Assembly: GCA_026418905.1 (NCBI GenBank)
Contig: JAOAAK010000041.1
Location: 20,619-84,618, forward strand
Direction: 5' to 3'
DNA from: Bacteroidales bacterium
Lineage (GTDB): Bacteria > Bacteroidota > Bacteroidia > Bacteroidales > DTU049
DNA length: 64,000 bases
Part shown: positions 1 to 64,000 of the stretch, piece by piece
How the letters are laid out: each line of letters starts with the position of its first letter
Numbering within the stretch: the stretch's first letter is position 1
Translations under genes and position numbers: made by a program
The notes under the pieces: generated by a model
Databases searched by the model: none
What the model was told of the DNA's origin: nothing
Seen by the model: the letters and a program-made list of their open reading frames with translations, nothing else

Positions 1-665
1 GTAACATGAATGGAGAACATTTCCGTGTTATGTGTATTCCGTATGATGCTGACCCGGGAACTCTTGCCAATCCGTCGGATGCATGCTACGCAAAAATCAG
101 TTTTCTATTGGTGAATCCTTTGCCAGTAGAATGGTCCTTTTTCAAAGTAAATGTGGTAGACCATGATGTGGTGCTTGAATGGGAAACGCAAAGCGAATTA
201 AATAGTGATTTTTTCATTCCAGAGAAAAGCCTCGATGGCATAAATTTTTCTCCCATCGGAAAAGTTCCCGCAGCAGGATTTAGTAATCAAATTAAGGAAT
301 ATTCTTTTACTGACCCAAACCTTTCGCCAGGAATGAGTTTTTATCGAATTAAGCAAGTTGACAAGGATGGGAAGTACTCTTATTCCACCACTCTTTCAGT
401 CATTAATGAAAATCCATCTACGACCCTATTTATTTCATCACCATTTACAGATCAACTAACCATCGAAACACAATATCCTATTTTGTATCCATCGACCTTA
501 TCTATTTACGATATACACGGGAAAATTGTTTATGAACAAAAGAACCTCATTATCAATGAAGAATCATCCTTACAAATTTCTTCCAACGGCTGGAAAAAAG
601 GAATCTACTTTGTCGTAATTCAAGGTCCATCATTGTATTTTACGTCTACCGTAGTTAAATTATAA
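1..665 (+). CDS. Secreted protein, 5'-truncated by the window edge, with T9SS type-A C-terminal sorting domain
   Basis: Frame of ORF 6..665 stays open to position 1. C-terminal 'LSIYDIHGKIVYEQ...GWKKGIYFVVIQ' looks like a Por secretion tail. The preceding 'LPVEWSFFKV..VLEWETQSELNSDFF..KSLDGINFSPIG..YRIKQVDKDGKYSYS' module is common in Bacteroidota surface proteins. Confidence 0.6.
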   Translation, partial: NMNGEHFRVMCIPYDADPGTLANPSDACYAKISFLLVNPLPVEWSFFKVNVVDHDVVLEWETQSELNSDFFIPEKSLDGINFSPIGKVPAAGFSNQIKEYSFTDPNLSPGMSFYRIKQVDKDGKYSYSTTLSVINENPSTTLFISSPFTDQLTIETQYPILYPSTLSIYDIHGKIVYEQKNLIINEESSLQISSNGWKKGIYFVVIQGPSLYFTSTVVKL

Positions 666-735
666 ATCGATCATTCTTTGCGTAAAAAAAATATCATCAA
701 ACACATTAAAGAGTTATCATAATTAAAATTTTATT

Positions 736-743
736 TACTTTTG
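736..743 (+). promoter_or_regulatory. Putative Bacteroidota -7 promoter box (TAnnTTTG) for the trp leader transcript
   Basis: 'tacttttg' matches TAnnTTTG exactly and lies 27 nt upstream of the leader ATG at 770. No clean -33 TTTG was seen. Confidence 0.35.
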
Positions 744-769
744 CAGAGAAAATTAGAAATTATATCAGG

Positions 770-823
770 ATGAAAAAATTATGTAAGTTTTTCTTCTGGT
801 GGCGTTTGAAGTTGTTCTGGTAG
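770..823 (+). CDS. Trp-rich leader peptide MKKLCKFFFWWRLKLFW (transcription attenuation leader)
   Basis: Hand translation: atg aaa aaa tta tgt aag ttt ttc ttc tgg tgg cgt ttg aag ttg ttc tgg tag. It has 3 Trp in 17 codons, including tandem WW. It sits between a promoter box and an intrinsic terminator, upstream of trpB. Confidence 0.6.
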   Translation: MKKLCKFFFWWRLKLFW

Positions 824-852
824 GGGGTAGCCTGTCCACGATATATTTTTTT

Positions 853-881
853 AACCGCAGGAACCCCTGCGGTTTTTTTTT
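853..881 (+). terminator. Intrinsic terminator (attenuator) upstream of trpB
   Basis: 9-bp stem aaccgcagg (853-861) / cctgcggtt (866-874), loop aacc, then a run of 9 T (873-881). It lies 122 nt upstream of the trpB ATG. Confidence 0.7.
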
Positions 882-1003
882 ATAAAAATTCAAAGTATGA
901 ATAAACATAGAAACATAAACAAAGATCCCCCATCGCAATAGATATAATCAAATTCCAAAAAATTTATTTCTATTGATGTTAAACCAAAAAATAAATAAAT
1001 AAT

Positions 1004-2194
1004 ATGAACACAAAAATTGACAATTTGTTAGTCCGTCCAAATGAAAAAATGTTAAAATACGATGGAAGATACGGAGAATACGGTGGTTCGTATGTTCCGG
1101 AGGTATTGCAAAGTCGGTTAGATAAGCTGGCTGAAGTATTTGAGCGATTTTCAAGAGATGAAGAATTTTTAAGTGAATTGGAGTATTATCTAACCACATA
1201 TGCTGGTCGACCTAGTCCGATCTATTATGCTCGTCGTCTTTCTGAATATGTTGGTTCGAGGATTTTTCTCAAAAGAGAAGACTTGAATCATACGGGTTCA
1301 CATAAGATTAATAATACGCTAGGACAAGGATTACTAGCAAAAAGAATGAATGCGAAAGAGTTGGTAGCCGAGACTGGAGCTGGTCAACATGGAGTTGCTA
1401 CTGCAACAGTGGCTGCATTGCTGGGTATTCCGTGTAAAATCTTCATGGGATCGATCGATTATGAACGGCAAAGCTTAAATGTGAAACGAATGGAACTTCT
1501 TGGAACCGAGGTCATACGTGTTGATCGAGGATATCAGGGATTAAAAGATGCAGTCGATGCAGCCATTGAATATTATTTTGAACATCCAGAAGCATTCTAT
1601 GTGCTTGGTTCCCAGGTAGGACCACATCCGTATCCCAAAATGGTAGGTTTTTTCCAAAGCGTTATTGGTCAAGAAGCAAGAGAACAAATTTTATCAAAGA
1701 TAGGAAAACTACCAGATGCCGTGGTTGCATCGGCAGGCGGGGGTAGTAACGCCATTGGAATATTTTCTGCTTTCCTAGACGATGAGAGAGTTTCTCTCTA
1801 TGGTGCTGAAGGAGGTGGACTTGATATTTCAGGAAAAACAGCAGCTACGCTTACTTATGGAAAACCCATCGTTTTTCAGGGCTTTTATTCTTATTGCCTC
1901 GTAGACGAAAATAATAATCCCGTACCATCTTATTCTATTGCTGCTGGCTTAGACTATCCAGGAATCAGCCCTCAACATGCATATCTGAAGGATACGGGAC
2001 GTGTTGTTTATTTTTCGATCACTGATGCTGAAGCAATAGAAGCTTTTAAACTTCTTTCTAAACTTGAAGGTATTACTCCAGCAATAGAGTCAAGCCATGC
2101 ACTTGCATTGGTCATTAAGCTTTTTAAAAACGCCGACAAAACTATCCTGGTGAATCTTTCGGGTAGAGGCGATAAGGATGTTTCACGCATATAA
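1004..2194 (+). CDS. trpB: Tryptophan synthase beta chain (TrpB1-type, PLP-dependent)
   Basis: 'YGEYGGSYVPE', 'LNHTGSHKINN' (PLP lysine), 'ETGAGQHGVATAT', 'GGGSNAIG'. Length is 396 aa. Confidence 0.93.
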   Translation: MNTKIDNLLVRPNEKMLKYDGRYGEYGGSYVPEVLQSRLDKLAEVFERFSRDEEFLSELEYYLTTYAGRPSPIYYARRLSEYVGSRIFLKREDLNHTGSHKINNTLGQGLLAKRMNAKELVAETGAGQHGVATATVAALLGIPCKIFMGSIDYERQSLNVKRMELLGTEVIRVDRGYQGLKDAVDAAIEYYFEHPEAFYVLGSQVGPHPYPKMVGFFQSVIGQEAREQILSKIGKLPDAVVASAGGGSNAIGIFSAFLDDERVSLYGAEGGGLDISGKTAATLTYGKPIVFQGFYSYCLVDENNNPVPSYSIAAGLDYPGISPQHAYLKDTGRVVYFSITDAEAIEAFKLLSKLEGITPAIESSHALALVIKLFKNADKTILVNLSGRGDKDVSRI

Positions 2195-2205
2195 TAATGA
2201 AGTAC

Positions 2206-2236
2206 AACGACCCTTGCTTATGTGAGGGTCGTTTTC
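2206..2236. terminator. Hairpin between convergent trpB and the 2243..2938 gene (possible bidirectional terminator)
   Basis: aacgaccct (2206-2214) pairs with agggtcgtt (2225-2233) around a 10-nt loop. The following T-run is short, so this is a weaker call. Confidence 0.4.
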
Positions 2237-2242
2237 TAACAA

Positions 2243-2938
2243 TTATTTTTTTAAGGAATGCAGTTCATTTAAGAATTCCTCTAAACTTTGAGAAGATTTC
2301 AAAAAACATGTTTCAGTATGATTTTTAAAAACAATGGTAATCGTTATGCAACCTTTGAGTCGTTGAGTTAGGTGAAGAGATGTTTTTTGCATGAAAGAAT
2401 AAGCTTTGACAGTTAGCATTTGAAAGGTAAGTTTGTCGATGGCTTTTTCTACTGGCTCGCCACCACTGTAATATCCAGAAGAACTCATAGAAGCTTCGAC
2501 TGGTTTATATTGAAACATATGAGATGTAAAGACAAAGGTATTTGAACTACCATCTGAAATAAAAAGAGAATCAGGTATTCCAATTTCTTTAAGTTTTGTT
2601 ATGATAATTTTTCTGTAGTTTTCTTTGTCTGCTTGTTTTTTATGTTCTGAAATAGTGCCTTTTATGATTACTTTCGCCTCAACCAGATGATCTTCGAAAC
2701 AACTCAAAGGATCAGCACATTTAATATTTATCACGTCTTCGATGATGAAGGTTTCATCGGTCGTGAGGAAATAGTATACCTTCTCTTTCATGCTATTTGC
2801 ACTTTGAGTAGTGATAATTCCTGTTATGGTTTCTTCTTTTGTGCTTTTGTTAGTTTTTGTTTCCATATTTCCTCTCTTGCAGAGAGTAACACTTATAGCA
2901 CATAAAAGAATTGCGACAAGAGGATACATTTTTTTCAA
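2243..2938 (-). CDS. Hypothetical secreted protein or lipoprotein
   Basis: N-terminal signal-like 'MKKMYPLVAILLCAISVTLC'. I recognise no motifs. Confidence 0.5.
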   Translation of the reverse strand: MKKMYPLVAILLCAISVTLCKRGNMETKTNKSTKEETITGIITTQSANSMKEKVYYFLTTDETFIIEDVINIKCADPLSCFEDHLVEAKVIIKGTISEHKKQADKENYRKIIITKLKEIGIPDSLFISDGSSNTFVFTSHMFQYKPVEASMSSSGYYSGGEPVEKAIDKLTFQMLTVKAYSFMQKTSLHLTQRLKGCITITIVFKNHTETCFLKSSQSLEEFLNELHSLKK

Positions 2939-3423
2939 ATTTAAAAAATTTTTTTAAATCTAATTATTTTTTATTCATGATAAAGTCTGGTCATGCTTTA
3001 TAAAGCAATTTAATTACAAAATCTATTTATGGTCTAATATTGCTGAAAAGTGAAAAAATATTTCTTTGTTATAGAAAAATATATTCAAAGTATGTAAAGT
3101 ACTTTGAATTTCTACTAATTGAGCATGATGAGGCAACTGTTAAAGATTAGGAATTTGAAAAAAATTCTTTCTCTCTACTTCCGACTTCAATTTTTGGATA
3201 AGAGATTATTGTTATTTTTTTGAGCGTATTACCTGTTAAACATTTATTCTATTTGTATAATTTTTACTGTGAGATTGGTAGTAAACCCTGTTTGACTTAG
3301 CAGGAAACATGATCGATGATTTTTAAGTTAATTGATCAATGAGTCTTATATGATAAGAAGATGTTATGTTACTCACTATTAAAGTAAAACAATTTATGCA
3401 TTCGCCAGGATGTTAACTTTCAT

Positions 3424-3449
3424 AAAAAAACACCAGCTTACAGCTGGTG
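3424..3449 (-). terminator. Intrinsic terminator closing the minus-strand array that ends at 3492
   Basis: On the minus strand: caccagct-gta-agctggtg followed by TTTTTTT (plus-strand aaaaaaa at 3424-3430). It lies 43 nt after the stop of the 3492..4790 gene. Confidence 0.7.
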
Positions 3450-3491
3450 CTTCGTGAGATTGGAGGGTGAGGGTATTATTGTACCGCAGGC

Positions 3492-4790
3492 TTACTTCCG
3501 ATGAATAGTAACCACTCCTTCTTCAATTATTCCATCAGGGAAACGCAAAATGTAAAGATAGCTTCCATCCTCACAATTTTCGCCATTCCAATCATTCCTG
3601 TAGTCTTTGCTAGAATAGACTAGGCCGTTATAACGGTTATACACGCGCAATTCGGTGCCAGGATATTTTTCTAGGTTGCCTATGATAAAGTAATCATTGA
3701 TTCCATCTCCATTAGGAGTAAAAGCTTTGGGTATATAGACATCACAATGACGAAGCTTAACATAAAAGCTGTCGATGTAAGTTTTGCATCCTTTAACATA
3801 AACATAATACCAACCGGGAACTTTTGTAACTACAGAAGATTCTTTGCTTTGAAATTGAGGCCATTCGTACGTATAATCGTCTGAGTTCTGTTGCGCAGAA
3901 AGCTGTACACCTTCGCTAAGACAACCGTTAATTAGATTTGAACTACTTAGCTTGGGTTTTGGAATGAATTTTACACGAATACTTTTGATTTGGGCATTTC
4001 CATTACTGAGAGACACAGTGACTCGATAAGTTCCACTTTCTTTGATGAGAATGGTAGAATTTGTTTCACCCGTACTCCATTTATAAGAAGTAGCACCAGG
4101 ACTATAAGCATTTAATCTCACGGGTGATTCAATGCAGGTATCTTGAGGAACCATCTCAAAGATGGAATAGTCTTGAACATAATCATTTTCGGTGGAGGTG
4201 GTTTCGTTGATGGGTGTGGCATCTTCTGCATCGGTTACATAAATATAAGTTGGAGATTTCACAGTTGAATAAGAAGTGGAGGACGATATTTGTCCTTCAT
4301 ATTGTTTGATGATATATTCTTTTGTTTCTTCTTCCAAGGGAAGTTTTTGAATTGTTTGGTAAATTTTATCGGGCTTTGCTTGAGGATTGATGACAACATG
4401 AGCTTTTTTTGTGGTTTCTTCGTTCATGCCAATGAGTAAAACAGGATTGGTGTTTGCATCGTTGATGGCTACGACCGGATATGTTTTCGAAGTAATGGCT
4501 GTAGAATCAATTAAAGATTGTTGGCTTGGGGAGTTTTGAACTGAAAAAAGATGTATAAAATACCATACAGAGGTTACTATTGCTATTCCACCCAAAGTAA
4601 TGAGACCGATTTTTATAATTTGTGACCATGGTGTTATGAGTGGAATGTTTTTTACTTTGGAAATAATTTCAACACCTAATTGATTAAAATAATTATCAGG
4701 AACTTTAAATGGATTTTCATCGCCTGTTAGTTGCCTCAATTTTTCTTCATCCTTATTAATCAATAAATCAGATAACTTATTTTTTCTCAT
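3492..4790 (-). CDS. Anti-sigma-like single-pass membrane protein with Ig-like repeats and T9SS type-B (gliding-motility CHU_C) C-terminal sorting domain
   Basis: About 55-aa N-terminal region ('PFKVPDNYFNQL'), then the hydrophobic helix 'IIKIGLITLGGIAIVTSVWYFIHLF'. C-terminus 'IPKAFTPNGDGINDYFII..LRVYNRYNGLVYSS..WNGE..DGSYLYILRF' matches the type-B CTD pattern. It starts 35 nt after the ECF sigma gene. Confidence 0.7.
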   Translation of the reverse strand: MRKNKLSDLLINKDEEKLRQLTGDENPFKVPDNYFNQLGVEIISKVKNIPLITPWSQIIKIGLITLGGIAIVTSVWYFIHLFSVQNSPSQQSLIDSTAITSKTYPVVAINDANTNPVLLIGMNEETTKKAHVVINPQAKPDKIYQTIQKLPLEEETKEYIIKQYEGQISSSTSYSTVKSPTYIYVTDAEDATPINETTSTENDYVQDYSIFEMVPQDTCIESPVRLNAYSPGATSYKWSTGETNSTILIKESGTYRVTVSLSNGNAQIKSIRVKFIPKPKLSSSNLINGCLSEGVQLSAQQNSDDYTYEWPQFQSKESSVVTKVPGWYYVYVKGCKTYIDSFYVKLRHCDVYIPKAFTPNGDGINDYFIIGNLEKYPGTELRVYNRYNGLVYSSKDYRNDWNGENCEDGSYLYILRFPDGIIEEGVVTIHRK

Positions 4791-4824
4791 ACCGATAAAT
4801 TTGACTATTGAACATTAAAAAAGT

Positions 4825-5376
4825 TTAATCATTTTTAGCTAAATTTTCCAAAATTTTTTTGACCACAATATGATAGGTTACTTTAAGAGTTGAGATGTTA
4901 GTTTTCAGAATTTGTGAAATTTGATCGTAGCTAAGATTATTAAAGTATTTGAGAATAAAAACGATTTTTTGTTTTTCTGGTAGCTTTTGAATTTCATGCC
5001 AGAGTTTTTGTTGAATTTTTGAACCTGAAAAGTATGAGTCTGCTTTAAAACTATCACCAGTTTGTTCGATCATTTCTTCAAGGGAAATCTTGAGATGGGC
5101 TTTTTTGTTTTTTAAGAAACTCAGAGCTTCATTAATGGCTATGCGATACATCCAAGTAAAAATTCGAGAATCCTCTTTGAAGAAGGGGATGTATTTCCAT
5201 ATTTTGATAAAAGTATTTTGGACAATGTCATTAGCATCATCATGGTCGAAAACGATTCGACGAACTACCCAATAAATATTTTCTTTGTATTTATTGACTA
5301 GATAAGTAAATCCACGTTCACGTGTAGCATCACTTTTGAGTAGGGCTAGAATTTCACTGTCTGTAGGATGGGCCAT
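4825..5376 (-). CDS. ECF-type RNA polymerase sigma-70 factor
   Basis: Region 2 'DANDIVQNTFIKIWK..FTWMYRIAINEALSFL' and region 4 HTH 'LPEKQKIVFILKYFNNLSYDQISQILKTNISTLK'. Length is 183 aa. Confidence 0.85.
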   Translation of the reverse strand: MAHPTDSEILALLKSDATRERGFTYLVNKYKENIYWVVRRIVFDHDDANDIVQNTFIKIWKYIPFFKEDSRIFTWMYRIAINEALSFLKNKKAHLKISLEEMIEQTGDSFKADSYFSGSKIQQKLWHEIQKLPEKQKIVFILKYFNNLSYDQISQILKTNISTLKVTYHIVVKKILENLAKND

Positions 5377-5383
5377 GGGAGGG

Positions 5384-6337
5384 TTATTTACGTTTGATAA
5401 CTTGCAGTGTTTTCTGGATAATACTTTGATAATTAAGTTGATATTTATTCATCAGTTCTGTTGGCGTTCCACTTTCCCCGAATTGATCTTGCATGCATAC
5501 CATCTCTATGGGGACTGGATGATAAAGGGTGGCAATACCGGCTATTAATTCACCAAGACCTCCGGCCTTAAGATGTTCTTCTGCAGTGACTGCACAACCT
5601 GTTTTTTGCAAAGAATAAATTATTTGGTTTTCATCGAGAGGTTTCAACGTATGTATGTTAATAACTTCTGCAGAAATGTTATATTGCTCAAAAAGAATTC
5701 TAGCAGCCTCTAATGCTTCCCATACCATATGACCTGTGGCGAAAATAGAAACGTCTAGACCTTCTTGAAGCACTAATGCTTTGCCCAGTTCAAATGGAAG
5801 ATCCCAAGTGAAATCTGGCACAGATGGGCGACCAAATCGCAAATATACAGGGCCCTCCCATTCAGCTATAGCAAGAGTTGCCTTATAAGTTTGACTGTAA
5901 TCACAAGGATTGATCACAGTCATATTGGGTAGAGATCGCATCAAGGCGAGATCTTCCATCATTTGATGTGTGGCTCCATCTTCGCCCACAGTAAGGCCAG
6001 CATGTGAAGCGCAAATCTTAACATTTTTTTGACTGTAAGCAATACTTTGTCTTATCTGATCGTAAACTCTACCTGTAGCAAAAACAGCAAAAGTTCCAAC
6101 AAAAGGAATAAATCCAGAAGATGCAAGGCCTGCTGCTATTCCCATCATGTTGGCTTCCGCAATTCCAACCTGGAAGAAACGATGGGGGAATTCTCTGGCA
6201 AAAATATCCATTTTCAGTGAACTTGTAAGATCTGCACATAAGGCAACCACGCGTGAATTATTCTTGCCAAGTTCAAGCAATGCATCTCCAAAACCTGATC
6301 GCGTGTCTTTCATCTGACGACTTTTGTAGTACTTCAT
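5384..6337 (-). CDS. Transketolase, C-terminal subunit (pyrimidine-binding and C-terminal domains)
   Basis: '[13 protein letters not shown]', '[18 protein letters not shown]', '[14 protein letters not shown]', 'GESG'. Length is 317 aa, typical of split transketolase. Confidence 0.9.
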
Positions 6338-6348
6338 ATGAAAAGAAT

Positions 6349-7746
6349 TTAATACATGGACATATTGATTCTTAGGGTTTGCCCCGATTCAATTTTAAAT
6401 TTTTTTTCTATACTAGCTTGAGCTTTAGTTTGATACTTTGCTCTAAAAACTGCAATGTATTCCCCTGGCATGAGATAAAGAATTTCTTGGATTGAATTCT
6501 CAGGGAAAACATGAACGCGTTCTATTTCATTTCTACTTTTCCGCCAGAGTAGAAATCCGTAGCCATCAGAGGGAAACTGAAAAATGACGTATCCCGGTTC
6601 TTCAATTTCAATGGTTGTAGTCGTATTTTGATTGATTTCAACATCTTTTAGTTCTATAGGAGGAATAGTATTGATACGAATATCGTATTTCCCTACAAGG
6701 TATTTGACCGGCTGCTTAAACCACTGGGTATTGAGAAGCTGGCAACTTCCAGACTGATAAACCATGATGGGAATAGGAGTATTACCTTGGCTTAATTTGC
6801 CTTTAGTTTTTACAACAAGAGTTCCCTGACCTGCAAAAGTACCCACGGTGGTGTGATAGCCAGGTCTCAAGACAAGTGAATCTATGAAGACAGGGGGTAA
6901 GGTGTGAACTTTAATATAGTATTTAGGAATAGGGTCAATATAAAGTGTATCGGGTACTCCTCTTGCGTTTAATGTATGGATAAAGTGATAGCGAGGAAGA
7001 TTGCTAACTTTATCAAATAAAGTAATGGGTACATTGGTTTCTGAAGGTTGCTGGTATACGTCTAGCAAATTTATCTGGCATGTTGTAGGATTCAAAGCTT
7101 GAGAAATAACAACATGTATAACTCTTCTGAATTCTTCTTCGGTTGAGCCATCAAAATACATACCCACACAATTGAAAGCTTCAGAAAAATTCTGACCGAT
7201 TCCAATGATGAAAGGTTTTAGAATAATACCTTTTTCTTGTAGTTCTTTAGAAACAGCACATGGATCGCCTCTACATTCTTCGATTCCATCGGTGATAAGA
7301 ATAATAATATTACGGCAATCTTCGCACGGAGGAAAGTCATTGGCAGCAAGTTGAAGTGAAAGTGCTATAGGTGTTGTCCCGCTGGGTACTAGTGATCGGA
7401 TTCGGTTTTTGATTTTATCAATGTTGTTTGGGGCAAAAGGTATCTCAAGTCGACTATCGTCGCAGTCCTGTGGTGGAAATGTTTTGGTATGGCCATACAC
7501 ACGTAAAGCAAACTCAACATTTTTGGCATTTCTGAGGCTATCAAGAAGTTCGAACATAATGTTTTTAGCAACATTAATTTTAATGTCGCTTTGCCATTTG
7601 CCATACATGGATTGACTAGCATCAAATAAAAAAAGTATTCGTGTAAGCTTTGGTTTAATTTTGGGTGGAATGCCCTGGGATTTAATTTCTGATGAGGTAA
7701 GTATGACAATAGAAAATATTAGAAAAAATTTTTTAAAAATCTCCAT
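6349..7746 (-). CDS. Secreted von Willebrand factor type A (vWA) domain protein
   Basis: MIDAS residues '[12 protein letters not shown]', 'GTTPIALSL', '[11 protein letters not shown]'. The start was trimmed to ATG 7746 ('[19 protein letters not shown]' signal). It still overlaps the stop of the upstream transketolase subunit by 14 nt. Confidence 0.75.
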
Positions 7747-8587
7747 AAGTTTCCGGAATTTCCCGAATAGCTTGATTAAATTGTTCCTCATTGGGAGGAC
7801 TTCCATGCCATTTGTGGTTATTTTCCATAAATGAAACGCCTTTTCCCATAATGGTGTGCATGAGAATCACGATAGGTTTGCCTTTATAACTTAATCTTTT
7901 TGCTTGGAGAAGGGTATTATAAATTTCTTGGTGGTTATGGCCATCCATTTCGAGAACCTCGAAACCAAATGCTTGCCACTTTTGATGAAGATTTCCAAGG
8001 TTTAAGACTTCAGAAACTGGACCATCTATTTGCTTGTTGTTCCAATCGACAATGGCTATTAAATTATCAACATTTTTGGCTCCGGCGAACATGGCTGCTT
8101 CCCAGATTTGACCTTCTTGTATCTCGCCATCACCCATTAAGCAAAAAACATGATATGGGTCATTGTGAAGCTTTTTGCCAAGTGCAAAACCAATAGCAAC
8201 GGATAATCCCTGTCCGAGAGAACCAGTGGAAATTCGAATACCAGGAAGCCCTTCAGCATTTGTAGGATGGCCTTGGAGGCGAGAATTTATTTTTCTGAAA
8301 GTAGATAGTTCTTCTAATGGAAAGTAACCACAACGTGCTAATACACTATACCATAGAGCACTTAAATGTCCGTTGGAAAGAATAAAAACATCTTCTCCAA
8401 TTCCGTCAAGAGTGAATGTTTCTGGGGAATGTTTTAATATTTTGCTAAAATAAAGTGTTACCATGAAATCAGCACATCCTAATGCACCTCCTGGATGTCC
8501 AGATTTGGCATGGTATATCATCCTGAGAATGTCCCTTCTCACTTGTTGAGACATTTTAATTAAATCAAGATCATCAATTACCATCAT
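7733..8587 (-). CDS. Transketolase, N-terminal (thiamine-diphosphate-binding) subunit
   Basis: 'SGHPGGALG', 'LSNGH', 'GSLGQGLSVAIG', 'GDGEIQEGQIWEA', 'DWNNKQIDG'. Length is 284 aa. Confidence 0.9.
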   Translation of the reverse strand: MMVIDDLDLIKMSQQVRRDILRMIYHAKSGHPGGALGCADFMVTLYFSKILKHSPETFTLDGIGEDVFILSNGHLSALWYSVLARCGYFPLEELSTFRKINSRLQGHPTNAEGLPGIRISTGSLGQGLSVAIGFALGKKLHNDPYHVFCLMGDGEIQEGQIWEAAMFAGAKNVDNLIAIVDWNNKQIDGPVSEVLNLGNLHQKWQAFGFEVLEMDGHNHQEIYNTLLQAKRLSYKGKPIVILMHTIMGKGVSFMENNHKWHGSPPNEEQFNQAIREIPETYGDF

Positions 8588-8595
8588 AAATGAGT

Positions 8596-8955
8596 TTAAA
8601 ATTCAACGCGATGTATAAGTAAAATGCTGTTGTGGGGAACGATATAATATTTTTCATTGTTAATAATAACTTCGATGGCATTTTTTTGTAAAAATAATAC
8701 AAAATCCCCTACTTTTGCTTGCAGAGGAATGTATTGAGGTTCATTTTGCTGATTTTTCCATGGCTCATCATTCTCACGAGGAATTGGAATAGGATAGCCA
8801 GGTCCAACTTTAATGATCCATCCACTCAAGATAGGTTCTTTTAATTGATATCCTGGTGGTAGGTAAAGTCCGCCAATGGTCTGTTCTTCTTCCTTTTTTA
8901 ATTTAACAAGGACTCTTTCACCAACCATAATAATGTTGTTGAGATCCAGTTCCAT
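8596..8955 (-). CDS. GroES/Cpn10-fold family protein with an internal insertion
   Basis: By eye it aligns to GroES: 'GERVLVKLKKEEEQTIGGLYLP', 'GWIIKVGPG', 'PLQAKVGDFVLF', 'EKYYIVPHNSILL'. It has an extra ~15 aa ('IPIPRENDEPWKNQQNEPQY') where the roof hairpin lies. Confidence 0.5.
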   Translation of the reverse strand: MELDLNNIIMVGERVLVKLKKEEEQTIGGLYLPPGYQLKEPILSGWIIKVGPGYPIPIPRENDEPWKNQQNEPQYIPLQAKVGDFVLFLQKNAIEVIINNEKYYIVPHNSILLIHRVEF

Positions 8956-8959
8956 TTTA

Positions 8960-10990
8960 TTACTTTTTTATGATAAAAAAATTCTGGTTTTCATTACGAA
9001 ATCTTAAATTCACAATATATACTCCTTCCCTTAAATCATGAACATAAATAACAGGATTTTCTTTTGAAATCAAATGTTCCGAGACTAGTTTGCTATCTAT
9101 TGAAAAAATCCGAACATGAGTTTTTTCCTCAATTCCCGTCAAAAAAAGTTTATCTTGAACAGGATTAGGATAAGCAAATAACTCCTGGGGAAGATCTTTA
9201 ATATAAGCAGCTGAAGGGTGGTAATAAGCTACAAAACCATTTGCCCTATAAGTGGGTGAAGTTTTAAAAATAACAGAAAGGTCTCCACTAAGCGAAAATA
9301 TGGGATCAGGCAAACTGAAGCCAGAAAGGTCGACAAGGTGTCCGGAGGAATTATCGAAAATTCGTACATAATCAGTTGGATCTACTTCGAAAGTCAAGAA
9401 CTTAAGCCATGTGGGCTGGTAAGTTTGAATTTTCCATCTGCACAGTGTGTTTCCCTGATAAGGATATGAGCCACTACCGTCAGAAAAAGTGTCCGTGGGT
9501 TGATTCAAAGTAACAATACCACTGCAATAGGATAGAGTTGTTGCACGGTACTCAATTAAAAAACCATCACTACTATCATTTGAAGAAGTAAAAGTTAATA
9601 GCAAACGAGATGTATTGGGTACGTGAAGATGAAAAGAGTTGAAATGTCCTGTGAATGCTCCAACAAGCGGGGCAGATGGATTATCGCCAGCAAAGATTTT
9701 CAGAACCCCACCAGAATCTACATTAAATTCTATAAAATCCAGGTGAAAACCTGTGACACTATCTTCAGGAAGTATAAGCCAACTACAATGGGTATGAGAT
9801 TTATAGGGATACAAAGGACCTGACCCATCGTCAATGGTACCGGTCACAGATTTTAACGTATCTATTCCTTGGCAATAGGGTGGATAATTACCAACAGGAA
9901 TCATGTTTACAATAACTTCCTGTGAGAGATTAAAATTAGCTCCACCTGGGGTGAGTTGATCAAGGTAGAAGTAGCCATCAAACAATCCACCCCAGCCCCA
10001 GTTAATATGAAAATAAGTACTATCCTGGTAACCATCAACAACAAATGCATGTCCAGAGGTATAGGTAGTATCACTCCAACCAGCATAATAAAGAGGTAAC
10101 TTTTGGTTTAAATGATCAAGAATTACATTAATCCAATTTCCTTGAAAAGTATCCCTAAATAAGTATTGTGTTTGAGAATTATATGAAAAGAATTCACGCA
10201 TGATATAAGCGGCTTTGTGATTGGTCATGCCACTCCCATGTGGCCCATAATGCATATCAACCGATACACCAATATGGTAAAGTAATTTGGCAACCTCTTT
10301 GTTCTCGCGCGATAAAAAAGTAGGCATTTCATTGTATTGGTAGGTATGTTGAGAAAAATCTACAAAAAGTACTCCATAAGTAGTGTCTTCGCTTGTGTAA
10401 GCCCCTGTACCTCGCACGGGCCACCGAAAATAGTTAAAAAGCTGACCAATCGCTGTAGCTACACATCCTGTTACGCATCTGTTATCGGGACCAGCTGGGT
10501 CAATAGGACAATACATGTTGTAATATGTACCTTGATCCCATGTAGTATGAAGTAAAGGTCCTACTTGTGATTTCAATTTGGGTATATGGCCTTTGAGGTA
10601 GTCTTGATAAAGTTTGATGCTTTTTTCACTGGGTGTAATTTTGTTTTGGATAGCATGTTTAACTTGCCTGGCGTAACTATTCAACCATAGAGAAAAAGCC
10701 TGATGAGGTTCTTGAGAAACAAGCTTTCCCTTGTTACTATAGGCAAGGACAGGAACAGAAACAATCCATGCAGGAACCACCACAAAGCCTTCAGGTTCTA
10801 AATAAAGAATATATAAAACCGTATCATTTTCAAAAACGTAAGTCTTAATATGTAAGGAATCAAATATCACTTGTCTCTGTAATTTTTCCTTTCCAAAGTA
10901 AAATCCGATAGAGTAAGCATCATTTAAACTAATTCTCTGACTAAGCAGTAAAAATGTGAATGCAACAAAAAGCAATGAAAATTTTTTCAT
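8960..10990 (-). CDS. C10 (streptopain-like) cysteine peptidase with CUB-like domains and T9SS type-A CTD
   Basis: 'TTWDQGTYYNMYCP..VTGCVATAIGQLFNYFRWP' (catalytic Cys), 'SGHAFVVDGY' (His), signal peptide, and C-terminal 'LFAYPNPVQDKLFL..VRIFSIDSKLV..EGVYIVNLRF'. Confidence 0.75.
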   Translation of the reverse strand: MKKFSLLFVAFTFLLLSQRISLNDAYSIGFYFGKEKLQRQVIFDSLHIKTYVFENDTVLYILYLEPEGFVVVPAWIVSVPVLAYSNKGKLVSQEPHQAFSLWLNSYARQVKHAIQNKITPSEKSIKLYQDYLKGHIPKLKSQVGPLLHTTWDQGTYYNMYCPIDPAGPDNRCVTGCVATAIGQLFNYFRWPVRGTGAYTSEDTTYGVLFVDFSQHTYQYNEMPTFLSRENKEVAKLLYHIGVSVDMHYGPHGSGMTNHKAAYIMREFFSYNSQTQYLFRDTFQGNWINVILDHLNQKLPLYYAGWSDTTYTSGHAFVVDGYQDSTYFHINWGWGGLFDGYFYLDQLTPGGANFNLSQEVIVNMIPVGNYPPYCQGIDTLKSVTGTIDDGSGPLYPYKSHTHCSWLILPEDSVTGFHLDFIEFNVDSGGVLKIFAGDNPSAPLVGAFTGHFNSFHLHVPNTSRLLLTFTSSNDSSDGFLIEYRATTLSYCSGIVTLNQPTDTFSDGSGSYPYQGNTLCRWKIQTYQPTWLKFLTFEVDPTDYVRIFDNSSGHLVDLSGFSLPDPIFSLSGDLSVIFKTSPTYRANGFVAYYHPSAAYIKDLPQELFAYPNPVQDKLFLTGIEEKTHVRIFSIDSKLVSEHLISKENPVIYVHDLREGVYIVNLRFRNENQNFFIIKK

Positions 10991-11062
10991 TTGTTTAGAG
11001 ATTCATTTGCAAAATAATAATAAAATTCTAAATGATTTATTTTTACGTTTTTAAAATTTGGC

Positions 11063-13735
11063 ATGAAAAAAGTACGTGAGATTTTTCAAAGCTGGTTGTC
11101 TGAGACAGATGAAAGTGAGAGAGAAAAATATTTTAATGAGCAAATTGTTCCCCTTCTTTTCAACTACCCTGGGTCTCGTGTAGATTGGAAGTCCTTATAT
11201 TATATTAACTCGTATCAAGGTTTTGTTCACTGGTTAACGGAACAGGTTCATGACAGTCTGCCTGTTGATAAGTGTCTAGTATCATTTTCAGAGTGTATAT
11301 TGGACGATCGCCTTCGTTTATTAGCTTTATCTGGTACTCAGGAGCTGGTAGAGCTGTTAAGCAAGCAAATATTTTCCGATTTTATAGACTTAAGCTTTTT
11401 ATTAAATAGTGATGTAAAAGAACAAATCAAAAAAAACGAATTGATTTTTCTTCACGATTTGAGGCAAGTTCTTTTGAATTTATATCGTCCAGAAATAGAC
11501 CATTTGCTTAAGGAAATTTCTCTGTCTTATATGTATGGGTTTGGCTTTGTGGATGAAAAAAATATTCTTGGCACGTTGGTCATATTCGTTCCCAGAATTC
11601 TAAATGCACTGGAGATACACAGGTTGAATTCTTTTTTGAAATTCCTTAATGCTTTATTTCTTTTTTTTCAAAGATACTTGTACTTGACTCATGTTTATCA
11701 CGATCTTGAATTATTGTTAAATCAAAATAAGCAATGTATCGTATTGTTCGATGAAAATGGTAAATGGATAGTTGGAAATCAGGTTGCAATCGAAATTTTT
11801 TTGGGTCAAGTTGATTTATTTGATTCAAAAACGCTTGACATATTGGGTTTAACTTTATTGGACGTAGAAAATTTAAAAAATGGAAAACATTTTTTCTTTT
11901 CTACATATCATCTAAAAAATCTTAAAAATACTCATCTTAGAAATATGGTTTATGGTTACATAAAACCACATTTTAAAACTCCTCATCAGGTATCATCTTA
12001 CTTAATGTATTTTCTTCCATCCGATGAATCTGAAAATATCAAAAAATCCATTGCAGCCATTGAAGAAAGGTATCAGAGAATTTTTTACTACATGCAGGAT
12101 GTTTATTTTGAGGTTGATTGGGATGGAAATATCATCGAACTAAGTCCTTCGGTTGGCAAAGTGATAGGAAAACCTCGAGAAGAATTGATAGGTAAGAATA
12201 TGCTAGAATTCTATAATGATCCCCTGGAACGTGAAAAATATTTACAACTTCTATCCGTACAAGGTTCTGTACAAAATTATCTTTTAGAACTGAAAAGTAA
12301 TGAAGGAGAAATTTTTTATGTTTCTGTGAATTCTAAGGTCATTCAAAATAGTGATGGAAAAAAGATCATTGTTGGATCTTTGAGAAATGTAACATCTGAA
12401 GAGTTAAATAAACGCGAACTTCATGAAGCCCAGCAAAAATTTAGAACTATTTTTGAGGAAGTACCTGTTGGGCTTTGTTTGCTTGGCTTGGACGGTCAGG
12501 TAATTGAAATCAACGAAACACTTGTTAAAATGTTAGGATCTCCTTCTAAGGAAATGAGTAAACAGTTGAATATATTTAAAGTAACTCCCGAAAGAACAAC
12601 TGAACTCAAGAAAGCCATTGAGCGTGTTCATCAGACAGGGCAAACGATGACAGCGGAGATCAATTATCGAAGTTATTGGGGTAAAGAACTTTACGCACGC
12701 GTACAAATTAAACCTTTTTATTTTACAGGTTTTGATGTGCCTACTGTGTTACTTCTTGTGGAAGACCTTACGGATTATCAGCATATCAAGAAAGAACAAG
12801 CTACTTTGCAAACGCGATTTAACGAACTCTTTAATAAAACCAAAGATTTCGTTTTGCTTTTGAACGAAAAATGGGAAATTGTTTCAGCTAATGAGGTATT
12901 TGTTCAATGGAGTGGTTTATCGCTTTCGCAAGTAAACAAGCAATCTATTCATGCTTTTTTCTCTTTCGGGGATGTTGAGCGTATGAAAAAACTACTTATT
13001 CATTCCCATCAGAATCTCGTGTTAACTCTTGAAATGACTAATCTTCGAAATGAAAAACGATGGGTTGAATTATCCCTTACACCATTGCCAGATAAAGATA
13101 ATCAGCAAGAAATATTTATTCTTGGGCGAGATGTTACAGAACGAATGCATCAATCTATCTTGCTTGAAAAAACATTGCAAGAAAAAGAAAGATTAATCCT
13201 TGAATTACATCATAGGTTAAAAAATATTTTTCAAATTATTCTTTCTTTGTTGAATCATTACGACCGTTATTTCAAATCTACTTCGATGCCACAAGATTAT
13301 TTCGATTTGCTCAAAAAGAAAATATTTATCATGGCTATTGCTTACACTGAGTTTTATTTCAAAGATTTTCAGTTGAATATTCCCATTCATCAATTTATTG
13401 ATCTTTTGGCACTTACTAGCCAAATGACCAACTTTCATTTGGTAAAAGATAATAATCAAACGAATTTTCAGATAAATATCGACAAAGCTATCCCCTTGGG
13501 TTTAGCCATTAATTGCCTCTATAACATGGCAGAAAAATACCATAACGATAAAGAATTTCAGATCAATGTTAAACTTCATGAAAGTCAATGTGAAATTTCT
13601 TTTTCCAACTGTGCTTTTCCTTTGTCTATTTTAAAACAATATCCTTTTGAAGCAGAGTTTCTTAAAATGATGGTAACTCATGCGCTCAATGGTCGATTAA
13701 CGATTGATCAGGATCGATGCTTGATTCTCTATTAA
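11063..13735 (+). CDS. Cytoplasmic multi-PAS sensor protein with HisKA_2-type H-box and a degenerate ATPase domain
   Basis: PAS-like repeats run from about aa 330 to 700. H-box 'LELHHRLKNIFQIILSLLN'. The C-terminal region 'LGLAINCLYNMAEKY..FSNCAF' lacks clear N/G1/G2 boxes. Confidence 0.65.
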   Translation: MKKVREIFQSWLSETDESEREKYFNEQIVPLLFNYPGSRVDWKSLYYINSYQGFVHWLTEQVHDSLPVDKCLVSFSECILDDRLRLLALSGTQELVELLSKQIFSDFIDLSFLLNSDVKEQIKKNELIFLHDLRQVLLNLYRPEIDHLLKEISLSYMYGFGFVDEKNILGTLVIFVPRILNALEIHRLNSFLKFLNALFLFFQRYLYLTHVYHDLELLLNQNKQCIVLFDENGKWIVGNQVAIEIFLGQVDLFDSKTLDILGLTLLDVENLKNGKHFFFSTYHLKNLKNTHLRNMVYGYIKPHFKTPHQVSSYLMYFLPSDESENIKKSIAAIEERYQRIFYYMQDVYFEVDWDGNIIELSPSVGKVIGKPREELIGKNMLEFYNDPLEREKYLQLLSVQGSVQNYLLELKSNEGEIFYVSVNSKVIQNSDGKKIIVGSLRNVTSEELNKRELHEAQQKFRTIFEEVPVGLCLLGLDGQVIEINETLVKMLGSPSKEMSKQLNIFKVTPERTTELKKAIERVHQTGQTMTAEINYRSYWGKELYARVQIKPFYFTGFDVPTVLLLVEDLTDYQHIKKEQATLQTRFNELFNKTKDFVLLLNEKWEIVSANEVFVQWSGLSLSQVNKQSIHAFFSFGDVERMKKLLIHSHQNLVLTLEMTNLRNEKRWVELSLTPLPDKDNQQEIFILGRDVTERMHQSILLEKTLQEKERLILELHHRLKNIFQIILSLLNHYDRYFKSTSMPQDYFDLLKKKIFIMAIAYTEFYFKDFQLNIPIHQFIDLLALTSQMTNFHLVKDNNQTNFQINIDKAIPLGLAINCLYNMAEKYHNDKEFQINVKLHESQCEISFSNCAFPLSILKQYPFEAEFLKMMVTHALNGRLTIDQDRCLILY

Positions 13736-13774
13736 AGCATGAAACTATTTTAAATTTGCACTTATATTTATTCG

Positions 13775-14844
13775 ATGGATGTTGCTTTGTTAGTTTCTGG
13801 AGGTGTTGATAGTAGCGTTGCCTGTTATTTGATGGTACAACGTGGATATAAGCCTCATTTATTCTATATAGCTATCGGTCCTGATAAAGGAATTAAGGAG
13901 TTCGACTGTAAGATGGAAGAAGATGTTGAAATGTGTAGGTGGATAGCAAAAAAGTTCCAACTCCCTTTCGAAATAGTTTCCTTACATGATGAATATTGGG
14001 AAATGATTATGCACTATCATTTAGAAAGTCTTAAAATGGGAAAAACTCCTAATCCGGACGTATTGTGCAATCAGCTCATCAAATTTGGAATTTTTGTTGA
14101 AAAATATGGTAAGAATTACTCTCTTGTTGCTACTGGTCATTACGCTCACATTCAGAGATGGCAAGGGGTCGGATATCTTCACACTGCAAAAGATAAAATA
14201 AAAGATCAAACATATTTTCTTTCCTCTCTTTCTTTGGAACAATTACAACATCTACATTTTCCTCTTGCTCACATTACGAAAGAAGAAGTTCGAGCATTAG
14301 CAAAAGATCTTGGATTTCCAAATGCCAATCGTAAAGGAAGTAGTGGAATTTGTTTCATAGCCCGAAATCAATATACTGAATTAATTAAAAGTTTCCTTGG
14401 AACTTGGGAAGGAGAATTTGTAGAGTACGAAACAGGCAAAAAAATAGGTCAACATCAGGGTCATTGGTTTTATACCATTGGTCAGCGAAAAGGACTTGGT
14501 CTGCCGGGAGGACCATGGTTTGTCGTAAAAAAGGATGCCTATCAAAATGTGGTATACATTTCGAGAGGGTATCAACCAGAAAGCATCATGAAAAGAATTA
14601 TCTATGTTCGGGACATTCATCCTTTATTCCCCGTTGAAATTAATGAACACAATTACATTCATGGATTTGTGAAAATTAGACATACTCCAAATTTTTCGAA
14701 GGCAAAGGTGATCAAAAAAGGTCACTACATTCTGATAGAAACCGAAGAACCTCAACAAGGTGTGGCACCAGGGCAATTTGCTGTCATGTATGATGAAAAT
14801 CGAAAATTTGTTTTATTTTCAGGTGAAATGATATATCCAGACAC

Positions 14845-14848
<4 letters not shown>
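13775..14848 (+). CDS. mnmA: tRNA-specific 2-thiouridylase
   Basis: PP-loop 'LVSGGVDSSVA', 'NPDVLCN', 'ATGHYA', 'KDQTYFL'. Length is 357 aa. Confidence 0.9.
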
Positions 14849-17432
<2,584 letters not shown>

Positions 17433-17450
17433 TCAATTAACTTCTCTCTA

Positions 17451-17458
17451 CAAAGGTA
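17451..17458 (-). promoter_or_regulatory. Putative -7 box (TAnnTTTG) for gyrB
   Basis: Minus-strand 'taccTTTG' (plus-strand caaaggta), 24 nt upstream of the gyrB ATG. Confidence 0.3.
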
Positions 17459-17538
17459 GCAAGAATATTTAAGATAAACACCTTTTAAAAAACATTTCTG
17501 TCTTAAAAAAAAGCCTCTTCATCTAAAATATTTAAAAA

Positions 17539-18855
17539 CTAATTATGTGATTGTACAGTGTCTTGCAATATTTTCTCAAGTTCCGAAAAATTAGGGAGAA
17601 CGTTTTTGATTCGTTTTTCTTCTTCTTGAAGTAGTATTCGACCTAATTTTCCAAAGAAAGGAAATGCAATCTGATGGTATTCGTATTGATCATCATTAAG
17701 AATATCGTTTGCATTGGTATAAATAACAGCAGCCACCAAAAATTCAATCTTTTTTTCAAGATGAACGATGTATGCTACATCCATCACAAAACCATAACTG
17801 AGTCCGACTATGTTAAAAATTTTTAATCCATTATCTTGGATGGTATCTTTAGAATCGCCAATGCAAAAATATTTTTTATAACTGTCTTCGTATTTCTCGT
17901 AATTTTTGTATATTTTGTATTTAGATTGACGAGGATACATGGCAAGATATCGGATTAAAAAAGCTCTGTCTTCTTCTGATATGTTCCATCTTTTACGAGG
18001 TGGTAGTGACTCGGGGAAAAAAATGGATTGAATCATTTCTAGAGCATCTTCTAAAGGCAGGAAAGATGAATAACGAAAATCGAAAGGTTTCTCTTCAAGA
18101 ACTTTGCCTTTTAGGTAACCTTTACCAATTTGGGTTTGAATGTTGTACGGAACGTACAATATTTGAGTATTGGTCTGAGGAGGTTGATAATATAGAATTT
18201 GGTTGTGTTTGTTATAAAACCAAAATGGATTAGTCAAGCGATTTTCTTCGACAGAGCAGGCAGAAGAAAAACGTTTTAGAATATAAACGTCTTTGTATCC
18301 TTTTTTTCGAAGTTGTTGGTGAATGTATTGTTGTCCAAGGAATTCATACAAACGATTATATGATATATTATCGGAAACAAGAAGTATTTTTCGAATAAAA
18401 TCAGCTATGGTTGGGCATCCATCTAATGATGTGGAATCATCTGTAAGTTTTGTCTGACATGAGCTAACCTTACCTATTTTCAGGCAAGTATATTTGTTTA
18501 CACCGTATTTTTTAAGCGTCTGTAACTTTTCAAGAGATAAGAGTATGACAGGCAACTTGATAAGACTAGCAGGATAAAAATAGTGGTAACGATTTACGCC
18601 TAAAGTATGCCTGGAAAAATGTGGTTTTTGAAGTGAATCTCGATTAATCCTGACGAAAATGATTTGCAATTGAAATTTCTCAGGTTCCTCATATATTTCT
18701 GGAAAGGAATCACAATACTGAACAAAAATGAGATTTGCAAGATACGATGTATCATCAGGTTTGTAGACATACTGACTTTTTCCTTCTTTCAGGCAAGGAA
18801 AAAAATAGATGAAAAATACTAGTAAAAAATTATTTAATTCTAATTTTCTGACCAA
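17539..18855 (-). CDS. Class-A beta-lactamase-related serine hydrolase
   Basis: 'PASLIKLPV' (S-x-x-K) and 'LVSDNISYN' (SDN). N-terminal signal-like sequence. Length is 438 aa. Confidence 0.6.
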   Translation of the reverse strand: MVRKLELNNFLLVFFIYFFPCLKEGKSQYVYKPDDTSYLANLIFVQYCDSFPEIYEEPEKFQLQIIFVRINRDSLQKPHFSRHTLGVNRYHYFYPASLIKLPVILLSLEKLQTLKKYGVNKYTCLKIGKVSSCQTKLTDDSTSLDGCPTIADFIRKILLVSDNISYNRLYEFLGQQYIHQQLRKKGYKDVYILKRFSSACSVEENRLTNPFWFYNKHNQILYYQPPQTNTQILYVPYNIQTQIGKGYLKGKVLEEKPFDFRYSSFLPLEDALEMIQSIFFPESLPPRKRWNISEEDRAFLIRYLAMYPRQSKYKIYKNYEKYEDSYKKYFCIGDSKDTIQDNGLKIFNIVGLSYGFVMDVAYIVHLEKKIEFLVAAVIYTNANDILNDDQYEYHQIAFPFFGKLGRILLQEEEKRIKNVLPNFSELEKILQDTVQSHN

Positions 18856-19852
18856 TTTGAATGACTGAATTAGGCTGGATATTGTTGAGTTTGCATAAAT
18901 TTTCTACTGTTGTACCATATTTATTAGCTATAGACCAGAGAGATTCACCTTTTTGAACCATATGGTATGTACCTGGTTTTACTGACTGGTATAGTTTGTC
19001 GTTAGATGGTGAAGCTTTATTAGGATTGGTTTGAGTTGGCGTAGTCACACCTCCGTATCTGGGCATGGGTTTGTCGCCGTTGACAAGATTTCTTGCGTAA
19101 GCTTTGTGATCTTGTACAACTTTAAAGTCTGAAGGTTTCAATACTAGGGTATCACTCTTAAGCTTTTGGTTTTCGAAATCTATGATTTTGAGTGGATCAA
19201 AAGCATGGTCTTTCCAGCGCACCTCAAAATGGAGATGAGCACCCGTCCAGCTAGCACCCGTATTGCCACCAGCTCCTATGATTTGACCAGCTTTTACAAT
19301 TTGATTGGGTTTGACATAAATTTTTGAAAGGTGAGCATAATAAGTCTCAAGACCATTAAAATGCCTAATGATGATTAGTTTTCCATAACCACCCTTGTTG
19401 TATTGGGCATATCTGACTTTCCCATCGAAAGCGGCCCTCACTGGCGTACCAACATCCAAATTAATATCAATAGCTTTGTGCTCACGACGTCCACGCCACC
19501 CAAAACCTGAATTGATTGAACCATAATGAGGCAAAACAAATTTTCTGACAGAATCTATCAAAGGTATAACGATACTATCATTAATAGTACCTGAAGAGCC
19601 ATAAGTAAAAGTCATATTAGTGTTCCAGCATTCTTTAAATATCATAGAAGTGTCACAAAAAAGTTCATCTCTTTTTAACTGATCGATGGAGGATAAAAAA
19701 GTCCAGCTATTGTTTTTATATAAAACAATTTTCTCACCTTGATATTCAATTGTATCTAGAACATCTGAAAAGTCATCTGCGAGAGAATCAACTTGAGAAA
19801 ATATTATAGAAGGAATAAGAAACAAAAGAATAGAAAACTTTTTCAAAATCAT
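18830..19852 (-). CDS. M23 family metallopeptidase with C-terminal LysM domain
   Basis: 'HKAIDINLDVGTPV' and 'GAHLHFEV'. LysM 'YHMVQKGESLWSIANKYGTTVENLCKLNNI..IQIGQKIRI'. Confidence 0.85.
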   Translation of the reverse strand: MILKKFSILLFLIPSIIFSQVDSLADDFSDVLDTIEYQGEKIVLYKNNSWTFLSSIDQLKRDELFCDTSMIFKECWNTNMTFTYGSSGTINDSIVIPLIDSVRKFVLPHYGSINSGFGWRGRREHKAIDINLDVGTPVRAAFDGKVRYAQYNKGGYGKLIIIRHFNGLETYYAHLSKIYVKPNQIVKAGQIIGAGGNTGASWTGAHLHFEVRWKDHAFDPLKIIDFENQKLKSDTLVLKPSDFKVVQDHKAYARNLVNGDKPMPRYGGVTTPTQTNPNKASPSNDKLYQSVKPGTYHMVQKGESLWSIANKYGTTVENLCKLNNIQPNSVIQIGQKIRIK

Positions 19853-19853
19853 G

Positions 19854-21008
19854 TTATTTTTTTATTGCAACAAAAATAAGAGATTTTGGGTTATAACCAA
19901 AACGAAATCGAAGTTCCTCATTTTGAGCAGTAATGGTGACAAGTTCAGGTTGGTGATACGCAGCAAAAACAGGAATGGTCTGGGTGTACTTTCCAAAAAA
20001 GCTCAAATTCCAAAGATCATTCTTCAAAAATTTCAAAGGAACACCGCTATCATCTTGTACGATATTTTTACTAGCAGACAAGATGATATTTCTGATTTTG
20101 CTATATTTATCTTCATGTGGGCAATATGAACTGGATTTAATGAAAGTAGAAACATTTTTTAAGCGAGACAAGAATTTTTCACCGTTAGGAAATGCTTGAA
20201 AACCATCATTGCGTATACTGTAACTCAAATAACTAAGTTTTTGAATCCGATAGATTTTTTCATTGTAAAATGTAATTTCCACTCCGTGTGAAAATTTGTG
20301 TCGAGGATGAAAACTGGTGTCGTTATGATATACTATTTGTCCATTTTCGTTCAATTCAAATGATTTAATCTGTAAGATTCGAAGATGATGTCGTGCCATA
20401 AAGAAAAGAAGAAGAGGAAGAGTGCCCTGAATTTGTTCATTATTTACTTGATATTTCATTTTCTTTGTAATGAAGAAGCTCAGGTTTAAGTTATCGTATA
20501 TAGCTTGATGGAGTGTTGAAAAAAAAGAATTAAGTTGACGACCGATTTTTTGAATGTCAGGTATTTTGCCAATGGGTTCAAGTGCGACCATAATGTAACA
20601 GCGGGCATCTGGGAAAAAAGCATACATGTAGGAGAAATCAGGTCCGCTGAATGGATAGAAAACTGTATCTGTTTTTATAAGGAGTGTATCCAAATGAGTA
20701 GAAACCCAGCTTCGGATAACTTTTATTTTTTCTTTTTCAAATTGTTTCCATGCTGAGTCAGTTTGCTGTGCATAAGATTTCCACTCATGAGTCTGAGTTA
20801 GCTGAAAAAATTGGCTTGTATCGCTCACAGGCAAGCCAGCTATAAATCGCGATATGTCATCATAATAAGTAGACTGCCATACAAGTGTATCTCTTTGAGG
20901 AGAACTCGTCAGTGTTTTTGATGTGTCCTTGTTATTGTTGTCTACTTTTGTTTCGGAACCACAGGCAGACATTAAAATAGCAAAAATGACAATGAAAATA
21001 TTTTTCAT
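19854..21008 (-). CDS. Hypothetical lipoprotein
   Basis: 'MKNIFIVIFAILMSAC' lipobox-like signal. No motif recognised. Confidence 0.5.
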   Translation of the reverse strand: MKNIFIVIFAILMSACGSETKVDNNNKDTSKTLTSSPQRDTLVWQSTYYDDISRFIAGLPVSDTSQFFQLTQTHEWKSYAQQTDSAWKQFEKEKIKVIRSWVSTHLDTLLIKTDTVFYPFSGPDFSYMYAFFPDARCYIMVALEPIGKIPDIQKIGRQLNSFFSTLHQAIYDNLNLSFFITKKMKYQVNNEQIQGTLPLLLFFMARHHLRILQIKSFELNENGQIVYHNDTSFHPRHKFSHGVEITFYNEKIYRIQKLSYLSYSIRNDGFQAFPNGEKFLSRLKNVSTFIKSSSYCPHEDKYSKIRNIILSASKNIVQDDSGVPLKFLKNDLWNLSFFGKYTQTIPVFAAYHQPELVTITAQNEELRFRFGYNPKSLIFVAIKK

Positions 21009-22312
21009 GATTTTGATATTTTTTGATCAATGATGTATATCAATCCACCAACAAGAAGAAGCCCCAGTCCTGCTAAAGATTCAGTAGGTCGCTCAACAAT
21101 CAAAAAAACAGCCATGGCAGCGTTAAACAACATAAAAAATAAAGTAGTCAAAGGATGACCGATTGTTCTTACGGCCGATGGAAATTTTAGCTTCTTATAT
21201 CGGACAATAAAAATCCCCATTACGGATAGAAAAGTAAATATATTTAAAGTAAATCCCGTAAAAGTAAGAAGATTTTCAAAATTGGTCAGAAGAATAAGGA
21301 TGGCACTGATAAGAGATTGAAAAAGCAATGCATATAGTGGTATTCCCTTTTGGGTTTTATAAGCAAGTTTTTTGAAAAGAAATATATCTTCACCCATGAC
21401 TTGTAAGACGCGTGGCCCAGTAAAAACCATGGAGCTTATAGAGGAAATAAGTAAAAGAGAAATAATAAGAGCCATTAATTTGCTGATATTTGGATTGAAA
21501 ATGTATTCAGCTGCAATGAAACCTATTTCTACCTCGCCTTTCAATTTTTCTAAAGGTGCTACTTGCATGAAAGTATAGTTCAATAGCAAATAGAGCAGCA
21601 TGACAAAACCAGTTCCTAGCACGAGCGAGCGTGGAAGCTGAGAACGAGGATTTTTCAGATCGTTTACAAAATAAGCTGAAGCATTCCATCCACTATAAGC
21701 ATAAGATACGTATATAAGGCTAACAAAGAAGCCGGCAGAAAAAATATCATTGAATAGATTGTCTAAAGTAATCGGATTGGTAGAATCCTGATTGGAAGGA
21801 GAGAACAATAATCCTGCTAGAATGAAAAATACAATGAAAAAGATTTTAAATAATGTAAAGCCATTTTGAAAACCACTACTTAAATTAATGGTACGCGAAT
21901 GAGCCAATGTAATGATCGCAAGAATAATCAATGCATACCATGTTGGAGTAAGATAAGGGAAGATCTGGTACAGATATTTTCCAAAAGCAATACACGCAAG
22001 TCCAACAGGGGCAGCAAAACCTATAGTTATGGAAGTCCATCCAGCTAAAAAGCCAAGTGAAGGATGGTATATTTGACGAAGAAAATTGTATTCACCACCA
22101 CTGCGTGGAAATAAAGTCCCTAGCTCCGCATAGGCAAAAGCTCCGAAAAGGGCAAGGATCCCTCCAATTAGCCAAAGCAAAAGGATGGTTACTGGATTGC
22201 TAAATACATTTAGTTGAAACCCCAGAGAAGTGAATACACCTGTACCAATCATGTTAGCTATGACAAAATTTGTGGCAGTGAGAAGATTTAAGCGAGATGT
22301 TCTTTCATTCAT
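21005..22312 (-). CDS. APC-superfamily amino acid permease
   Basis: About 12 hydrophobic segments. 'NMIGTGVFTSLG' and 'FAYAELGTLFPRSGGEYNF' are typical of APC transporters. Confidence 0.8.
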   Translation of the reverse strand: MNERTSRLNLLTATNFVIANMIGTGVFTSLGFQLNVFSNPVTILLLWLIGGILALFGAFAYAELGTLFPRSGGEYNFLRQIYHPSLGFLAGWTSITIGFAAPVGLACIAFGKYLYQIFPYLTPTWYALIILAIITLAHSRTINLSSGFQNGFTLFKIFFIVFFILAGLLFSPSNQDSTNPITLDNLFNDIFSAGFFVSLIYVSYAYSGWNASAYFVNDLKNPRSQLPRSLVLGTGFVMLLYLLLNYTFMQVAPLEKLKGEVEIGFIAAEYIFNPNISKLMALIISLLLISSISSMVFTGPRVLQVMGEDIFLFKKLAYKTQKGIPLYALLFQSLISAILILLTNFENLLTFTGFTLNIFTFLSVMGIFIVRYKKLKFPSAVRTIGHPLTTLFFMLFNAAMAVFLIVERPTESLAGLGLLLVGGLIYIIDQKISKS

Positions 22313-23250
22313 GATAAACTTTGATTTAATTGTTTGGCTTTTGTAAACATTTGGAAGTAATGGACAGGAGGAATTGCCATCATCACATCCATGGGATCAA
22401 TGGGCTTATCATGATACCATATTTCATAATGAAGATGAGGTCCATATGATATTCCAGAACTACCAACCAATCCAATTACTTCATTGGGCTTAATTTTCTG
22501 GTATAACTTTACTTTGCTTTCTAAGAGCTGAGCATAAATCGTTTTGAAGCCATTTTCATGGTCAATACAAACAACATTTCCGTATCCTATCATGTTCTGA
22601 GGTGGTGGAACAACAATTCCGCCGGCTGTGGCAAGTACAGGTGTACCTGCTCTAGCTGCAAAATCTACCCCGTTATGTTGGCGAACCATTTTGAAAATAG
22701 GATGTATACGTTTTCCATATCCACTGACAAGTGTATATTTTCCCTCGGGAAGAGGTATTCGAAGAGGCAATTTTTCTATTTTATCGTAATGTTTTTGGAT
22801 GTATATTGCAAGCAATTTCGCAACATATTCAATATATAGCCTGTTTTCAACTTTTGATAATCGGTTTTGGGTAAATGAAATCATGCTTTGCACATTTTGC
22901 ATAGAATCAGCAAATGAGGTCCACGAAGCTAATAAAATGGTATCGTATATGCTTTCTTCAAAAATTTCTTTTGTAACCATTGAATCGTATTGTTGTAAAA
23001 GCTTGAGCTTGGTAACGTAATGATGGTATTTTTCTTTGGTTCTATTAAGTGTATTTTCATATATTTCCAGCTGATTCAGTAGACTTCTTTGTTTGGGAGT
23101 TTCATAAAATGAAATGATTGCAATAAAAAATATAAAACCAAACCCCAAACTAGCGATGAAAACAATAAGAAGTGGAAGAAACCATTTGTTCTTTCCTTGC
23201 TTTTGATAATATTGGAGGTTTTCAACGTCAAAATGCCATTGTTTTTTCAT
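22309..23250 (-). CDS. Membrane-anchored M23 family metallopeptidase
   Basis: N-terminal TM helix and a coiled-coil-like middle region. 'QHNGVDFAARAGTPV' and 'GPHLHYEI'. Confidence 0.8.
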   Translation of the reverse strand: MKKQWHFDVENLQYYQKQGKNKWFLPLLIVFIASLGFGFIFFIAIISFYETPKQRSLLNQLEIYENTLNRTKEKYHHYVTKLKLLQQYDSMVTKEIFEESIYDTILLASWTSFADSMQNVQSMISFTQNRLSKVENRLYIEYVAKLLAIYIQKHYDKIEKLPLRIPLPEGKYTLVSGYGKRIHPIFKMVRQHNGVDFAARAGTPVLATAGGIVVPPPQNMIGYGNVVCIDHENGFKTIYAQLLESKVKLYQKIKPNEVIGLVGSSGISYGPHLHYEIWYHDKPIDPMDVMMAIPPVHYFQMFTKAKQLNQSLS

Positions 23251-23255
23251 AATAT

Positions 23256-23930
23256 TTACTCATTATATAGCACAACGGTAATTTCACCACGAATTTGTTT
23301 AGCTTTAAAGTAATTGAGTGCATCCATAACAGATCCTCTGAAAAATTCTTCATACTTTTTGGTGACTTCTCTACCTACACAAATGGGGGTGGAGCCACAG
23401 AAAATATGAGCAATTTCTTCCAATAATTTTAATAGTCGATGCGGGGATTCGTAAAATACAATAGTAGTATTTTTCAATTGAGATAAGAATAACAATCTTT
23501 GTTTTCTCCCCTTTTTATGAGGTAAAAAGCCCTCAAAGTAAAATCTTTGGATGGGCAATCCACTGCCTACTAAAACAGGTATAAAGGCCACCGGCCCAGG
23601 AAGTACTTCGACATTAATTTTTTCTTCTATACAGGCTTTGATGATGAGATATCCCGGATCACTAATTCCAGGAGTTCCAGCATCAGACACTAAAGCTACA
23701 TGTTCTTTCTCTTTAATAATAGAAATGAGATGATCTAAGCGGCGATGTTCATTTTCTTTATGATAGGAAATCATAGGTGGAGGAGAAAGATGCAAAAGTT
23801 TAAGAAGTTTGCTTGTTTGTCGTGTATCTTCGCAAACAACAAGGTTTGCATTTTGCAAAGTTTCTATAGCTCTCAGAGTGATATCCTTGAGATTACCAAT
23901 AGGTACAGGTACAACACTCAGCTTGGCCAT
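23256..23930 (-). CDS. rsmI: 16S rRNA (cytidine1402-2'-O)-methyltransferase
   Basis: 'LSVVPVPIGNLKDITLRAIETLQ..VVCEDTR', 'SDAGTPGISDPG', 'ESPHRL'. The start was trimmed to ATG 23930, just after the upstream stop. Confidence 0.85.
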   Translation of the reverse strand: MAKLSVVPVPIGNLKDITLRAIETLQNANLVVCEDTRQTSKLLKLLHLSPPPMISYHKENEHRRLDHLISIIKEKEHVALVSDAGTPGISDPGYLIIKACIEEKINVEVLPGPVAFIPVLVGSGLPIQRFYFEGFLPHKKGRKQRLLFLSQLKNTTIVFYESPHRLLKLLEEIAHIFCGSTPICVGREVTKKYEEFFRGSVMDALNYFKAKQIRGEITVVLYNE

Positions 23931-23931
23931 C

Positions 23932-25200
23932 TTAAAGGGAATAAATAAAATCAATCAATAACTTAAAAACTTGTTCGTATTTAGTGAAAGGCAAAGGTGG
24001 TTTGTCTTGAACTTGATGATAAAAAGGGTGTTCACCTCCCATGGTATAGATGAAAAAAGAGGGTATCCCCTTTTTCGCAAAAGGAGCATGGTCGCTGTTA
24101 AAAGATTCACCACGTAACTGAATATTAGGAACATATTGATATTTTTCGTTCAATTCTGTGAGGATTTTAGCATAGTTTGAAAATGTTGTGCCGTTTACTA
24201 CGCCAATTCCCTGACTACCTGTGCCAACCATATCGAGGTTGATGACAAATTTAATTTGACTAAGTGGTATTGGGGGATCCTGGACAAATTTAATACTTCC
24301 TTTTAGGCCGGCTTCTTCTCCAGCAAAGGCTACAAAACCCATAGAATATCTGGGTCTAAACATGTTTTCTTTGATGGTTCTTGCTATATCAAGCATCATG
24401 GCAACACCGCTTGCATTATCGTTAGCTCCCGGATAGGCTGCTGTGTCAAGTTTACCAAGATGATCATAATGGGCAACTATTAGGATTAAAGAATCGGCAA
24501 ACTCTCGGCCTTGAACGTAACCCATAATGTTTTTGGCTGTGTAATTTATCCTGGATGAGACTAAATCAATGGTAACATATTTTAATTTTTTTTCATTGTT
24601 TATCCATTTTTTTACAATGGTAGGGGAAAGCTGGAGGAGAGGGTGAGCAAAACTTGGTTCATACTGGACAATATGAGCAATGAAATAATTAGTGTCCATG
24701 ACAAGAATGCCTTCGCAATGTTGAAGAAGATTTCCCCACGAAGTTCTTAATTTCTTTTTTTTCTCGTCGTTTAATTGGTAAGCTGGTATAATGACAAAAC
24801 GATTTCGAGCTCTTCGTGGTAGCTTGAAAATAGTATCTTTGGGATTGTAGACCCATGTTTTAAATGTACCTTTCTGATTTGAGCTAAGGGCTGAAACATT
24901 AAATTCATGAGCTGGAATAAGGGTGTCTTGTTTATTGAGAATAAGTTTTGCCTTAGGAAAAAAGTTAACTTCGTAAGTTACATTTTGAAAATAATCTTTG
25001 TGCAACGGACGTATGTCAAAACGTTTGAATTCTCCAGCTATAAAATAAGCTGCACTGTCTATTTCTGCATTTGTATAGCCGCGACCACGCATAGGGTCAG
25101 AACAAAGCTTTTTGACTACCCATTGTGCGTATGTCACATCCTGTGAATAATAAATGAATCTAAAAAGCAAAAAAGAAAGAGCAAATATCAATCTCATCAT
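23932..25200 (-). CDS. M28 family aminopeptidase
   Basis: 'AHYDHLG', 'GANDNASGVAMMLDIA', 'FAGEEAGLKGS', 'NLDMVG', plus a signal peptide. Confidence 0.8.
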   Translation of the reverse strand: MMRLIFALSFLLFRFIYYSQDVTYAQWVVKKLCSDPMRGRGYTNAEIDSAAYFIAGEFKRFDIRPLHKDYFQNVTYEVNFFPKAKLILNKQDTLIPAHEFNVSALSSNQKGTFKTWVYNPKDTIFKLPRRARNRFVIIPAYQLNDEKKKKLRTSWGNLLQHCEGILVMDTNYFIAHIVQYEPSFAHPLLQLSPTIVKKWINNEKKLKYVTIDLVSSRINYTAKNIMGYVQGREFADSLILIVAHYDHLGKLDTAAYPGANDNASGVAMMLDIARTIKENMFRPRYSMGFVAFAGEEAGLKGSIKFVQDPPIPLSQIKFVINLDMVGTGSQGIGVVNGTTFSNYAKILTELNEKYQYVPNIQLRGESFNSDHAPFAKKGIPSFFIYTMGGEHPFYHQVQDKPPLPFTKYEQVFKLLIDFIYSL

Positions 25201-25961
25201 TTGAACCTTCTTTGTATGTATTTAAATAAAAGTGAACTTACACTTTCTTCCAGGTTAGGTACTTTTTGCTCGAGAAAATTTTTGGCATACTCCATGGCGT
25301 GTTCAAAATTAGGAGCATCTTCAAGATGAGTTATGAAACGTTCGTATTCTCCCACGTTGTTTTTAAAAATGGATTGGATAAACATAAATTTATCATTGAG
25401 ACTTATTTCGGTTTTTAAGTTTTTAATAGGTCTGTCAATTTTGCTTTCAGTGGTTTGTCTTTGTTTGGCTAAATGTTCGTTGATGGCTTTATATCTGCCA
25501 AGGTATTTTTCAGCAAGGATCTGTGCTTCTTGCGAAGATTCCTTAGTTTTCGTACCTTCTTCTGAAATAGATTGAGGGGGTAAAACCATATCGTTTTGAG
25601 GGATAACCGTTGTAGTTGGAGTAGCTGAAAATGAAGTCGATTCGACATTCTTAGATTGTATTTCAGGAGCAATGGGTTCATGTGTTGTTGTGCTTATAGA
25701 TTGGTCCGAAGTAAATGATTGCTTAATTTGATTCTTTTGAACTGATTCGTCATTGGCTAAATTCGAAAGTTGCTGATTGAGCCATTGTTGATTATACTTG
25801 TTTAATTGGTGAACCTCATCATAAAGATGTCGGATTTGCTCCATAAGGTAATCGATATCAAGCTGTCGATATGGAAATGATGAGCGCGAGAGATGGGAGA
25901 TAATTTCTGTAATATTTTCCAGTATACCTACCATGTTTTCATGAATAATTTTATCCTGCAT
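25197..25961 (-). CDS. Hypothetical protein (helical ends, Ser/Thr/Gln-rich low-complexity centre)
   Basis: Long ORF with an ATGA overlap onto the downstream gene. No motif recognised. Confidence 0.5.
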
Positions 25962-26015
25962 AATAGAACTATGTATTTTTGTACAAAAGTAGTATTTTTT
26001 CCAAAGCTTTTTCCT

Positions 26016-26588
26016 ATGCTAGAGAAAAAGGTTATTAATCAGAAGAAGGGATGGATTGAAGTTATTTGTGGTTCGATGTTTTCAGGGAAAACGGAAGAAC
26101 TCATACGACGACTCAAGCGAGCCAAAATTGCTCGTCAAACGGTAGCTATTTTTAAACCAGCTATTGATACACGATACGACGAGACAAATATAGTTTCGCA
26201 TGATGAACAATCCATTCCAAGCACACCAGTGGAAAGTGCTGGTAATATCATGATTCTTGGGGATGGTTATGATGTAGTAGGAATCGATGAAGCTCAATTC
26301 TTCGATGATTACCTAATAGAAGTCTGTAATTACCTAGCCAATCGAGGGTCGCGTGTAATAGTGGCAGGTCTTGACATGGATTATCTTGGAAAACCATTTG
26401 GACCGATGCCTTATCTCTTAGCGATTGCAGAGTATGTAACTAAATTACATGCCATTTGCGTTGGTTGCGGAAACACAGCCCATTATTCTTATCGTTTAGT
26501 TTCCAACGACAAAACTATTTTGCTTGGTGAAAAAGATATATATCAACCTCTTTGCAGAGATTGTTATGTTGAGTCGATGAAAAAATGA
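26016..26588 (+). CDS. tdk: Thymidine kinase
   Basis: P-loop '[14 protein letters not shown]', 'IDEAQFF', and C-terminal zinc ribbon 'CVGCG..A' / 'LCRDCY'. The start was trimmed to ATG 26016 ('[17 protein letters not shown]'). Confidence 0.9.
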
Positions 26589-26589
26589 A

Positions 26590-26940
26590 TTAGTGAATAA
26601 AAACGCTTTTGGTAACGGTTTTACCTTTTTCAAGGCGAATAGAAGTTTCTCCGTAAAGCATACCATTTGAAGTTTGGGTCGAATCGAGCCAAGCCTGGAC
26701 ATCAAGAATTGCTTCGTGGTCGAAAACGTGTTCAAATTTTCCTTTTTCATCAGCGACACCTTCGACGTTGATGTCGTATTTTATGAGCCTAACATGAGCG
26801 AAAGGAGCTACTTTCGTAGTATCTGATAAATACTTAACGTAAATCACAGCTTTGGTTTCTCCTTCTTTATTGCATGAAAAGATGAAGAATGATATAATTC
26901 CTAATAATATAATTACTGATATGAGGACAATTCTTTTCAT
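26590..26940 (-). CDS. Small hypothetical lipoprotein
   Basis: 'MKRIVLISVIILLGIISFFIFSC' signal/lipobox after trimming to ATG 26940. Confidence 0.45.
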   Translation of the reverse strand: MKRIVLISVIILLGIISFFIFSCNKEGETKAVIYVKYLSDTTKVAPFAHVRLIKYDINVEGVADEKGKFEHVFDHEAILDVQAWLDSTQTSNGMLYGETSIRLEKGKTVTKSVFIH

Positions 26941-26981
26941 ATACCTACAACTTATTTGCAAATATAATTTTTTTTTAAAAA

Positions 26982-27455
26982 TTATTTTCTTAAAGTAGCA
27001 ATTAAACGTCGTGGCTCTATCAATGCATTCAGAGCTTCCGTGATGCTACGGAAAATAACATCAGCAACTTGAATAGCTTCTACGAAAACCCCTTCTTCTT
27101 GAACGAGAGCTAGACTTAATTCGGCTTCTTTTAGCATAAGAACATCATTGGCACCATTTCCAATAGCCACACAATGATCTGCACCAAGTTCGTGAATATA
27201 TTTTAGTTTTTGTTCTTGTTGATTCACTTCATCTGATAACAAGACTAACTTAACCGGACAATTTTGAAGTTCTGATGCTGCTAATCCAAAAGTATCAGCT
27301 GTAATGACATGTAACGATACAAGTTTTGATAATTGGTATAACAATTCTTTGAGGCCAGGATACATTCTTCCATCTTTGGCTAACGTTCCGTTGTAATCCA
27401 TGACAACATGTTCGATGTCAAATTTTCCACGACCTGGAACAAAAAAAGAAATCAT
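26982..27455 (-). CDS. HAD-superfamily hydrolase resembling an isolated P-type-ATPase phosphorylation domain
   Basis: 'VVMDYNGTLA' (nucleophile Asp), 'ITADT', 'GNGANDVLMLKEA'. Length is 157 aa. Confidence 0.6.
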   Translation of the reverse strand: MISFFVPGRGKFDIEHVVMDYNGTLAKDGRMYPGLKELLYQLSKLVSLHVITADTFGLAASELQNCPVKLVLLSDEVNQQEQKLKYIHELGADHCVAIGNGANDVLMLKEAELSLALVQEEGVFVEAIQVADVIFRSITEALNALIEPRRLIATLRK

Positions 27456-27520
27456 TTTTTTTCAAAAGTATAAAACTCTACCAAATCGACAGATAAAATG
27501 AATGATTTAATTTTGCGAAA

Positions 27521-28144
27521 ATGAAATTTGTAGATATTCATACGCATTTAAAAACAGATACTGAAGACGATCTAGTTAGGATAATAAGCTATTATCAAAC
27601 ACCATCGGTGGAACCTTCTGATTTTTTTAGCATCGGCATTCATCCGTGGTATTTAAATGAACACTTAGATGAAAAATGGTTTATTCATCCTTTGTGTGTA
27701 GCCATTGGTGAATGCGGACTAGATAAGGTTCGTTCATCTTTTTCTATAGAAGATCAGCAGAAAGTTTTTCATCAACATCTTGTTTATGCTCAATATCACA
27801 AAAAGCCTGTCATATTACATGTTGTTAGAGCCTATGTAGAGCTTATGAACAGCATCAAACAATTTCCCCATTTGATATACATCTGGCATGGATTCGGTGG
27901 AAACTATGAACTTTTTAAACAATTCGAAAAATTTAACATGTTTGTATCTTTTGGTTTTAGAGGAGCTAAGAACTTAGGCTGGAAGCAAATTCCCATCGAT
28001 AGGGTATTGATGGAAACAGACGATTCTTCGAAAAAGATCCAGGATGTATATCTTACTTATGCTAAAATTACAGGTTATTCTCTGGATTTTGTTATTGAAA
28101 AAGTTTATCATAATGCAGAAAGAGCTTTGGGAAGATTGGTGTGA
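27521..28144 (+). CDS. TatD-family metal-dependent hydrolase
   Basis: 'VDIHTHL', 'IGECGLD', 'PVILHVV', 'WHGFGG', 'LMETDDS'. Confidence 0.75.
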   Translation: MKFVDIHTHLKTDTEDDLVRIISYYQTPSVEPSDFFSIGIHPWYLNEHLDEKWFIHPLCVAIGECGLDKVRSSFSIEDQQKVFHQHLVYAQYHKKPVILHVVRAYVELMNSIKQFPHLIYIWHGFGGNYELFKQFEKFNMFVSFGFRGAKNLGWKQIPIDRVLMETDDSSKKIQDVYLTYAKITGYSLDFVIEKVYHNAERALGRLV

Positions 28145-28844
28145 ACGTACGTTTTTATTGTTGGGTAGGGAAAGTGTGGAAAAATTGCATGACGTTCACG
28201 TGCTAGTGGCAGGTTTGGGTGGGGTAGGTGGAATGGTAGTGGAATCACTTTGTCGAGCGGGTATTGGGCATTTTACTTTGGTAGATGCCGATGTTATTCA
28301 CTCGTCCAATATAAATAGACAAATCATTGCTACCACCAAAAACATAGGTGTACTGAAGGTCAAAGCTTGGCAACAAAGAATTCTAGAAATCAACCCCTCA
28401 TGCAAAGTCCAGACATACACGTGGTTTTTAAAAGACGAAAAAATACCTCAAATTCTTGATCAACATTATGATTTTGTGGTTGACTGCATCGATACACTTG
28501 CGCCTAAAACTTTTTTATTGTATCATACATGTCAGCGAAAATACAAAGTCATATCAAGTTTAGGAAGCGGAGGTAGAATAGATCCCATGTCTGTTCGAAT
28601 AGGTGATATTTCCGAAACTTCTAACGACCGACTTGGTTATTATCTTCGGAAAAGATTGCATAAGCTAGGGATTTATAGAGGCATACCAGTTGTTTATTCG
28701 AAAGAACCTATTCGAAATCAGAGTATATTATCTAAGGACATCACACAAACTCCACAATCCATAGTGGGAACCATTTCCTACATGCCCATGGTTTTTGGTC
28801 TTTTCATGAGCAGCTACATCATTCGAAGTCTTTTAGATTTATAG
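28113..28844 (+). CDS. tcdA: tRNA threonylcarbamoyladenosine dehydratase (ThiF/E1-like, TcdA family)
   Basis: 'ERTFLLLGRESVEKL..VLVAGLGGVGG', 'LVDADVIHSSNINRQ', 'DCIDT'. The start was trimmed to ATG 28113. It overlaps the tatD-like gene by 32 nt. Confidence 0.7.
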   Translation: MQKELWEDWCERTFLLLGRESVEKLHDVHVLVAGLGGVGGMVVESLCRAGIGHFTLVDADVIHSSNINRQIIATTKNIGVLKVKAWQQRILEINPSCKVQTYTWFLKDEKIPQILDQHYDFVVDCIDTLAPKTFLLYHTCQRKYKVISSLGSGGRIDPMSVRIGDISETSNDRLGYYLRKRLHKLGIYRGIPVVYSKEPIRNQSILSKDITQTPQSIVGTISYMPMVFGLFMSSYIIRSLLDL

Positions 28845-28845
28845 C

Positions 28846-30876
28846 TTATTGATAATGCTCAATAGCTTCTTCTATGGCCTCGAGAAGGGGATCGATGGAT
28901 ATTTTTTTACCGGTAGCTTGAAGCATCCATACTTGGGGCGTAAGCCTACCTTGTGAGAAGACTCGTATAATTTCTTTAGCAAAAGGCTTTCCTTTAAAAG
29001 CATTTTCTAGCTGGAATTCAATGATATGTCCAATGGGATAGGCGGAAAGGTAGAGAGGATCAGCAATCATGTGGCTGTAAATTGCTAATATAGGTTGATC
29101 TTTAATGTTAAAAACTGGTGCGTAATATTGATTCCACACATCTATAGCGATTTTAACAACAGCATTTTTGAGTTCTTCAGCTGTAGCTTCGGGATTTTCG
29201 TATAACCATTTCCAAGTACGTATATCTACTAGGCTAACCCCCATAATTTCATAAAGCGACCAGGCTAGTTGCAATACTTCGGCTTCGCTGGAAGCAGAAA
29301 TAGGTTTGCCAAGGAGAATTAAATCTCGTCGTTGAAACATAAATGCTAAAGCTTCGGTAAAAGCTGTATTAGGTACACCAGCTAAGATGTAATGAGGAAC
29401 ATAATGAAGCGAAATGGTTTGCTCGACGTTATGGCCTAACTCATGGATAGCAATGTTATAACCTTTGTATAGCATACCCGTTGAGGGTATACGAGTTCGT
29501 AGATGACTAACGTCAGACCTCATTTGGGCTCCCCATGCATGACCGCTTCCACGAGCTGGTTCGACAACAATTTTATTGCCAATAAATTGAGCATCTTTAT
29601 CAGGAAAACCCAATTGTTTCAACATGCGAGGTATGTCTTTCTGGAATGTCAAATTGTTTGGATAAAGCTTTTGAGTGAGCTTATCGAGTTCGTCTTCGGG
29701 AAGAGAGGTTTTATCAACAAACTGATTGAACCATATGTCGAATGGTCGAAGTTTTCTATTCAGTTTTTTTTCAATGATTTGAGCCATTTTTTTCATCAGC
29801 GGATGTGAAATAAATTGCACGAATAGTTTTTCCACCTCATCGCAATTCATTTCCATTTCATGGTCAAATTTTCTCGTAATGGCAGAAGGATAGTAAGTAT
29901 AGTAGGGATCTAAAGCCTTTTGAGTATGAAATATTCGAAGGAGACATTCGTATCTTTTATTAGGCTCAGGTGAAGGCTGAATAACTTCGTTGTTTTCAAT
30001 GATGACATTTTTTTCAGGTTGCCAGATATGGGTTGAATCGTTAATAACTTTTTCTGGTATGGTTTGACGAATAATATGAAGCATGACCTGATAAATGATT
30101 TCTTGTTTTTCTAAACCATTAACTTGGTCAGCGTAAAGAGCTTTAATTTCGTCTCGAAGTCCCCAGTGGGACAAGAGCATTTTGTCTTTGGGAAATAAGA
30201 ACTTACCCTTTGAGTTCTGGATTTTTCCCATATAAATGTTATAGGACGAGATGTAGTTTTCAGCTTCAGTGATTGCCTGAGATGCTTGAAGTTGCAATTC
30301 AGCAGGTACACGACTGATAAATAAATCAGCCATCCGTGCAAACGCCCACTTGCGTGCATCCCATTCTAAACCTAACTTGTTTTTTTCTTCTAAAGAATAA
30401 TGGGAGAAGTTAAGAAGTACTACAAAAGCAATTTTGGTTTTAAACATATCCTCATTAAAATGTGATGTAACGTCATAACCTGCAAACATTTGATCAATAG
30501 TGGTAAGTTCTCCTCGAGGTTCGTGGAGATATCTGTTGTTTTCAATGGTCAGAGCATTGTAGTATCCAAATATATTTTCGAAGTAGAAATTTAGTCTGGC
30601 GAAGAGAGTATCCAAATTTTTCCCTGTGGTAAAATTGTCCAAACAAAACTGTTCAAAATCTTTTTCATTTCCATCTGATGATGTCCAAAAACGAGCTACT
30701 TGTTGAACACCTTTCTGAATTCTTTCTTTTTCAGACTCACCATATTTCATCATCAACTGACTTATAACATTTTGTTGCATCTTATCACTGATCCAAGGTT
30801 TTCTTTCTTTTTCTTTCTGGCAGGCCATGAAAAATATCAAATTTAAAATAAGAATCAAGAAACGGTATTTTTTCAT
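28846..30876 (-). CDS. HExxH zinc metallopeptidase-like lipoprotein (family unresolved)
   Basis: 'MKKYRFLILILNLIFFMAC' lipobox, 'IAIHELGHNVEQ' and a downstream 'TEALAFMF' Glu. Length is 676 aa. Confidence 0.5.
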   Translation of the reverse strand: MKKYRFLILILNLIFFMACQKEKERKPWISDKMQQNVISQLMMKYGESEKERIQKGVQQVARFWTSSDGNEKDFEQFCLDNFTTGKNLDTLFARLNFYFENIFGYYNALTIENNRYLHEPRGELTTIDQMFAGYDVTSHFNEDMFKTKIAFVVLLNFSHYSLEEKNKLGLEWDARKWAFARMADLFISRVPAELQLQASQAITEAENYISSYNIYMGKIQNSKGKFLFPKDKMLLSHWGLRDEIKALYADQVNGLEKQEIIYQVMLHIIRQTIPEKVINDSTHIWQPEKNVIIENNEVIQPSPEPNKRYECLLRIFHTQKALDPYYTYYPSAITRKFDHEMEMNCDEVEKLFVQFISHPLMKKMAQIIEKKLNRKLRPFDIWFNQFVDKTSLPEDELDKLTQKLYPNNLTFQKDIPRMLKQLGFPDKDAQFIGNKIVVEPARGSGHAWGAQMRSDVSHLRTRIPSTGMLYKGYNIAIHELGHNVEQTISLHYVPHYILAGVPNTAFTEALAFMFQRRDLILLGKPISASSEAEVLQLAWSLYEIMGVSLVDIRTWKWLYENPEATAEELKNAVVKIAIDVWNQYYAPVFNIKDQPILAIYSHMIADPLYLSAYPIGHIIEFQLENAFKGKPFAKEIIRVFSQGRLTPQVWMLQATGKKISIDPLLEAIEEAIEHYQ

Positions 30877-30920
30877 AATTTTAATTTTTTTTCAAACATA
30901 ATAATTTTGAGAAAAGCAAT

Positions 30921-31847
30921 ATGTTAAGTATAGTAGTTCCATTATACAATGAAGTCGAGGTTCTTATTAGTTTTCATGATGTTTTGTACGAGGTGTTGAA
31001 TAAAATTAAAGAGCCTTTCGAATTGATTTATGTTGACGATGGAAGTACTGATGGCACAGCTCAATTATTAGAAGAACTACATCAGCAATGCGATAAGGTT
31101 AACGTGATATTTTTAACTGCAAATTTCGGACATGAAGCAGCTATGGTAGCTGGTTTGAATGCTGCTCGTGGCGAATATATTTTTTGCATGGATGGAGACT
31201 TGCAGCATCCTCCTTCGATGATACCTCATATGTTTCAGAAAATTAAAGAAGGCTATGAGTTAGTTTTGATGAGGAAATCATCTTTAAAAACTTATCCTTT
31301 ATTAAGGCTTTTGGCTACACGAGTATATTATTGCTTGTTGAAAGTTGTTTTGCCACATGGATTTGATCCATATATTTCCGATTTTTTTGTTATAAAAAAA
31401 AGAATCAGAGATATAATTGTTCGCCAATATGTTGAGAGGACCAGACTTTTACGTGGCATACTGCAATCGTTAGGTTTTAAAAAAGCCGTACTCGATTATG
31501 AACCAGGTTGGCGAAAAGCTGGTAAAAGTAAATATTCATTTACAAGTTTGGGCTTACTATCTTTAGAAATGCTCTCCATGTTTTCTGAGAAACCTCTTAG
31601 AATTGGCATTTTGTTGGGGTTTCTTATGGCGTTGTTTGCTACTATTGTTGGAATTTATTCCCTTGTGATGTATTTTATTGATAAACCTGTCTCAGGATAT
31701 ACTACTATAGTTGTTCTGCTAAGCCTTGTGTCGGCATTTCAGTTCATTTTATTGGGTATCATTGGAAATTACGTAGGTTTTGTATTTAGGGAAATAAAAA
31801 AACGCCCTCTTTACTTGATTGAGAGGACGCTTTTTCACGAATCATGA
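30921..31847 (+). CDS. GT2 family glycosyltransferase (polyprenyl-phosphate glycosyltransferase-like, two C-terminal TM helices)
   Basis: 'SIVVPLYNE', 'VDDGSTDGT', 'MDGDLQHPP', and C-terminal hydrophobic helices. Confidence 0.8.
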   Translation: MLSIVVPLYNEVEVLISFHDVLYEVLNKIKEPFELIYVDDGSTDGTAQLLEELHQQCDKVNVIFLTANFGHEAAMVAGLNAARGEYIFCMDGDLQHPPSMIPHMFQKIKEGYELVLMRKSSLKTYPLLRLLATRVYYCLLKVVLPHGFDPYISDFFVIKKRIRDIIVRQYVERTRLLRGILQSLGFKKAVLDYEPGWRKAGKSKYSFTSLGLLSLEMLSMFSEKPLRIGILLGFLMALFATIVGIYSLVMYFIDKPVSGYTTIVVLLSLVSAFQFILLGIIGNYVGFVFREIKKRPLYLIERTLFHES

Positions 31848-31853
31848 GTAAAT

Positions 31854-32684
31854 TTATTCGCCCAGGGCTAAACGGACAAATCCAGTTACTTTTAATTCAG
31901 GATCTTTCTGAGAAAGATATTTCCCTACGGTCAAAGAACTATCCATAATGTATTCCTGGTTAAGTAAAGTGTTTTCCTTCAGAAATTTGTTGAGTTTGCC
32001 GAGAGCTATATTTTCTATCATGTTTTCAGGCTTTCCTTCATTTCTCGTAGCTTCACGGGCTATCTCAAGTTCTTTGTTTTTGATATTTTCTGGTACATCA
32101 GGTATATCAACCGCAATAGGTCGCATGGAAGCTATTTGCATAGCTACGTTTTCACTGATTTCTTCAATATCATTAGTGGTTTTGTTAAAACCAACAATAA
32201 CGCCAACGCGATTATTGTGATGATTGTAGAAGCCAACAAAAGGAGCTTCGATGCAAGCATATTGAGACAATTCAATCTTTTCTCCAATTTTACCAAGCAA
32301 ATCATTAATTAAATCACTGATTGTACTGTCTTTATAAGAAAGGGAGAGAACTTCTTCAATGTTTTTTGGCTTTTTTTCAATGGAAATTGATAGAATGGTT
32401 AGAGCAGCTTTTATAAATTCTTCATTACGAGATACGAAATCAGTTTCGCAATTAAGCATGAGGATTGCTCCGAATTGCCGATCACTTGTTGTTCCGGCAA
32501 CGACGTAACCTTCATTTGCACTTCTATCTGCACGTTTGGCAGCTATTTTTTGTCCTTTTTTTCGAAGAATTTCGATAGCTTTCTCGAAATCTCCTTCGGC
32601 TTCGATGAGGGCATTCTTGCAATCCATGACCCCTGCACCGGTTCTTTCCCTTAATTTGTAAACGTCTTGAGCTGAAATGTTCAT
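31854..32684 (-). CDS. tsf: Translation elongation factor Ts
   Basis: 'VYKLRERTGAGVMDCKNALIEAEGDFEKAIEILRKKG'. The start was trimmed to ATG 32684 to remove the overlap with rpsB. Confidence 0.92.
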   Translation of the reverse strand: MNISAQDVYKLRERTGAGVMDCKNALIEAEGDFEKAIEILRKKGQKIAAKRADRSANEGYVVAGTTSDRQFGAILMLNCETDFVSRNEEFIKAALTILSISIEKKPKNIEEVLSLSYKDSTISDLINDLLGKIGEKIELSQYACIEAPFVGFYNHHNNRVGVIVGFNKTTNDIEEISENVAMQIASMRPIAVDIPDVPENIKNKELEIAREATRNEGKPENMIENIALGKLNKFLKENTLLNQEYIMDSSLTVGKYLSQKDPELKVTGFVRLALGE

Positions 32685-32694
32685 ATTAATTTTT

Positions 32695-33558
32695 TTATTC
32701 GGCTGGTTCAATGTTAATTTTTCGTATATTTCCTTTACCTGGCTTGGCTGTTATGCGTTTTCTTTTGCGCGAAGTTGCGGTCCCTTCTTCTTCGTCCATT
32801 CTATCTATTTGTAATGGTGTTGATTCATCCATCATGCTATCATGCTCTTCTTTGTCTGCTTCGGAAGTAAGTGCTTGCTCTTGTAGACCTTCTTTAATAT
32901 ATTCAGTAACTGCTTTTAATATAATTTCGATGGATTTTCCTGCATCATCGTTTGCGGGAATTGGGTAGTCGACAATCGTGGGATCAGAATTGGTGTCTAC
33001 AATTGCGAAAGTAGTTAGTCCTAAAATTCGAGCTTCTTTAACAGCAATATGTTCTTTTAAAATATCTACGATGAAAACGGCAGAAGGTAACCTTGTCATG
33101 TCGGCAATAGAGCCAAAATCACGTTCTAATTTTGCTCTTTCTCTGGTTATTTGAAGTCGTTCTCGTTTAGAAATGTTAAAAAAGGCAGGATCATTTAACA
33201 TTTTGTCAATAGCTTGCATTCTTTTGATGGTTTTTCTGATGGTTACAAAGTTAGTTAGCAATCCACCAGGCCATCTTTCGACAACATATGGCATTCTCAC
33301 AGACTTAGCAGCTTCTGCAATGATATCTTTGGCTTGTTTTTTGGTGCCAACAAAAAGTATTTTTTTCCCAGCACGAGCGAGAGCTTTTAAAATTTCGCCA
33401 CTTTCCTCAATTTTAGCAAGTGTTTTTCTCAAGTCAATGATGTGAACACCATTTTGCTCCATAAAAATATAAGGAGCCATTTTGGGATTCCACTTGCGCC
33501 TTAAATGACCAAAATGACAACCTGCTTCTATTAATTGTTCTAAAGTAACTTTACTCAT
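32695..33558 (-). CDS. rpsB: 30S ribosomal protein S2 with an acidic/basic C-terminal extension
   Basis: '[19 protein letters not shown]', 'GVHIIDL', '[10 protein letters not shown]', 'RWPGGLLTN', 'VDTNSDP'. Confidence 0.95.
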
Positions 33559-33583
33559 TATTATTGAATTAAGTTTAAACTTA

Positions 33584-33988
33584 TTATCGCTTGGAGAACT
33601 GATTTTCCTTTCTAGCCTTGGGTCTTCCGGGCTTTTTGCGTTCTACCATACGTGGATCGCGTTTGAGAAGTTCTTCTTTTTTCAATACTTCGTGCCATTC
33701 TTCATTGAAACTAACAAGTGCGCGAGCAATACCAAGACGTAGTGCTTCTGCTTGTCCTTTAACACCACCACCATCTAAAGTAGCCCGAATGTAAAACTTA
33801 TCAATCGAATCAGTAAGCTTTAAAGGTTTTTCGATTTCATGCTGATAGATCAGTACCGGAAAATATTCCTTGTAGTCTTTGCCGTTGACGATAATTTTAC
33901 CCTCCCCAGGTTTGGCTTCTTTCAAGCGAACTCGTGCTACTGCTGTTTTTCTTCTTCCTGTGGTTACGATTTCTTCTGACATAGTCAT
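33584..33988 (-). CDS. rpsI: 30S ribosomal protein S9
   Basis: '[10 protein letters not shown]', '[19 protein letters not shown]', and C-terminal '[16 protein letters not shown]'. Confidence 0.95.
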
Positions 33989-34443
33989 TATTTAATTTCA
34001 TTAAGATTGATTACGATGGGCTGTTGGGCTTGATGTTTATGTTCCGGGCCAATGTAAACATGGAGGTTCTTGAATATTCTTCTTCCCAATCTGTTTTTTG
34101 GGAGCATTCCCCTGACAGCATGTTCCACTACGAAAGTAGGTTTTGTTTTTAATAAATGGTTAATTTTATTAAATCTTTGTCCCCCAGGGTAACCTGTATA
34201 GTAAACAAGTTCCTTTTGTAGAAGTTTTGACCCCGTTATTTTGACTTTTTCTGCGTTGATGACAATAACATTATCTCCACAATCTACATGAGGAGAATAT
34301 GATGGTTTATGTTTACCTCGTAATAAGAAGGCAACCATTGAAGCCAAACGACCCAGTGGTTGATTTTCAGCGTCCACTACTAGCCATCTTTTCTGGACAG
34401 TGTGCTTATTGACAAATTTTGTTTTATACTTGAGCGTATCCAT
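33988..34443 (-). CDS. rplM: 50S ribosomal protein L13
   Basis: 'RWLVVDAENQPLGRLAS', 'GDNVIVINAEK', 'YTGYPGG', 'AVRGMLPKN'. Confidence 0.95.
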   Translation of the reverse strand: MDTLKYKTKFVNKHTVQKRWLVVDAENQPLGRLASMVAFLLRGKHKPSYSPHVDCGDNVIVINAEKVKITGSKLLQKELVYYTGYPGGQRFNKINHLLKTKPTFVVEHAVRGMLPKNRLGRRIFKNLHVYIGPEHKHQAQQPIVINLNEIK

Positions 34444-34480
34444 GCTTAGATTTTTAAAAAATACCCCTTAAATTGGCTTG

Positions 34481-34510
34481 CAAAAGTACAAATATTTTTT
34501 GTTTTACAAA
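34481..34510 (-). promoter_or_regulatory. Putative Bacteroidota promoter for rplM-rpsI-rpsB-tsf (-33 TTTG and -7 TAnnTTTG)
   Basis: On the minus strand: TTTG (34507-34510), an 18-nt spacer, then 'tacTTTTG' (34481-34488), 37 nt upstream of the rplM ATG. Confidence 0.4.
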
Positions 34511-34531
34511 ATTTTTTTAAAAACTTTTTAA

Positions 34532-35797
34532 TTAACTACCGAAATCATCAAAGGCTATGTTTTCCTGTGGAACACCTAAATCGTCCAACATTCGAAGTAC
34601 AGCTTGTAACATAGCTGGAGGCCCGCAAAGATAGTATTCTATTTCTTCGGGCTCTGGGTGAAACTTCAAGTAATTATCATAGGCTACTTGATGAATAAAA
34701 CCAGTAAGGCCATCCCAATTGTCTTCGGGTTTGGGTTCGGATAAAGCGACATAAAATTTAAAATTGGGAAATTCTTTTTCGATACGCTGAAAATCTTCAA
34801 GATAGAACAATTCACGTTTGGATCGTCCACCATACCAAAAAGTAGCCTTACGGTTTGTTCGTCGAGTAAGAAACAAATCAAAAATATGGGATCGCATAGG
34901 TGCCATGCCGGCTCCACCACCGATAAACATCATTTCATGTTGAGTTTCTTTGATATGAAATTCACCATATGGTCCAGAAACAATAACCTTATCTCCTGGT
35001 TTTCTTGAAAAAATGTAGCTTGAGCATAGGCCTGGAGGAACCTTCATAAAAGAGTTGGTTTTTTTATCCCATGGAGGTGTTGCAATACGTACATTAAGCA
35101 TGATAATATCGTTCTCGGCAGGATGATTTGCCATGGAATAGGCTCTTACTACGGGTTCTGTAATCTTTACCTTCAGATCCCATAATCCGTACCGATCCCA
35201 TTCATCTCGATATTCTTCTTCAACTTCAATATCTTTTTTATAATCAATTGTGATGTGTGGCGGAACTTCAATTTGAATATATCCTCCACTTTTGAAATTC
35301 AGTCGTTCACCTTCTGGCAATTTAAGTACAAATTCCTTGATGAATGTAGCGACATTACGATTAGAAACAACTTCACATTCCCATTTTTTGATACCAAAGA
35401 TTTCCTCTGGAACTTGGATGGAAAGATCCTGTCGTACTTTGACTTGGCAAGCAAGTCGCCAGTGATCCAAAATTTGTTTTCTATTGAAAAAGCCAACTTC
35501 GGTAGGTAGAATTTCTCCACCCCCACTTATCACTTGAACTCGGCAGGTACCGCATGTTCCACCACCTCCGCATGCAGAAGGTAGAAAAATGTTTTTTTCA
35601 CTTAGAGTTGATAATAAGCTATTTCCAGGCTGTACTTCTACTTTACGGTCTTCATTAATGGAAATGACAACATTGCCTTGAGGTGTAAGTTTCTTTTTAG
35701 CATAAAGCAATAGTGTAACCAGAAGCATGATAACAGACAGAAAAACCAGGATGCTAGCAATAATGGTTTGTCCGAATACGGATAAGAGAATTTCCAT
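34532..35797 (-). CDS. nqrF: Na+-translocating NADH:quinone oxidoreductase subunit F
   Basis: N-terminal TM helix, 2Fe-2S '[12 protein letters not shown]', FAD 'RAYSMANHP', NADH '[11 protein letters not shown]'. Confidence 0.93.
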
Positions 35798-35804
35798 ACA
35801 GCTA

Positions 35805-36422
35805 TTAGATTTTTATTCCAAAAAAACTCATGAAAGCAATTCCCATCAATCCGGTTGTTATGAAGGCAATACCGAGTCCTCTGAGAGGTGCTGGAACATT
35901 AGAGTATTGCATTTTTTCGCGAATTGCAGCTAAAGCAACAATCGCTAGAAACCAGCCGATACCAGATCCCAAGCCAAAAGAAATGGCTTCGCCTAACGTT
36001 TTGAGTTCTCTTTCTTGCATAAACAATGATGCCCCCAAAATAGCACAATTTACAGCAATAAGTGGTAGAAAGATTCCAAGCGCATTGTAAAGACCAGGGA
36101 AAAATTTTTCAATCACCATTTCTACTAGTTGTACCATGGCAGCAATGGTAGCAATAAACATGATAAAACTTAGAAAACTTAAATCTATCTCTTTTAGTCC
36201 AGGATTAATCCATGATAAAGCACCAGGAAGAAGAAAAAATTTATTTAGAAGAAAATTAAGTGGTACAGTAATGACTAAAACAAATATCACTGCAATTCCA
36301 AGTCCTGCACTGGTTTTTACAGTTTTAGAAACAGCCAAGTATGAGCACATGCCTAAAAAATAGGCAAAAATCATGTTGTCAATAAAAATGCTTCTCACAA
36401 ATATGTTGGCGAGATGTTCCAT
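35805..36422 (-). CDS. nqrE: Na+-NQR subunit E
   Basis: Polytopic, 205 aa, '[11 protein letters not shown]'. Positioned between nqrD and nqrF. Confidence 0.9.
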
Positions 36423-36427
36423 AGCAT

Positions 36428-37069
36428 TTAACTTTTATCAATTAATTGACGGAACTTACTTCTTTGTATCCAGATGATGATTCCAATGGTAATTAGAGCC
36501 ATGGGTGGCAGAATCATCAAACCGTTGTTTTCGTAACCAATTTCGTAAAAAACAGGGGGAATGACAGAATAACCAAATATGCTGCCTGATCCTAATAACT
36601 CTCTAAAGAAACTTACAATTACCAAAATGATTCCATATCCAGCACCATTGCCCAATCCATCTAAAAACGATTTCCATGGCTTGTTGGCCATGGCAAAAGC
36701 TTCTAATCTTCCCATCACAATGCAGTTGGTAATGATAAGGCCTACAAAAACGGAAAGTTGCTTACTTACATCGTAAACAAAAGCTTTCAATACTTGATCG
36801 ACTAGAATGACTAGAAATGCAATAACAATCAGCTGAACAATGATTCGAATACGTGGAGGAATGGTTTTTCGTATTAGAGATACAATTAAATTTGAAAAAG
36901 CAACTACGATTATCACAGCTATGGCCATAACAAGGGCAGGTTTCATTTTAACCGTAACGGCAAGAGCTGAACAGATACCCAAAACCTGAACAGTAATAGG
37001 ATTATTCAGATTTATGGGCTGTGTTATAAGTTTTCTGTTTTCTGATGAAAAAACATCATTGATTTTCAT
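36428..37069 (-). CDS. nqrD: Na+-NQR subunit D
   Basis: Polytopic, 213 aa, '[11 protein letters not shown]' and '[12 protein letters not shown]'. Confidence 0.9.
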
Positions 37070-37811
37070 GATGATATTTTTTTCTGTTTTTTTCTAAAAA
37101 AGGTTCGAAGAATTTGAGAGCTTTTTCAATCATATCGGTAGTTCCATTACTGGTAATAGTACCACCACTAATTGCATCTACATCGTGAAAGGGATCGAAT
37201 TGGGGATTGTTCTTCCCTCCCTTCACGAGGCGAACAGGTCGTAAGTCATTATTTTTGAAAATCTTTTTACCAGAAAATTGAGCCTGAAAAACAGGTGTAG
37301 AAATCTCGGCCCCTAAACCAGGTGTTTCACCTTTGTGATCAAATACTGCACCCTCGATGGTTTCAAAATCACTTTTCAGGGCCATATAACCCCAAATGGG
37401 CCCCCACAGTCCTAAACCATACATAGGGAGTACGTAAATAGTATCTTGATTTTTCTTTAGAACAAATACGGGTAATTGAGATTTTCCCTTCTCATGGTAA
37501 GTCTTGTAAGCTTCTTTAATGTTGACTTCAAAAGGAATAATTTCAGATGTTTTATTTTTATAATTGTAGGTGGAAACAATGTTACCGTTGTTGTCGACAA
37601 GGTATTCTGCAATGAGATGGCTCTTATAAATTTTTTCCGCGTTTTGTTTGTTGTTTTCTATGTGAGCACTATTTAAAATATATTGGATTTTTTCGGTTTT
37701 AATGTTAGCTTGTTGGAAAGGTTGTAAACCACTGGAAGCGAGAGCAAGCATGATACCCACAATAATAATAAGGATTGAACTATAAATAAAAATGTAACGG
37801 TTACTGAACAT
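37056..37811 (-). CDS. nqrC: Na+-NQR subunit C (FMN-binding)
   Basis: N-terminal TM helix, '[12 protein letters not shown]', 'ETPGLGAEI', and FMN-attachment-like '[10 protein letters not shown]'. Confidence 0.88.
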
Positions 37812-37821
37812 AACAAAGGGT

Positions 37822-39024
37822 TTAATTCAATTTAACATTTTGCATATTTAATCGTTTCATTCTTTTTCGAATGTGTCGTTGTATAACCATATGATCTATA
37901 AGAGGAGCAAAGACATTCATAAGAAGTATAGCCAGCATCATGCCTTCAGGATAAGCAGGATTGAGCACGCGAATCAAAATGGTAAAAACTCCGATCAGAA
38001 AACCATAGATTAACTTTCCACGAGGAGTTTGTGCAGCAGTGACGGGGTCAGTTGCCATGAAAACAGTTCCAAATGCAAAACCTCCTATGATAAGATGATA
38101 CCACGGTAGCATGGTCATATATGAATTCCCTTTCCAGAGATAAAAAACGGTGGCCATAAATAAGGCACCAACTACTGTACTAAGCATAATACGTAAGCTT
38201 CCCACACCAGTAACTACTAAAATAATAGCTCCCAGAAGAATCATAAGAGTAGATGTTTCACCAATTGAACCAGGTATAAAGCCTAAAAAAGCATCTATGG
38301 GTGGGTATAATTCATAAACTTTATCGATGTTGGGATCAAGGGCAGCCACAGCTAGAGGGGTAGGACCTGAGACAACATCCGCTGGTACGACCCATGGACT
38401 GTCGCCCGACATATGGGAAGGATAAGCAAAAAAGAGAAAAGCACGAGCTAGCAAAGCTGGATTCATGATGTTCATCCCCGTTCCACCAAAGGCTTCTTTA
38501 CCTATAAGAACAGCAAATGCTGTAGCTACAGCAACCATCCACAAAGGTATAGTTGGGGGAACAATTAAAGGAATAAGCAAACCACTTACAAGAAATCCTT
38601 CGTTTACTTCATGATGACGAACTTGTGCAAAAATAAATTCTATGGAAAGTCCTGTGATGTAAGTAACGATAATAATAGGTACCACTTTGACTAAACCAAA
38701 CCAAAACAATTTCCAGAAACCAACTTGTAACAATATGTCGGACCAATGAAGTCCTGCGTATTGCCTTTGATGCATGTAATGTTGAACTCCAACATTTAAG
38801 ATGCCAAAAAGCAGGGCAGGTATAAGCGCTAAAAGAACTATAGACATTACTCTTTTGCTATCGATAGCATCTCGGATATGGGAACCTGTCCCTGTGACTT
38901 TATTGGGAACAAAAAGAAAGGTTTCAAATGCATCAAATGTTGAATGTAGAAAATAAAGTTTACCTCCCTTTTGAAAATGTGGTTTTACGCGATCTAAGAA
39001 TATTCTTAATTTTTTCATTTGCAA
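37822..39024 (-). CDS. nqrB: Na+-NQR subunit B
   Basis: Polytopic, 400 aa, 'GGTGMNIMNPAL', 'VSGPTPL' (FMN site region), 'MATDPVT'. Confidence 0.9.
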   Translation of the reverse strand: MQMKKLRIFLDRVKPHFQKGGKLYFLHSTFDAFETFLFVPNKVTGTGSHIRDAIDSKRVMSIVLLALIPALLFGILNVGVQHYMHQRQYAGLHWSDILLQVGFWKLFWFGLVKVVPIIIVTYITGLSIEFIFAQVRHHEVNEGFLVSGLLIPLIVPPTIPLWMVAVATAFAVLIGKEAFGGTGMNIMNPALLARAFLFFAYPSHMSGDSPWVVPADVVSGPTPLAVAALDPNIDKVYELYPPIDAFLGFIPGSIGETSTLMILLGAIILVVTGVGSLRIMLSTVVGALFMATVFYLWKGNSYMTMLPWYHLIIGGFAFGTVFMATDPVTAAQTPRGKLIYGFLIGVFTILIRVLNPAYPEGMMLAILLMNVFAPLIDHMVIQRHIRKRMKRLNMQNVKLN

Positions 39025-39030
39025 ATGATT

Positions 39031-40386
39031 TTAATACCCTAGTTCCTTAATCATCATTAGAATACCATCGCGAATGATTTGTTGTGATTCGATCTTAGAG
39101 GCACAAACGAATTCGCACAGTGCAAAATCTTCTTCAATGACTTCATAAATACCTAATTTTTCCATCATGTCGATGTTTTTAGTAATAATAGCTTTGAGTA
39201 GATAGACAGGAAAAATATCAAAGGGAAAAACCTTGTCGTATTGATCACTGAGAATAAATGGTCTTTCACCACCATGATAATTGGTGTCGAGCCGATATTT
39301 TCTTTTTGGAAAAAGCCAGCTAAAAAAAGTGTGTGACGCACTATATTTGTTAAACCCTGGAGCAGCCCAACCCATAAATTCATAATAGTCTCCTTCTGGT
39401 ATGACTGTAATTTGTGTATCATGAAACATCAGAAAGCCATCTTTTTCAATTTTTGTTCCCGTCAATACATTTCCAGAAATAACACGAACGTTGTCTTGTA
39501 TTAAATTGTCCTTAAGTAAATTAGCAATTTGTCCTTCTGATGGAAAGAGATAAACACCTGTGGTTTTCAGTTCTGATCCTGTTAAGGCAAGTTGTCGGTA
39601 GAAAATTCTTTTTCCTGTATTAAAAACATAACCTAAAGCTACAACGTCTTGCGTGTTGAGTGTCCATACATATTCTCCTTTACGTAGAGGAGCAACGTGA
39701 TGTATATGTACACCAACATTTCCGGTTGGATGAGGACCATCAAACCATTGAATAAAAATTTGATCAGGTAAATTCTGATAAATATCAGAATTATTCTTTT
39801 TTACATGAAGGCTAAGAATTACACGTCCGGATGTAAGTTTTTGTAGCATTTTAAGTCCGACCAGGAAATGATCAAAGTTTGCTTGAATAAATGGATCAAA
39901 GGATATGGCAAGTGGAGCCGTGTCAAAACCAGTGATGAAAATGTCTCGCGGAGTGATGGAGGGATTGGCAAGAACTCCATAAGGTCTTTGTCTAATGAGA
40001 GGCCAGAAGCCAGATGTTAATAAAAATTCTATTATTTCTTCTTTTTGCATCTGATTTACTGACTGAATAGGAAAAACAGTATTATCAACAGGTTCAGTAG
40101 CTTCGATGACTATTTTTTCAAGGCGTCGTTTTTCACCTCGCGTGATTTTTTGTATTTTACCTGTCACTGGTGATGTTAAAACAATTTTTTCAATTTCTTT
40201 GTGTAAGACAATAGGTTGACCTGCCTTGACGGATTGGCCTTCTTCTACCAATAATTTGGGTTGTATGAATTTGATCACGTGGGGTTGAATGGCATAAAGA
40301 GTTGGTGTATATATTCGAGGGGTTAAATCGTTCACCTCACCCAATAAGGGGATATCAATACCCTTTTTTATCCGTATGACTTCCAT
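39031..40386 (-). CDS. nqrA: Na+-NQR subunit A
   Basis: First gene of the nqr operon. After trimming to ATG 40386 the N-terminus is 'MEVIRIKKGIDIPLLGE', as expected for NqrA. Length is about 451 aa. Confidence 0.88.
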   Translation of the reverse strand: MEVIRIKKGIDIPLLGEVNDLTPRIYTPTLYAIQPHVIKFIQPKLLVEEGQSVKAGQPIVLHKEIEKIVLTSPVTGKIQKITRGEKRRLEKIVIEATEPVDNTVFPIQSVNQMQKEEIIEFLLTSGFWPLIRQRPYGVLANPSITPRDIFITGFDTAPLAISFDPFIQANFDHFLVGLKMLQKLTSGRVILSLHVKKNNSDIYQNLPDQIFIQWFDGPHPTGNVGVHIHHVAPLRKGEYVWTLNTQDVVALGYVFNTGKRIFYRQLALTGSELKTTGVYLFPSEGQIANLLKDNLIQDNVRVISGNVLTGTKIEKDGFLMFHDTQITVIPEGDYYEFMGWAAPGFNKYSASHTFFSWLFPKRKYRLDTNYHGGERPFILSDQYDKVFPFDIFPVYLLKAIITKNIDMMEKLGIYEVIEEDFALCEFVCASKIESQQIIRDGILMMIKELGY

Positions 40387-40409
40387 GATTAATAATGAAT
40401 AAAATCGTG

Positions 40410-40417
40410 CAAAAATA
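40410..40417 (-). promoter_or_regulatory. Putative -7 box (TAnnTTTG) for the nqr operon
   Basis: Minus-strand 'tattTTTG' (plus-strand caaaaata), 23 nt upstream of the trimmed nqrA ATG. Confidence 0.3.
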
Positions 40418-40479
40418 CATTTTATTTGCTTTATTTTGCACATGAGTTATATAGGACATTTAAACCAAAAAAATTGATA

Positions 40480-41793
40480 ATGAGAGCAAAATATTTTCGC
40501 TTGATATATATCAGTTTTACTACATGCTTTTTTGCTTGTAAAACATCAAATAACTTTATTACTTCACAAAACAATGATTTTTATTCACAAGACAGAATAA
40601 AAACCATCAACTACGTTTACGATCCAAATGTCAGATCGGTGGTTGTTGCCCCAAAAGATTGGTCATTTGGTTTTCCAATTATATTACTGAATAAAATAGT
40701 GCCACTAGAAATATCCTTTGACCTATTAGGAGATACATACAAAGAATTTCATTATCGCATTAGATATTGCGACATGAAGTGGCAGAAACTCGATATCCCT
40801 TTTTTTGAGTATGCTGAGGGATACGAAGACAATGTGATTGAGAATTTTTCTCTATCAAGATCTTATCCTATATCGTACGTCCATTATTCATTTCAAATCC
40901 CTAATGATAAACTAAAACCATTGCGTAGTGGTAACTATTTGTTAGAAGTGTTTCATTTTGATGAGAAAGGAAATGAAAAGCTGACCTTTGTTCATCGTTT
41001 TATGGTGTCGGAGCAAATTTTGCCCATCGAACTAACAGTCAAAAAAGCTGATGATATCGAGAAGAGATCTACTCATCATCAAATTGAAATTAAACTAAAT
41101 CCTAGTTTTCTACAAAATCCTTTAAACAACGTGCGAATCGTAGTTTTACAAAACAAGCGTTGGGACAATGCATTATACCTTGATAATCCTGACTACATCA
41201 GAGAAGAAGGATGGATTTATCGGAATCAAACCAAATATCTTTTTCCCTCCATGAATGATTTTCGAGCAATAAACATTAAAAGTTTGCATTCCGTCAACGA
41301 ATGGGTTCAAAACATGAAGGGCAATCATGTTTATCTGAAGCCTATCATGCCTAGAAATTCTGCACCATACATTTCTTTTCCTGATCTAAACGGCGCTTTT
41401 ATAGTAAAGTCAGATGATGATCTTAACACCAATGTAGATGGCGAGTATGTTTTCGTGCACATGAAGATGCCTTATTCTTCACCCAGGAAAGATGGCTATT
41501 TCTATGTTACTGGCGACTTTACAGCTTGGTCTACTGATACATTATACCGTATGAAATACAATGACTCCACTAGATCGTATGAAGCAACCTTACTTCTTAA
41601 GCAAGGATATTACAATTATCAAATAGCTTTTTTGCCTATAGGTAAAAATTCCTTTGACTTTTCTCTTGTGGAAGGTTACATTTCTGAAGCTGATAACGAT
41701 TATTTTGTATTCGTTTATTTCAGAGATCCCGCAACACTTTATGATAGACTCATTGGTTTTGAGGTCAAAAGAACCCCTCGTGGATGGTTGTGA
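40480..41793 (+). CDS. DUF5103 / T9SS plug-like protein
   Basis: Lipoprotein-like signal 'MRAKYFRLIYISFTTCFFAC'. 'LEISFDLLGDTYKEFHYRIRYCDMKW', 'YVHYSFQIPND', 'RSGNYLLEVF' match my recollection of the DUF5103 family pattern. The ORF-track TTG start at 40426 was trimmed. Confidence 0.5.
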   Translation: MRAKYFRLIYISFTTCFFACKTSNNFITSQNNDFYSQDRIKTINYVYDPNVRSVVVAPKDWSFGFPIILLNKIVPLEISFDLLGDTYKEFHYRIRYCDMKWQKLDIPFFEYAEGYEDNVIENFSLSRSYPISYVHYSFQIPNDKLKPLRSGNYLLEVFHFDEKGNEKLTFVHRFMVSEQILPIELTVKKADDIEKRSTHHQIEIKLNPSFLQNPLNNVRIVVLQNKRWDNALYLDNPDYIREEGWIYRNQTKYLFPSMNDFRAINIKSLHSVNEWVQNMKGNHVYLKPIMPRNSAPYISFPDLNGAFIVKSDDDLNTNVDGEYVFVHMKMPYSSPRKDGYFYVTGDFTAWSTDTLYRMKYNDSTRSYEATLLLKQGYYNYQIAFLPIGKNSFDFSLVEGYISEADNDYFVFVYFRDPATLYDRLIGFEVKRTPRGWL

Positions 41794-41796
41794 GAG

Positions 41797-43332
41797 TTAA
41801 TCGAGAGGACCTATTTCTTTTTCAACTTCTTCGAGGATTTCGCAGGATTTAACAAGTTGTTTCATGGTATTGTGGTCTGGATAGAGAGGTCGATCTACCT
41901 CAAGGAAAGGAACATATTTACGTATTACTTTGTGTGCTACTTCAGTTCCTCTTCCCCAGGTATAATTTTCACCTTTACGTCGGCGGATATCAAGAGCTTG
42001 GGCAGCAGCCATGAACTCAATTCCAAGAACTCCATATGCGTTATCGAGAATCTGGAAATTCTTAAGTGCAGTGTTCATACCCATCGAAACAAAGTCTTCT
42101 TGGTCAGCTGCGGCGGGGATACTTTGAATAGATGCAGGCATCGACAAAATACGTTGTTCAACAATGAGCATATCGGCTGTGTATTGGCTAAGCATAAGTC
42201 CGGAAAATACTCCTGGATTCTCTGTCAAAAAAGGAGGAAGGCCCACGCTTAATGCAGGGTTATTCAGACGATTCATCCTTCTTTCACTCAAAACACTTAC
42301 CATGGTAATAGCAGCACCTGCCATGTCCATGGGTAAAGACACAGGGCTTCCTTGAAAATTAGCTCCAGATAACTGTAAGTTGTCTTCTGGGAAAAATATT
42401 GGATTATCGCCAATACCATTCAATTCTATTTCTACTTGAGAACGAGCAAAGGCAAGTGCATCACGAGCAGCGCCTATCACTTGAGGTGTGGATCGCATAG
42501 AATAAGCATCTTGGACCTTCACTTTAAGTCTTTTTTCCAAAAGATCACCCCCCTGAGCTACTTTTCTTATGGTTGCAGCACTTTGGATGGCACCTTTAAA
42601 CCCACGAGCTTCATGGATTTTATGATGATAAGGTCCGAAGTTAGCTTTCAGTGCCTCCAGTGTCATGGCAGCTGCAATTTCAGCTTGCTTTAACCATCGA
42701 TAAGCATCGTAAAGGAAAATAGCACTCATAGCAGTCAATACGTTAGATCCGTTAATGGCTGCTAACCCATCACGTGCATGCAGACCTGGAATTGAAATTC
42801 CAGCTCTCTCAAAAGCAATCTTTCCAGGTAGGAGTTCACCTTCATAGTAAGCGAATCCTTCGCCCAACATGAGCAGAGCGATCTGGGACATAGGAGCCAA
42901 ATCGCCGCAAGCACCTACCGATCCTTTAACGCAAACGTAAGGGGTTACCCTTTTGTTCAACATTTCAATAAAAGTTTCTACAATTTCAAGACGACAACCA
43001 CTATTCCCATTAGCAAGGACGTTGGCTCGGCTTAGCATAGCAGCTCTTACCCATTCTTCTGGCATGGGGTCTCCGATGCCTGCAGCATGATTGTAAATCA
43101 AGTATCTCTGAAATTCTTTAATTTGATCATCCGGCAAAATAATTTCAGAAAATTCACCAATGCCAGTGTTAATCCCATACATCACTTCTCGAGCCTCAAT
43201 TTTCTTTTCTACCATGGCCCTACAGCGTTTGATGCGTTCTTTTGCTTGTTCATCCAACTGAACTTTTTCTCCCAAACGTGCAACTTGTATGACGTTTTCA
43301 ATGGTTAAATTTTTACCAGTGATGGTTAACAT
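41797..43332 (-). CDS. HAL/PAL-family aromatic amino acid ammonia-lyase-like protein (MIO family) with an Ala-Cys-Gly triad
   Basis: 'YGINTGIGEF', 'NHAAGIG', 'GSVGACGDLAPMS', 'QDAYSMRSTPQV', 'GDNP', 'GANFQGSP', 'QEDFVSMG'. The start was trimmed to ATG 43332 ('MLTITGKNLTIENV'). Confidence 0.8.
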   Translation of the reverse strand: MLTITGKNLTIENVIQVARLGEKVQLDEQAKERIKRCRAMVEKKIEAREVMYGINTGIGEFSEIILPDDQIKEFQRYLIYNHAAGIGDPMPEEWVRAAMLSRANVLANGNSGCRLEIVETFIEMLNKRVTPYVCVKGSVGACGDLAPMSQIALLMLGEGFAYYEGELLPGKIAFERAGISIPGLHARDGLAAINGSNVLTAMSAIFLYDAYRWLKQAEIAAAMTLEALKANFGPYHHKIHEARGFKGAIQSAATIRKVAQGGDLLEKRLKVKVQDAYSMRSTPQVIGAARDALAFARSQVEIELNGIGDNPIFFPEDNLQLSGANFQGSPVSLPMDMAGAAITMVSVLSERRMNRLNNPALSVGLPPFLTENPGVFSGLMLSQYTADMLIVEQRILSMPASIQSIPAAADQEDFVSMGMNTALKNFQILDNAYGVLGIEFMAAAQALDIRRRKGENYTWGRGTEVAHKVIRKYVPFLEVDRPLYPDHNTMKQLVKSCEILEEVEKEIGPLD

Positions 43333-43426
43333 GTTTTTTAATTTTGCAAGCAAAGTAAAAAAAAATATTATCATCAATTTCAGGCTAAACATTTTTTATC
43401 ATGTAAATTTGTTCAAAAAAATAATT

Positions 43427-43741
43427 ATGTCTGTTTTGATGGAGTTTTCAATGTTTCCTACCGATAAGGGGGAAAGTGTGAGTTCATACGTGTCGAGGAT
43501 TATAGCTTGGCTAAAGCAAAAGAATTGTCATTTTCAGCTTACCCCTATGGGAACTATTATAGAAACTGATGATATTCAAGAAGCGTTAAAATTAGTGGAA
43601 GAAGCATATCGGTTACTAGAACATGATTGTAATCGTGTATACTCGACAATTAAACTTGATATCCGAAAAGGCATGTCTGGTCGAATGGAGCAAAAGATTA
43701 AAAGTGTCTATGACCATTTGAATTTGTCGCAAAGCCAATGA
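43427..43741 (+). CDS. MTH1187/YkoF-like (DUF77) small thiamine-binding-fold protein
   Basis: 'MEFSMFPTDKGESVSSYVSRII..LTPMGTIIETD..STIKLDIRKG' fits the family pattern. The start was trimmed to ATG 43427. Confidence 0.6.
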   Translation: MSVLMEFSMFPTDKGESVSSYVSRIIAWLKQKNCHFQLTPMGTIIETDDIQEALKLVEEAYRLLEHDCNRVYSTIKLDIRKGMSGRMEQKIKSVYDHLNLSQSQ

Positions 43742-44379
43742 GAGTTAGTTTTTTTTTGTGGGTAAGTTTTTTTTTAATTTCAGACATATTGTTACGTGCT
43801 CAACTTTTCGATGGAATGTTGACAGGTGGGCTTAACTTTACTCAAGTTGACGGAGACGAACTTATTGGCTACCGTAAAATAGGCTTTCATGGTGGACCTG
43901 GTGTAAGAGCACACATGGGTGGCAAATGGTATTTTTCGTTAGAAACAATTTTCAACCAAAAAGGGTCGTACAAAAAGTACCCTCAACAGTGGGACGATTC
44001 TATGAAGCTACCTTATTATAAGTTAACTCTTAACTATGCTGATGTTGTATGTTTAGTTCATTATGACGACAAGGCTTTATGGTTTGGGGCTGGTTTTTCT
44101 GCAGGCAGACTAGGATCTATGCGTGAAATCGAAAGAGGAAAAATCATTCCCTGGGCTTATTCAAATATGCCATATCGAAAAATGGACTATAACGTTATTG
44201 TGAGTGTCATGTTTAGAATTAAAGATAATCTTTTTTTTAATTTTCGTTATGCTTATTCAATGCGCTACATCAGAGTTAGAAATTTCGTTGCTGGAAATAA
44301 TCAATGGACACGTTACCAATACAATAACATGCTTACCTGTAAGCTTATATACTTTTTACCGATAAAATTAAATTTTTAA
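43738..44379 (+). CDS. Small outer-membrane beta-barrel protein (PorT/OprF-N-like)
   Basis: Signal peptide, alternating hydrophobic beta-strand pattern with Gly/aromatic residues, 213 aa. ATGA overlap with the upstream gene. Confidence 0.45.
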   Translation: MRVSFFLWVSFFLISDILLRAQLFDGMLTGGLNFTQVDGDELIGYRKIGFHGGPGVRAHMGGKWYFSLETIFNQKGSYKKYPQQWDDSMKLPYYKLTLNYADVVCLVHYDDKALWFGAGFSAGRLGSMREIERGKIIPWAYSNMPYRKMDYNVIVSVMFRIKDNLFFNFRYAYSMRYIRVRNFVAGNNQWTRYQYNNMLTCKLIYFLPIKLNF

Positions 44380-44462
44380 AATTTGTTTAACCTTAAGAAA
44401 TTAATTTACGTCTTATTTGTGTTAAAAATTTTAATTTTGTAGAACCTTAAAAAGAGAAAAGT

Positions 44463-46349
44463 ATGAGAAAAGCAGTATTATTCATGAGTGGGGTTATGCT
44501 AACATGGGGTTTGTTTGCTCAAAGTAAAGTAACCCAGTTAAGTGGCCCCGTAAAAGCTCAAAAAGTTGAAAAAAACATTGTCAAAGAAAACGTCAGCGTT
44601 CAAAGTGGGCAAATTCTTCAACGTTCCGGAGTTTCATTAAAAAATGCAAAAACAACATTGGTTTCAAAAGTGGTGATTGGCTCATCCAAAAACATTTACA
44701 CTGCTTTGGTATCTCAGTCAAATGTAATTAGTGCTAATCAAGATCTAAACACTATTACCATGACACGTAGAGGAAATGTTTCATCTCCTAGCTCTGGTCT
44801 TATTCAGGTATCTGTTTCTAAGGATGGAGGCAACACATGGGATAGCACCACAGTTGAGCTTTGGAATAGATATACCATTAACCCAGGCCGTTACCCATCG
44901 GGTGTTATTTACAACCCCGCTGGAAATACCAATCCTGACAATGCTTTTGTTGTAGGTTCAGGTCCTGTTCTAAATAGTTCAGCAAACAGTTTTGTAGGTA
45001 ATTTTTTTGCTAGCGTTAGATTAAATGGTTCAAATTTAAATCAGCAGACTACACTTTATACCACCGATACAGCTGGTGGTGTGGGTTATGTAAATAGGTT
45101 TTCTCGTCTTTACTTGCAAGAACGTAAGGGAAAATTCTTTGTTCTTGGGGATGCTAATACTGATAATGGAACACAATATACTTCTTTTGTCACAGTTATC
45201 AACCGTGGTATTTGGGATCCAACAGGCGACAGTGTTATTTGGTCTCGCTCCTATCACGTGCCAAATTTTTTAACTAGCAATGGCTTGCCAGATGGACTAG
45301 CATGGCCTGCCCTTATCATGGATGAGAATGGTCAGAATGGTTATCTGATTTACATTGGTCGAGACGGAGATGCAACCGACAATCTTTCTTACATCCCTAT
45401 GATTTATAAGACAACCGATGGAGGAGCAAATTGGGTAAAGCAAACTGCATTTGATTGGTCAGCCATTCCTGCAGTTCAAGAAATAGCTAACATATCAAGA
45501 GTTGGAAGACCTTTCTTTTCTCGAATCAAAGATGCGACCATTGATGCAAATGGTAATCCTCATTTCATTTGCTATGTTCAACCAGCTTGGAGTGACCATC
45601 CAGATTCCTTGGGATATTATGGTGTTTTTACATATCATAATGGCTTTGTATTTGACTTTTACAAAACCAGCACAGGATGGAATGGCTTTATCATAGATAC
45701 CATTCGATCAAAAGATGTGGACGAAGATCATTCTCCTACTAGTGATCCTTTGGATTGGGATGAAAGAATTCAAGTTACGCGAACACCTGATGGAAGTGTT
45801 CTTTTCTTTGCATGGATGGACACAGATACTACATTAGATGCATATAACCTTTATCCAGACATTATTGTAAAACGTTACAATGTTGCTACTAACACCCTTG
45901 GACCTCGTGTTAATCTAACTCAGGGAACCAACTATGATGGTGTTAACTATTGGATGTACTTGGGGGATTATTGTTTCGTTGATCAACAGGGGATAGCAAC
46001 TCTTCATATTACTACATCTGATCTCAACTTGTCAGATGTCGGTCCTGTCAAGCATTATTATGTGAAAAATGTGAAAATAGCTCCCAATGGTGAATATGCT
46101 TCTATTAAAGAATCCACAAGCCCGATAGTATCTATATACCCCAATCCTGTAAAAGATCAACTTTATGTTAATCTTAACTCTGGCAACTATCAACTCTACA
46201 TCTACAATACTTTGGGCAATTTAGTTTTGAGTAAAGAAGCAAATGGTGGAATGAACGTTGTCGATATGAGCAAGCTTCCTGCAGGTCTATACATTATTAA
46301 TGTCACAGGTTCTGGCTCTAATGTTGTGAAAAAAGTTATTAAACAATAA
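44463..46349 (+). CDS. BNR/sialidase-like beta-propeller protein with T9SS type-A CTD
   Basis: BNR motifs 'SKDGGNTW' and 'TTDGGANW'. Signal peptide. C-terminal 'VSIYPNPVKDQLYVNL..LYIYNTLGNLV..AGLYIINV'. Confidence 0.7.
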   Translation: MRKAVLFMSGVMLTWGLFAQSKVTQLSGPVKAQKVEKNIVKENVSVQSGQILQRSGVSLKNAKTTLVSKVVIGSSKNIYTALVSQSNVISANQDLNTITMTRRGNVSSPSSGLIQVSVSKDGGNTWDSTTVELWNRYTINPGRYPSGVIYNPAGNTNPDNAFVVGSGPVLNSSANSFVGNFFASVRLNGSNLNQQTTLYTTDTAGGVGYVNRFSRLYLQERKGKFFVLGDANTDNGTQYTSFVTVINRGIWDPTGDSVIWSRSYHVPNFLTSNGLPDGLAWPALIMDENGQNGYLIYIGRDGDATDNLSYIPMIYKTTDGGANWVKQTAFDWSAIPAVQEIANISRVGRPFFSRIKDATIDANGNPHFICYVQPAWSDHPDSLGYYGVFTYHNGFVFDFYKTSTGWNGFIIDTIRSKDVDEDHSPTSDPLDWDERIQVTRTPDGSVLFFAWMDTDTTLDAYNLYPDIIVKRYNVATNTLGPRVNLTQGTNYDGVNYWMYLGDYCFVDQQGIATLHITTSDLNLSDVGPVKHYYVKNVKIAPNGEYASIKESTSPIVSIYPNPVKDQLYVNLNSGNYQLYIYNTLGNLVLSKEANGGMNVVDMSKLPAGLYIINVTGSGSNVVKKVIKQ

Positions 46350-46370
46350 TGAACTATATTTGAGTTTATA

Positions 46371-46399
46371 AGCCGCTCTTGAGGAGCGGCTTTTTTTTT
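46371..46399 (+). terminator. Intrinsic terminator after the BNR/T9SS cargo gene
   Basis: agccgctc (46371-46378) pairs with gagcggct (46384-46391) around a short loop, followed by a run of 9 T. Confidence 0.7.
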
Positions 46400-46408
46400 C
46401 AGAATCTC

Positions 46409-46416
46409 TATTTTTG
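46409..46416 (+). promoter_or_regulatory. Putative -7 box (TAnnTTTG) for tmk, possibly also serving the downstream hdr-like genes
   Basis: 'tattTTTG', 14 nt upstream of the tmk ATG at 46431. Confidence 0.3.
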
Positions 46417-46430
46417 TAAGGGGATATATC

Positions 46431-47108
46431 ATGAGTAATAAAGGCAAGCTTATTGTTTTTGAAGGTATTGATGGTTCTGGCAAAACTACTCAGGCGCTAC
46501 TATTGGTCGAGTATTTGAAGAAAAAAAACATAACTTCAGAGTACTGTCATTTTCCAAGAGTGGATGTAAACTCTATATATTCTAATTTGATTAAGATTTT
46601 TTTACAAGGCAAATGGGGTCCTAAAGAGGAAATAGATCCCTATTTGATAGCATTTCTTTATGCTGGGGATCGTAAAGAGCTGGCTTCCTCTTTGCATGAA
46701 AAGCTGGGGCAGGGTATGTGGCTTGTATTGGATAGATACGTGATGTCTAATATGGCTTATCAAGGTGCTAGAATACCTGATAAGGATAAAAATGCTTTTT
46801 TCCAATGGCTTGAATATACCGAATTCCAATTGTTTAATCTTCCTAGACCTGATGTAACTTTTTTACTTCTTATGCCTTCTGAATTTACTGCGCAAAACTT
46901 GAAAAAAACGAGACCTCTCAAAGATCGTGCAACTGGCGTAGAACCCGACTTGTTTGAAAAGGATTCATCCTTTCAAAAAAAAGTGAAAGATACGTATCTT
47001 TACCTTGCAAGCAATGAAAAAAATATTACTGTCTTGGATTACTCGGTACAAAAAAGTGTACCTCCTCCTGAAGCAATACATATTGATATTTTACGTCAAC
47101 TTTTCTGA
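46431..47108 (+). CDS. tmk: Thymidylate (dTMP) kinase
   Basis: P-loop 'IVFEGIDGSGKTTQ', 'DRY..SN.AYQG'. Length is 225 aa. Confidence 0.85.
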   Translation: MSNKGKLIVFEGIDGSGKTTQALLLVEYLKKKNITSEYCHFPRVDVNSIYSNLIKIFLQGKWGPKEEIDPYLIAFLYAGDRKELASSLHEKLGQGMWLVLDRYVMSNMAYQGARIPDKDKNAFFQWLEYTEFQLFNLPRPDVTFLLLMPSEFTAQNLKKTRPLKDRATGVEPDLFEKDSSFQKKVKDTYLYLASNEKNITVLDYSVQKSVPPPEAIHIDILRQLF

Positions 47109-47184
47109 TATATGGAATAAGCGATAAAAAAAAGAAATGTATTTTTTTTATTTATTTTGCCTATTGAAATAGTAGATAGTCAAA

Positions 47185-47853
47185 ATGAATTTAATTGAGG
47201 AATTGTTCTCGGATGTCCACATACGGCATAGTTTGTATGCTTGTATCCAATGCGGAATCTGCACGGGCGTATGTCCGGCAGCTCAAATATACGATTACGA
47301 CCCAAGAATTCTTGTTAATCTTGTTCAAAAGAGAAATGAACAAGTTTTAACTGAGCTACTTCAGAGTGATTACATTTGGTATTGTGGTGAATGCATGTCG
47401 TGCAAGACACGATGTCCACGAGATAACACTCCTGGTGAAATAGTCATTGCTCTTCGTCAACTTTCGCAACGGAAAGGATATTTTGTTTCCTCTCGAAGAG
47501 GACGCCAGCAATATGTTATTCGTAAAACCATAGGTGAAAGCATTCTTCAGGAAGGATATTGTGTCTATTTCGATCATGTTGACCTCGATCGTTTTCCTGA
47601 ACAAGGACCTACATGGCAATGGGTTCGAGATCATCGGAATGAAATTCTTTCTAAGGTGGGTGCAAGTTATCAACAAAAAACAGCTGGTCCCATGAGGAAA
47701 ATTAGGGAGGAGGATCTTCAAGAACTGAAAAAAATTTTTGAAGTCACTGGGGCCAGCCAATTATTTCAACTGATTGATGATTATTCACGCAATGTCATGA
47801 TGGAAGAAAACAAGAGTGAAGAAGAATATATTCGCGAAATCTTTGAAAAATAA
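47185..47853 (+). CDS. HdrC-like 2x[4Fe-4S] iron-sulfur protein
   Basis: Two CxxCxxCxxxCP motifs: 'CIQCGICTGVCP' and 'CGECMSCKTRCP'. Length is 222 aa. It lies directly upstream of a CCG-domain protein. Confidence 0.75.
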   Translation: MNLIEELFSDVHIRHSLYACIQCGICTGVCPAAQIYDYDPRILVNLVQKRNEQVLTELLQSDYIWYCGECMSCKTRCPRDNTPGEIVIALRQLSQRKGYFVSSRRGRQQYVIRKTIGESILQEGYCVYFDHVDLDRFPEQGPTWQWVRDHRNEILSKVGASYQQKTAGPMRKIREEDLQELKKIFEVTGASQLFQLIDDYSRNVMMEENKSEEEYIREIFEK

Positions 47854-47860
47854 TGACGAT

Positions 47861-48919
47861 ATGAATATTTTTAAAGAACGCTACATGAAGGATATACCGG
47901 ATGATCACTTTTGGTTTGCTCGAAGCTGTATTCGTCAAACTTTTTTTCCTGGTGCTGAGCAGATGTTTCTTAAGATCATGCGAGAAAAACTTTTTAAAGA
48001 TGTTTACGATTCTCCTCATCATACCACATGTACAGGTATTGGATATCATAGTGATATTGTTCCATTTGAGACTATCATGACTGTCGTTGCTCGTCAATTT
48101 GCTTTAATGACAGAAGATGGTTATGAGCATGTAGCTATTAGCTGTGTAACAAGTTTTGGAATTTACCAAGAGGTCCTTGAAAAATGGGAATTGGAACCAG
48201 AACTATTAGAGAAAGCACGTACTTATCTCAGGCAAGCTACAGGAAGAGAATTTAAATTGCCTGTGGCTGCTGTCCATACTTCCGATATCATCTTTAAATT
48301 TCGTGAGGAAATAGCTCGGATTATGAAATATCCTCTCATCAATAGGTTCACTGGAAAACCTCTTAGAGTGGTAGATCATGTTGGTTGTCATTATGCTAAG
48401 ATGTTTCCTCAAAAAAGTATAGGAGGGGCAGAATACCCCTATGTATTGGCAGGGATGGTTGAGGCATGGGGAGGTCAACCTGTAGATTATCCAGAACGTA
48501 GACATTGTTGTGGTTTTGGTTTTAGAAATTACCTCATCAAATCAAATCGGAGTTACTCATTGACTCATTCTAAAATAAAGTTTGAATCTATGTATCCATA
48601 CCGTCCGGATTTTATCATAACCAATTGTCCTGGTTGTGCTATGTTTATGGACAGGTGGCAATATGTGCTTGCTGAAACCGAAGGAAAAACTTACGGAGAA
48701 GAACCACGGAAAGGAATACCGGTGCTGACTTTCGAAGAAACAGCTGCTTTGGTGATTGGTTACGATCCTTGGGAGATCGGTTTGCAAATGCATCAAGTTT
48801 CGGTAGAGCCGTTACTTGATAAAATGGGAGTTTCTTATGATCCTGACGGAAAATTTCTTGACAAAAACGGAAATTACTTAGATAAACCTCAACGACCATC
48901 GGTTTTAAAATGTAACTAG
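47861..48919 (+). CDS. HdrB-like protein with two CCG domains (N-terminal degenerate, C-terminal intact)
   Basis: C-terminal 'C-x39-CCG-x38-CPGC' is intact. The N-terminal copy reads 'C-x33-C-T-G ... C-V-T-S' and is missing two Cys. The GTG extension at 47816 was trimmed to ATG 47861, 8 nt after the hdrC-like stop. Confidence 0.75.
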   Translation: MNIFKERYMKDIPDDHFWFARSCIRQTFFPGAEQMFLKIMREKLFKDVYDSPHHTTCTGIGYHSDIVPFETIMTVVARQFALMTEDGYEHVAISCVTSFGIYQEVLEKWELEPELLEKARTYLRQATGREFKLPVAAVHTSDIIFKFREEIARIMKYPLINRFTGKPLRVVDHVGCHYAKMFPQKSIGGAEYPYVLAGMVEAWGGQPVDYPERRHCCGFGFRNYLIKSNRSYSLTHSKIKFESMYPYRPDFIITNCPGCAMFMDRWQYVLAETEGKTYGEEPRKGIPVLTFEETAALVIGYDPWEIGLQMHQVSVEPLLDKMGVSYDPDGKFLDKNGNYLDKPQRPSVLKCN

Positions 48920-48920
48920 C

Positions 48921-49934
48921 ATGGAGAAATCATGTTTTGACGTCATTATTGTGGGTGGTGGCATAGCAGGGATGCAAACTGCCATTTACCTTTCAGAAAT
49001 GAATTTTAAAGTTGCCCTATTTGAAAAACAAAATCGCCTGGGTGGGAAATTGCTAGAATACGATCGACTTTTTCCTTCTTTTGAAAAAGCTGAAGATATT
49101 TTAAATGAATTGAATCAAAGAATCCAGAGTTTACCCATTGAATTATTTGTAGGAGAAAACGTAGAAAAAGTTGAAAAAAAAGATGGCTTTTTCTTCATTC
49201 AAACAGAATCGGGTCGTATCGATTCGCAAGCCCTTGTTCTGGCTTTTGGTTTTGAATTTTTCGATGCAACCTTAAAAGAAGAGTACGGATATAGAGTAGT
49301 TGAAAATGTTTATACGAGCGTAGATATCGAAAAAATGATCAAAAATCCTTTGTCGTTGCAGCAACGCTTTTCTTCAAAACCACAAGCTTTTGGTTTTGTT
49401 CACTGTGTTGGTTCAAGAGATGAAAAGGTAAAGAACAATTACTGTAGCAAAGTATGTTGCATCACTGCTATAAAGCAAGCTATTGAACTGAAAGAAATTT
49501 TTCCAACTTCGGAAATATTTTGCTTTTACATGGATTTGCGTCTCCACGAATTGATGTTTGAAACAATATACAAACGGGCACAGATGGATTACGGAATTCA
49601 TTTCGTTCGCGGTAAAATATCGGAGGTTGCTCAGGGGCGAGACGGAAAAGTTGTTTTAAAAGTGGAAGATACACTTTTATCTATGCCCCTCTCTATGGAA
49701 TTGGATGCGTTGGTCTTGATGATTGGCATGGAAGGTAAAAGACCGACTTTGTCGAATGATTTATCTTTTAATTTGTTTGATTTTGTTGATGTGGGTGATC
49801 TTTATATTTACAAAAATTGGAAAAAAGGGGTTTTTTGCGTAGGAGCTTGTAAGGGGCCTCGCTCAGTTCAAGAAACCTTACAGGATGCTTCTCAAACAGC
49901 CATGGAAGTTTATCGATATTTGAAAGTTAAATAA
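48921..49934 (+). CDS. Short HdrA-like FAD/[4Fe-4S] flavoprotein
   Basis: 'VIIVGGGIAGMQTA..FEK..LGGK' dinucleotide fold, 'HCVGSRDEKVKNNYCSKVCC' Cys cluster, 'VFCVGACKGP'. Only 337 aa, so no extra ferredoxin domains. Confidence 0.75.
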   Translation: MEKSCFDVIIVGGGIAGMQTAIYLSEMNFKVALFEKQNRLGGKLLEYDRLFPSFEKAEDILNELNQRIQSLPIELFVGENVEKVEKKDGFFFIQTESGRIDSQALVLAFGFEFFDATLKEEYGYRVVENVYTSVDIEKMIKNPLSLQQRFSSKPQAFGFVHCVGSRDEKVKNNYCSKVCCITAIKQAIELKEIFPTSEIFCFYMDLRLHELMFETIYKRAQMDYGIHFVRGKISEVAQGRDGKVVLKVEDTLLSMPLSMELDALVLMIGMEGKRPTLSNDLSFNLFDFVDVGDLYIYKNWKKGVFCVGACKGPRSVQETLQDASQTAMEVYRYLKVK

Positions 49935-49942
49935 GAAAGTTC

Positions 49943-50281
49943 ATGTCGACCAGATTTGGATATTCTTCTGTTCAACCAAGGAAAAAAGAAATTCGTTTTC
50001 CTCTTCCTTCCCTTTATGTGGATATTCTATGCCAAGAACCATCGTTGAAATTATGTATTCATTGTGGTACGTGTAGTTCTGTTTGTGTTGCCAATCGAAT
50101 CCAAGAAACACGTTTTCATAAGATTCCTATCATGCTTCGTTATGGAATGACTGAGGAATCACTTACGTATGCTCGTCGTTGTTTACTCTGTGGCACTTGC
50201 ATACTGACTTGCCCACGTAATGTGAACATTAGACACGTGATGTTTTTATTAAAACAATGGGATTATGAACATTCATTATGA
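49943..50281 (+). CDS. Small 2x[4Fe-4S] ferredoxin-domain protein
   Basis: 'CIHCGTCSSVC' and 'CLLCGTCILTCP'. Length is 112 aa. It overlaps the next gene by 17 nt. Confidence 0.65.
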   Translation: MSTRFGYSSVQPRKKEIRFPLPSLYVDILCQEPSLKLCIHCGTCSSVCVANRIQETRFHKIPIMLRYGMTEESLTYARRCLLCGTCILTCPRNVNIRHVMFLLKQWDYEHSL

Positions 50282-52109
50282 CCCTTTTGTTCTTCCATTT
50301 TTTCTGGGGGTGTTGTTTTGGTTGACCCTCTTTGTATGGAGAATTTTTTCATGGATAGATGAAATCCCTACGGGGGACAGAAGGCAAGTATGGTTCAATT
50401 TGTTTAGTCGAAAATTGTTCTTAGCTTTTGAATTAATTTTCTTAGAAAGTCTTTTACATCGTCGGATTTTTCAAAAAAACATTCTACTGGGATACATGCA
50501 TATGAGCATTGCATTCGGATGGTTTATGCTCATTGTAGTTGGGTCAATTGAATCGAAATTTGGACAACATGAGGTATTCAACATGCCATGGGATCCTGTG
50601 TTTTTTAATTATTTTGAACCTCAGCGTGTCATTGAGTCATTTGGTTGGATTTTTCATTTACTAATGGATTTTTTCTTACTGATGGTATTGAGTGGTGTTT
50701 TATTGGCAATAATTAAACGTTTTCGTTCTCATTGGTTTGGTTTGCCACGCAATACACGTTTACCTTTGTTTGATAAGGTAGCATTGTATTCTTTATGGCT
50801 TATTTTCCCTGCACGTTTTTGGGTTGAATCACTCAATGCTGCTAATCATCAAAATGGAGGTTTTTTGACTCAACCGTGTGGTGATTGGTTGGCAACTTTT
50901 CTTCCTGTGCAATCGTTAGAATACCCCTCGTGGTGGGCATATTCTATCGTGCTTGGGATGTTTTTTGTGGCGCTACCATTTAGTCGCTATATGCATATCG
51001 TGACTGAGCCTTTTTTGATTTTTTTTCGAACGCTTGGAGCAAGACCATTGGAAGAATACAGTGGTCTGAGAAAAATGGAAGTATATGCATGCAGCCGATG
51101 TGGCATTTGCATCGAAGCTTGTCAACTTCATCAAGACGCTGCTATTCATGGAATGCAGGCTTCTTACTTGATTCAGAGCATTCGTTATGGTTTTTCTTTT
51201 AAAAATGAACTAAAGCTGTGTTTACAGTGTGGTCGTTGCACTTTGGCTTGTCCTGTTGAAATTGAATTAGTGAGCATGCGTCATATGGCTAGGGTTAACA
51301 CCTATCCTTCTTTTGAATTATCCTTACAACGACTCAGAGATAATAATGATATTTTGCCAACTCACGTGATGTATTTTGCGGGGTGTATGACGCGGTTGTC
51401 TCCATCTATCATTAGATCTTTTCTTTTTTTACTTGATCGAGCGGGCATTACGTATGATTATTTGGATGAGAAAGGTGGAATGTGTTGTGGGAAGCCTCAA
51501 CTTCAGCTAGGGCAAAAAAATTTAGCCAGGCAAATTATCGAGCAAAATAAAAGTATTTTTCTTCAGCATCCATCGATGGTGCTTGTGACTACTTGTCCTA
51601 TTTGCTTGAATATTTTTCGATGTGAATATCATTTACCAAAACATGTGATGCATCACAGCGAACTTCTTGCCATGCTTATCGAGGCAGGTAGACTTCCTAA
51701 ATTAAAGGGTCAAAGGAAAGTAATGTATCATGACTCATGCGAGCTGGCTTTCCACTTACAAATAACTACACAACCCCGAGAAGTATTGCGTTCCTGTGTT
51801 AATTTGCAAAACCATAATCCAGGCCGCGAGCATTGGTGTTGTGGTGGAAGCACTGCCAGCTTGAATTTACCTTACGAAAAGCGTCAGCAGTTGGCGCTTA
51901 AAACTATTCGTCGTCTTATCAATAACGAGACTGAAGTTTTGGCGACGGCTTGTCCACTTTGTAAAATTACTTTTAAATCAGGGCAATTAGTTCCGGTGCA
52001 AGACATAGCTGAAATTTATGCTCAAGAACTTCGATCTACGACAACGAGCAAAGACTTTCATCCTTCCTTTGATGTTGATTCGGTGAAATATGGAGTTAAG
52101 ATTTATTAA
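50265..52109 (+). CDS. Fusion of a NarI/HdrE/DsrM-like membrane domain with an HdrD/DsrK-like 2x[4Fe-4S] + 2xCCG domain
   Basis: About 5-6 N-terminal TM helices with conserved His ('LLHRR', 'YMHMSIAFGW', 'IFHLL', 'SRYMHIV'). Clusters 'CSRCGICIEAC' and 'CLQCGRCTLACP'. Two intact CCG domains ('AGC..MCCGKP..TCPIC' and 'DSC..WCCGGS..ACPLC'). Confidence 0.75.
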   Translation: MNIHYDPFVLPFFLGVLFWLTLFVWRIFSWIDEIPTGDRRQVWFNLFSRKLFLAFELIFLESLLHRRIFQKNILLGYMHMSIAFGWFMLIVVGSIESKFGQHEVFNMPWDPVFFNYFEPQRVIESFGWIFHLLMDFFLLMVLSGVLLAIIKRFRSHWFGLPRNTRLPLFDKVALYSLWLIFPARFWVESLNAANHQNGGFLTQPCGDWLATFLPVQSLEYPSWWAYSIVLGMFFVALPFSRYMHIVTEPFLIFFRTLGARPLEEYSGLRKMEVYACSRCGICIEACQLHQDAAIHGMQASYLIQSIRYGFSFKNELKLCLQCGRCTLACPVEIELVSMRHMARVNTYPSFELSLQRLRDNNDILPTHVMYFAGCMTRLSPSIIRSFLFLLDRAGITYDYLDEKGGMCCGKPQLQLGQKNLARQIIEQNKSIFLQHPSMVLVTTCPICLNIFRCEYHLPKHVMHHSELLAMLIEAGRLPKLKGQRKVMYHDSCELAFHLQITTQPREVLRSCVNLQNHNPGREHWCCGGSTASLNLPYEKRQQLALKTIRRLINNETEVLATACPLCKITFKSGQLVPVQDIAEIYAQELRSTTTSKDFHPSFDVDSVKYGVKIY

Positions 52110-52232
52110 TATTCGATCGACATAGGATAAGGGGTTTTATTCGTCAGCAGAAACATAAATCACGTTTTCAATTTGGAGTATGTCATGCAGGGGGGAGAAG
52201 TATTAATTGTCGATACAGGCTAAAAGAGGCTT

Positions 52233-53303
52233 TTAGTCTACGATGATGATGGGTTTTGTATGGAGTTTGTTTTGGCTGAAGATTTGCAAGATATAATATC
52301 CTTTTTCTATTTGTGGGAGGGTAAAGTTTTTTTGATCGTATGAAATCAATTCGCATACATTTTTTCCGAGAATGTTGGATAGATATACTCTTTCTATATT
52401 AGGGAGGAGGATTGAGATATTTTCGCCTTTTTTGACCGGGTTGGGGAAGACAGTAAGTGTAAGTTCGTCATTTTGGTCAAGGATTTGGGCATGGATTTCA
52501 TATTTTAACCACCACATTTTTAAAAGGGTATTTGAGGAGGGTTCATATTCAGCTTTAAAGACATGATTGCGTTTGGAGGGTGTCCATGCGTGGATGTAGA
52601 GCAACGTATCGTACAAAAGCAATGTATCTAAGATAGTATTGCTTAAGAATTTGATTTTGAGACTGTCTTCATAATAAATGAATTCTTTGACCAAAAGGCA
52701 ATTTGAAAATGTTCCAGCAGGTGTAATGATAGTACCACTTCCTACGGCGGTTAGATATTTGAAAGCATGACGTGTGTAGAATGTATCAATGTCGTTGGGG
52801 AAGGCGTTGAGGGCGATGGTCCAAGTATAATTTTGAGAAATAGAGTCGTACAAGGTGAATGGAGTTTTCATAAGCCATTCGGCAGGTTGAATGGTTACGT
52901 TGGTAGGTGCTCCGCCGAAGCTACCGCGGAAGCCAACGGCGGTGAAGCCTTGACTGTCGGTACGAAAAAACATGTAGCCGAAATGGTTTTGATAAGGGGC
53001 TATTCCTCCAGGGCCTCCATAGAGCATGCCAGGGCCGTAGGTATAGACATTAGATGTAGGGAAATTTGTTTGATAAGGTAGATTTTGAGTTGCGCCGTAA
53101 GCAGATACTTGCAGCGTATCTTGGACTAGAGTTGAAAAATCCCACGTTGCACCCGTTTGTTGATAGTCAAAAAGAACTTGGGGAGAGACGTCTACTCCGA
53201 AAACAAAAGTGTCACCCGGTAGAGGCAAAGAACCAAATTGAATGATTTGGCAATTTAACGACAAAGAAAAAACTACTATCAATGGAAATAAAAAATTTTT
53301 CAT
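52233..53303 (-). CDS. Secreted protein with T9SS type-A CTD
   Basis: Signal peptide 'MKNFLFPLIVVFSLSLNCQ' (the TTG extension to 53321 was trimmed). C-terminal 'LTVFPNPVKKGENISILL..VYLSNILGKNV..KGYYILQIF'. Confidence 0.65.
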   Translation of the reverse strand: MKNFLFPLIVVFSLSLNCQIIQFGSLPLPGDTFVFGVDVSPQVLFDYQQTGATWDFSTLVQDTLQVSAYGATQNLPYQTNFPTSNVYTYGPGMLYGGPGGIAPYQNHFGYMFFRTDSQGFTAVGFRGSFGGAPTNVTIQPAEWLMKTPFTLYDSISQNYTWTIALNAFPNDIDTFYTRHAFKYLTAVGSGTIITPAGTFSNCLLVKEFIYYEDSLKIKFLSNTILDTLLLYDTLLYIHAWTPSKRNHVFKAEYEPSSNTLLKMWWLKYEIHAQILDQNDELTLTVFPNPVKKGENISILLPNIERVYLSNILGKNVCELISYDQKNFTLPQIEKGYYILQIFSQNKLHTKPIIIVD

Positions 53304-53435
53304 AAAGATTTGTTTTAGCAAAAATAGTTTTTTTTTAAAAAAAAAGCATAACTTTAATTCTCAAAACATACTTTTATTTAAGCTGAGAAACAAAATAATG
53401 AGAAAAATGTAGCATTGTTTTATGGTAGAGTTCGA

Positions 53436-55301
53436 TCATTGTTGGGAGCATCTACGGAATTTATTTTTTTTGCGAAGTTGTTCTAGTTCTTTTTTTAGAT
53501 CTTCGATTTCTTTTTGTTGAGTTTTGATTGCTTCAAGGAGTAAGATAGATAGGCGGTCGTATTTTATTCCAAGGATTTCGCCATGATTGCCATATTGGAC
53601 AAGCATGGGGAAGGTTTTTGCTACTTCTTCAGCTATAAGGCCCAGATCTGTTTCATGGGATGTAGTCCATTCGAAAGTAACGGGTTGTAATAGTTGAAGT
53701 TTTTGAGGTTGGATCTCTAGTGGTCTTATGTTAGATTTCCACTGGCTGGAGGAGAAAGTAATCCATGCGTTAGAAATGGCCCTATTTCCATCACCTGGAT
53801 TACCTACTTGCAGAGCGTATGTGGGTTGAGTGGTTTGTATGCCTACTTCACCGCTGGGCTTGATATAAACAACAGGTTTGATTACCCAAGATGAAGCGAT
53901 TGTTATTTCGTTTCCGATGGTAATGTTAGGTTCGGGATTAACATATTTAGCAAGAAAAATCCAGTCGTAGCTATTGCGACAACAGGAATATAAATAAATG
54001 TGCTGTAATGTTTTCCCAGTTGCAGATACTTGTGAAACATAAGAATTATTGAAGAAAAACTTACCGATATTTCCATCATATGTAACCTCGGCTTTAAACC
54101 AATTGGTAACATTCTGGTTTTGAAGATTATTATTTACGACATCAAGTAAATAAGTATTAAATCCACCATTCCAAGGTCCCCAAAAAACAGTGGTAGCGGG
54201 TACAGCAATAAACTGATCCCATGAAGTGCATCCCCATAAACAATTATTACCAGCATAAGTAATGGCTCTATGCTTAATTCGATAAGTAGGCATTGTTGGA
54301 ACGATACCACCATTATTGATATTACGTGCAAATAGATTGGGGGATGATCCCCAACAAGTGATTATTCCATTGGAAATGGTATAATTACTTGACCATTGTT
54401 GCCATTTAATAGTGTTAATCGAAGAGCCTACGAAATCATCAAAGAAAACAAAGGTGCTATCTCCATTGGCTCCAGGGCCCAGATTAGGGAAGCCATATTC
54501 GAGGTAAATTGAATCGATTCTTCCACCGTAGATAGTAGGGATACGGATCCATATCCAAGTTTGAGGGGTGTTGCATCCATCTTCTATCCAGTAGTAAATG
54601 GGGGTTCCGTTGGGTGTGTAGAAGCGAATATCATCGCAATCGGGCTGCATTTTTCCACTTGCAATAAGGCTTTGTGTGTTAAGAATCAGCAAGATTTGAT
54701 AGTTTAAAAGCGTATCAGTTCGATTGGTTGCATCAATGTAAATAGGACGTCGATAATGAGCAGGTGTGTACTGGGGTGTTTCAATGATAAGTGGTTCTAA
54801 ATTGTTATTGTCATTGGTAATGTGGACAAGGGCTGATGGTTGAGATTGATGAATGCCAATGTTTCCTGAAGCAGAAATACGCATTTGTTCGGTGGAATAG
54901 GTTCGGAAGATCAAGTGAGAGGAGTCGATAGTTCCGAGGTAATGAGTAGAAGGGTTTGTGTTAGCGTTTCCTGTGAGGTACCATGCTTTGGTATAGCCGA
55001 CTTTTTCCCATTGATTACCGTTCCAGAAGTAGAAGCCTTTTCCATCTGCTCCGAGTCCTGAGATGAGTTCATTTTCATTGTAAATAAGCAATGAAAGAAC
55101 TTCTGGTCCGTTAATAGGGGGATTAAATTGAGTGGTAGAATTAAGCGATACACGGGGAATGAGAATGCCTTTATCGGTGAATTGAATATCGAGAGCAGCA
55201 CTAGGATGTGGTTGCGATCCTATTGGTGAAATAGCAACGCCCTGGGAAAATAGAATGAAACAATGAAAAAAAACTACCCAAATGAATGTAATTTTTTTCA
55301 T
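53436..55301 (-). CDS. Surface protein: conserved N-terminal module + DUF2341/LamG-like region + tail-fibre Peptidase_S74 intramolecular chaperone domain
   Basis: N-terminal 'PSAALDIQFTDKGILIPRV'. 'YRRPIYID..CDDIRFY..YYWIED..TWIWIRIP..IYLEYG' and 'FVFFDDF' are DUF2341/LamG-like. C-terminal 'SSSQWKSNIRPL..LQPVTFEW..LGLIAEEV..GIKYDRLSILLLEAIK..EIEDLKKELEQL'. Confidence 0.65.
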   Translation of the reverse strand: MKKITFIWVVFFHCFILFSQGVAISPIGSQPHPSAALDIQFTDKGILIPRVSLNSTTQFNPPINGPEVLSLLIYNENELISGLGADGKGFYFWNGNQWEKVGYTKAWYLTGNANTNPSTHYLGTIDSSHLIFRTYSTEQMRISASGNIGIHQSQPSALVHITNDNNNLEPLIIETPQYTPAHYRRPIYIDATNRTDTLLNYQILLILNTQSLIASGKMQPDCDDIRFYTPNGTPIYYWIEDGCNTPQTWIWIRIPTIYGGRIDSIYLEYGFPNLGPGANGDSTFVFFDDFVGSSINTIKWQQWSSNYTISNGIITCWGSSPNLFARNINNGGIVPTMPTYRIKHRAITYAGNNCLWGCTSWDQFIAVPATTVFWGPWNGGFNTYLLDVVNNNLQNQNVTNWFKAEVTYDGNIGKFFFNNSYVSQVSATGKTLQHIYLYSCCRNSYDWIFLAKYVNPEPNITIGNEITIASSWVIKPVVYIKPSGEVGIQTTQPTYALQVGNPGDGNRAISNAWITFSSSQWKSNIRPLEIQPQKLQLLQPVTFEWTTSHETDLGLIAEEVAKTFPMLVQYGNHGEILGIKYDRLSILLLEAIKTQQKEIEDLKKELEQLRKKNKFRRCSQQ

Positions 55302-55384
55302 AGTTAAGAATTTTTTTAAGTAAAGCAAATATATAAAAAAATTTAATTATACTATACACTTCAATAAAAAAAATAATAAAAAAA

Positions 55385-56521
55385 TTATCCGGCAATGCTG
55401 ATGGTTTGTAGGAGTTGTTTGTTGATAAGAGTAATGCCTTTGGGTGTGTCAGAAATGATATTTTCATTTTTAAAGTCTGAGAGGATACGGACTGCATTTT
55501 CATTACTCATTGCGCTGAGTTCTGCTAAATCTTTTCGAGAAATGAATGAGGGTATGAGGTCAGAGTTAAATACGCGTGATAGATAGAGCAATGTTTCAGC
55601 CATGCGACCGGTGGTTTGTTTGAGACTTAAGCATTTTAACCGATTGAAGAGAATATCGTAGTTATCGCACAGCCATTTGGTAATGGCTTTGTGAAATTGG
55701 GGATTTTGGTTAAGGATACGCAAGACGGTTTGTTTTTCGATCAAGAATGCAGTAGTTGGAATAAGTGCAATGGTGGTAAAATAATAGCTATTGCCATAAA
55801 GGGATGAGAGGCTGATGAATTCGAAAGGTACACTGATCATAAAAGAATAGCTTTTTCCGTGTAAACCTTCGACAAACGATTTGGTAGCACCTTTAGCAAG
55901 CAAGATAAAATAAGATGTATAAGCACCTTGTTTTCCTAGAGTTTCACCTTTTTTAAATGTAATAGGGTTCTTCAGTAATTGAATAATGTCTGAATCGGTG
56001 AGCCCGAAAGGTTTAAGCCATTCGATCAGACCATGATAATTTTTTTTAATTTGTTGAAAGAATTCCTCATCCGGTAAGGAAAGTTCTCTTTGAGAGATGG
56101 GTCTTAGTTTCTTGAGAATCAAAAAAGTGGAGAATTTTTCTGCAATTGACTTTAAAAGTAAATGTTCTTCTGGCAAAAAGATGCCCTTATCGCATTTCAC
56201 AGGTCGAGTATAAAAAATCCTTAGTTCACCTATTACTTTGTCGTATTCTTTGAGGGGATAAGATATTTTGAGTTCAGTTCGGGTAAAACTTGATCGATGA
56301 TATATTTTATCACCCAAAATAATTTCGGCTTCACAAATATCTTCGTATTGCCAACCTTTGGGTATAATGTGGAGAATATTGTCAATAACGTCTTCTATGT
56401 TTTGATCGTAATTTGAAAGAGCCTGTTCGATTTCGTAAAGGCAGAGTAATTCCTTAGCTCTTTCAAATAATGCATCGGGGGAATGAAAGTCGTAATGTCC
56501 GTCTTCCTGCATGTAAGTCAA
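55385..56521 (-). CDS. Crp/Fnr-family transcription regulator with a ~170-aa N-terminal sensor-like extension
   Basis: C-terminal cNMP-binding-like barrel ('FKKGETLGKQGAYTSYFILLAKG') and HTH ('ISRKDLAELSAMSNENAVRILSDFKNENII'). The N-terminal region 'CLYEIEQAL..IIPKGWQYEDICEAEIILGD..GELRIFY..GIFLPEEHLLLKSIAEK' is extra. Confidence 0.7.
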   Translation of the reverse strand: MTYMQEDGHYDFHSPDALFERAKELLCLYEIEQALSNYDQNIEDVIDNILHIIPKGWQYEDICEAEIILGDKIYHRSSFTRTELKISYPLKEYDKVIGELRIFYTRPVKCDKGIFLPEEHLLLKSIAEKFSTFLILKKLRPISQRELSLPDEEFFQQIKKNYHGLIEWLKPFGLTDSDIIQLLKNPITFKKGETLGKQGAYTSYFILLAKGATKSFVEGLHGKSYSFMISVPFEFISLSSLYGNSYYFTTIALIPTTAFLIEKQTVLRILNQNPQFHKAITKWLCDNYDILFNRLKCLSLKQTTGRMAETLLYLSRVFNSDLIPSFISRKDLAELSAMSNENAVRILSDFKNENIISDTPKGITLINKQLLQTISIAG

Positions 56522-56645
56522 ATTTTTGCAAAAGTAAAAAAATCAAAATTCTTATTGATTTTTAATAGTCTTTTGATTGCAATTGTTTGAGCAATTCTCA
56601 TAAAAAAAAAGCAAGGATTTTAGTTGCAGAAAGTTATTCCTGACA

Positions 56646-56653
56646 TATTTTTG
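56646..56653 (+). promoter_or_regulatory. Putative -7 box (TAnnTTTG) for gdhA
   Basis: 'tattTTTG', 17 nt upstream of the gdhA ATG at 56671. Confidence 0.3.
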
Positions 56654-56670
56654 GGCAAAATTCGAAAGAT

Positions 56671-58008
56671 ATGAACGTCGAAAAAATCATGCAAGAATTA
56701 GAAAGGAAAAATCCCGGTGAGGTTGAATATTTGCAAGCTGTTAGAGAAGTACTTGAATCTATTGAAGAAGTAGTAAACGAACATCCAGAATTTGAGCGAG
56801 CAGGAATCATCGATAGAATTATTGAACCAGATAGAGTTTTAATGTTTAAAGTTCCGTGGGTGGATGATCAAGGGAATGTACACGTGAATCGTGGTTACCG
56901 CGTACAGTTTAATAATGCTATTGGTCCATACAAAGGAGGTCTTCGTTTTCACCCCAGTGTTAATTTGTCGATTCTTAAGTTTTTGGGTTTTGAGCAAATA
57001 TTTAAAAATAGTCTAACCTCACTTGCCATGGGTGGTGCGAAAGGGGGTAGCGATTTTGATCCTAAAGGTAAGAGTGATCGGGAAATTATGCGCTTTTGTC
57101 AGAGTTTTATGTTAGAACTTTGGAAGATTTTAGGGCCTGAAATTGATGTGCCAGCTGGCGACATTGGTGTTGGAGCTCGTGAGATAGGGTACTTATATGG
57201 TATGTATAAGAAGCTAACCCATGAACATAACGGTGTTCTTACTGGAAAAAGTATCAATTGGGGTGGATCGTTAATTCGTCCAGAAGCTACAGGTTTTGGC
57301 GTGGTATATTTTGCAGAAGAAATGCTTCGTACGAGGAACGACACTATTAAAGGAAAAACAGTAACTGTTTCTGGTTTTGGAAATGTTGCATGGGGTGCTA
57401 TAACTAAAGCAACAGAAATGGGAGCTAAAGTGGTTACTATTAGCGGACCTGATGGTTATATTTATGATCCTGAAGGTATAACTGGTAGGAAGATTGATTT
57501 TCTTCTTGAGCTTCGTGCAAGTAATCAAGACATTTGTAAGCCCTATATATATGAATTTCCCAATGCTCAGTTTATACCCAACAAAAGGCCATGGGAAGTA
57601 AAATGTGATGTAGCTTTGCCTTGTGCAACGCAAAATGAGCTTGATAAGCAGGATGCCATCAATTTGGTGAACAATGGGTGCATTTGTGTAGCAGAGGGTG
57701 CCAACATGCCTTCAACCCCTGAAGCCATTGAGGTCTTTCTTGAAAACAAGATTCTTTTTTCACCTGGAAAAGCTTCAAATGCTGGTGGTGTTGCTGTTTC
57801 GGGGCTTGAGATGTCGCAAAATGCAATGAAGTTATCGTGGGGTCGGGAGGAAGTTGATAGGAGATTGAGGGAAATCATGAGCAACATTCATGCATCTTGT
57901 GTTAAGTATGGTAGGCAAGAAGATGGTTTTGTAAATTACGTAAAGGGTGCGAACATTGCTGGTTTTCTTAAAGTTGCCCAAAGCATGCTTGAGCAGGGTA
58001 TTATTTAG
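56671..58008 (+). CDS. gdhA: NADP-specific glutamate dehydrogenase
   Basis: 'GPYKGGLRFHPSVNLSILKFLGFEQIFKNSLT..MGGAKGGSDFDPKGKS', 'VSGFGNVAWG'. Length is 445 aa. Confidence 0.93.
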   Translation: MNVEKIMQELERKNPGEVEYLQAVREVLESIEEVVNEHPEFERAGIIDRIIEPDRVLMFKVPWVDDQGNVHVNRGYRVQFNNAIGPYKGGLRFHPSVNLSILKFLGFEQIFKNSLTSLAMGGAKGGSDFDPKGKSDREIMRFCQSFMLELWKILGPEIDVPAGDIGVGAREIGYLYGMYKKLTHEHNGVLTGKSINWGGSLIRPEATGFGVVYFAEEMLRTRNDTIKGKTVTVSGFGNVAWGAITKATEMGAKVVTISGPDGYIYDPEGITGRKIDFLLELRASNQDICKPYIYEFPNAQFIPNKRPWEVKCDVALPCATQNELDKQDAINLVNNGCICVAEGANMPSTPEAIEVFLENKILFSPGKASNAGGVAVSGLEMSQNAMKLSWGREEVDRRLREIMSNIHASCVKYGRQEDGFVNYVKGANIAGFLKVAQSMLEQGII

Positions 58009-58046
58009 TCATGTAATGTCTTTTACTGACATAATATTTTAGGGTT

Positions 58047-58075
58047 AAACTCCGCCCGTGGCGGAGTTTATTTTA
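58047..58075 (+). terminator. Intrinsic terminator after gdhA
   Basis: aaactccgcc (58047-58056) pairs with ggcggagttt (58060-58069) around loop cgt, followed by a-tttt. Confidence 0.7.
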
Positions 58076-58096
58076 AAATCATAATTTTATAAAAAT

Positions 58097-59023
58097 ATGG
58101 GCAATTTTTTGGTAGGGGTCGACATAGGGGGTACCATTACGAAGATTGGGTTGGTTCATGAGGATGGTACTCTGATTGGGTTACGAAAAATAAAAACACG
58201 TGATTATTTAGATCTAATGGATTTTATTGAAGCAATTCACATCTCCTTAGAATCGGTTTTTCAAGAAGTAGGAATTAAATCAGTTCAAGTGAGGGGCTTG
58301 GGTATTGGAGCACCTAATGGAAATCCGAAAACAGGTTGTATTCATCATGCTGCGAATTTGCCATGGAGTGGGGAGATACCTTTGGCTAAAATACTGGAAC
58401 AGGAAACAGGAATACCTTCTTTTCTCGATAATGATGCCAACGTAGCTGCCATAGCCGAGCGAAAGTACGGTGGTGCATCTGGCATGGAGGATTTTGCTGT
58501 TATAACTGTGGGGACAGGTTTAGGGAGTGGAATTTTTTCGCAAGGCAGGTTGCTTACTGGGAGTACTGGCATGGCAGGTGAATTAGGGCATACCATTCTT
58601 TATCCAGGGGGCAGGATCTGTACGTGTGGGAAAAGGGGATGTGTCGAAACTTATGTATCATCTCGTGGATTTTTGGAGACGTATGGCGAATTATGTCAGA
58701 ACAAACCTTTCAATACAACTCCTGAAGAAGTAGTGTTGAGAATGAAGAATGGTGATTCGATTGCTCAAAAAGCGGTAGAGCGTATGAGTTATGATCTTGG
58801 TATAGCTCTCGCTAACCTTGTGAATATTCTTAGCCTCGAAGCTATTTTCCTTACAGGAGGGCTGATGACGGATGGCGAATATTTTTTGCCTCACGTAGTA
58901 AAAAGTTTTAGTGAAAATGTTTTAAGTGTGTTTCGAGATACGTGCAAAATTTTGTTGTCACCACTATGTCATAAAGAGAGTGGCGTTTTGGGAGGTGCAG
59001 CACTTGTCCTTCAGACATTGTGA
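58097..59023 (+). CDS. ROK-family sugar kinase (glucokinase-like)
   Basis: 'VGVDIGGTITKIG', 'DNDANVAA', 'GELGH', and ROK zinc motif 'CTCGKRGCVETY'. Confidence 0.8.
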   Translation: MGNFLVGVDIGGTITKIGLVHEDGTLIGLRKIKTRDYLDLMDFIEAIHISLESVFQEVGIKSVQVRGLGIGAPNGNPKTGCIHHAANLPWSGEIPLAKILEQETGIPSFLDNDANVAAIAERKYGGASGMEDFAVITVGTGLGSGIFSQGRLLTGSTGMAGELGHTILYPGGRICTCGKRGCVETYVSSRGFLETYGELCQNKPFNTTPEEVVLRMKNGDSIAQKAVERMSYDLGIALANLVNILSLEAIFLTGGLMTDGEYFLPHVVKSFSENVLSVFRDTCKILLSPLCHKESGVLGGAALVLQTL

Positions 59024-59055
59024 AAAAATCCTATTTTTGCCTGAAATTACATAAT

Positions 59056-61194
59056 ATGGGAAAGAAAATTCTTTTCTTTTTATGGATATCTGTATGTGAT
59101 TTCTTTTTCATTTATGCCGATGAGGGAATGTGGTTGCCTCTCTATCTCTCAAGTTTAGGAGATAGCACCCTTCAAACTTATGGTTTTCGTATTTCTGCAG
59201 AAGAGATTTATTCAGTTAATAAAGGAAGCCTAAAAGATGCTGTTGTCATGTTTGGAAGGGGATGTACGGGTGTTTTTGTAAGTCAAGAAGGACTGCTGAT
59301 GACGAATCATCACTGTGCTCAAGGCACTATTCAACGGCTTAGTACCGTTGAGAACGATTACTTAAAATATGGGTATTGGGCTAAAAATAGAGATGAAGAA
59401 TTACCTTGCAATGGCCTTACCATAACTAGGTTAGTACGAATGGAAGATGTAACAGCAGAAATTTTTCATCAATTACCTTCGAATTTAACAGAGGAAGAAA
59501 AAAGTCAATACTTAGAAACTAAGATAAAGTCTATTATTCAGCGTGCTGTGCGAAACACGCATTATCAAGCACAAGTCAAATCATTCTATTACGGCAATCA
59601 ATACGTTTTGATGGTTTACGAAGTGTTTCGAGATGTCAGATTGGTTGGGGCACCACCCACTTTCATAGGATCTTTTGGTGGCGACGAGGACAACTGGGTT
59701 TGGCCAAGACACAGTGGTGATTTTGCTATATTTCGGGTCTATGCAGACAACAATAATAAGCCAGCATCTTTCCATAAAAATAACAAGCCATATCAACCTC
59801 TTTATGTACCTCCTATTTCTCTGAAAGGTGTTCGAGAAAACGATTTTGTTTTTGTTTATGGTTTTCCCGGAAAAACTCAGCATTTTCTCACCGATGACGG
59901 AATAAGTCTTGTTGTTAAAGGAAAGAACCCTGTAGCCGTGAGGATAAGACGTAAAAAAATGGATGTTTTGCGTGAATTTATGGAAAAAAACGATACATTA
60001 AGAATTTTGTATACTAACATTTATGCAGGTATCGCCAATTACTGGAAAAAAATGGATGGAGAATCTTGGGGCGTCAAAAAATCAAATGCCATCGAACTTA
60101 GAAAACAAGAAATAAATCAGATGATTCAAAATATACAAGATCCCGCTTTAAAAACATACTACCTTAAACTCAGGGATACCATACAAAACTATTATAAGAG
60201 ATATTATAATTATGCTGTTGCAGAGACCTATCTGCTTGAAGGTTGGTTTAGCCTTGGTGTGATACAATATGCTATGAAATGGCTCGAAATCTATGACTCG
60301 CTTCAGCGTGATATTTCTCCGTCCTCATTGCAAAACAAAATTTTGTCTTCATTAGATGAGTTTACTAAGAATTATCATTTAGATGTAGAGAAAAGACAAT
60401 TGATGGCTTTGTTGGATGAGATCAAAAGCTTTTTTAATTTTAGCCATGAGATTCCCGACGGATGGAGAAAACTGATCTTAAGTAATAATAATGAATTTGA
60501 GAAAATTTTCGATCATTCTGTATTGTTTTCTAGTAAAAAGATCGTGAAACTTTTCAAAAATTCTCCCACTAAAATTAAGAAAAAACTCAAAGCAGATGAA
60601 TTCTTCACTCTTGTTCATGAAATGTATCAATTATTTTTTACTATGAATGATTCGATTGATTTTTACGAAAACAAATTATATGATGCTTATTCCCGTTGGG
60701 TTCGCTTGTACTTTTTAGCTGGCGACAAGAACAAGTTATACCCTGATGCGAACAGTACTATGCGGGTAGCGTGGGGACGGGTCCAAGGGTACGAACCGCG
60801 AGATGCTGTTACTTATCTTTATTATACTACACCTGATGGGATTTTCCAAAAAACACTAAGCGGAATCAAAGAATATGAGGTCGACACAACATTTTATCGA
60901 TTATTGAAATCGCGCGATTATGGGGAATATGCTGACCAAAGCGGTGAGCTTCGTTTATGCTTTCGCTCCAACACACACACTACTGGTGGTAACAGCGGAA
61001 GCCCTGTCTTTAATGCTTATGGTGAGCTCGTTGGCTTAAACTTCGATCGTGCATGGGAAGGAACCATGAGCGATCTTTATTACGACTCCTCGATCTGTGG
61101 TAATGTAGTGGTTGATATTCGTTATTGCTTGTGGGTCATCGACAAATATGCCAACGCTGACTATATACTTAAAGAAATGCAGCTTATTCGATAA
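59056..61194 (+). CDS. S46 family dipeptidyl-peptidase (DPP7/DPP11-like)
   Basis: 'ADEGMWLP', 'GCTGVFVSQEGLLMTNHHCA' (His), 'GGNSGSPVFN' (Ser). The GTG extension at 59020 was trimmed to ATG 59056, which gives a signal peptide. Confidence 0.85.
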   Translation: MGKKILFFLWISVCDFFFIYADEGMWLPLYLSSLGDSTLQTYGFRISAEEIYSVNKGSLKDAVVMFGRGCTGVFVSQEGLLMTNHHCAQGTIQRLSTVENDYLKYGYWAKNRDEELPCNGLTITRLVRMEDVTAEIFHQLPSNLTEEEKSQYLETKIKSIIQRAVRNTHYQAQVKSFYYGNQYVLMVYEVFRDVRLVGAPPTFIGSFGGDEDNWVWPRHSGDFAIFRVYADNNNKPASFHKNNKPYQPLYVPPISLKGVRENDFVFVYGFPGKTQHFLTDDGISLVVKGKNPVAVRIRRKKMDVLREFMEKNDTLRILYTNIYAGIANYWKKMDGESWGVKKSNAIELRKQEINQMIQNIQDPALKTYYLKLRDTIQNYYKRYYNYAVAETYLLEGWFSLGVIQYAMKWLEIYDSLQRDISPSSLQNKILSSLDEFTKNYHLDVEKRQLMALLDEIKSFFNFSHEIPDGWRKLILSNNNEFEKIFDHSVLFSSKKIVKLFKNSPTKIKKKLKADEFFTLVHEMYQLFFTMNDSIDFYENKLYDAYSRWVRLYFLAGDKNKLYPDANSTMRVAWGRVQGYEPRDAVTYLYYTTPDGIFQKTLSGIKEYEVDTTFYRLLKSRDYGEYADQSGELRLCFRSNTHTTGGNSGSPVFNAYGELVGLNFDRAWEGTMSDLYYDSSICGNVVVDIRYCLWVIDKYANADYILKEMQLIR

Positions 61195-61197
61195 AAG

Positions 61198-61635
61198 TTA
61201 TTCCCAATAAAGTAAAATTTTTTGACAATAAAAATCTTTTTTAGCTGGGCAGTAAAAGACTACTTTAAAATCAGGTGTAATATATATAAAATCATCCTCT
61301 TCTTCTTCGTCAGGCCTACCGAAAATGTCTATAATTTCATCGATATGCTTATCAAGCAAATTTGTTTTTGGATCATCTATACGGTATGCATCTAACCATT
61401 CGAATGTGTAGCGGACTCTTTTATCGTTTCCTAAAAAAATAGTTTCCACCTTTTCGGTTTCACGATCGAAGCTTATGGAGAGAATATCAATGTTATAATA
61501 CTGATAATAATAAACAAAAAAATGATTTTCAGGGTTATCATACACAGAATCTGGAAAACCAATGTATTTTTCTACTTCTGTTACTCGGTCACCTTGCACC
61601 AAACCTAAAAACCTATCAAAATCTCTTAATCTCAT
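61198..61635 (-). CDS. Hypothetical cytoplasmic protein
   Basis: 145-aa ORF with no signal peptide and an acidic patch 'RPDEEEEDD'. No motif recognised. Confidence 0.4.
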   Translation of the reverse strand: MRLRDFDRFLGLVQGDRVTEVEKYIGFPDSVYDNPENHFFVYYYQYYNIDILSISFDRETEKVETIFLGNDKRVRYTFEWLDAYRIDDPKTNLLDKHIDEIIDIFGRPDEEEEDDFIYITPDFKVVFYCPAKKDFYCQKILLYWE

Positions 61636-61728
61636 GGTGCAAATTTATTTAAATTTTCGAGAATAAAAATTATTTATAACGATCTTTTGTAGTGAGAAAA
61701 AAAATCTTCATGTGTGCCCATTTCTGTT

Positions 61729-63009
61729 TTAGAAAGACACGCCAGAATAAATATACCAGGATGGTTGGCCGAGTTGTTTTTGAGTTGTAATGGCATAGTC
61801 AATCGAAAGAATAAGTTTTTTGTTCAACACGAAGTATATTCCTGTTCCAAAACCAAACGCTATTTTGCCATCAGGTTTATCGTTGATTAAATGAGGAAAT
61901 CCACTCAGTGGAGAATTTTGGAGAGGGAAAAAACGTACAATTTTACCCGCATCCATAAATGTTTTGCCTACCATGGTAAGAGCAAGTTTTTTTATTCTGA
62001 AATTAAAAGTATTTAATCTAGATTCTACATTGCCATAGACTATGCCGGGAGCGATGATTCTATTTTTTATGATGCCTCTTATGGAGCGAAATCCTCCGAG
62101 CCCCTCATGAAACGGGCAAGTAACTTGCGTAGTCGATAGATAACTTAAAAAATAAAAGGGTGGCATGTGTAGGTAATGATCCTGGTATGCCATTCTTATT
62201 GCAAACACGAGTTTTTCCTTAAAGAAGGGAACAAACCCTTTGACTAACATATTGTATCTCAGAAAAACATTACTTCTATAGGGTAATCCTCCAGAAAAAA
62301 AACTTTCAACATACATCCCTTTTGTTGGATAAAATAATGAATTTCTCGTGTCAAACGTGATTCCTCCACGTAGTAGATATATGTTACCGCCCTTTTTGTC
62401 CGTGTCTGAGATGTTACCAGTAGATACATAATAGTCATAGAGAGTAAGAGTGTCGGGGACTAAAATTTTTCCGTTTAAAAATTTCTGGTTTTTAAGGCTT
62501 CGGATTATATAGGAATACATGTGAAAACCTGAAAAAAAAGTCAAATGAGGGAAAAAAGCTGGCTTGAATACGTCTGTCGTAATTCTGTATGTAGTCCTTT
62601 CCATTTTATAAAATGCAAATGAGATATATTGAGCAGACGAGGATAGCTCATATCCCTCATGGTACTGTGTTTGAGATCCGTTGAATCCATAGAAGTCACT
62701 CATTAATTCATGCATTGATGAAACCTCCCCCATCAAACGTATTTTAGAAAAAGCCTTGTATGTATCATATAGTAACTGAAACACATGAGTTTTTGTGCTT
62801 GTTATGCTTGTTTCGAGTGTTGCATACCAGGAAAGGGATGAATCCATTATGTTTTTTCTATAGTAGTATTGCATGACCCCAGTTCGAAGTTTTACGTCAG
62901 CATCATAGGTCAGAATGGGAAAAAGGTAATATTCATATTTTTTTTGAGAAAAAATTGGATACTTTACTATGAATAATAAGAACAAAACAAATACATTTCG
63001 TTTTCTCAT
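61729..63009 (-). CDS. Omp85/surface-antigen-family outer-membrane beta-barrel protein (no POTRA region evident)
   Basis: Signal peptide after trimming to ATG 63009. 'FDTRNSLFYPTKGMY', 'LGGFRSIRGI', and a terminal '..YIYSGVSF' with C-terminal Phe. Confidence 0.55.
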   Translation of the reverse strand: MRKRNVFVLFLLFIVKYPIFSQKKYEYYLFPILTYDADVKLRTGVMQYYYRKNIMDSSLSWYATLETSITSTKTHVFQLLYDTYKAFSKIRLMGEVSSMHELMSDFYGFNGSQTQYHEGYELSSSAQYISFAFYKMERTTYRITTDVFKPAFFPHLTFFSGFHMYSYIIRSLKNQKFLNGKILVPDTLTLYDYYVSTGNISDTDKKGGNIYLLRGGITFDTRNSLFYPTKGMYVESFFSGGLPYRSNVFLRYNMLVKGFVPFFKEKLVFAIRMAYQDHYLHMPPFYFLSYLSTTQVTCPFHEGLGGFRSIRGIIKNRIIAPGIVYGNVESRLNTFNFRIKKLALTMVGKTFMDAGKIVRFFPLQNSPLSGFPHLINDKPDGKIAFGFGTGIYFVLNKKLILSIDYAITTQKQLGQPSWYIYSGVSF

Positions 63010-63164
63010 CGACGTCAAAAATACAAAAATAATTTTACAATGCATTGAAAGACAATTCGTTTTGATAATTTTGAAATCTATGTTAACCATTTGTTAACCT
63101 TCGAAAAACTAAAAAACATGTTGCAACATAAGTAATTCATTAATTTTGTATAAAATCGTCAAGT

Positions 63165-64000
63165 ATGCGTAAAATTTTAGTTGTTGCTTTATTTTTCTGG
63201 GCCTTCCAATTTTGGAGCCAGAATAATGTTGGTATTGGGACTACAACTCCACACGCTAGCGCCTTGTTGGATTTGACAGCAACCGATAAAGGGATTCTCA
63301 TCCCGAGGGTGGCACTCGTAGCTGCAAACAATGGAACGACCCCTGTCAATGGTCCAGCGACAGGTTTGCTAGTATACAACACAGGAACAGGTGGTCTAAC
63401 TCCTGCGGGCTTTTATTATTGGAATGGGACTCAATGGGTGCAAATAGGGGCAGGAAGTGGAAGTACTTGTGTTACTTTGGATCAGGCATACAATTGTGGT
63501 GGAAATGGGGCAGGGCGAAACATCAACGCCCAATATGGGGCAGTTACTATAAACGTAGCTTCCGGTGCTTCTTCTAGTGAGGGTTTAAGAGTGACCATAG
63601 CCAATGGGACGTCCAGTTCGCCGACCGTAGGGGTTGATGTGACCCATAGTAATCAAGGTGCTGCCATTTATGGTGAAACCACATTAGCAGGTAATATGTA
63701 CTCAGCTATTCAAGGGTCATCTGGAGCAAATAATACGAGTACTACCACGTTTCCATCTGGTGTGGCTGGATATTTCAGTGGAGTTGGAATTGGAGTGGGT
63801 GTTTGGGGACAAACAAGCGCTAATATTTCAGGTGCTGGAACGGGTGCTGGTGTTTATGGGTATGGAGGTGGCAATAAGAACTTTGGTGGAAAGTTTTACT
63901 CAACCCAGTATCCCGGAGCCAATATGGAAACTGGTAATGCTTCGTCAGCTGCTGCCCAAGTGGTTTCTTCAGGTGCTTCATATACCAACTGGGGTTTGTT
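63165..64000 (+). CDS. Secreted Gly/Ser/Thr-rich surface protein, 3'-truncated by the window edge, missing from the ORF track
   Basis: Hand translation from ATG 63165: 'MRKILVVALFFWAFQFWSQNNVGIGTTTPHASALLDLTATDKGILIPRVAL..GFYYWNGTQWVQIG..'. It stays open to 64000. The N-terminal module is shared with the 53436..55301 protein. Confidence 0.7.
   Translation, partial: MRKILVVALFFWAFQFWSQNNVGIGTTTPHASALLDLTATDKGILIPRVALVAANNGTTPVNGPATGLLVYNTGTGGLTPAGFYYWNGTQWVQIGAGSGSTCVTLDQAYNCGGNGAGRNINAQYGAVTINVASGASSSEGLRVTIANGTSSSPTVGVDVTHSNQGAAIYGETTLAGNMYSAIQGSSGANNTSTTTFPSGVAGYFSGVGIGVGVWGQTSANISGAGTGAGVYGYGGGNKNFGGKFYSTQYPGANMETGNASSAAAQVVSSGASYTNWGL

Follow-up and report, generated by a model that had tools for sequence, protein, structure and literature searches.

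Gene organisation and conservation of the operon

Five genes, named C1, B1, A, fd and F, lie tightly packed and in the same direction on the + strand at positions 47185-52109 of the window, i.e. the whole 64-kb stretch of DNA that was analysed (Table 1). A preliminary description, made from the sequence alone, had reported five such ORFs, spaced by 1-8 nt or overlapping; all five are present, the C1/B1/A/fd/F junctions measure +7, +1, +8 and -17 nt, and its domain calls for the five proteins agree with profile searches (Pfam, NCBIfam). The first possible start of the B1 ORF is a GTG at 47816; since orthologues run to 352-357 aa, the true start is taken to be the ATG at 47861. The likely start of the operon is presumed to lie in the gap after tmk; a sigma-70 consensus scan, with 12 sites against 18.8 expected, does not help to place it. 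The flanking tmk and T9SS-cargo genes and the NQR host context are as first described, the NQR operon lying upstream (read from the translations and a syntenic relative).

Table 1. Features of the five-gene operon and its upstream region.
Feature	Position	Strand	Evidence or description
tmk	46431-47108		flanking gene
Presumed promoter region	47109-47184	+	76-nt AT-rich gap between tmk and C1
C1, HdrC-like, 222 aa	47185-47853	+	Fer4_8 2.4e-11
B1, sHdrB1-type CCG protein, 352 aa	47861-48919	+	CCG 2.6e-10
A, short HdrA-type FAD/[4Fe-4S] flavoprotein, 337 aa	48921-49934	+	HdrA models up to 2.6e-63
fd, two-[4Fe-4S] ferredoxin, 112 aa	49943-50281	+	Fer4_9 5e-9
F, membrane::2x[4Fe-4S]::2xCCG fusion, 614 aa	50265-52109	+	Fer4 dicluster and two CCG domains
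F membrane domain, aa 1-260	50265-51044	+	five transmembrane helices
F Fer4 dicluster domain	51078-51263	+	Fer4_8/Fer4_10 about 2e-7
F two complete CCG domains, HdrD/HdrB/sHdrB2-like, aa 370-571	51372-51977	+	CCG 3e-19, two stretches

The operon is real, strongly conserved and widespread in Bacteroidota, and it is not rare. The same gene order was sought elsewhere in Bacteroidota, as had been proposed, and C1-B1-A-fd-F is kept in 46 of 53 related loci; of the seven exceptions five are cut by contig ends. Two loci are atypical, L004 having F alone and L042 being without A and fd. The A gene is split in one relative (L055). As the order is conserved among unrelated flanks, the operon is a self-contained module. 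The predicted cofactor ligands (Cys and His) are 94-100% conserved across relatives, and the Cys cluster of A and the CCG motifs, which had been named as a sign of decay if lost, are kept. Database homologues number in the thousands, and the hosts, mostly anaerobes, belong to several Bacteroidia families, gut species included. The family is already annotated in databases as “heterodisulfide reductase subunit B”; no characterisation of the five-gene operon was found in the literature searched.

The soluble subunits

C1 matches the HdrC NCBIfam model at 5.4e-24, which is under that model's cut-off, and the PDB HdrC 5odc_C at 1e-15. In BLASTP it aligns over its full length with Hyphomicrobium sHdrC1 (2-218 vs 30-244, 1e-26), while its match to sHdrC2 is limited to the Fer4 part, and on these alignments it is classed as sHdrC1-type. 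Of 48 sequences, 96-100% retain its eight cluster cysteines as well as C126 and H150. B1 matches HdrB models (3.7e-39) and PDB HdrB (1.8e-29); its top match in the Hyphomicrobium sHdr locus is sHdrB1 (4e-32 over 8-326), against 4e-12 for sHdrB2, over the C-terminal half only. A non-classical N-terminal CCG domain is followed by a complete C-terminal one; in the alignment TC-T stands in place of CC and SCVTSFG in place of CxxC, together with CCGFGFR. These three motifs are common to B1 and sHdrB1 and are not found in sHdrB2, methanogen HdrB or F; B1 shares the unusual N-terminal Cys pattern of sHdrB1. Of 49 sequences, 96-98% keep this pattern, and no other subunit is as well conserved as B1 (59-67% identity across loci).

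The flavoprotein A aligns over its full length with the sHdrA crystal structure 6tjr (8-330 vs 4-336, 3e-40), and with methanogen HdrA in the thioredoxin-reductase-like parts only, being without the ferredoxin domains of the latter. Residues 161-180 read HCVGSRDEKVKNNYCSKVCC, and C162, C175, C179 and C180 are 100% conserved. Identity to Hyphomicrobium sHdrA is 27-28%; compared over one and the same region, it is 27% to sHdrA versus 34-36% to methanogen HdrA (residues 98-330). In a small NJ tree, A stands as a clade by itself. The short architecture, noted at first as a likeness to sHdrA, holds; by sequence, A is not close to Hyphomicrobium sHdrA, nor closer to it than to methanogen HdrA. In fd there are two CxxCxxCxxxC motifs with eight cysteines 100% conserved. 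The match to HdrC TIGR03290 is weak (1.2e-7), and the best BLASTP match in the Hyphomicrobium sHdr locus is sHdrC2 (34% over 74 aa, 2.7e-8). What was called a di-cluster ferredoxin does carry two clusters, and is more specifically a truncated sHdrC2/HdrC-like subunit. The last 17 nt of its gene lie within that of F; the fd-F junction in relatives is -17, -4, +1 or +5 nt.

The membrane protein F and the genomic context

The N-terminal 260 aa of F are polytopic and have no Pfam match; hydropathy and the positive-inside rule place the N-terminus outside and the C-terminus inside. The AF2 model (pLDDT 89.7) has an EtfD-like fold, its top Foldseek match, over the full length, being Mycobacterium smegmatis EtfD (9ojn, E 1.6e-18, TM-score normalised to query 0.64) and the second LutA. 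EtfD binds one heme b via His78/His241 (PMC13083937). In F, His65, His79 and His244 are invariant and on the cytoplasmic side, and the homologue alignment has no invariant or co-varying His and no conserved His pair on the outer side; a single proximal heme b site (His79/His244) and a quinone site are predicted. The quinone coupling suggested earlier is supported by the structural match to the menaquinone reductase EtfD and by the invariant His79/His244, from which we infer heme and quinone binding. C276, C279, C282, C286, C319, C322, C325 and C329 of the Fer4 domain are invariant, and the cysteines of the first (C374, C407, C408, C444, C447) and second (C492, C525, C526, C563, C566) CCG domains, which have classical CC and CxxC motifs, are 94-100% conserved. 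The best NCBIfam matches (LdhH 4.7e-26, TfrB 7.7e-25, GlpC 6.6e-17) are all far under cut-offs.

Homologues of sHdrH, LbpA, DsrE3, TusA, SoxT, LipS/LipT and sHdrR were not found in the 64-kb window or in 57 related loci, nor was EtfAB; LbpA, DsrE, TusA and Sox genes had already been reported absent from the window. In a sediment sister clade (B1 41%, F 33% identical), C1-B1-A-fd-F is followed 46 nt on by a GcvH/LbpA-like gene, whose motif ETGKWVG resembles ESGKWVG of Hyphomicrobium LbpA; it occurs at one distinct sister-clade locus only and is scored as GcvH by NCBIfam (135 bits vs a cut-off of 117). Published sHdr-LbpA systems are said always to come with sulfur transferases (PMC11094781). 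Several observations run counter to a sHdr-like reading of the operon: the absence of sHdrH, LbpA and sulfur-transferase homologues, the single occurrence and GcvH score of the LbpA-like neighbour, the low identity of A to Hyphomicrobium sHdrA, the best family models of F, and the many hosts that are fermentative gut anaerobes, not known sulfur oxidisers. Directly upstream in 29 gut loci is a MarR-type regulator, whose single conserved Cys is compatible with thiol-based redox control.

Possible function and relation to known systems

We tentatively favour, at somewhat less than an even chance, the reading that the five gene products form a single redox complex attached to the membrane, which would be a third architecture within the sulfur-oxidising heterodisulfide-reductase-like (sHdr) system, wired directly to menaquinone. 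C1, B1 and A would make up the soluble core, in which A is probably dimeric like sHdrA; the substrate site would lie on B1, whose two non-cubane Fe-S sites are one non-classical and one classical. A, with its FAD and [4Fe-4S] cluster, would act as the hub, the short HdrC2-like fd as the bridge to F, and F as an EtfD/EMO/HdrF-type wire in which two non-cubane clusters, two cubane ones and a single heme b on the cytoplasmic side lead to the menaquinone pool. The fully conserved HdrD-like CCG pair of F would take the place of sHdrB2 and, besides being the point of electron entry, may handle disulfides as a second site. At about -74 mV, menaquinone readily accepts electrons from thiols and sulfane sulfur but is ill suited to reducing most disulfides. 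In the most likely direction B1 would oxidise a reduced sulfur or thiol substrate, which would be a dithiol or sulfane sulfur bound to a protein or cofactor, and pass the electrons to menaquinone; because there is a single proximal heme, this last step via F would be non-electrogenic. For EtfD and EMO, experiments show that a flavoprotein in the cytoplasm supplies electrons, which travel over the non-cubane clusters, the cubane clusters and heme b and end on (methyl)menaquinone (PMC13083937; bioRxiv 10.64898/2026.08.18.745454), and type II sHdr clusters combine a C1B1A core with a membrane EMO, with proposed electron delivery to menaquinone (PMC11094781). Also in favour of this reading are the conserved gene order and cofactor ligands, the short architecture of A, the LbpA-like gene of the sister clade and the one-Cys MarR regulator. 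In the preliminary interpretation the domains, the quinone link and the likeness to sHdr loci stand, the last now much strengthened by the sHdrC1-type C1 and the Cys pattern of B1. Its view of soluble Hdr and membrane HdrDE modules as alternatives does not strictly hold, as type II sHdr already carries EMO (PMC11094781) and HdrF, EMO and EtfD are known examples of HdrE::HdrD fusions (PMC2702500, PMC13083937).

The same complex might run in reverse and, in the manner of HdrDE/DsrMK, use menaquinol to reduce a (hetero)disulfide, polysulfide or trisulfide. The F and/or B1 site would then reduce a disulfide either as an electron acceptor in the respiration of anaerobic Bacteroidota or to repair their thiols; we give this a minor share of the probability. 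F resembles catalytic HdrB/HdrD in that neither CCG motif is incomplete, and it is free of the substitutions that make EtfD clusters non-catalytic (PMC13083937), and the mostly anaerobic hosts and the one-Cys MarR regulator fit as well. However, B1 and C1 resemble oxidative sHdr subunits, and no DsrC-like or other carrier gene lies within the cluster. Moreover, common disulfides (-140 to -290 mV) are out of reach of menaquinol (about -74 mV) unless further driving force is supplied, and no pmf-driven reverse loop like the twin heme of Syntrophus aciditrophicus EMO (SaEMO) is evident, since only the proximal heme site is conserved in F. Somewhat more doubtful is flavin-based electron bifurcation or confurcation, by which quinone reduction would be coupled to a reaction that is uphill on its own; the FAD of A would split electron pairs between fd-F-menaquinone (high-potential) and C1-B1 or an external ferredoxin or flavodoxin. 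A is homologous to bifurcating HdrA (34-36% identical over residues 98-330), keeps the FAD fold and the CxGxRD...CSxxCC cluster, and has two separate Fe-S arms, C1-B1 and fd-F. Yet the ferredoxin domains of HdrA (N-terminal, inserted and C-terminal) and its DCxxC motif, which there carry the low-potential branch and electron input, are missing from A; neither in the operon nor close to it is there an MvhD, a hydrogenase, a formate dehydrogenase or an NAD(P)H-binding module, and to our knowledge no bifurcation role is established for the equally short sHdrA.

We think it improbable that the operon encodes a non-sulfur dehydrogenase (Lut, Glc, Glp, LdhH or succinate:quinone-like), oxidising an organic substrate or reduced carrier protein to feed menaquinone with CCG domains that only relay electrons. 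The LdhH, TfrB, GlpC and LutA matches of F point that way, but the family scores are far under cut-offs, no LutB/C, GlcD/E, GlpA/B, LDH or EtfAB gene occurs in the operon or recurs in the flanks, and B1 has sHdrB1-specific motifs; nor do we know of an organic-acid site in HdrA-type flavoproteins. Also in its favour, HdrF of Desulfobacterium autotrophicum adjoins glpAB or etfAB (PMC2702500), and the non-cubane clusters of EMO/EtfD are pure electron carriers (PMC13083937; bioRxiv 10.64898/2026.08.18.745454). A decaying or chance cluster without joint function, for which the two atypical loci and the split A gene might speak, is scarcely credible: order, spacing and every cofactor ligand are kept across at least 46 loci of several Bacteroidia families, far beyond chance, with B1 well conserved throughout and homologues abundant, and this explanation is effectively refuted.

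Among known systems, the electron-bifurcating HdrABC-MvhAGD of methanogens (PDB 5odc) has homologous subunits and gives the highest raw scores (A 8e-51, B 2e-26 to 2e-29, C 1e-15), but A lacks three HdrA domains, the N-terminal CCG of B1 is non-classical, no hydrogenase or MvhD is present, and all NCBIfam Hdr models score far under cut-offs. Like HdrDE, the heterodisulfide reductase in the membrane of Methanosarcina, F joins a putative membrane b-type cytochrome to an HdrD part (an HdrC::HdrB fusion) bearing two complete CCG motifs, and would be tied to a membrane quinone-like carrier; HdrDE, however, is two polypeptides, uses methanophenazine and CoM-S-S-CoB, is not associated with HdrA/B/C-like genes and forms a clade separate from EMOs (bioRxiv 10.64898/2026.08.18.745454). 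HdrF of D. autotrophicum is by description a similar fusion of transmembrane, HdrC-like and HdrB-like parts, with genes adjoining cytoplasmic flavoprotein dehydrogenases and a proposed link to the quinone pool; unlike F, it partners GlpAB or EtfAB and is in some cases a selenoprotein (PMC2702500).

The ETF:(methyl)menaquinone oxidoreductases M. smegmatis EtfD and SaEMO share with F a single polypeptide of five-helix NarI-like membrane, HdrC-like two-cubane and two CCG/non-cubane domains, and F resembles one-heme EtfD in the position of its invariant His pair and in having no conserved distal heme ligands. F is nevertheless only 17% identical to EtfD, is without the long disordered C-terminal tail, and is partnered by an HdrA-type flavoprotein and a ferredoxin instead of EtfAB. 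Both its CCG motifs are complete (5 + 5 Cys), whereas SaEMO lacks one Cys, and in EtfD a Thr-for-Cys replacement gives a linear [3Fe-4S] cluster and a His caps the other cluster; F has neither the Thr nor a His inside the first CxxC (CPIC) (PMC13083937).

Compared with type I sHdr (Hyphomicrobium denitrificans shdrC1B1AHC2B2-lbpA), A is likewise short with the same four-Cys cluster motif, and the alignment of fd with sHdrC2 covers the part that binds the clusters, although subunit identities are only 25-34%. B1 has 352 aa against 466 in sHdrB1, and its C-terminal CxxC is complete, sHdrB1 having a single Cys there; sHdrH is missing, the counterpart of C2 has 112 aa instead of 260, membrane-anchored F replaces soluble B2, and no LbpA, DsrE3C, TusA, SoxT or lipoate-assembly genes are nearby. 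Type II sHdr (shdrC1B1AHB3-etfAB-emo) occurs in Bacillota, Chloroflexota and Actinobacteriota sulfur oxidisers (PMC11094781). By its published description, it differs in having sHdrH, soluble sHdrB3 and EtfAB, whereas here no LbpA or sulfur-transferase genes are near, F has two complete CCG motifs and the 112-aa HdrC2-like ferredoxin directly precedes it; the two systems are alike in the C1-B1-A order and in a membrane HdrE::HdrD-like protein within the cluster.

Anatomy and conservation of the operon

The five open reading frames that the preliminary description had claimed are all present as described, and are referred to here as C1, B1, A, fd and F in their order along the operon. The junctions between successive genes measure +7, +1, +8 and -17 nt, and the start of B1 was set at an internal ATG codon because its orthologues are 352-357 aa long. 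The coordinates of these genes and of other features discussed below are collected in the table. In the window the operon is flanked by tmk and T9SS-cargo genes, with a T9SS plug protein, an aromatic amino-acid lyase, a Crp-type regulator and glutamate dehydrogenase encoded farther out. The NqrA-F operon, found at the same position in the near relative L054, confirms that the host has a quinone-based respiratory chain. In L054 the Crp/FNR-type gene lies directly after F and is convergent with it, while in the window the two are separated by an inserted pair of T9SS-type genes (52233-53321 and 53436-55328). Elsewhere in the window, as read from translations alone, a transketolase is apparently carried in two genes, the C-terminal half at 5384-6337 (-) and the N-terminal half at 7733-8587 (-), with a VWA-domain gene (6349-7806) between them.

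Coordinates of the operon genes, their surroundings and related features (window positions unless a locus handle is given; L012 and L017 are gut-clade loci, L063 and L064 are loci of the sister clade from sediment)
Feature	Location	Strand	Description
C1	47185-47853	+	HdrC-like, two clusters
B1	ORF from GTG 47816; start set at ATG 47861	+	HdrB-like
A	48921-49934	+	337 aa; short HdrA-like flavoprotein with motif HCVGSRDEKVKNNYCSKVCC
fd	49943-50281	+	two CxxCxxCxxxC motifs
F	50265-52109	+	614 aa; polytopic N-terminus, Fer4 dicluster domain and two CCG domains
NqrA-F	34532-40443	-	Na+-translocating NADH:quinone oxidoreductase, six-gene operon, ~7 kb upstream of the Hdr-like operon
Crp/FNR-type regulator	55385-56521	-	cNMP_binding and HTH_Crp_2; N-terminal extension of ~180 aa outside assigned domains
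MarR-family gene	L012:6299-6793; L017:6079-6573		examples of 29; directly upstream of C1
Sister-clade operon	L063:12131-15082; also L064		sediment metagenome contigs

The complete set C1-B1-A-fd-F, in unchanged order, is found in 46 of 53 related loci (51 from contigs sampled at one genome per species, plus two look-ups). Five of the exceptions are interrupted by contig ends, leaving only two true deviants: a Prevotellaceae MAG with a solitary F homologue among the housekeeping genes prs, ruvX, def and dnaX (L004:4142-5956), and a UBA6397 locus where C1 and B1 run into F without A and fd, possibly through deletion or misassembly (L042:8203-11407). Flanking genes vary by lineage, so the operon is a self-contained module. 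Clustering of the flanks recovered only lineage-specific synteny (RsgA, polyprenyl synthase, QueF/YhhQ), with the exception of a MarR-family gene, and a close relative whose B1 is 80% identical has the same synteny as the window. The MarR-family gene (Pfam MarR, 4.6e-13) is on the same strand as C1 in 29 gut-clade loci and stops right at its start or overlaps it, forming a six-gene unit; the window contains no such gene. Most copies have a single cysteine, at position 21 (VKQCM), two having tyrosine instead, and this one-Cys protein recalls thiol-sensing regulators of the MarR/OhrR type.

The operon is carried by many Bacteroidia, among them gut families (MAGs labelled Muribaculaceae, Rikenellaceae and Prevotellaceae, and Cryptobacteroides-type genomes) and the sediment lineages Tenuifilaceae and Salinivirgaceae, and one of the complete genomes with the operon is that of Tenuifilaceae bacterium CYCD (AP027304.1). 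Typical Bacteroidales-type operons also occur on contigs assigned to five “cleanbin” MAGs named Anaerotignum, Eggerthellaceae, Lachnospiraceae, Methanomethylophilaceae and Bulleidia (L014, L016, L020, L040 and L053), for which bin contamination seems more likely than transfer. Two genes of near relatives of the window organism, A of L055 (10099-11124) and glutamate dehydrogenase of L054 (15659-16636), are each called as two pieces, which suggests frameshifts, from sequencing errors or in pseudogenes.

All predicted cofactor ligands are retained in 94-100% of sequences, comprising eight cysteines of C1, four of A and eight of fd, and in F eight cubane cysteines, five cysteines in each of the two CCG domains, and His65, His79 and His244. 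Together with the preservation of the unusual cysteine pattern of B1 itself, this conservation rules out a decaying locus, an outcome that the preliminary description had tied to unconserved cysteines, and a chance or decayed gene cluster is excluded.

Databases contain more than 7,000 relatives of F, of which the best 120 are all full-length with at least 40% identity and, where named, belong to Bacteroidota, Bacteroidales, Tenuifilaceae and Salinivirgaceae; an exact-sequence look-up of the window F returned no record. B1 has 2,796 database relatives, frequently annotated “heterodisulfide reductase subunit B”. Among 1.84 billion cluster representatives at 50% identity, 656 B1-like clusters are found at E ≤ 1e-3 and 51 at E ≤ 1e-30, and the B1-like proteins are thus a narrow family, the divergent full-length members of which form a continuum of B1-type patterns. 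One B1 relative (P0123, 438 aa, on a 1.8-kb contig) combines CCG with a precomputed Skp1_POZ (PF03931) match, and is either an odd fusion or a gene-calling artefact.

Subunits and accessory genes compared with sHdr systems

For comparison of the subunits, an sHdrA sequence rebuilt from the PDB alignment of 6tjr was used to find the Hyphomicrobium protein and its type I sHdr locus, which has the order DsrE3C-sHdrC1-B1-A-H-C2-B2-hyp-LbpA, with genes for TusA, SoxT, Sox and a radical-SAM protein close by. C1 is a first-encoded subunit of the sHdrC1 type with two cubane clusters, aligning with Hyphomicrobium sHdrC1 over its full length (residues 2-218 versus 30-244, BLASTP 1e-26); its match to sHdrC2 is confined to the Fer4/cluster region. 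B1 is a subunit of the sHdrB1 type with non-classical CCG/non-cubane sites. Its best BLASTP match is sHdrB1 (4e-32), that to sHdrB2 being weaker and limited to the C-terminal half (4e-12). In the alignment B1 and sHdrB1 have in common (S/T)C-T instead of CC and C-x-TSFG instead of CxxC in the N-terminal CCG domain, plus CCGFGFR, while sHdrB2, methanogen HdrB and the CCG part of F have the classical pattern without these motifs. The non-classical pattern is kept in 96-98% of B1 orthologues. This alignment is the most telling result. Compared with sHdrB1, B1 is a smaller protein (352 versus 466 aa) and its C-terminal CxxC is complete.

A corresponds to the short sHdrA (~340-350 aa, with FAD and one [4Fe-4S] and no ferredoxin domains), its four-Cys motif being invariant. 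It aligns over its full length with sHdrA of 6tjr (3e-40) and with Hyphomicrobium sHdrA (BLASTP 9e-48), with an identity to the latter of only 27-28%. A forms its own clade in a small NJ tree of HdrA, which is indicative only, as it used PDB sequence fragments from printed alignments and left out QmoA/B and type II sHdrA. The 112-aa fd has its best match in sHdrC2 (BLASTP 2.7e-8) and is an sHdrC2-like remnant.

Beyond these subunits the operon departs from both sHdr types. An sHdrH (“hyp”) gene between shdrA and the following subunit is lacking: fd starts 8 nt after A, and phmmer with Hyphomicrobium sHdrH found no match in the window or 57 loci. In place of the soluble sHdrC2 and sHdrB2 pair of type I, there is no soluble B2, and the classical double CCG is on the membrane-anchored F. 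Of the type II components, neither an sHdrB3 fusion nor etfAB is present in the operon or recurs in its flanks. The membrane EMO-type protein of type II clusters has a counterpart in F by architecture and fold.

Accessory genes were sought with single-sequence phmmer queries from Hyphomicrobium (DsrE3C, sHdrH, LbpA, TusA, SoxT, the radical-SAM LipS-like protein, a LipT-like protein, an sHdrR-like regulator and three hypotheticals) in the window and 57 loci (+/-10 kb), all translated in six frames. The sulfur-transferase and lipoate-assembly genes (DsrE3C, TusA, SoxT, LipS, LipT) were found neither in the 64-kb window nor within +/-10 kb at the 57 loci, the only accessory-query match being a classical GcvH with ESVKA at the related locus L028. 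No LbpA accompanies the hdr-like genes in the window or the Bacteroidota loci, and Pfam scans of the unassigned ORFs of the window revealed no sulfur-related domains.

A sister clade from sediment metagenomes (41% identity in B1, 38% in A and 33% in F) has the order C1-B1-A-(82-aa ferredoxin)-fd-F, followed after a 46-nt gap by an orphan GcvH/LbpA-like gene. Its lipoyl-lysine motif, ETGKWVG, is like that of Hyphomicrobium LbpA (ESGKWVG) and not that of GcvH (ESVKA), but the protein still scores as GcvH with NCBIfam. This candidate LbpA is found after F at one distinct locus only (L063 and L064), the sister-clade member L059 being without it. The neighbours at L063/L064, a CdhD/AcsC-type corrinoid Fe-S protein and MoaA, suggest that the organism is an anaerobe with the Wood-Ljungdahl pathway.

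The membrane protein F

Residues 1-260 of F have no Pfam match. A confident AlphaFold2 model (61 sequences; pLDDT 89.7, pTM 0.84) has, in Foldseek, a sole full-length structural match, M. smegmatis EtfD (9ojn; E 1.6e-18, query-normalised TM-score 0.64, 739 columns); the next hits, LutA and HdrB, are to the CCG part. From hydropathy and the positive-inside rule, five helices, an external N-terminus and an internal C-terminus are predicted, which places the invariant His65, His79 and His244 all at the cytoplasmic face. A second, distal heme was rejected, as histidines on the outer side are present in just 34-44% of sequences, shift in position and do not co-vary. F would therefore resemble EtfD in having a single proximal heme b and a quinone site that is not electrogenic.

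In EtfD, a menaquinone reductase, five helices and one heme b (His78/His241) are combined with two cubane clusters, a linear [3Fe-4S] and a capped non-cubane cluster (PMC13083937), and in Syntrophus EMO the NarI-like domain has three hemes and electrons from ETF enter at the non-cubane clusters (bioRxiv 10.64898/2026.08.18.745454). Such fused proteins were named HdrF in Desulfobacterium autotrophicum, where the genes adjoin glpAB or etfAB (PMC2702500). F is likewise a single polypeptide with a five-helix NarI-like domain predicted to bind heme b, two cubane and two CCG/non-cubane sites; no etfAB was found in or near the operon at any locus examined. The modified, non-catalytic distal non-cubane site of the EMO/EtfD proteins (Thr for Cys, a missing Cys or a His cap) is not seen in F, which, unlike both characterised EMOs, retains all ten CCG cysteines, the first CxxC being CPIC with no histidine. 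Judging from these residues, the non-cubane pair looks like the catalytically competent HdrB/HdrD/sHdrB2 type. F offers a natural case of EMO-like non-cubane clusters with the full catalytic Cys set, informative on the switch between catalysis and electron transfer.

Proposed function and comparison with known systems

The reading that best fits this anatomy is that of an sHdr-type core (C1-B1-A) joined directly to an EtfD/EMO-type quinone module. Where the second arm of type I sHdr is the soluble C2-B2 pair and that of type II is B3 with EtfAB-EMO (PMC11094781), the complex would here have the minimal C2-like ferredoxin fd leading to the EMO/EtfD-like F. Electrons would pass from the B1 site to the clusters of C1, the FAD of A, fd, the non-cubane and then the cubane clusters of F, heme b and menaquinone. 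We infer that the five products form a complex, bind these cofactors and are active.

Electron flow from substrate to quinone is favoured, given the high potential of menaquinone, the apparently single proximal heme and the precedent of type II sHdr and EtfD. The substrate would be a sulfur or thiol compound, to judge by the sHdrB1 signature, the HdrD-like site of F, the LbpA-like gene of the sister clade and the one-Cys MarR; the main counter-evidence is the missing LbpA and sulfur-transferase set, and a dehydrogenase acting on a non-sulfur substrate is very unlikely. More specifically, the operon might encode a third sHdr type performing oxygen-free oxidation of sulfane sulfur or persulfides, maybe without a dedicated LbpA/sulfur-transferase set, and delivering electrons straight to the menaquinone pool, a proposal that we make tentatively and consider rather unlikely as a whole. 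The same complex could be reversed, as a menaquinol:disulfide reductase, which appears rather improbable as well. F shares with HdrDE the two complete CCG motifs of the HdrD part (5 + 5 Cys conserved). HdrDE, however, has a separate di-heme HdrE and works with CoM-S-S-CoB and methanophenazine in methanogens, whereas F is one fused polypeptide with only the cytoplasmic-side His pair conserved, and the window comes from a bacterium that has NQR and shows no methanogenesis genes across this stretch.

Flavin-based bifurcation is a distinctly unlikely reading. Over residues 98-330, A shares 34-36% identity with methanogen HdrA and 27% with Hyphomicrobium sHdrA, a comparison that is indicative only, and A aligns to 5odc_A only at residues ~147-195 and 322-558. 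Bifurcating HdrABC has an HdrA of ~650 aa with N-terminal, inserted and C-terminal Fe-S domains and an MvhD/Fdh-type donor; A, in contrast, is without the DCxxC motif and the three Fe-S domains, no electron-donor module lies near the operon, and NCBIfam Hdr models score far under cut-off. DsrMK(JOP), with its DsrK equivalog, separate DsrM and DsrC/DsrAB context, is rejected as a family assignment (DsrK model 35 bits versus a cut-off of 400; no dsr genes in the window). Two known kinds of locus that the preliminary description had itself held against its reading could likewise be set aside: a canonical sHdr with lbpA/dsrE just beyond the operon, since nothing of this kind is present in the 64-kb window or the 57 loci, and, as a family assignment, a Lut/Glc/Glp-type oxidase. 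Matches to this group and to LdhH are partial and sub-threshold (LdhH 91 bits versus 800; GlpC 61 versus 278), and no LutB/LutC, GlcD/E, GlpA/B or LDH-domain partners are present with the operon.

The habitats of anaerobic Bacteroidota are sulfide-rich, and we know of no oxygen-independent route of sulfane-sulfur oxidation in these organisms. If the proposal of a third sHdr type is true, anaerobic Bacteroidota, including abundant gut families, could detoxify sulfide-derived sulfur or draw energy from it, with coupling for example to fumarate reductase or cytochrome bd. The operon offers a testable link by which the redox chemistry of sulfur or thiols would connect to the respiratory chain in these anaerobes.

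In the library searched, no paper characterising this Bacteroidota cluster was found; a preprint only mentions “a complete HDR system” in isolates of Bacteroidota, with speculation on sulfide detoxification (10.1101/2023.09.28.559987). The operon is routinely annotated “heterodisulfide reductase”, a name derived from methanogens, which the present analysis corrects. The component parts are all of known kinds, and the earlier premise of soluble and membrane Hdr modules as alternative solutions was too strong, given that type II clusters pair an sHdr core with a membrane EMO. What is new is the absence of sHdrH, of B2/B3 and of EtfAB, the translational coupling of a C2-like ferredoxin to a membrane protein in which both CCG motifs are complete, a restriction, as far as seen, to Bacteroidota and the sediment sister clade, and the presence of the operon in gut anaerobes without canonical accessory genes nearby. 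Surveys define sHdr as C1B1AHC2B2, or as C1B1AHB3 plus etfAB (PMC11094781; PMC12345210), and these criteria would miss the Bacteroidota cluster, which would bring the known sHdr architectures from two to three.
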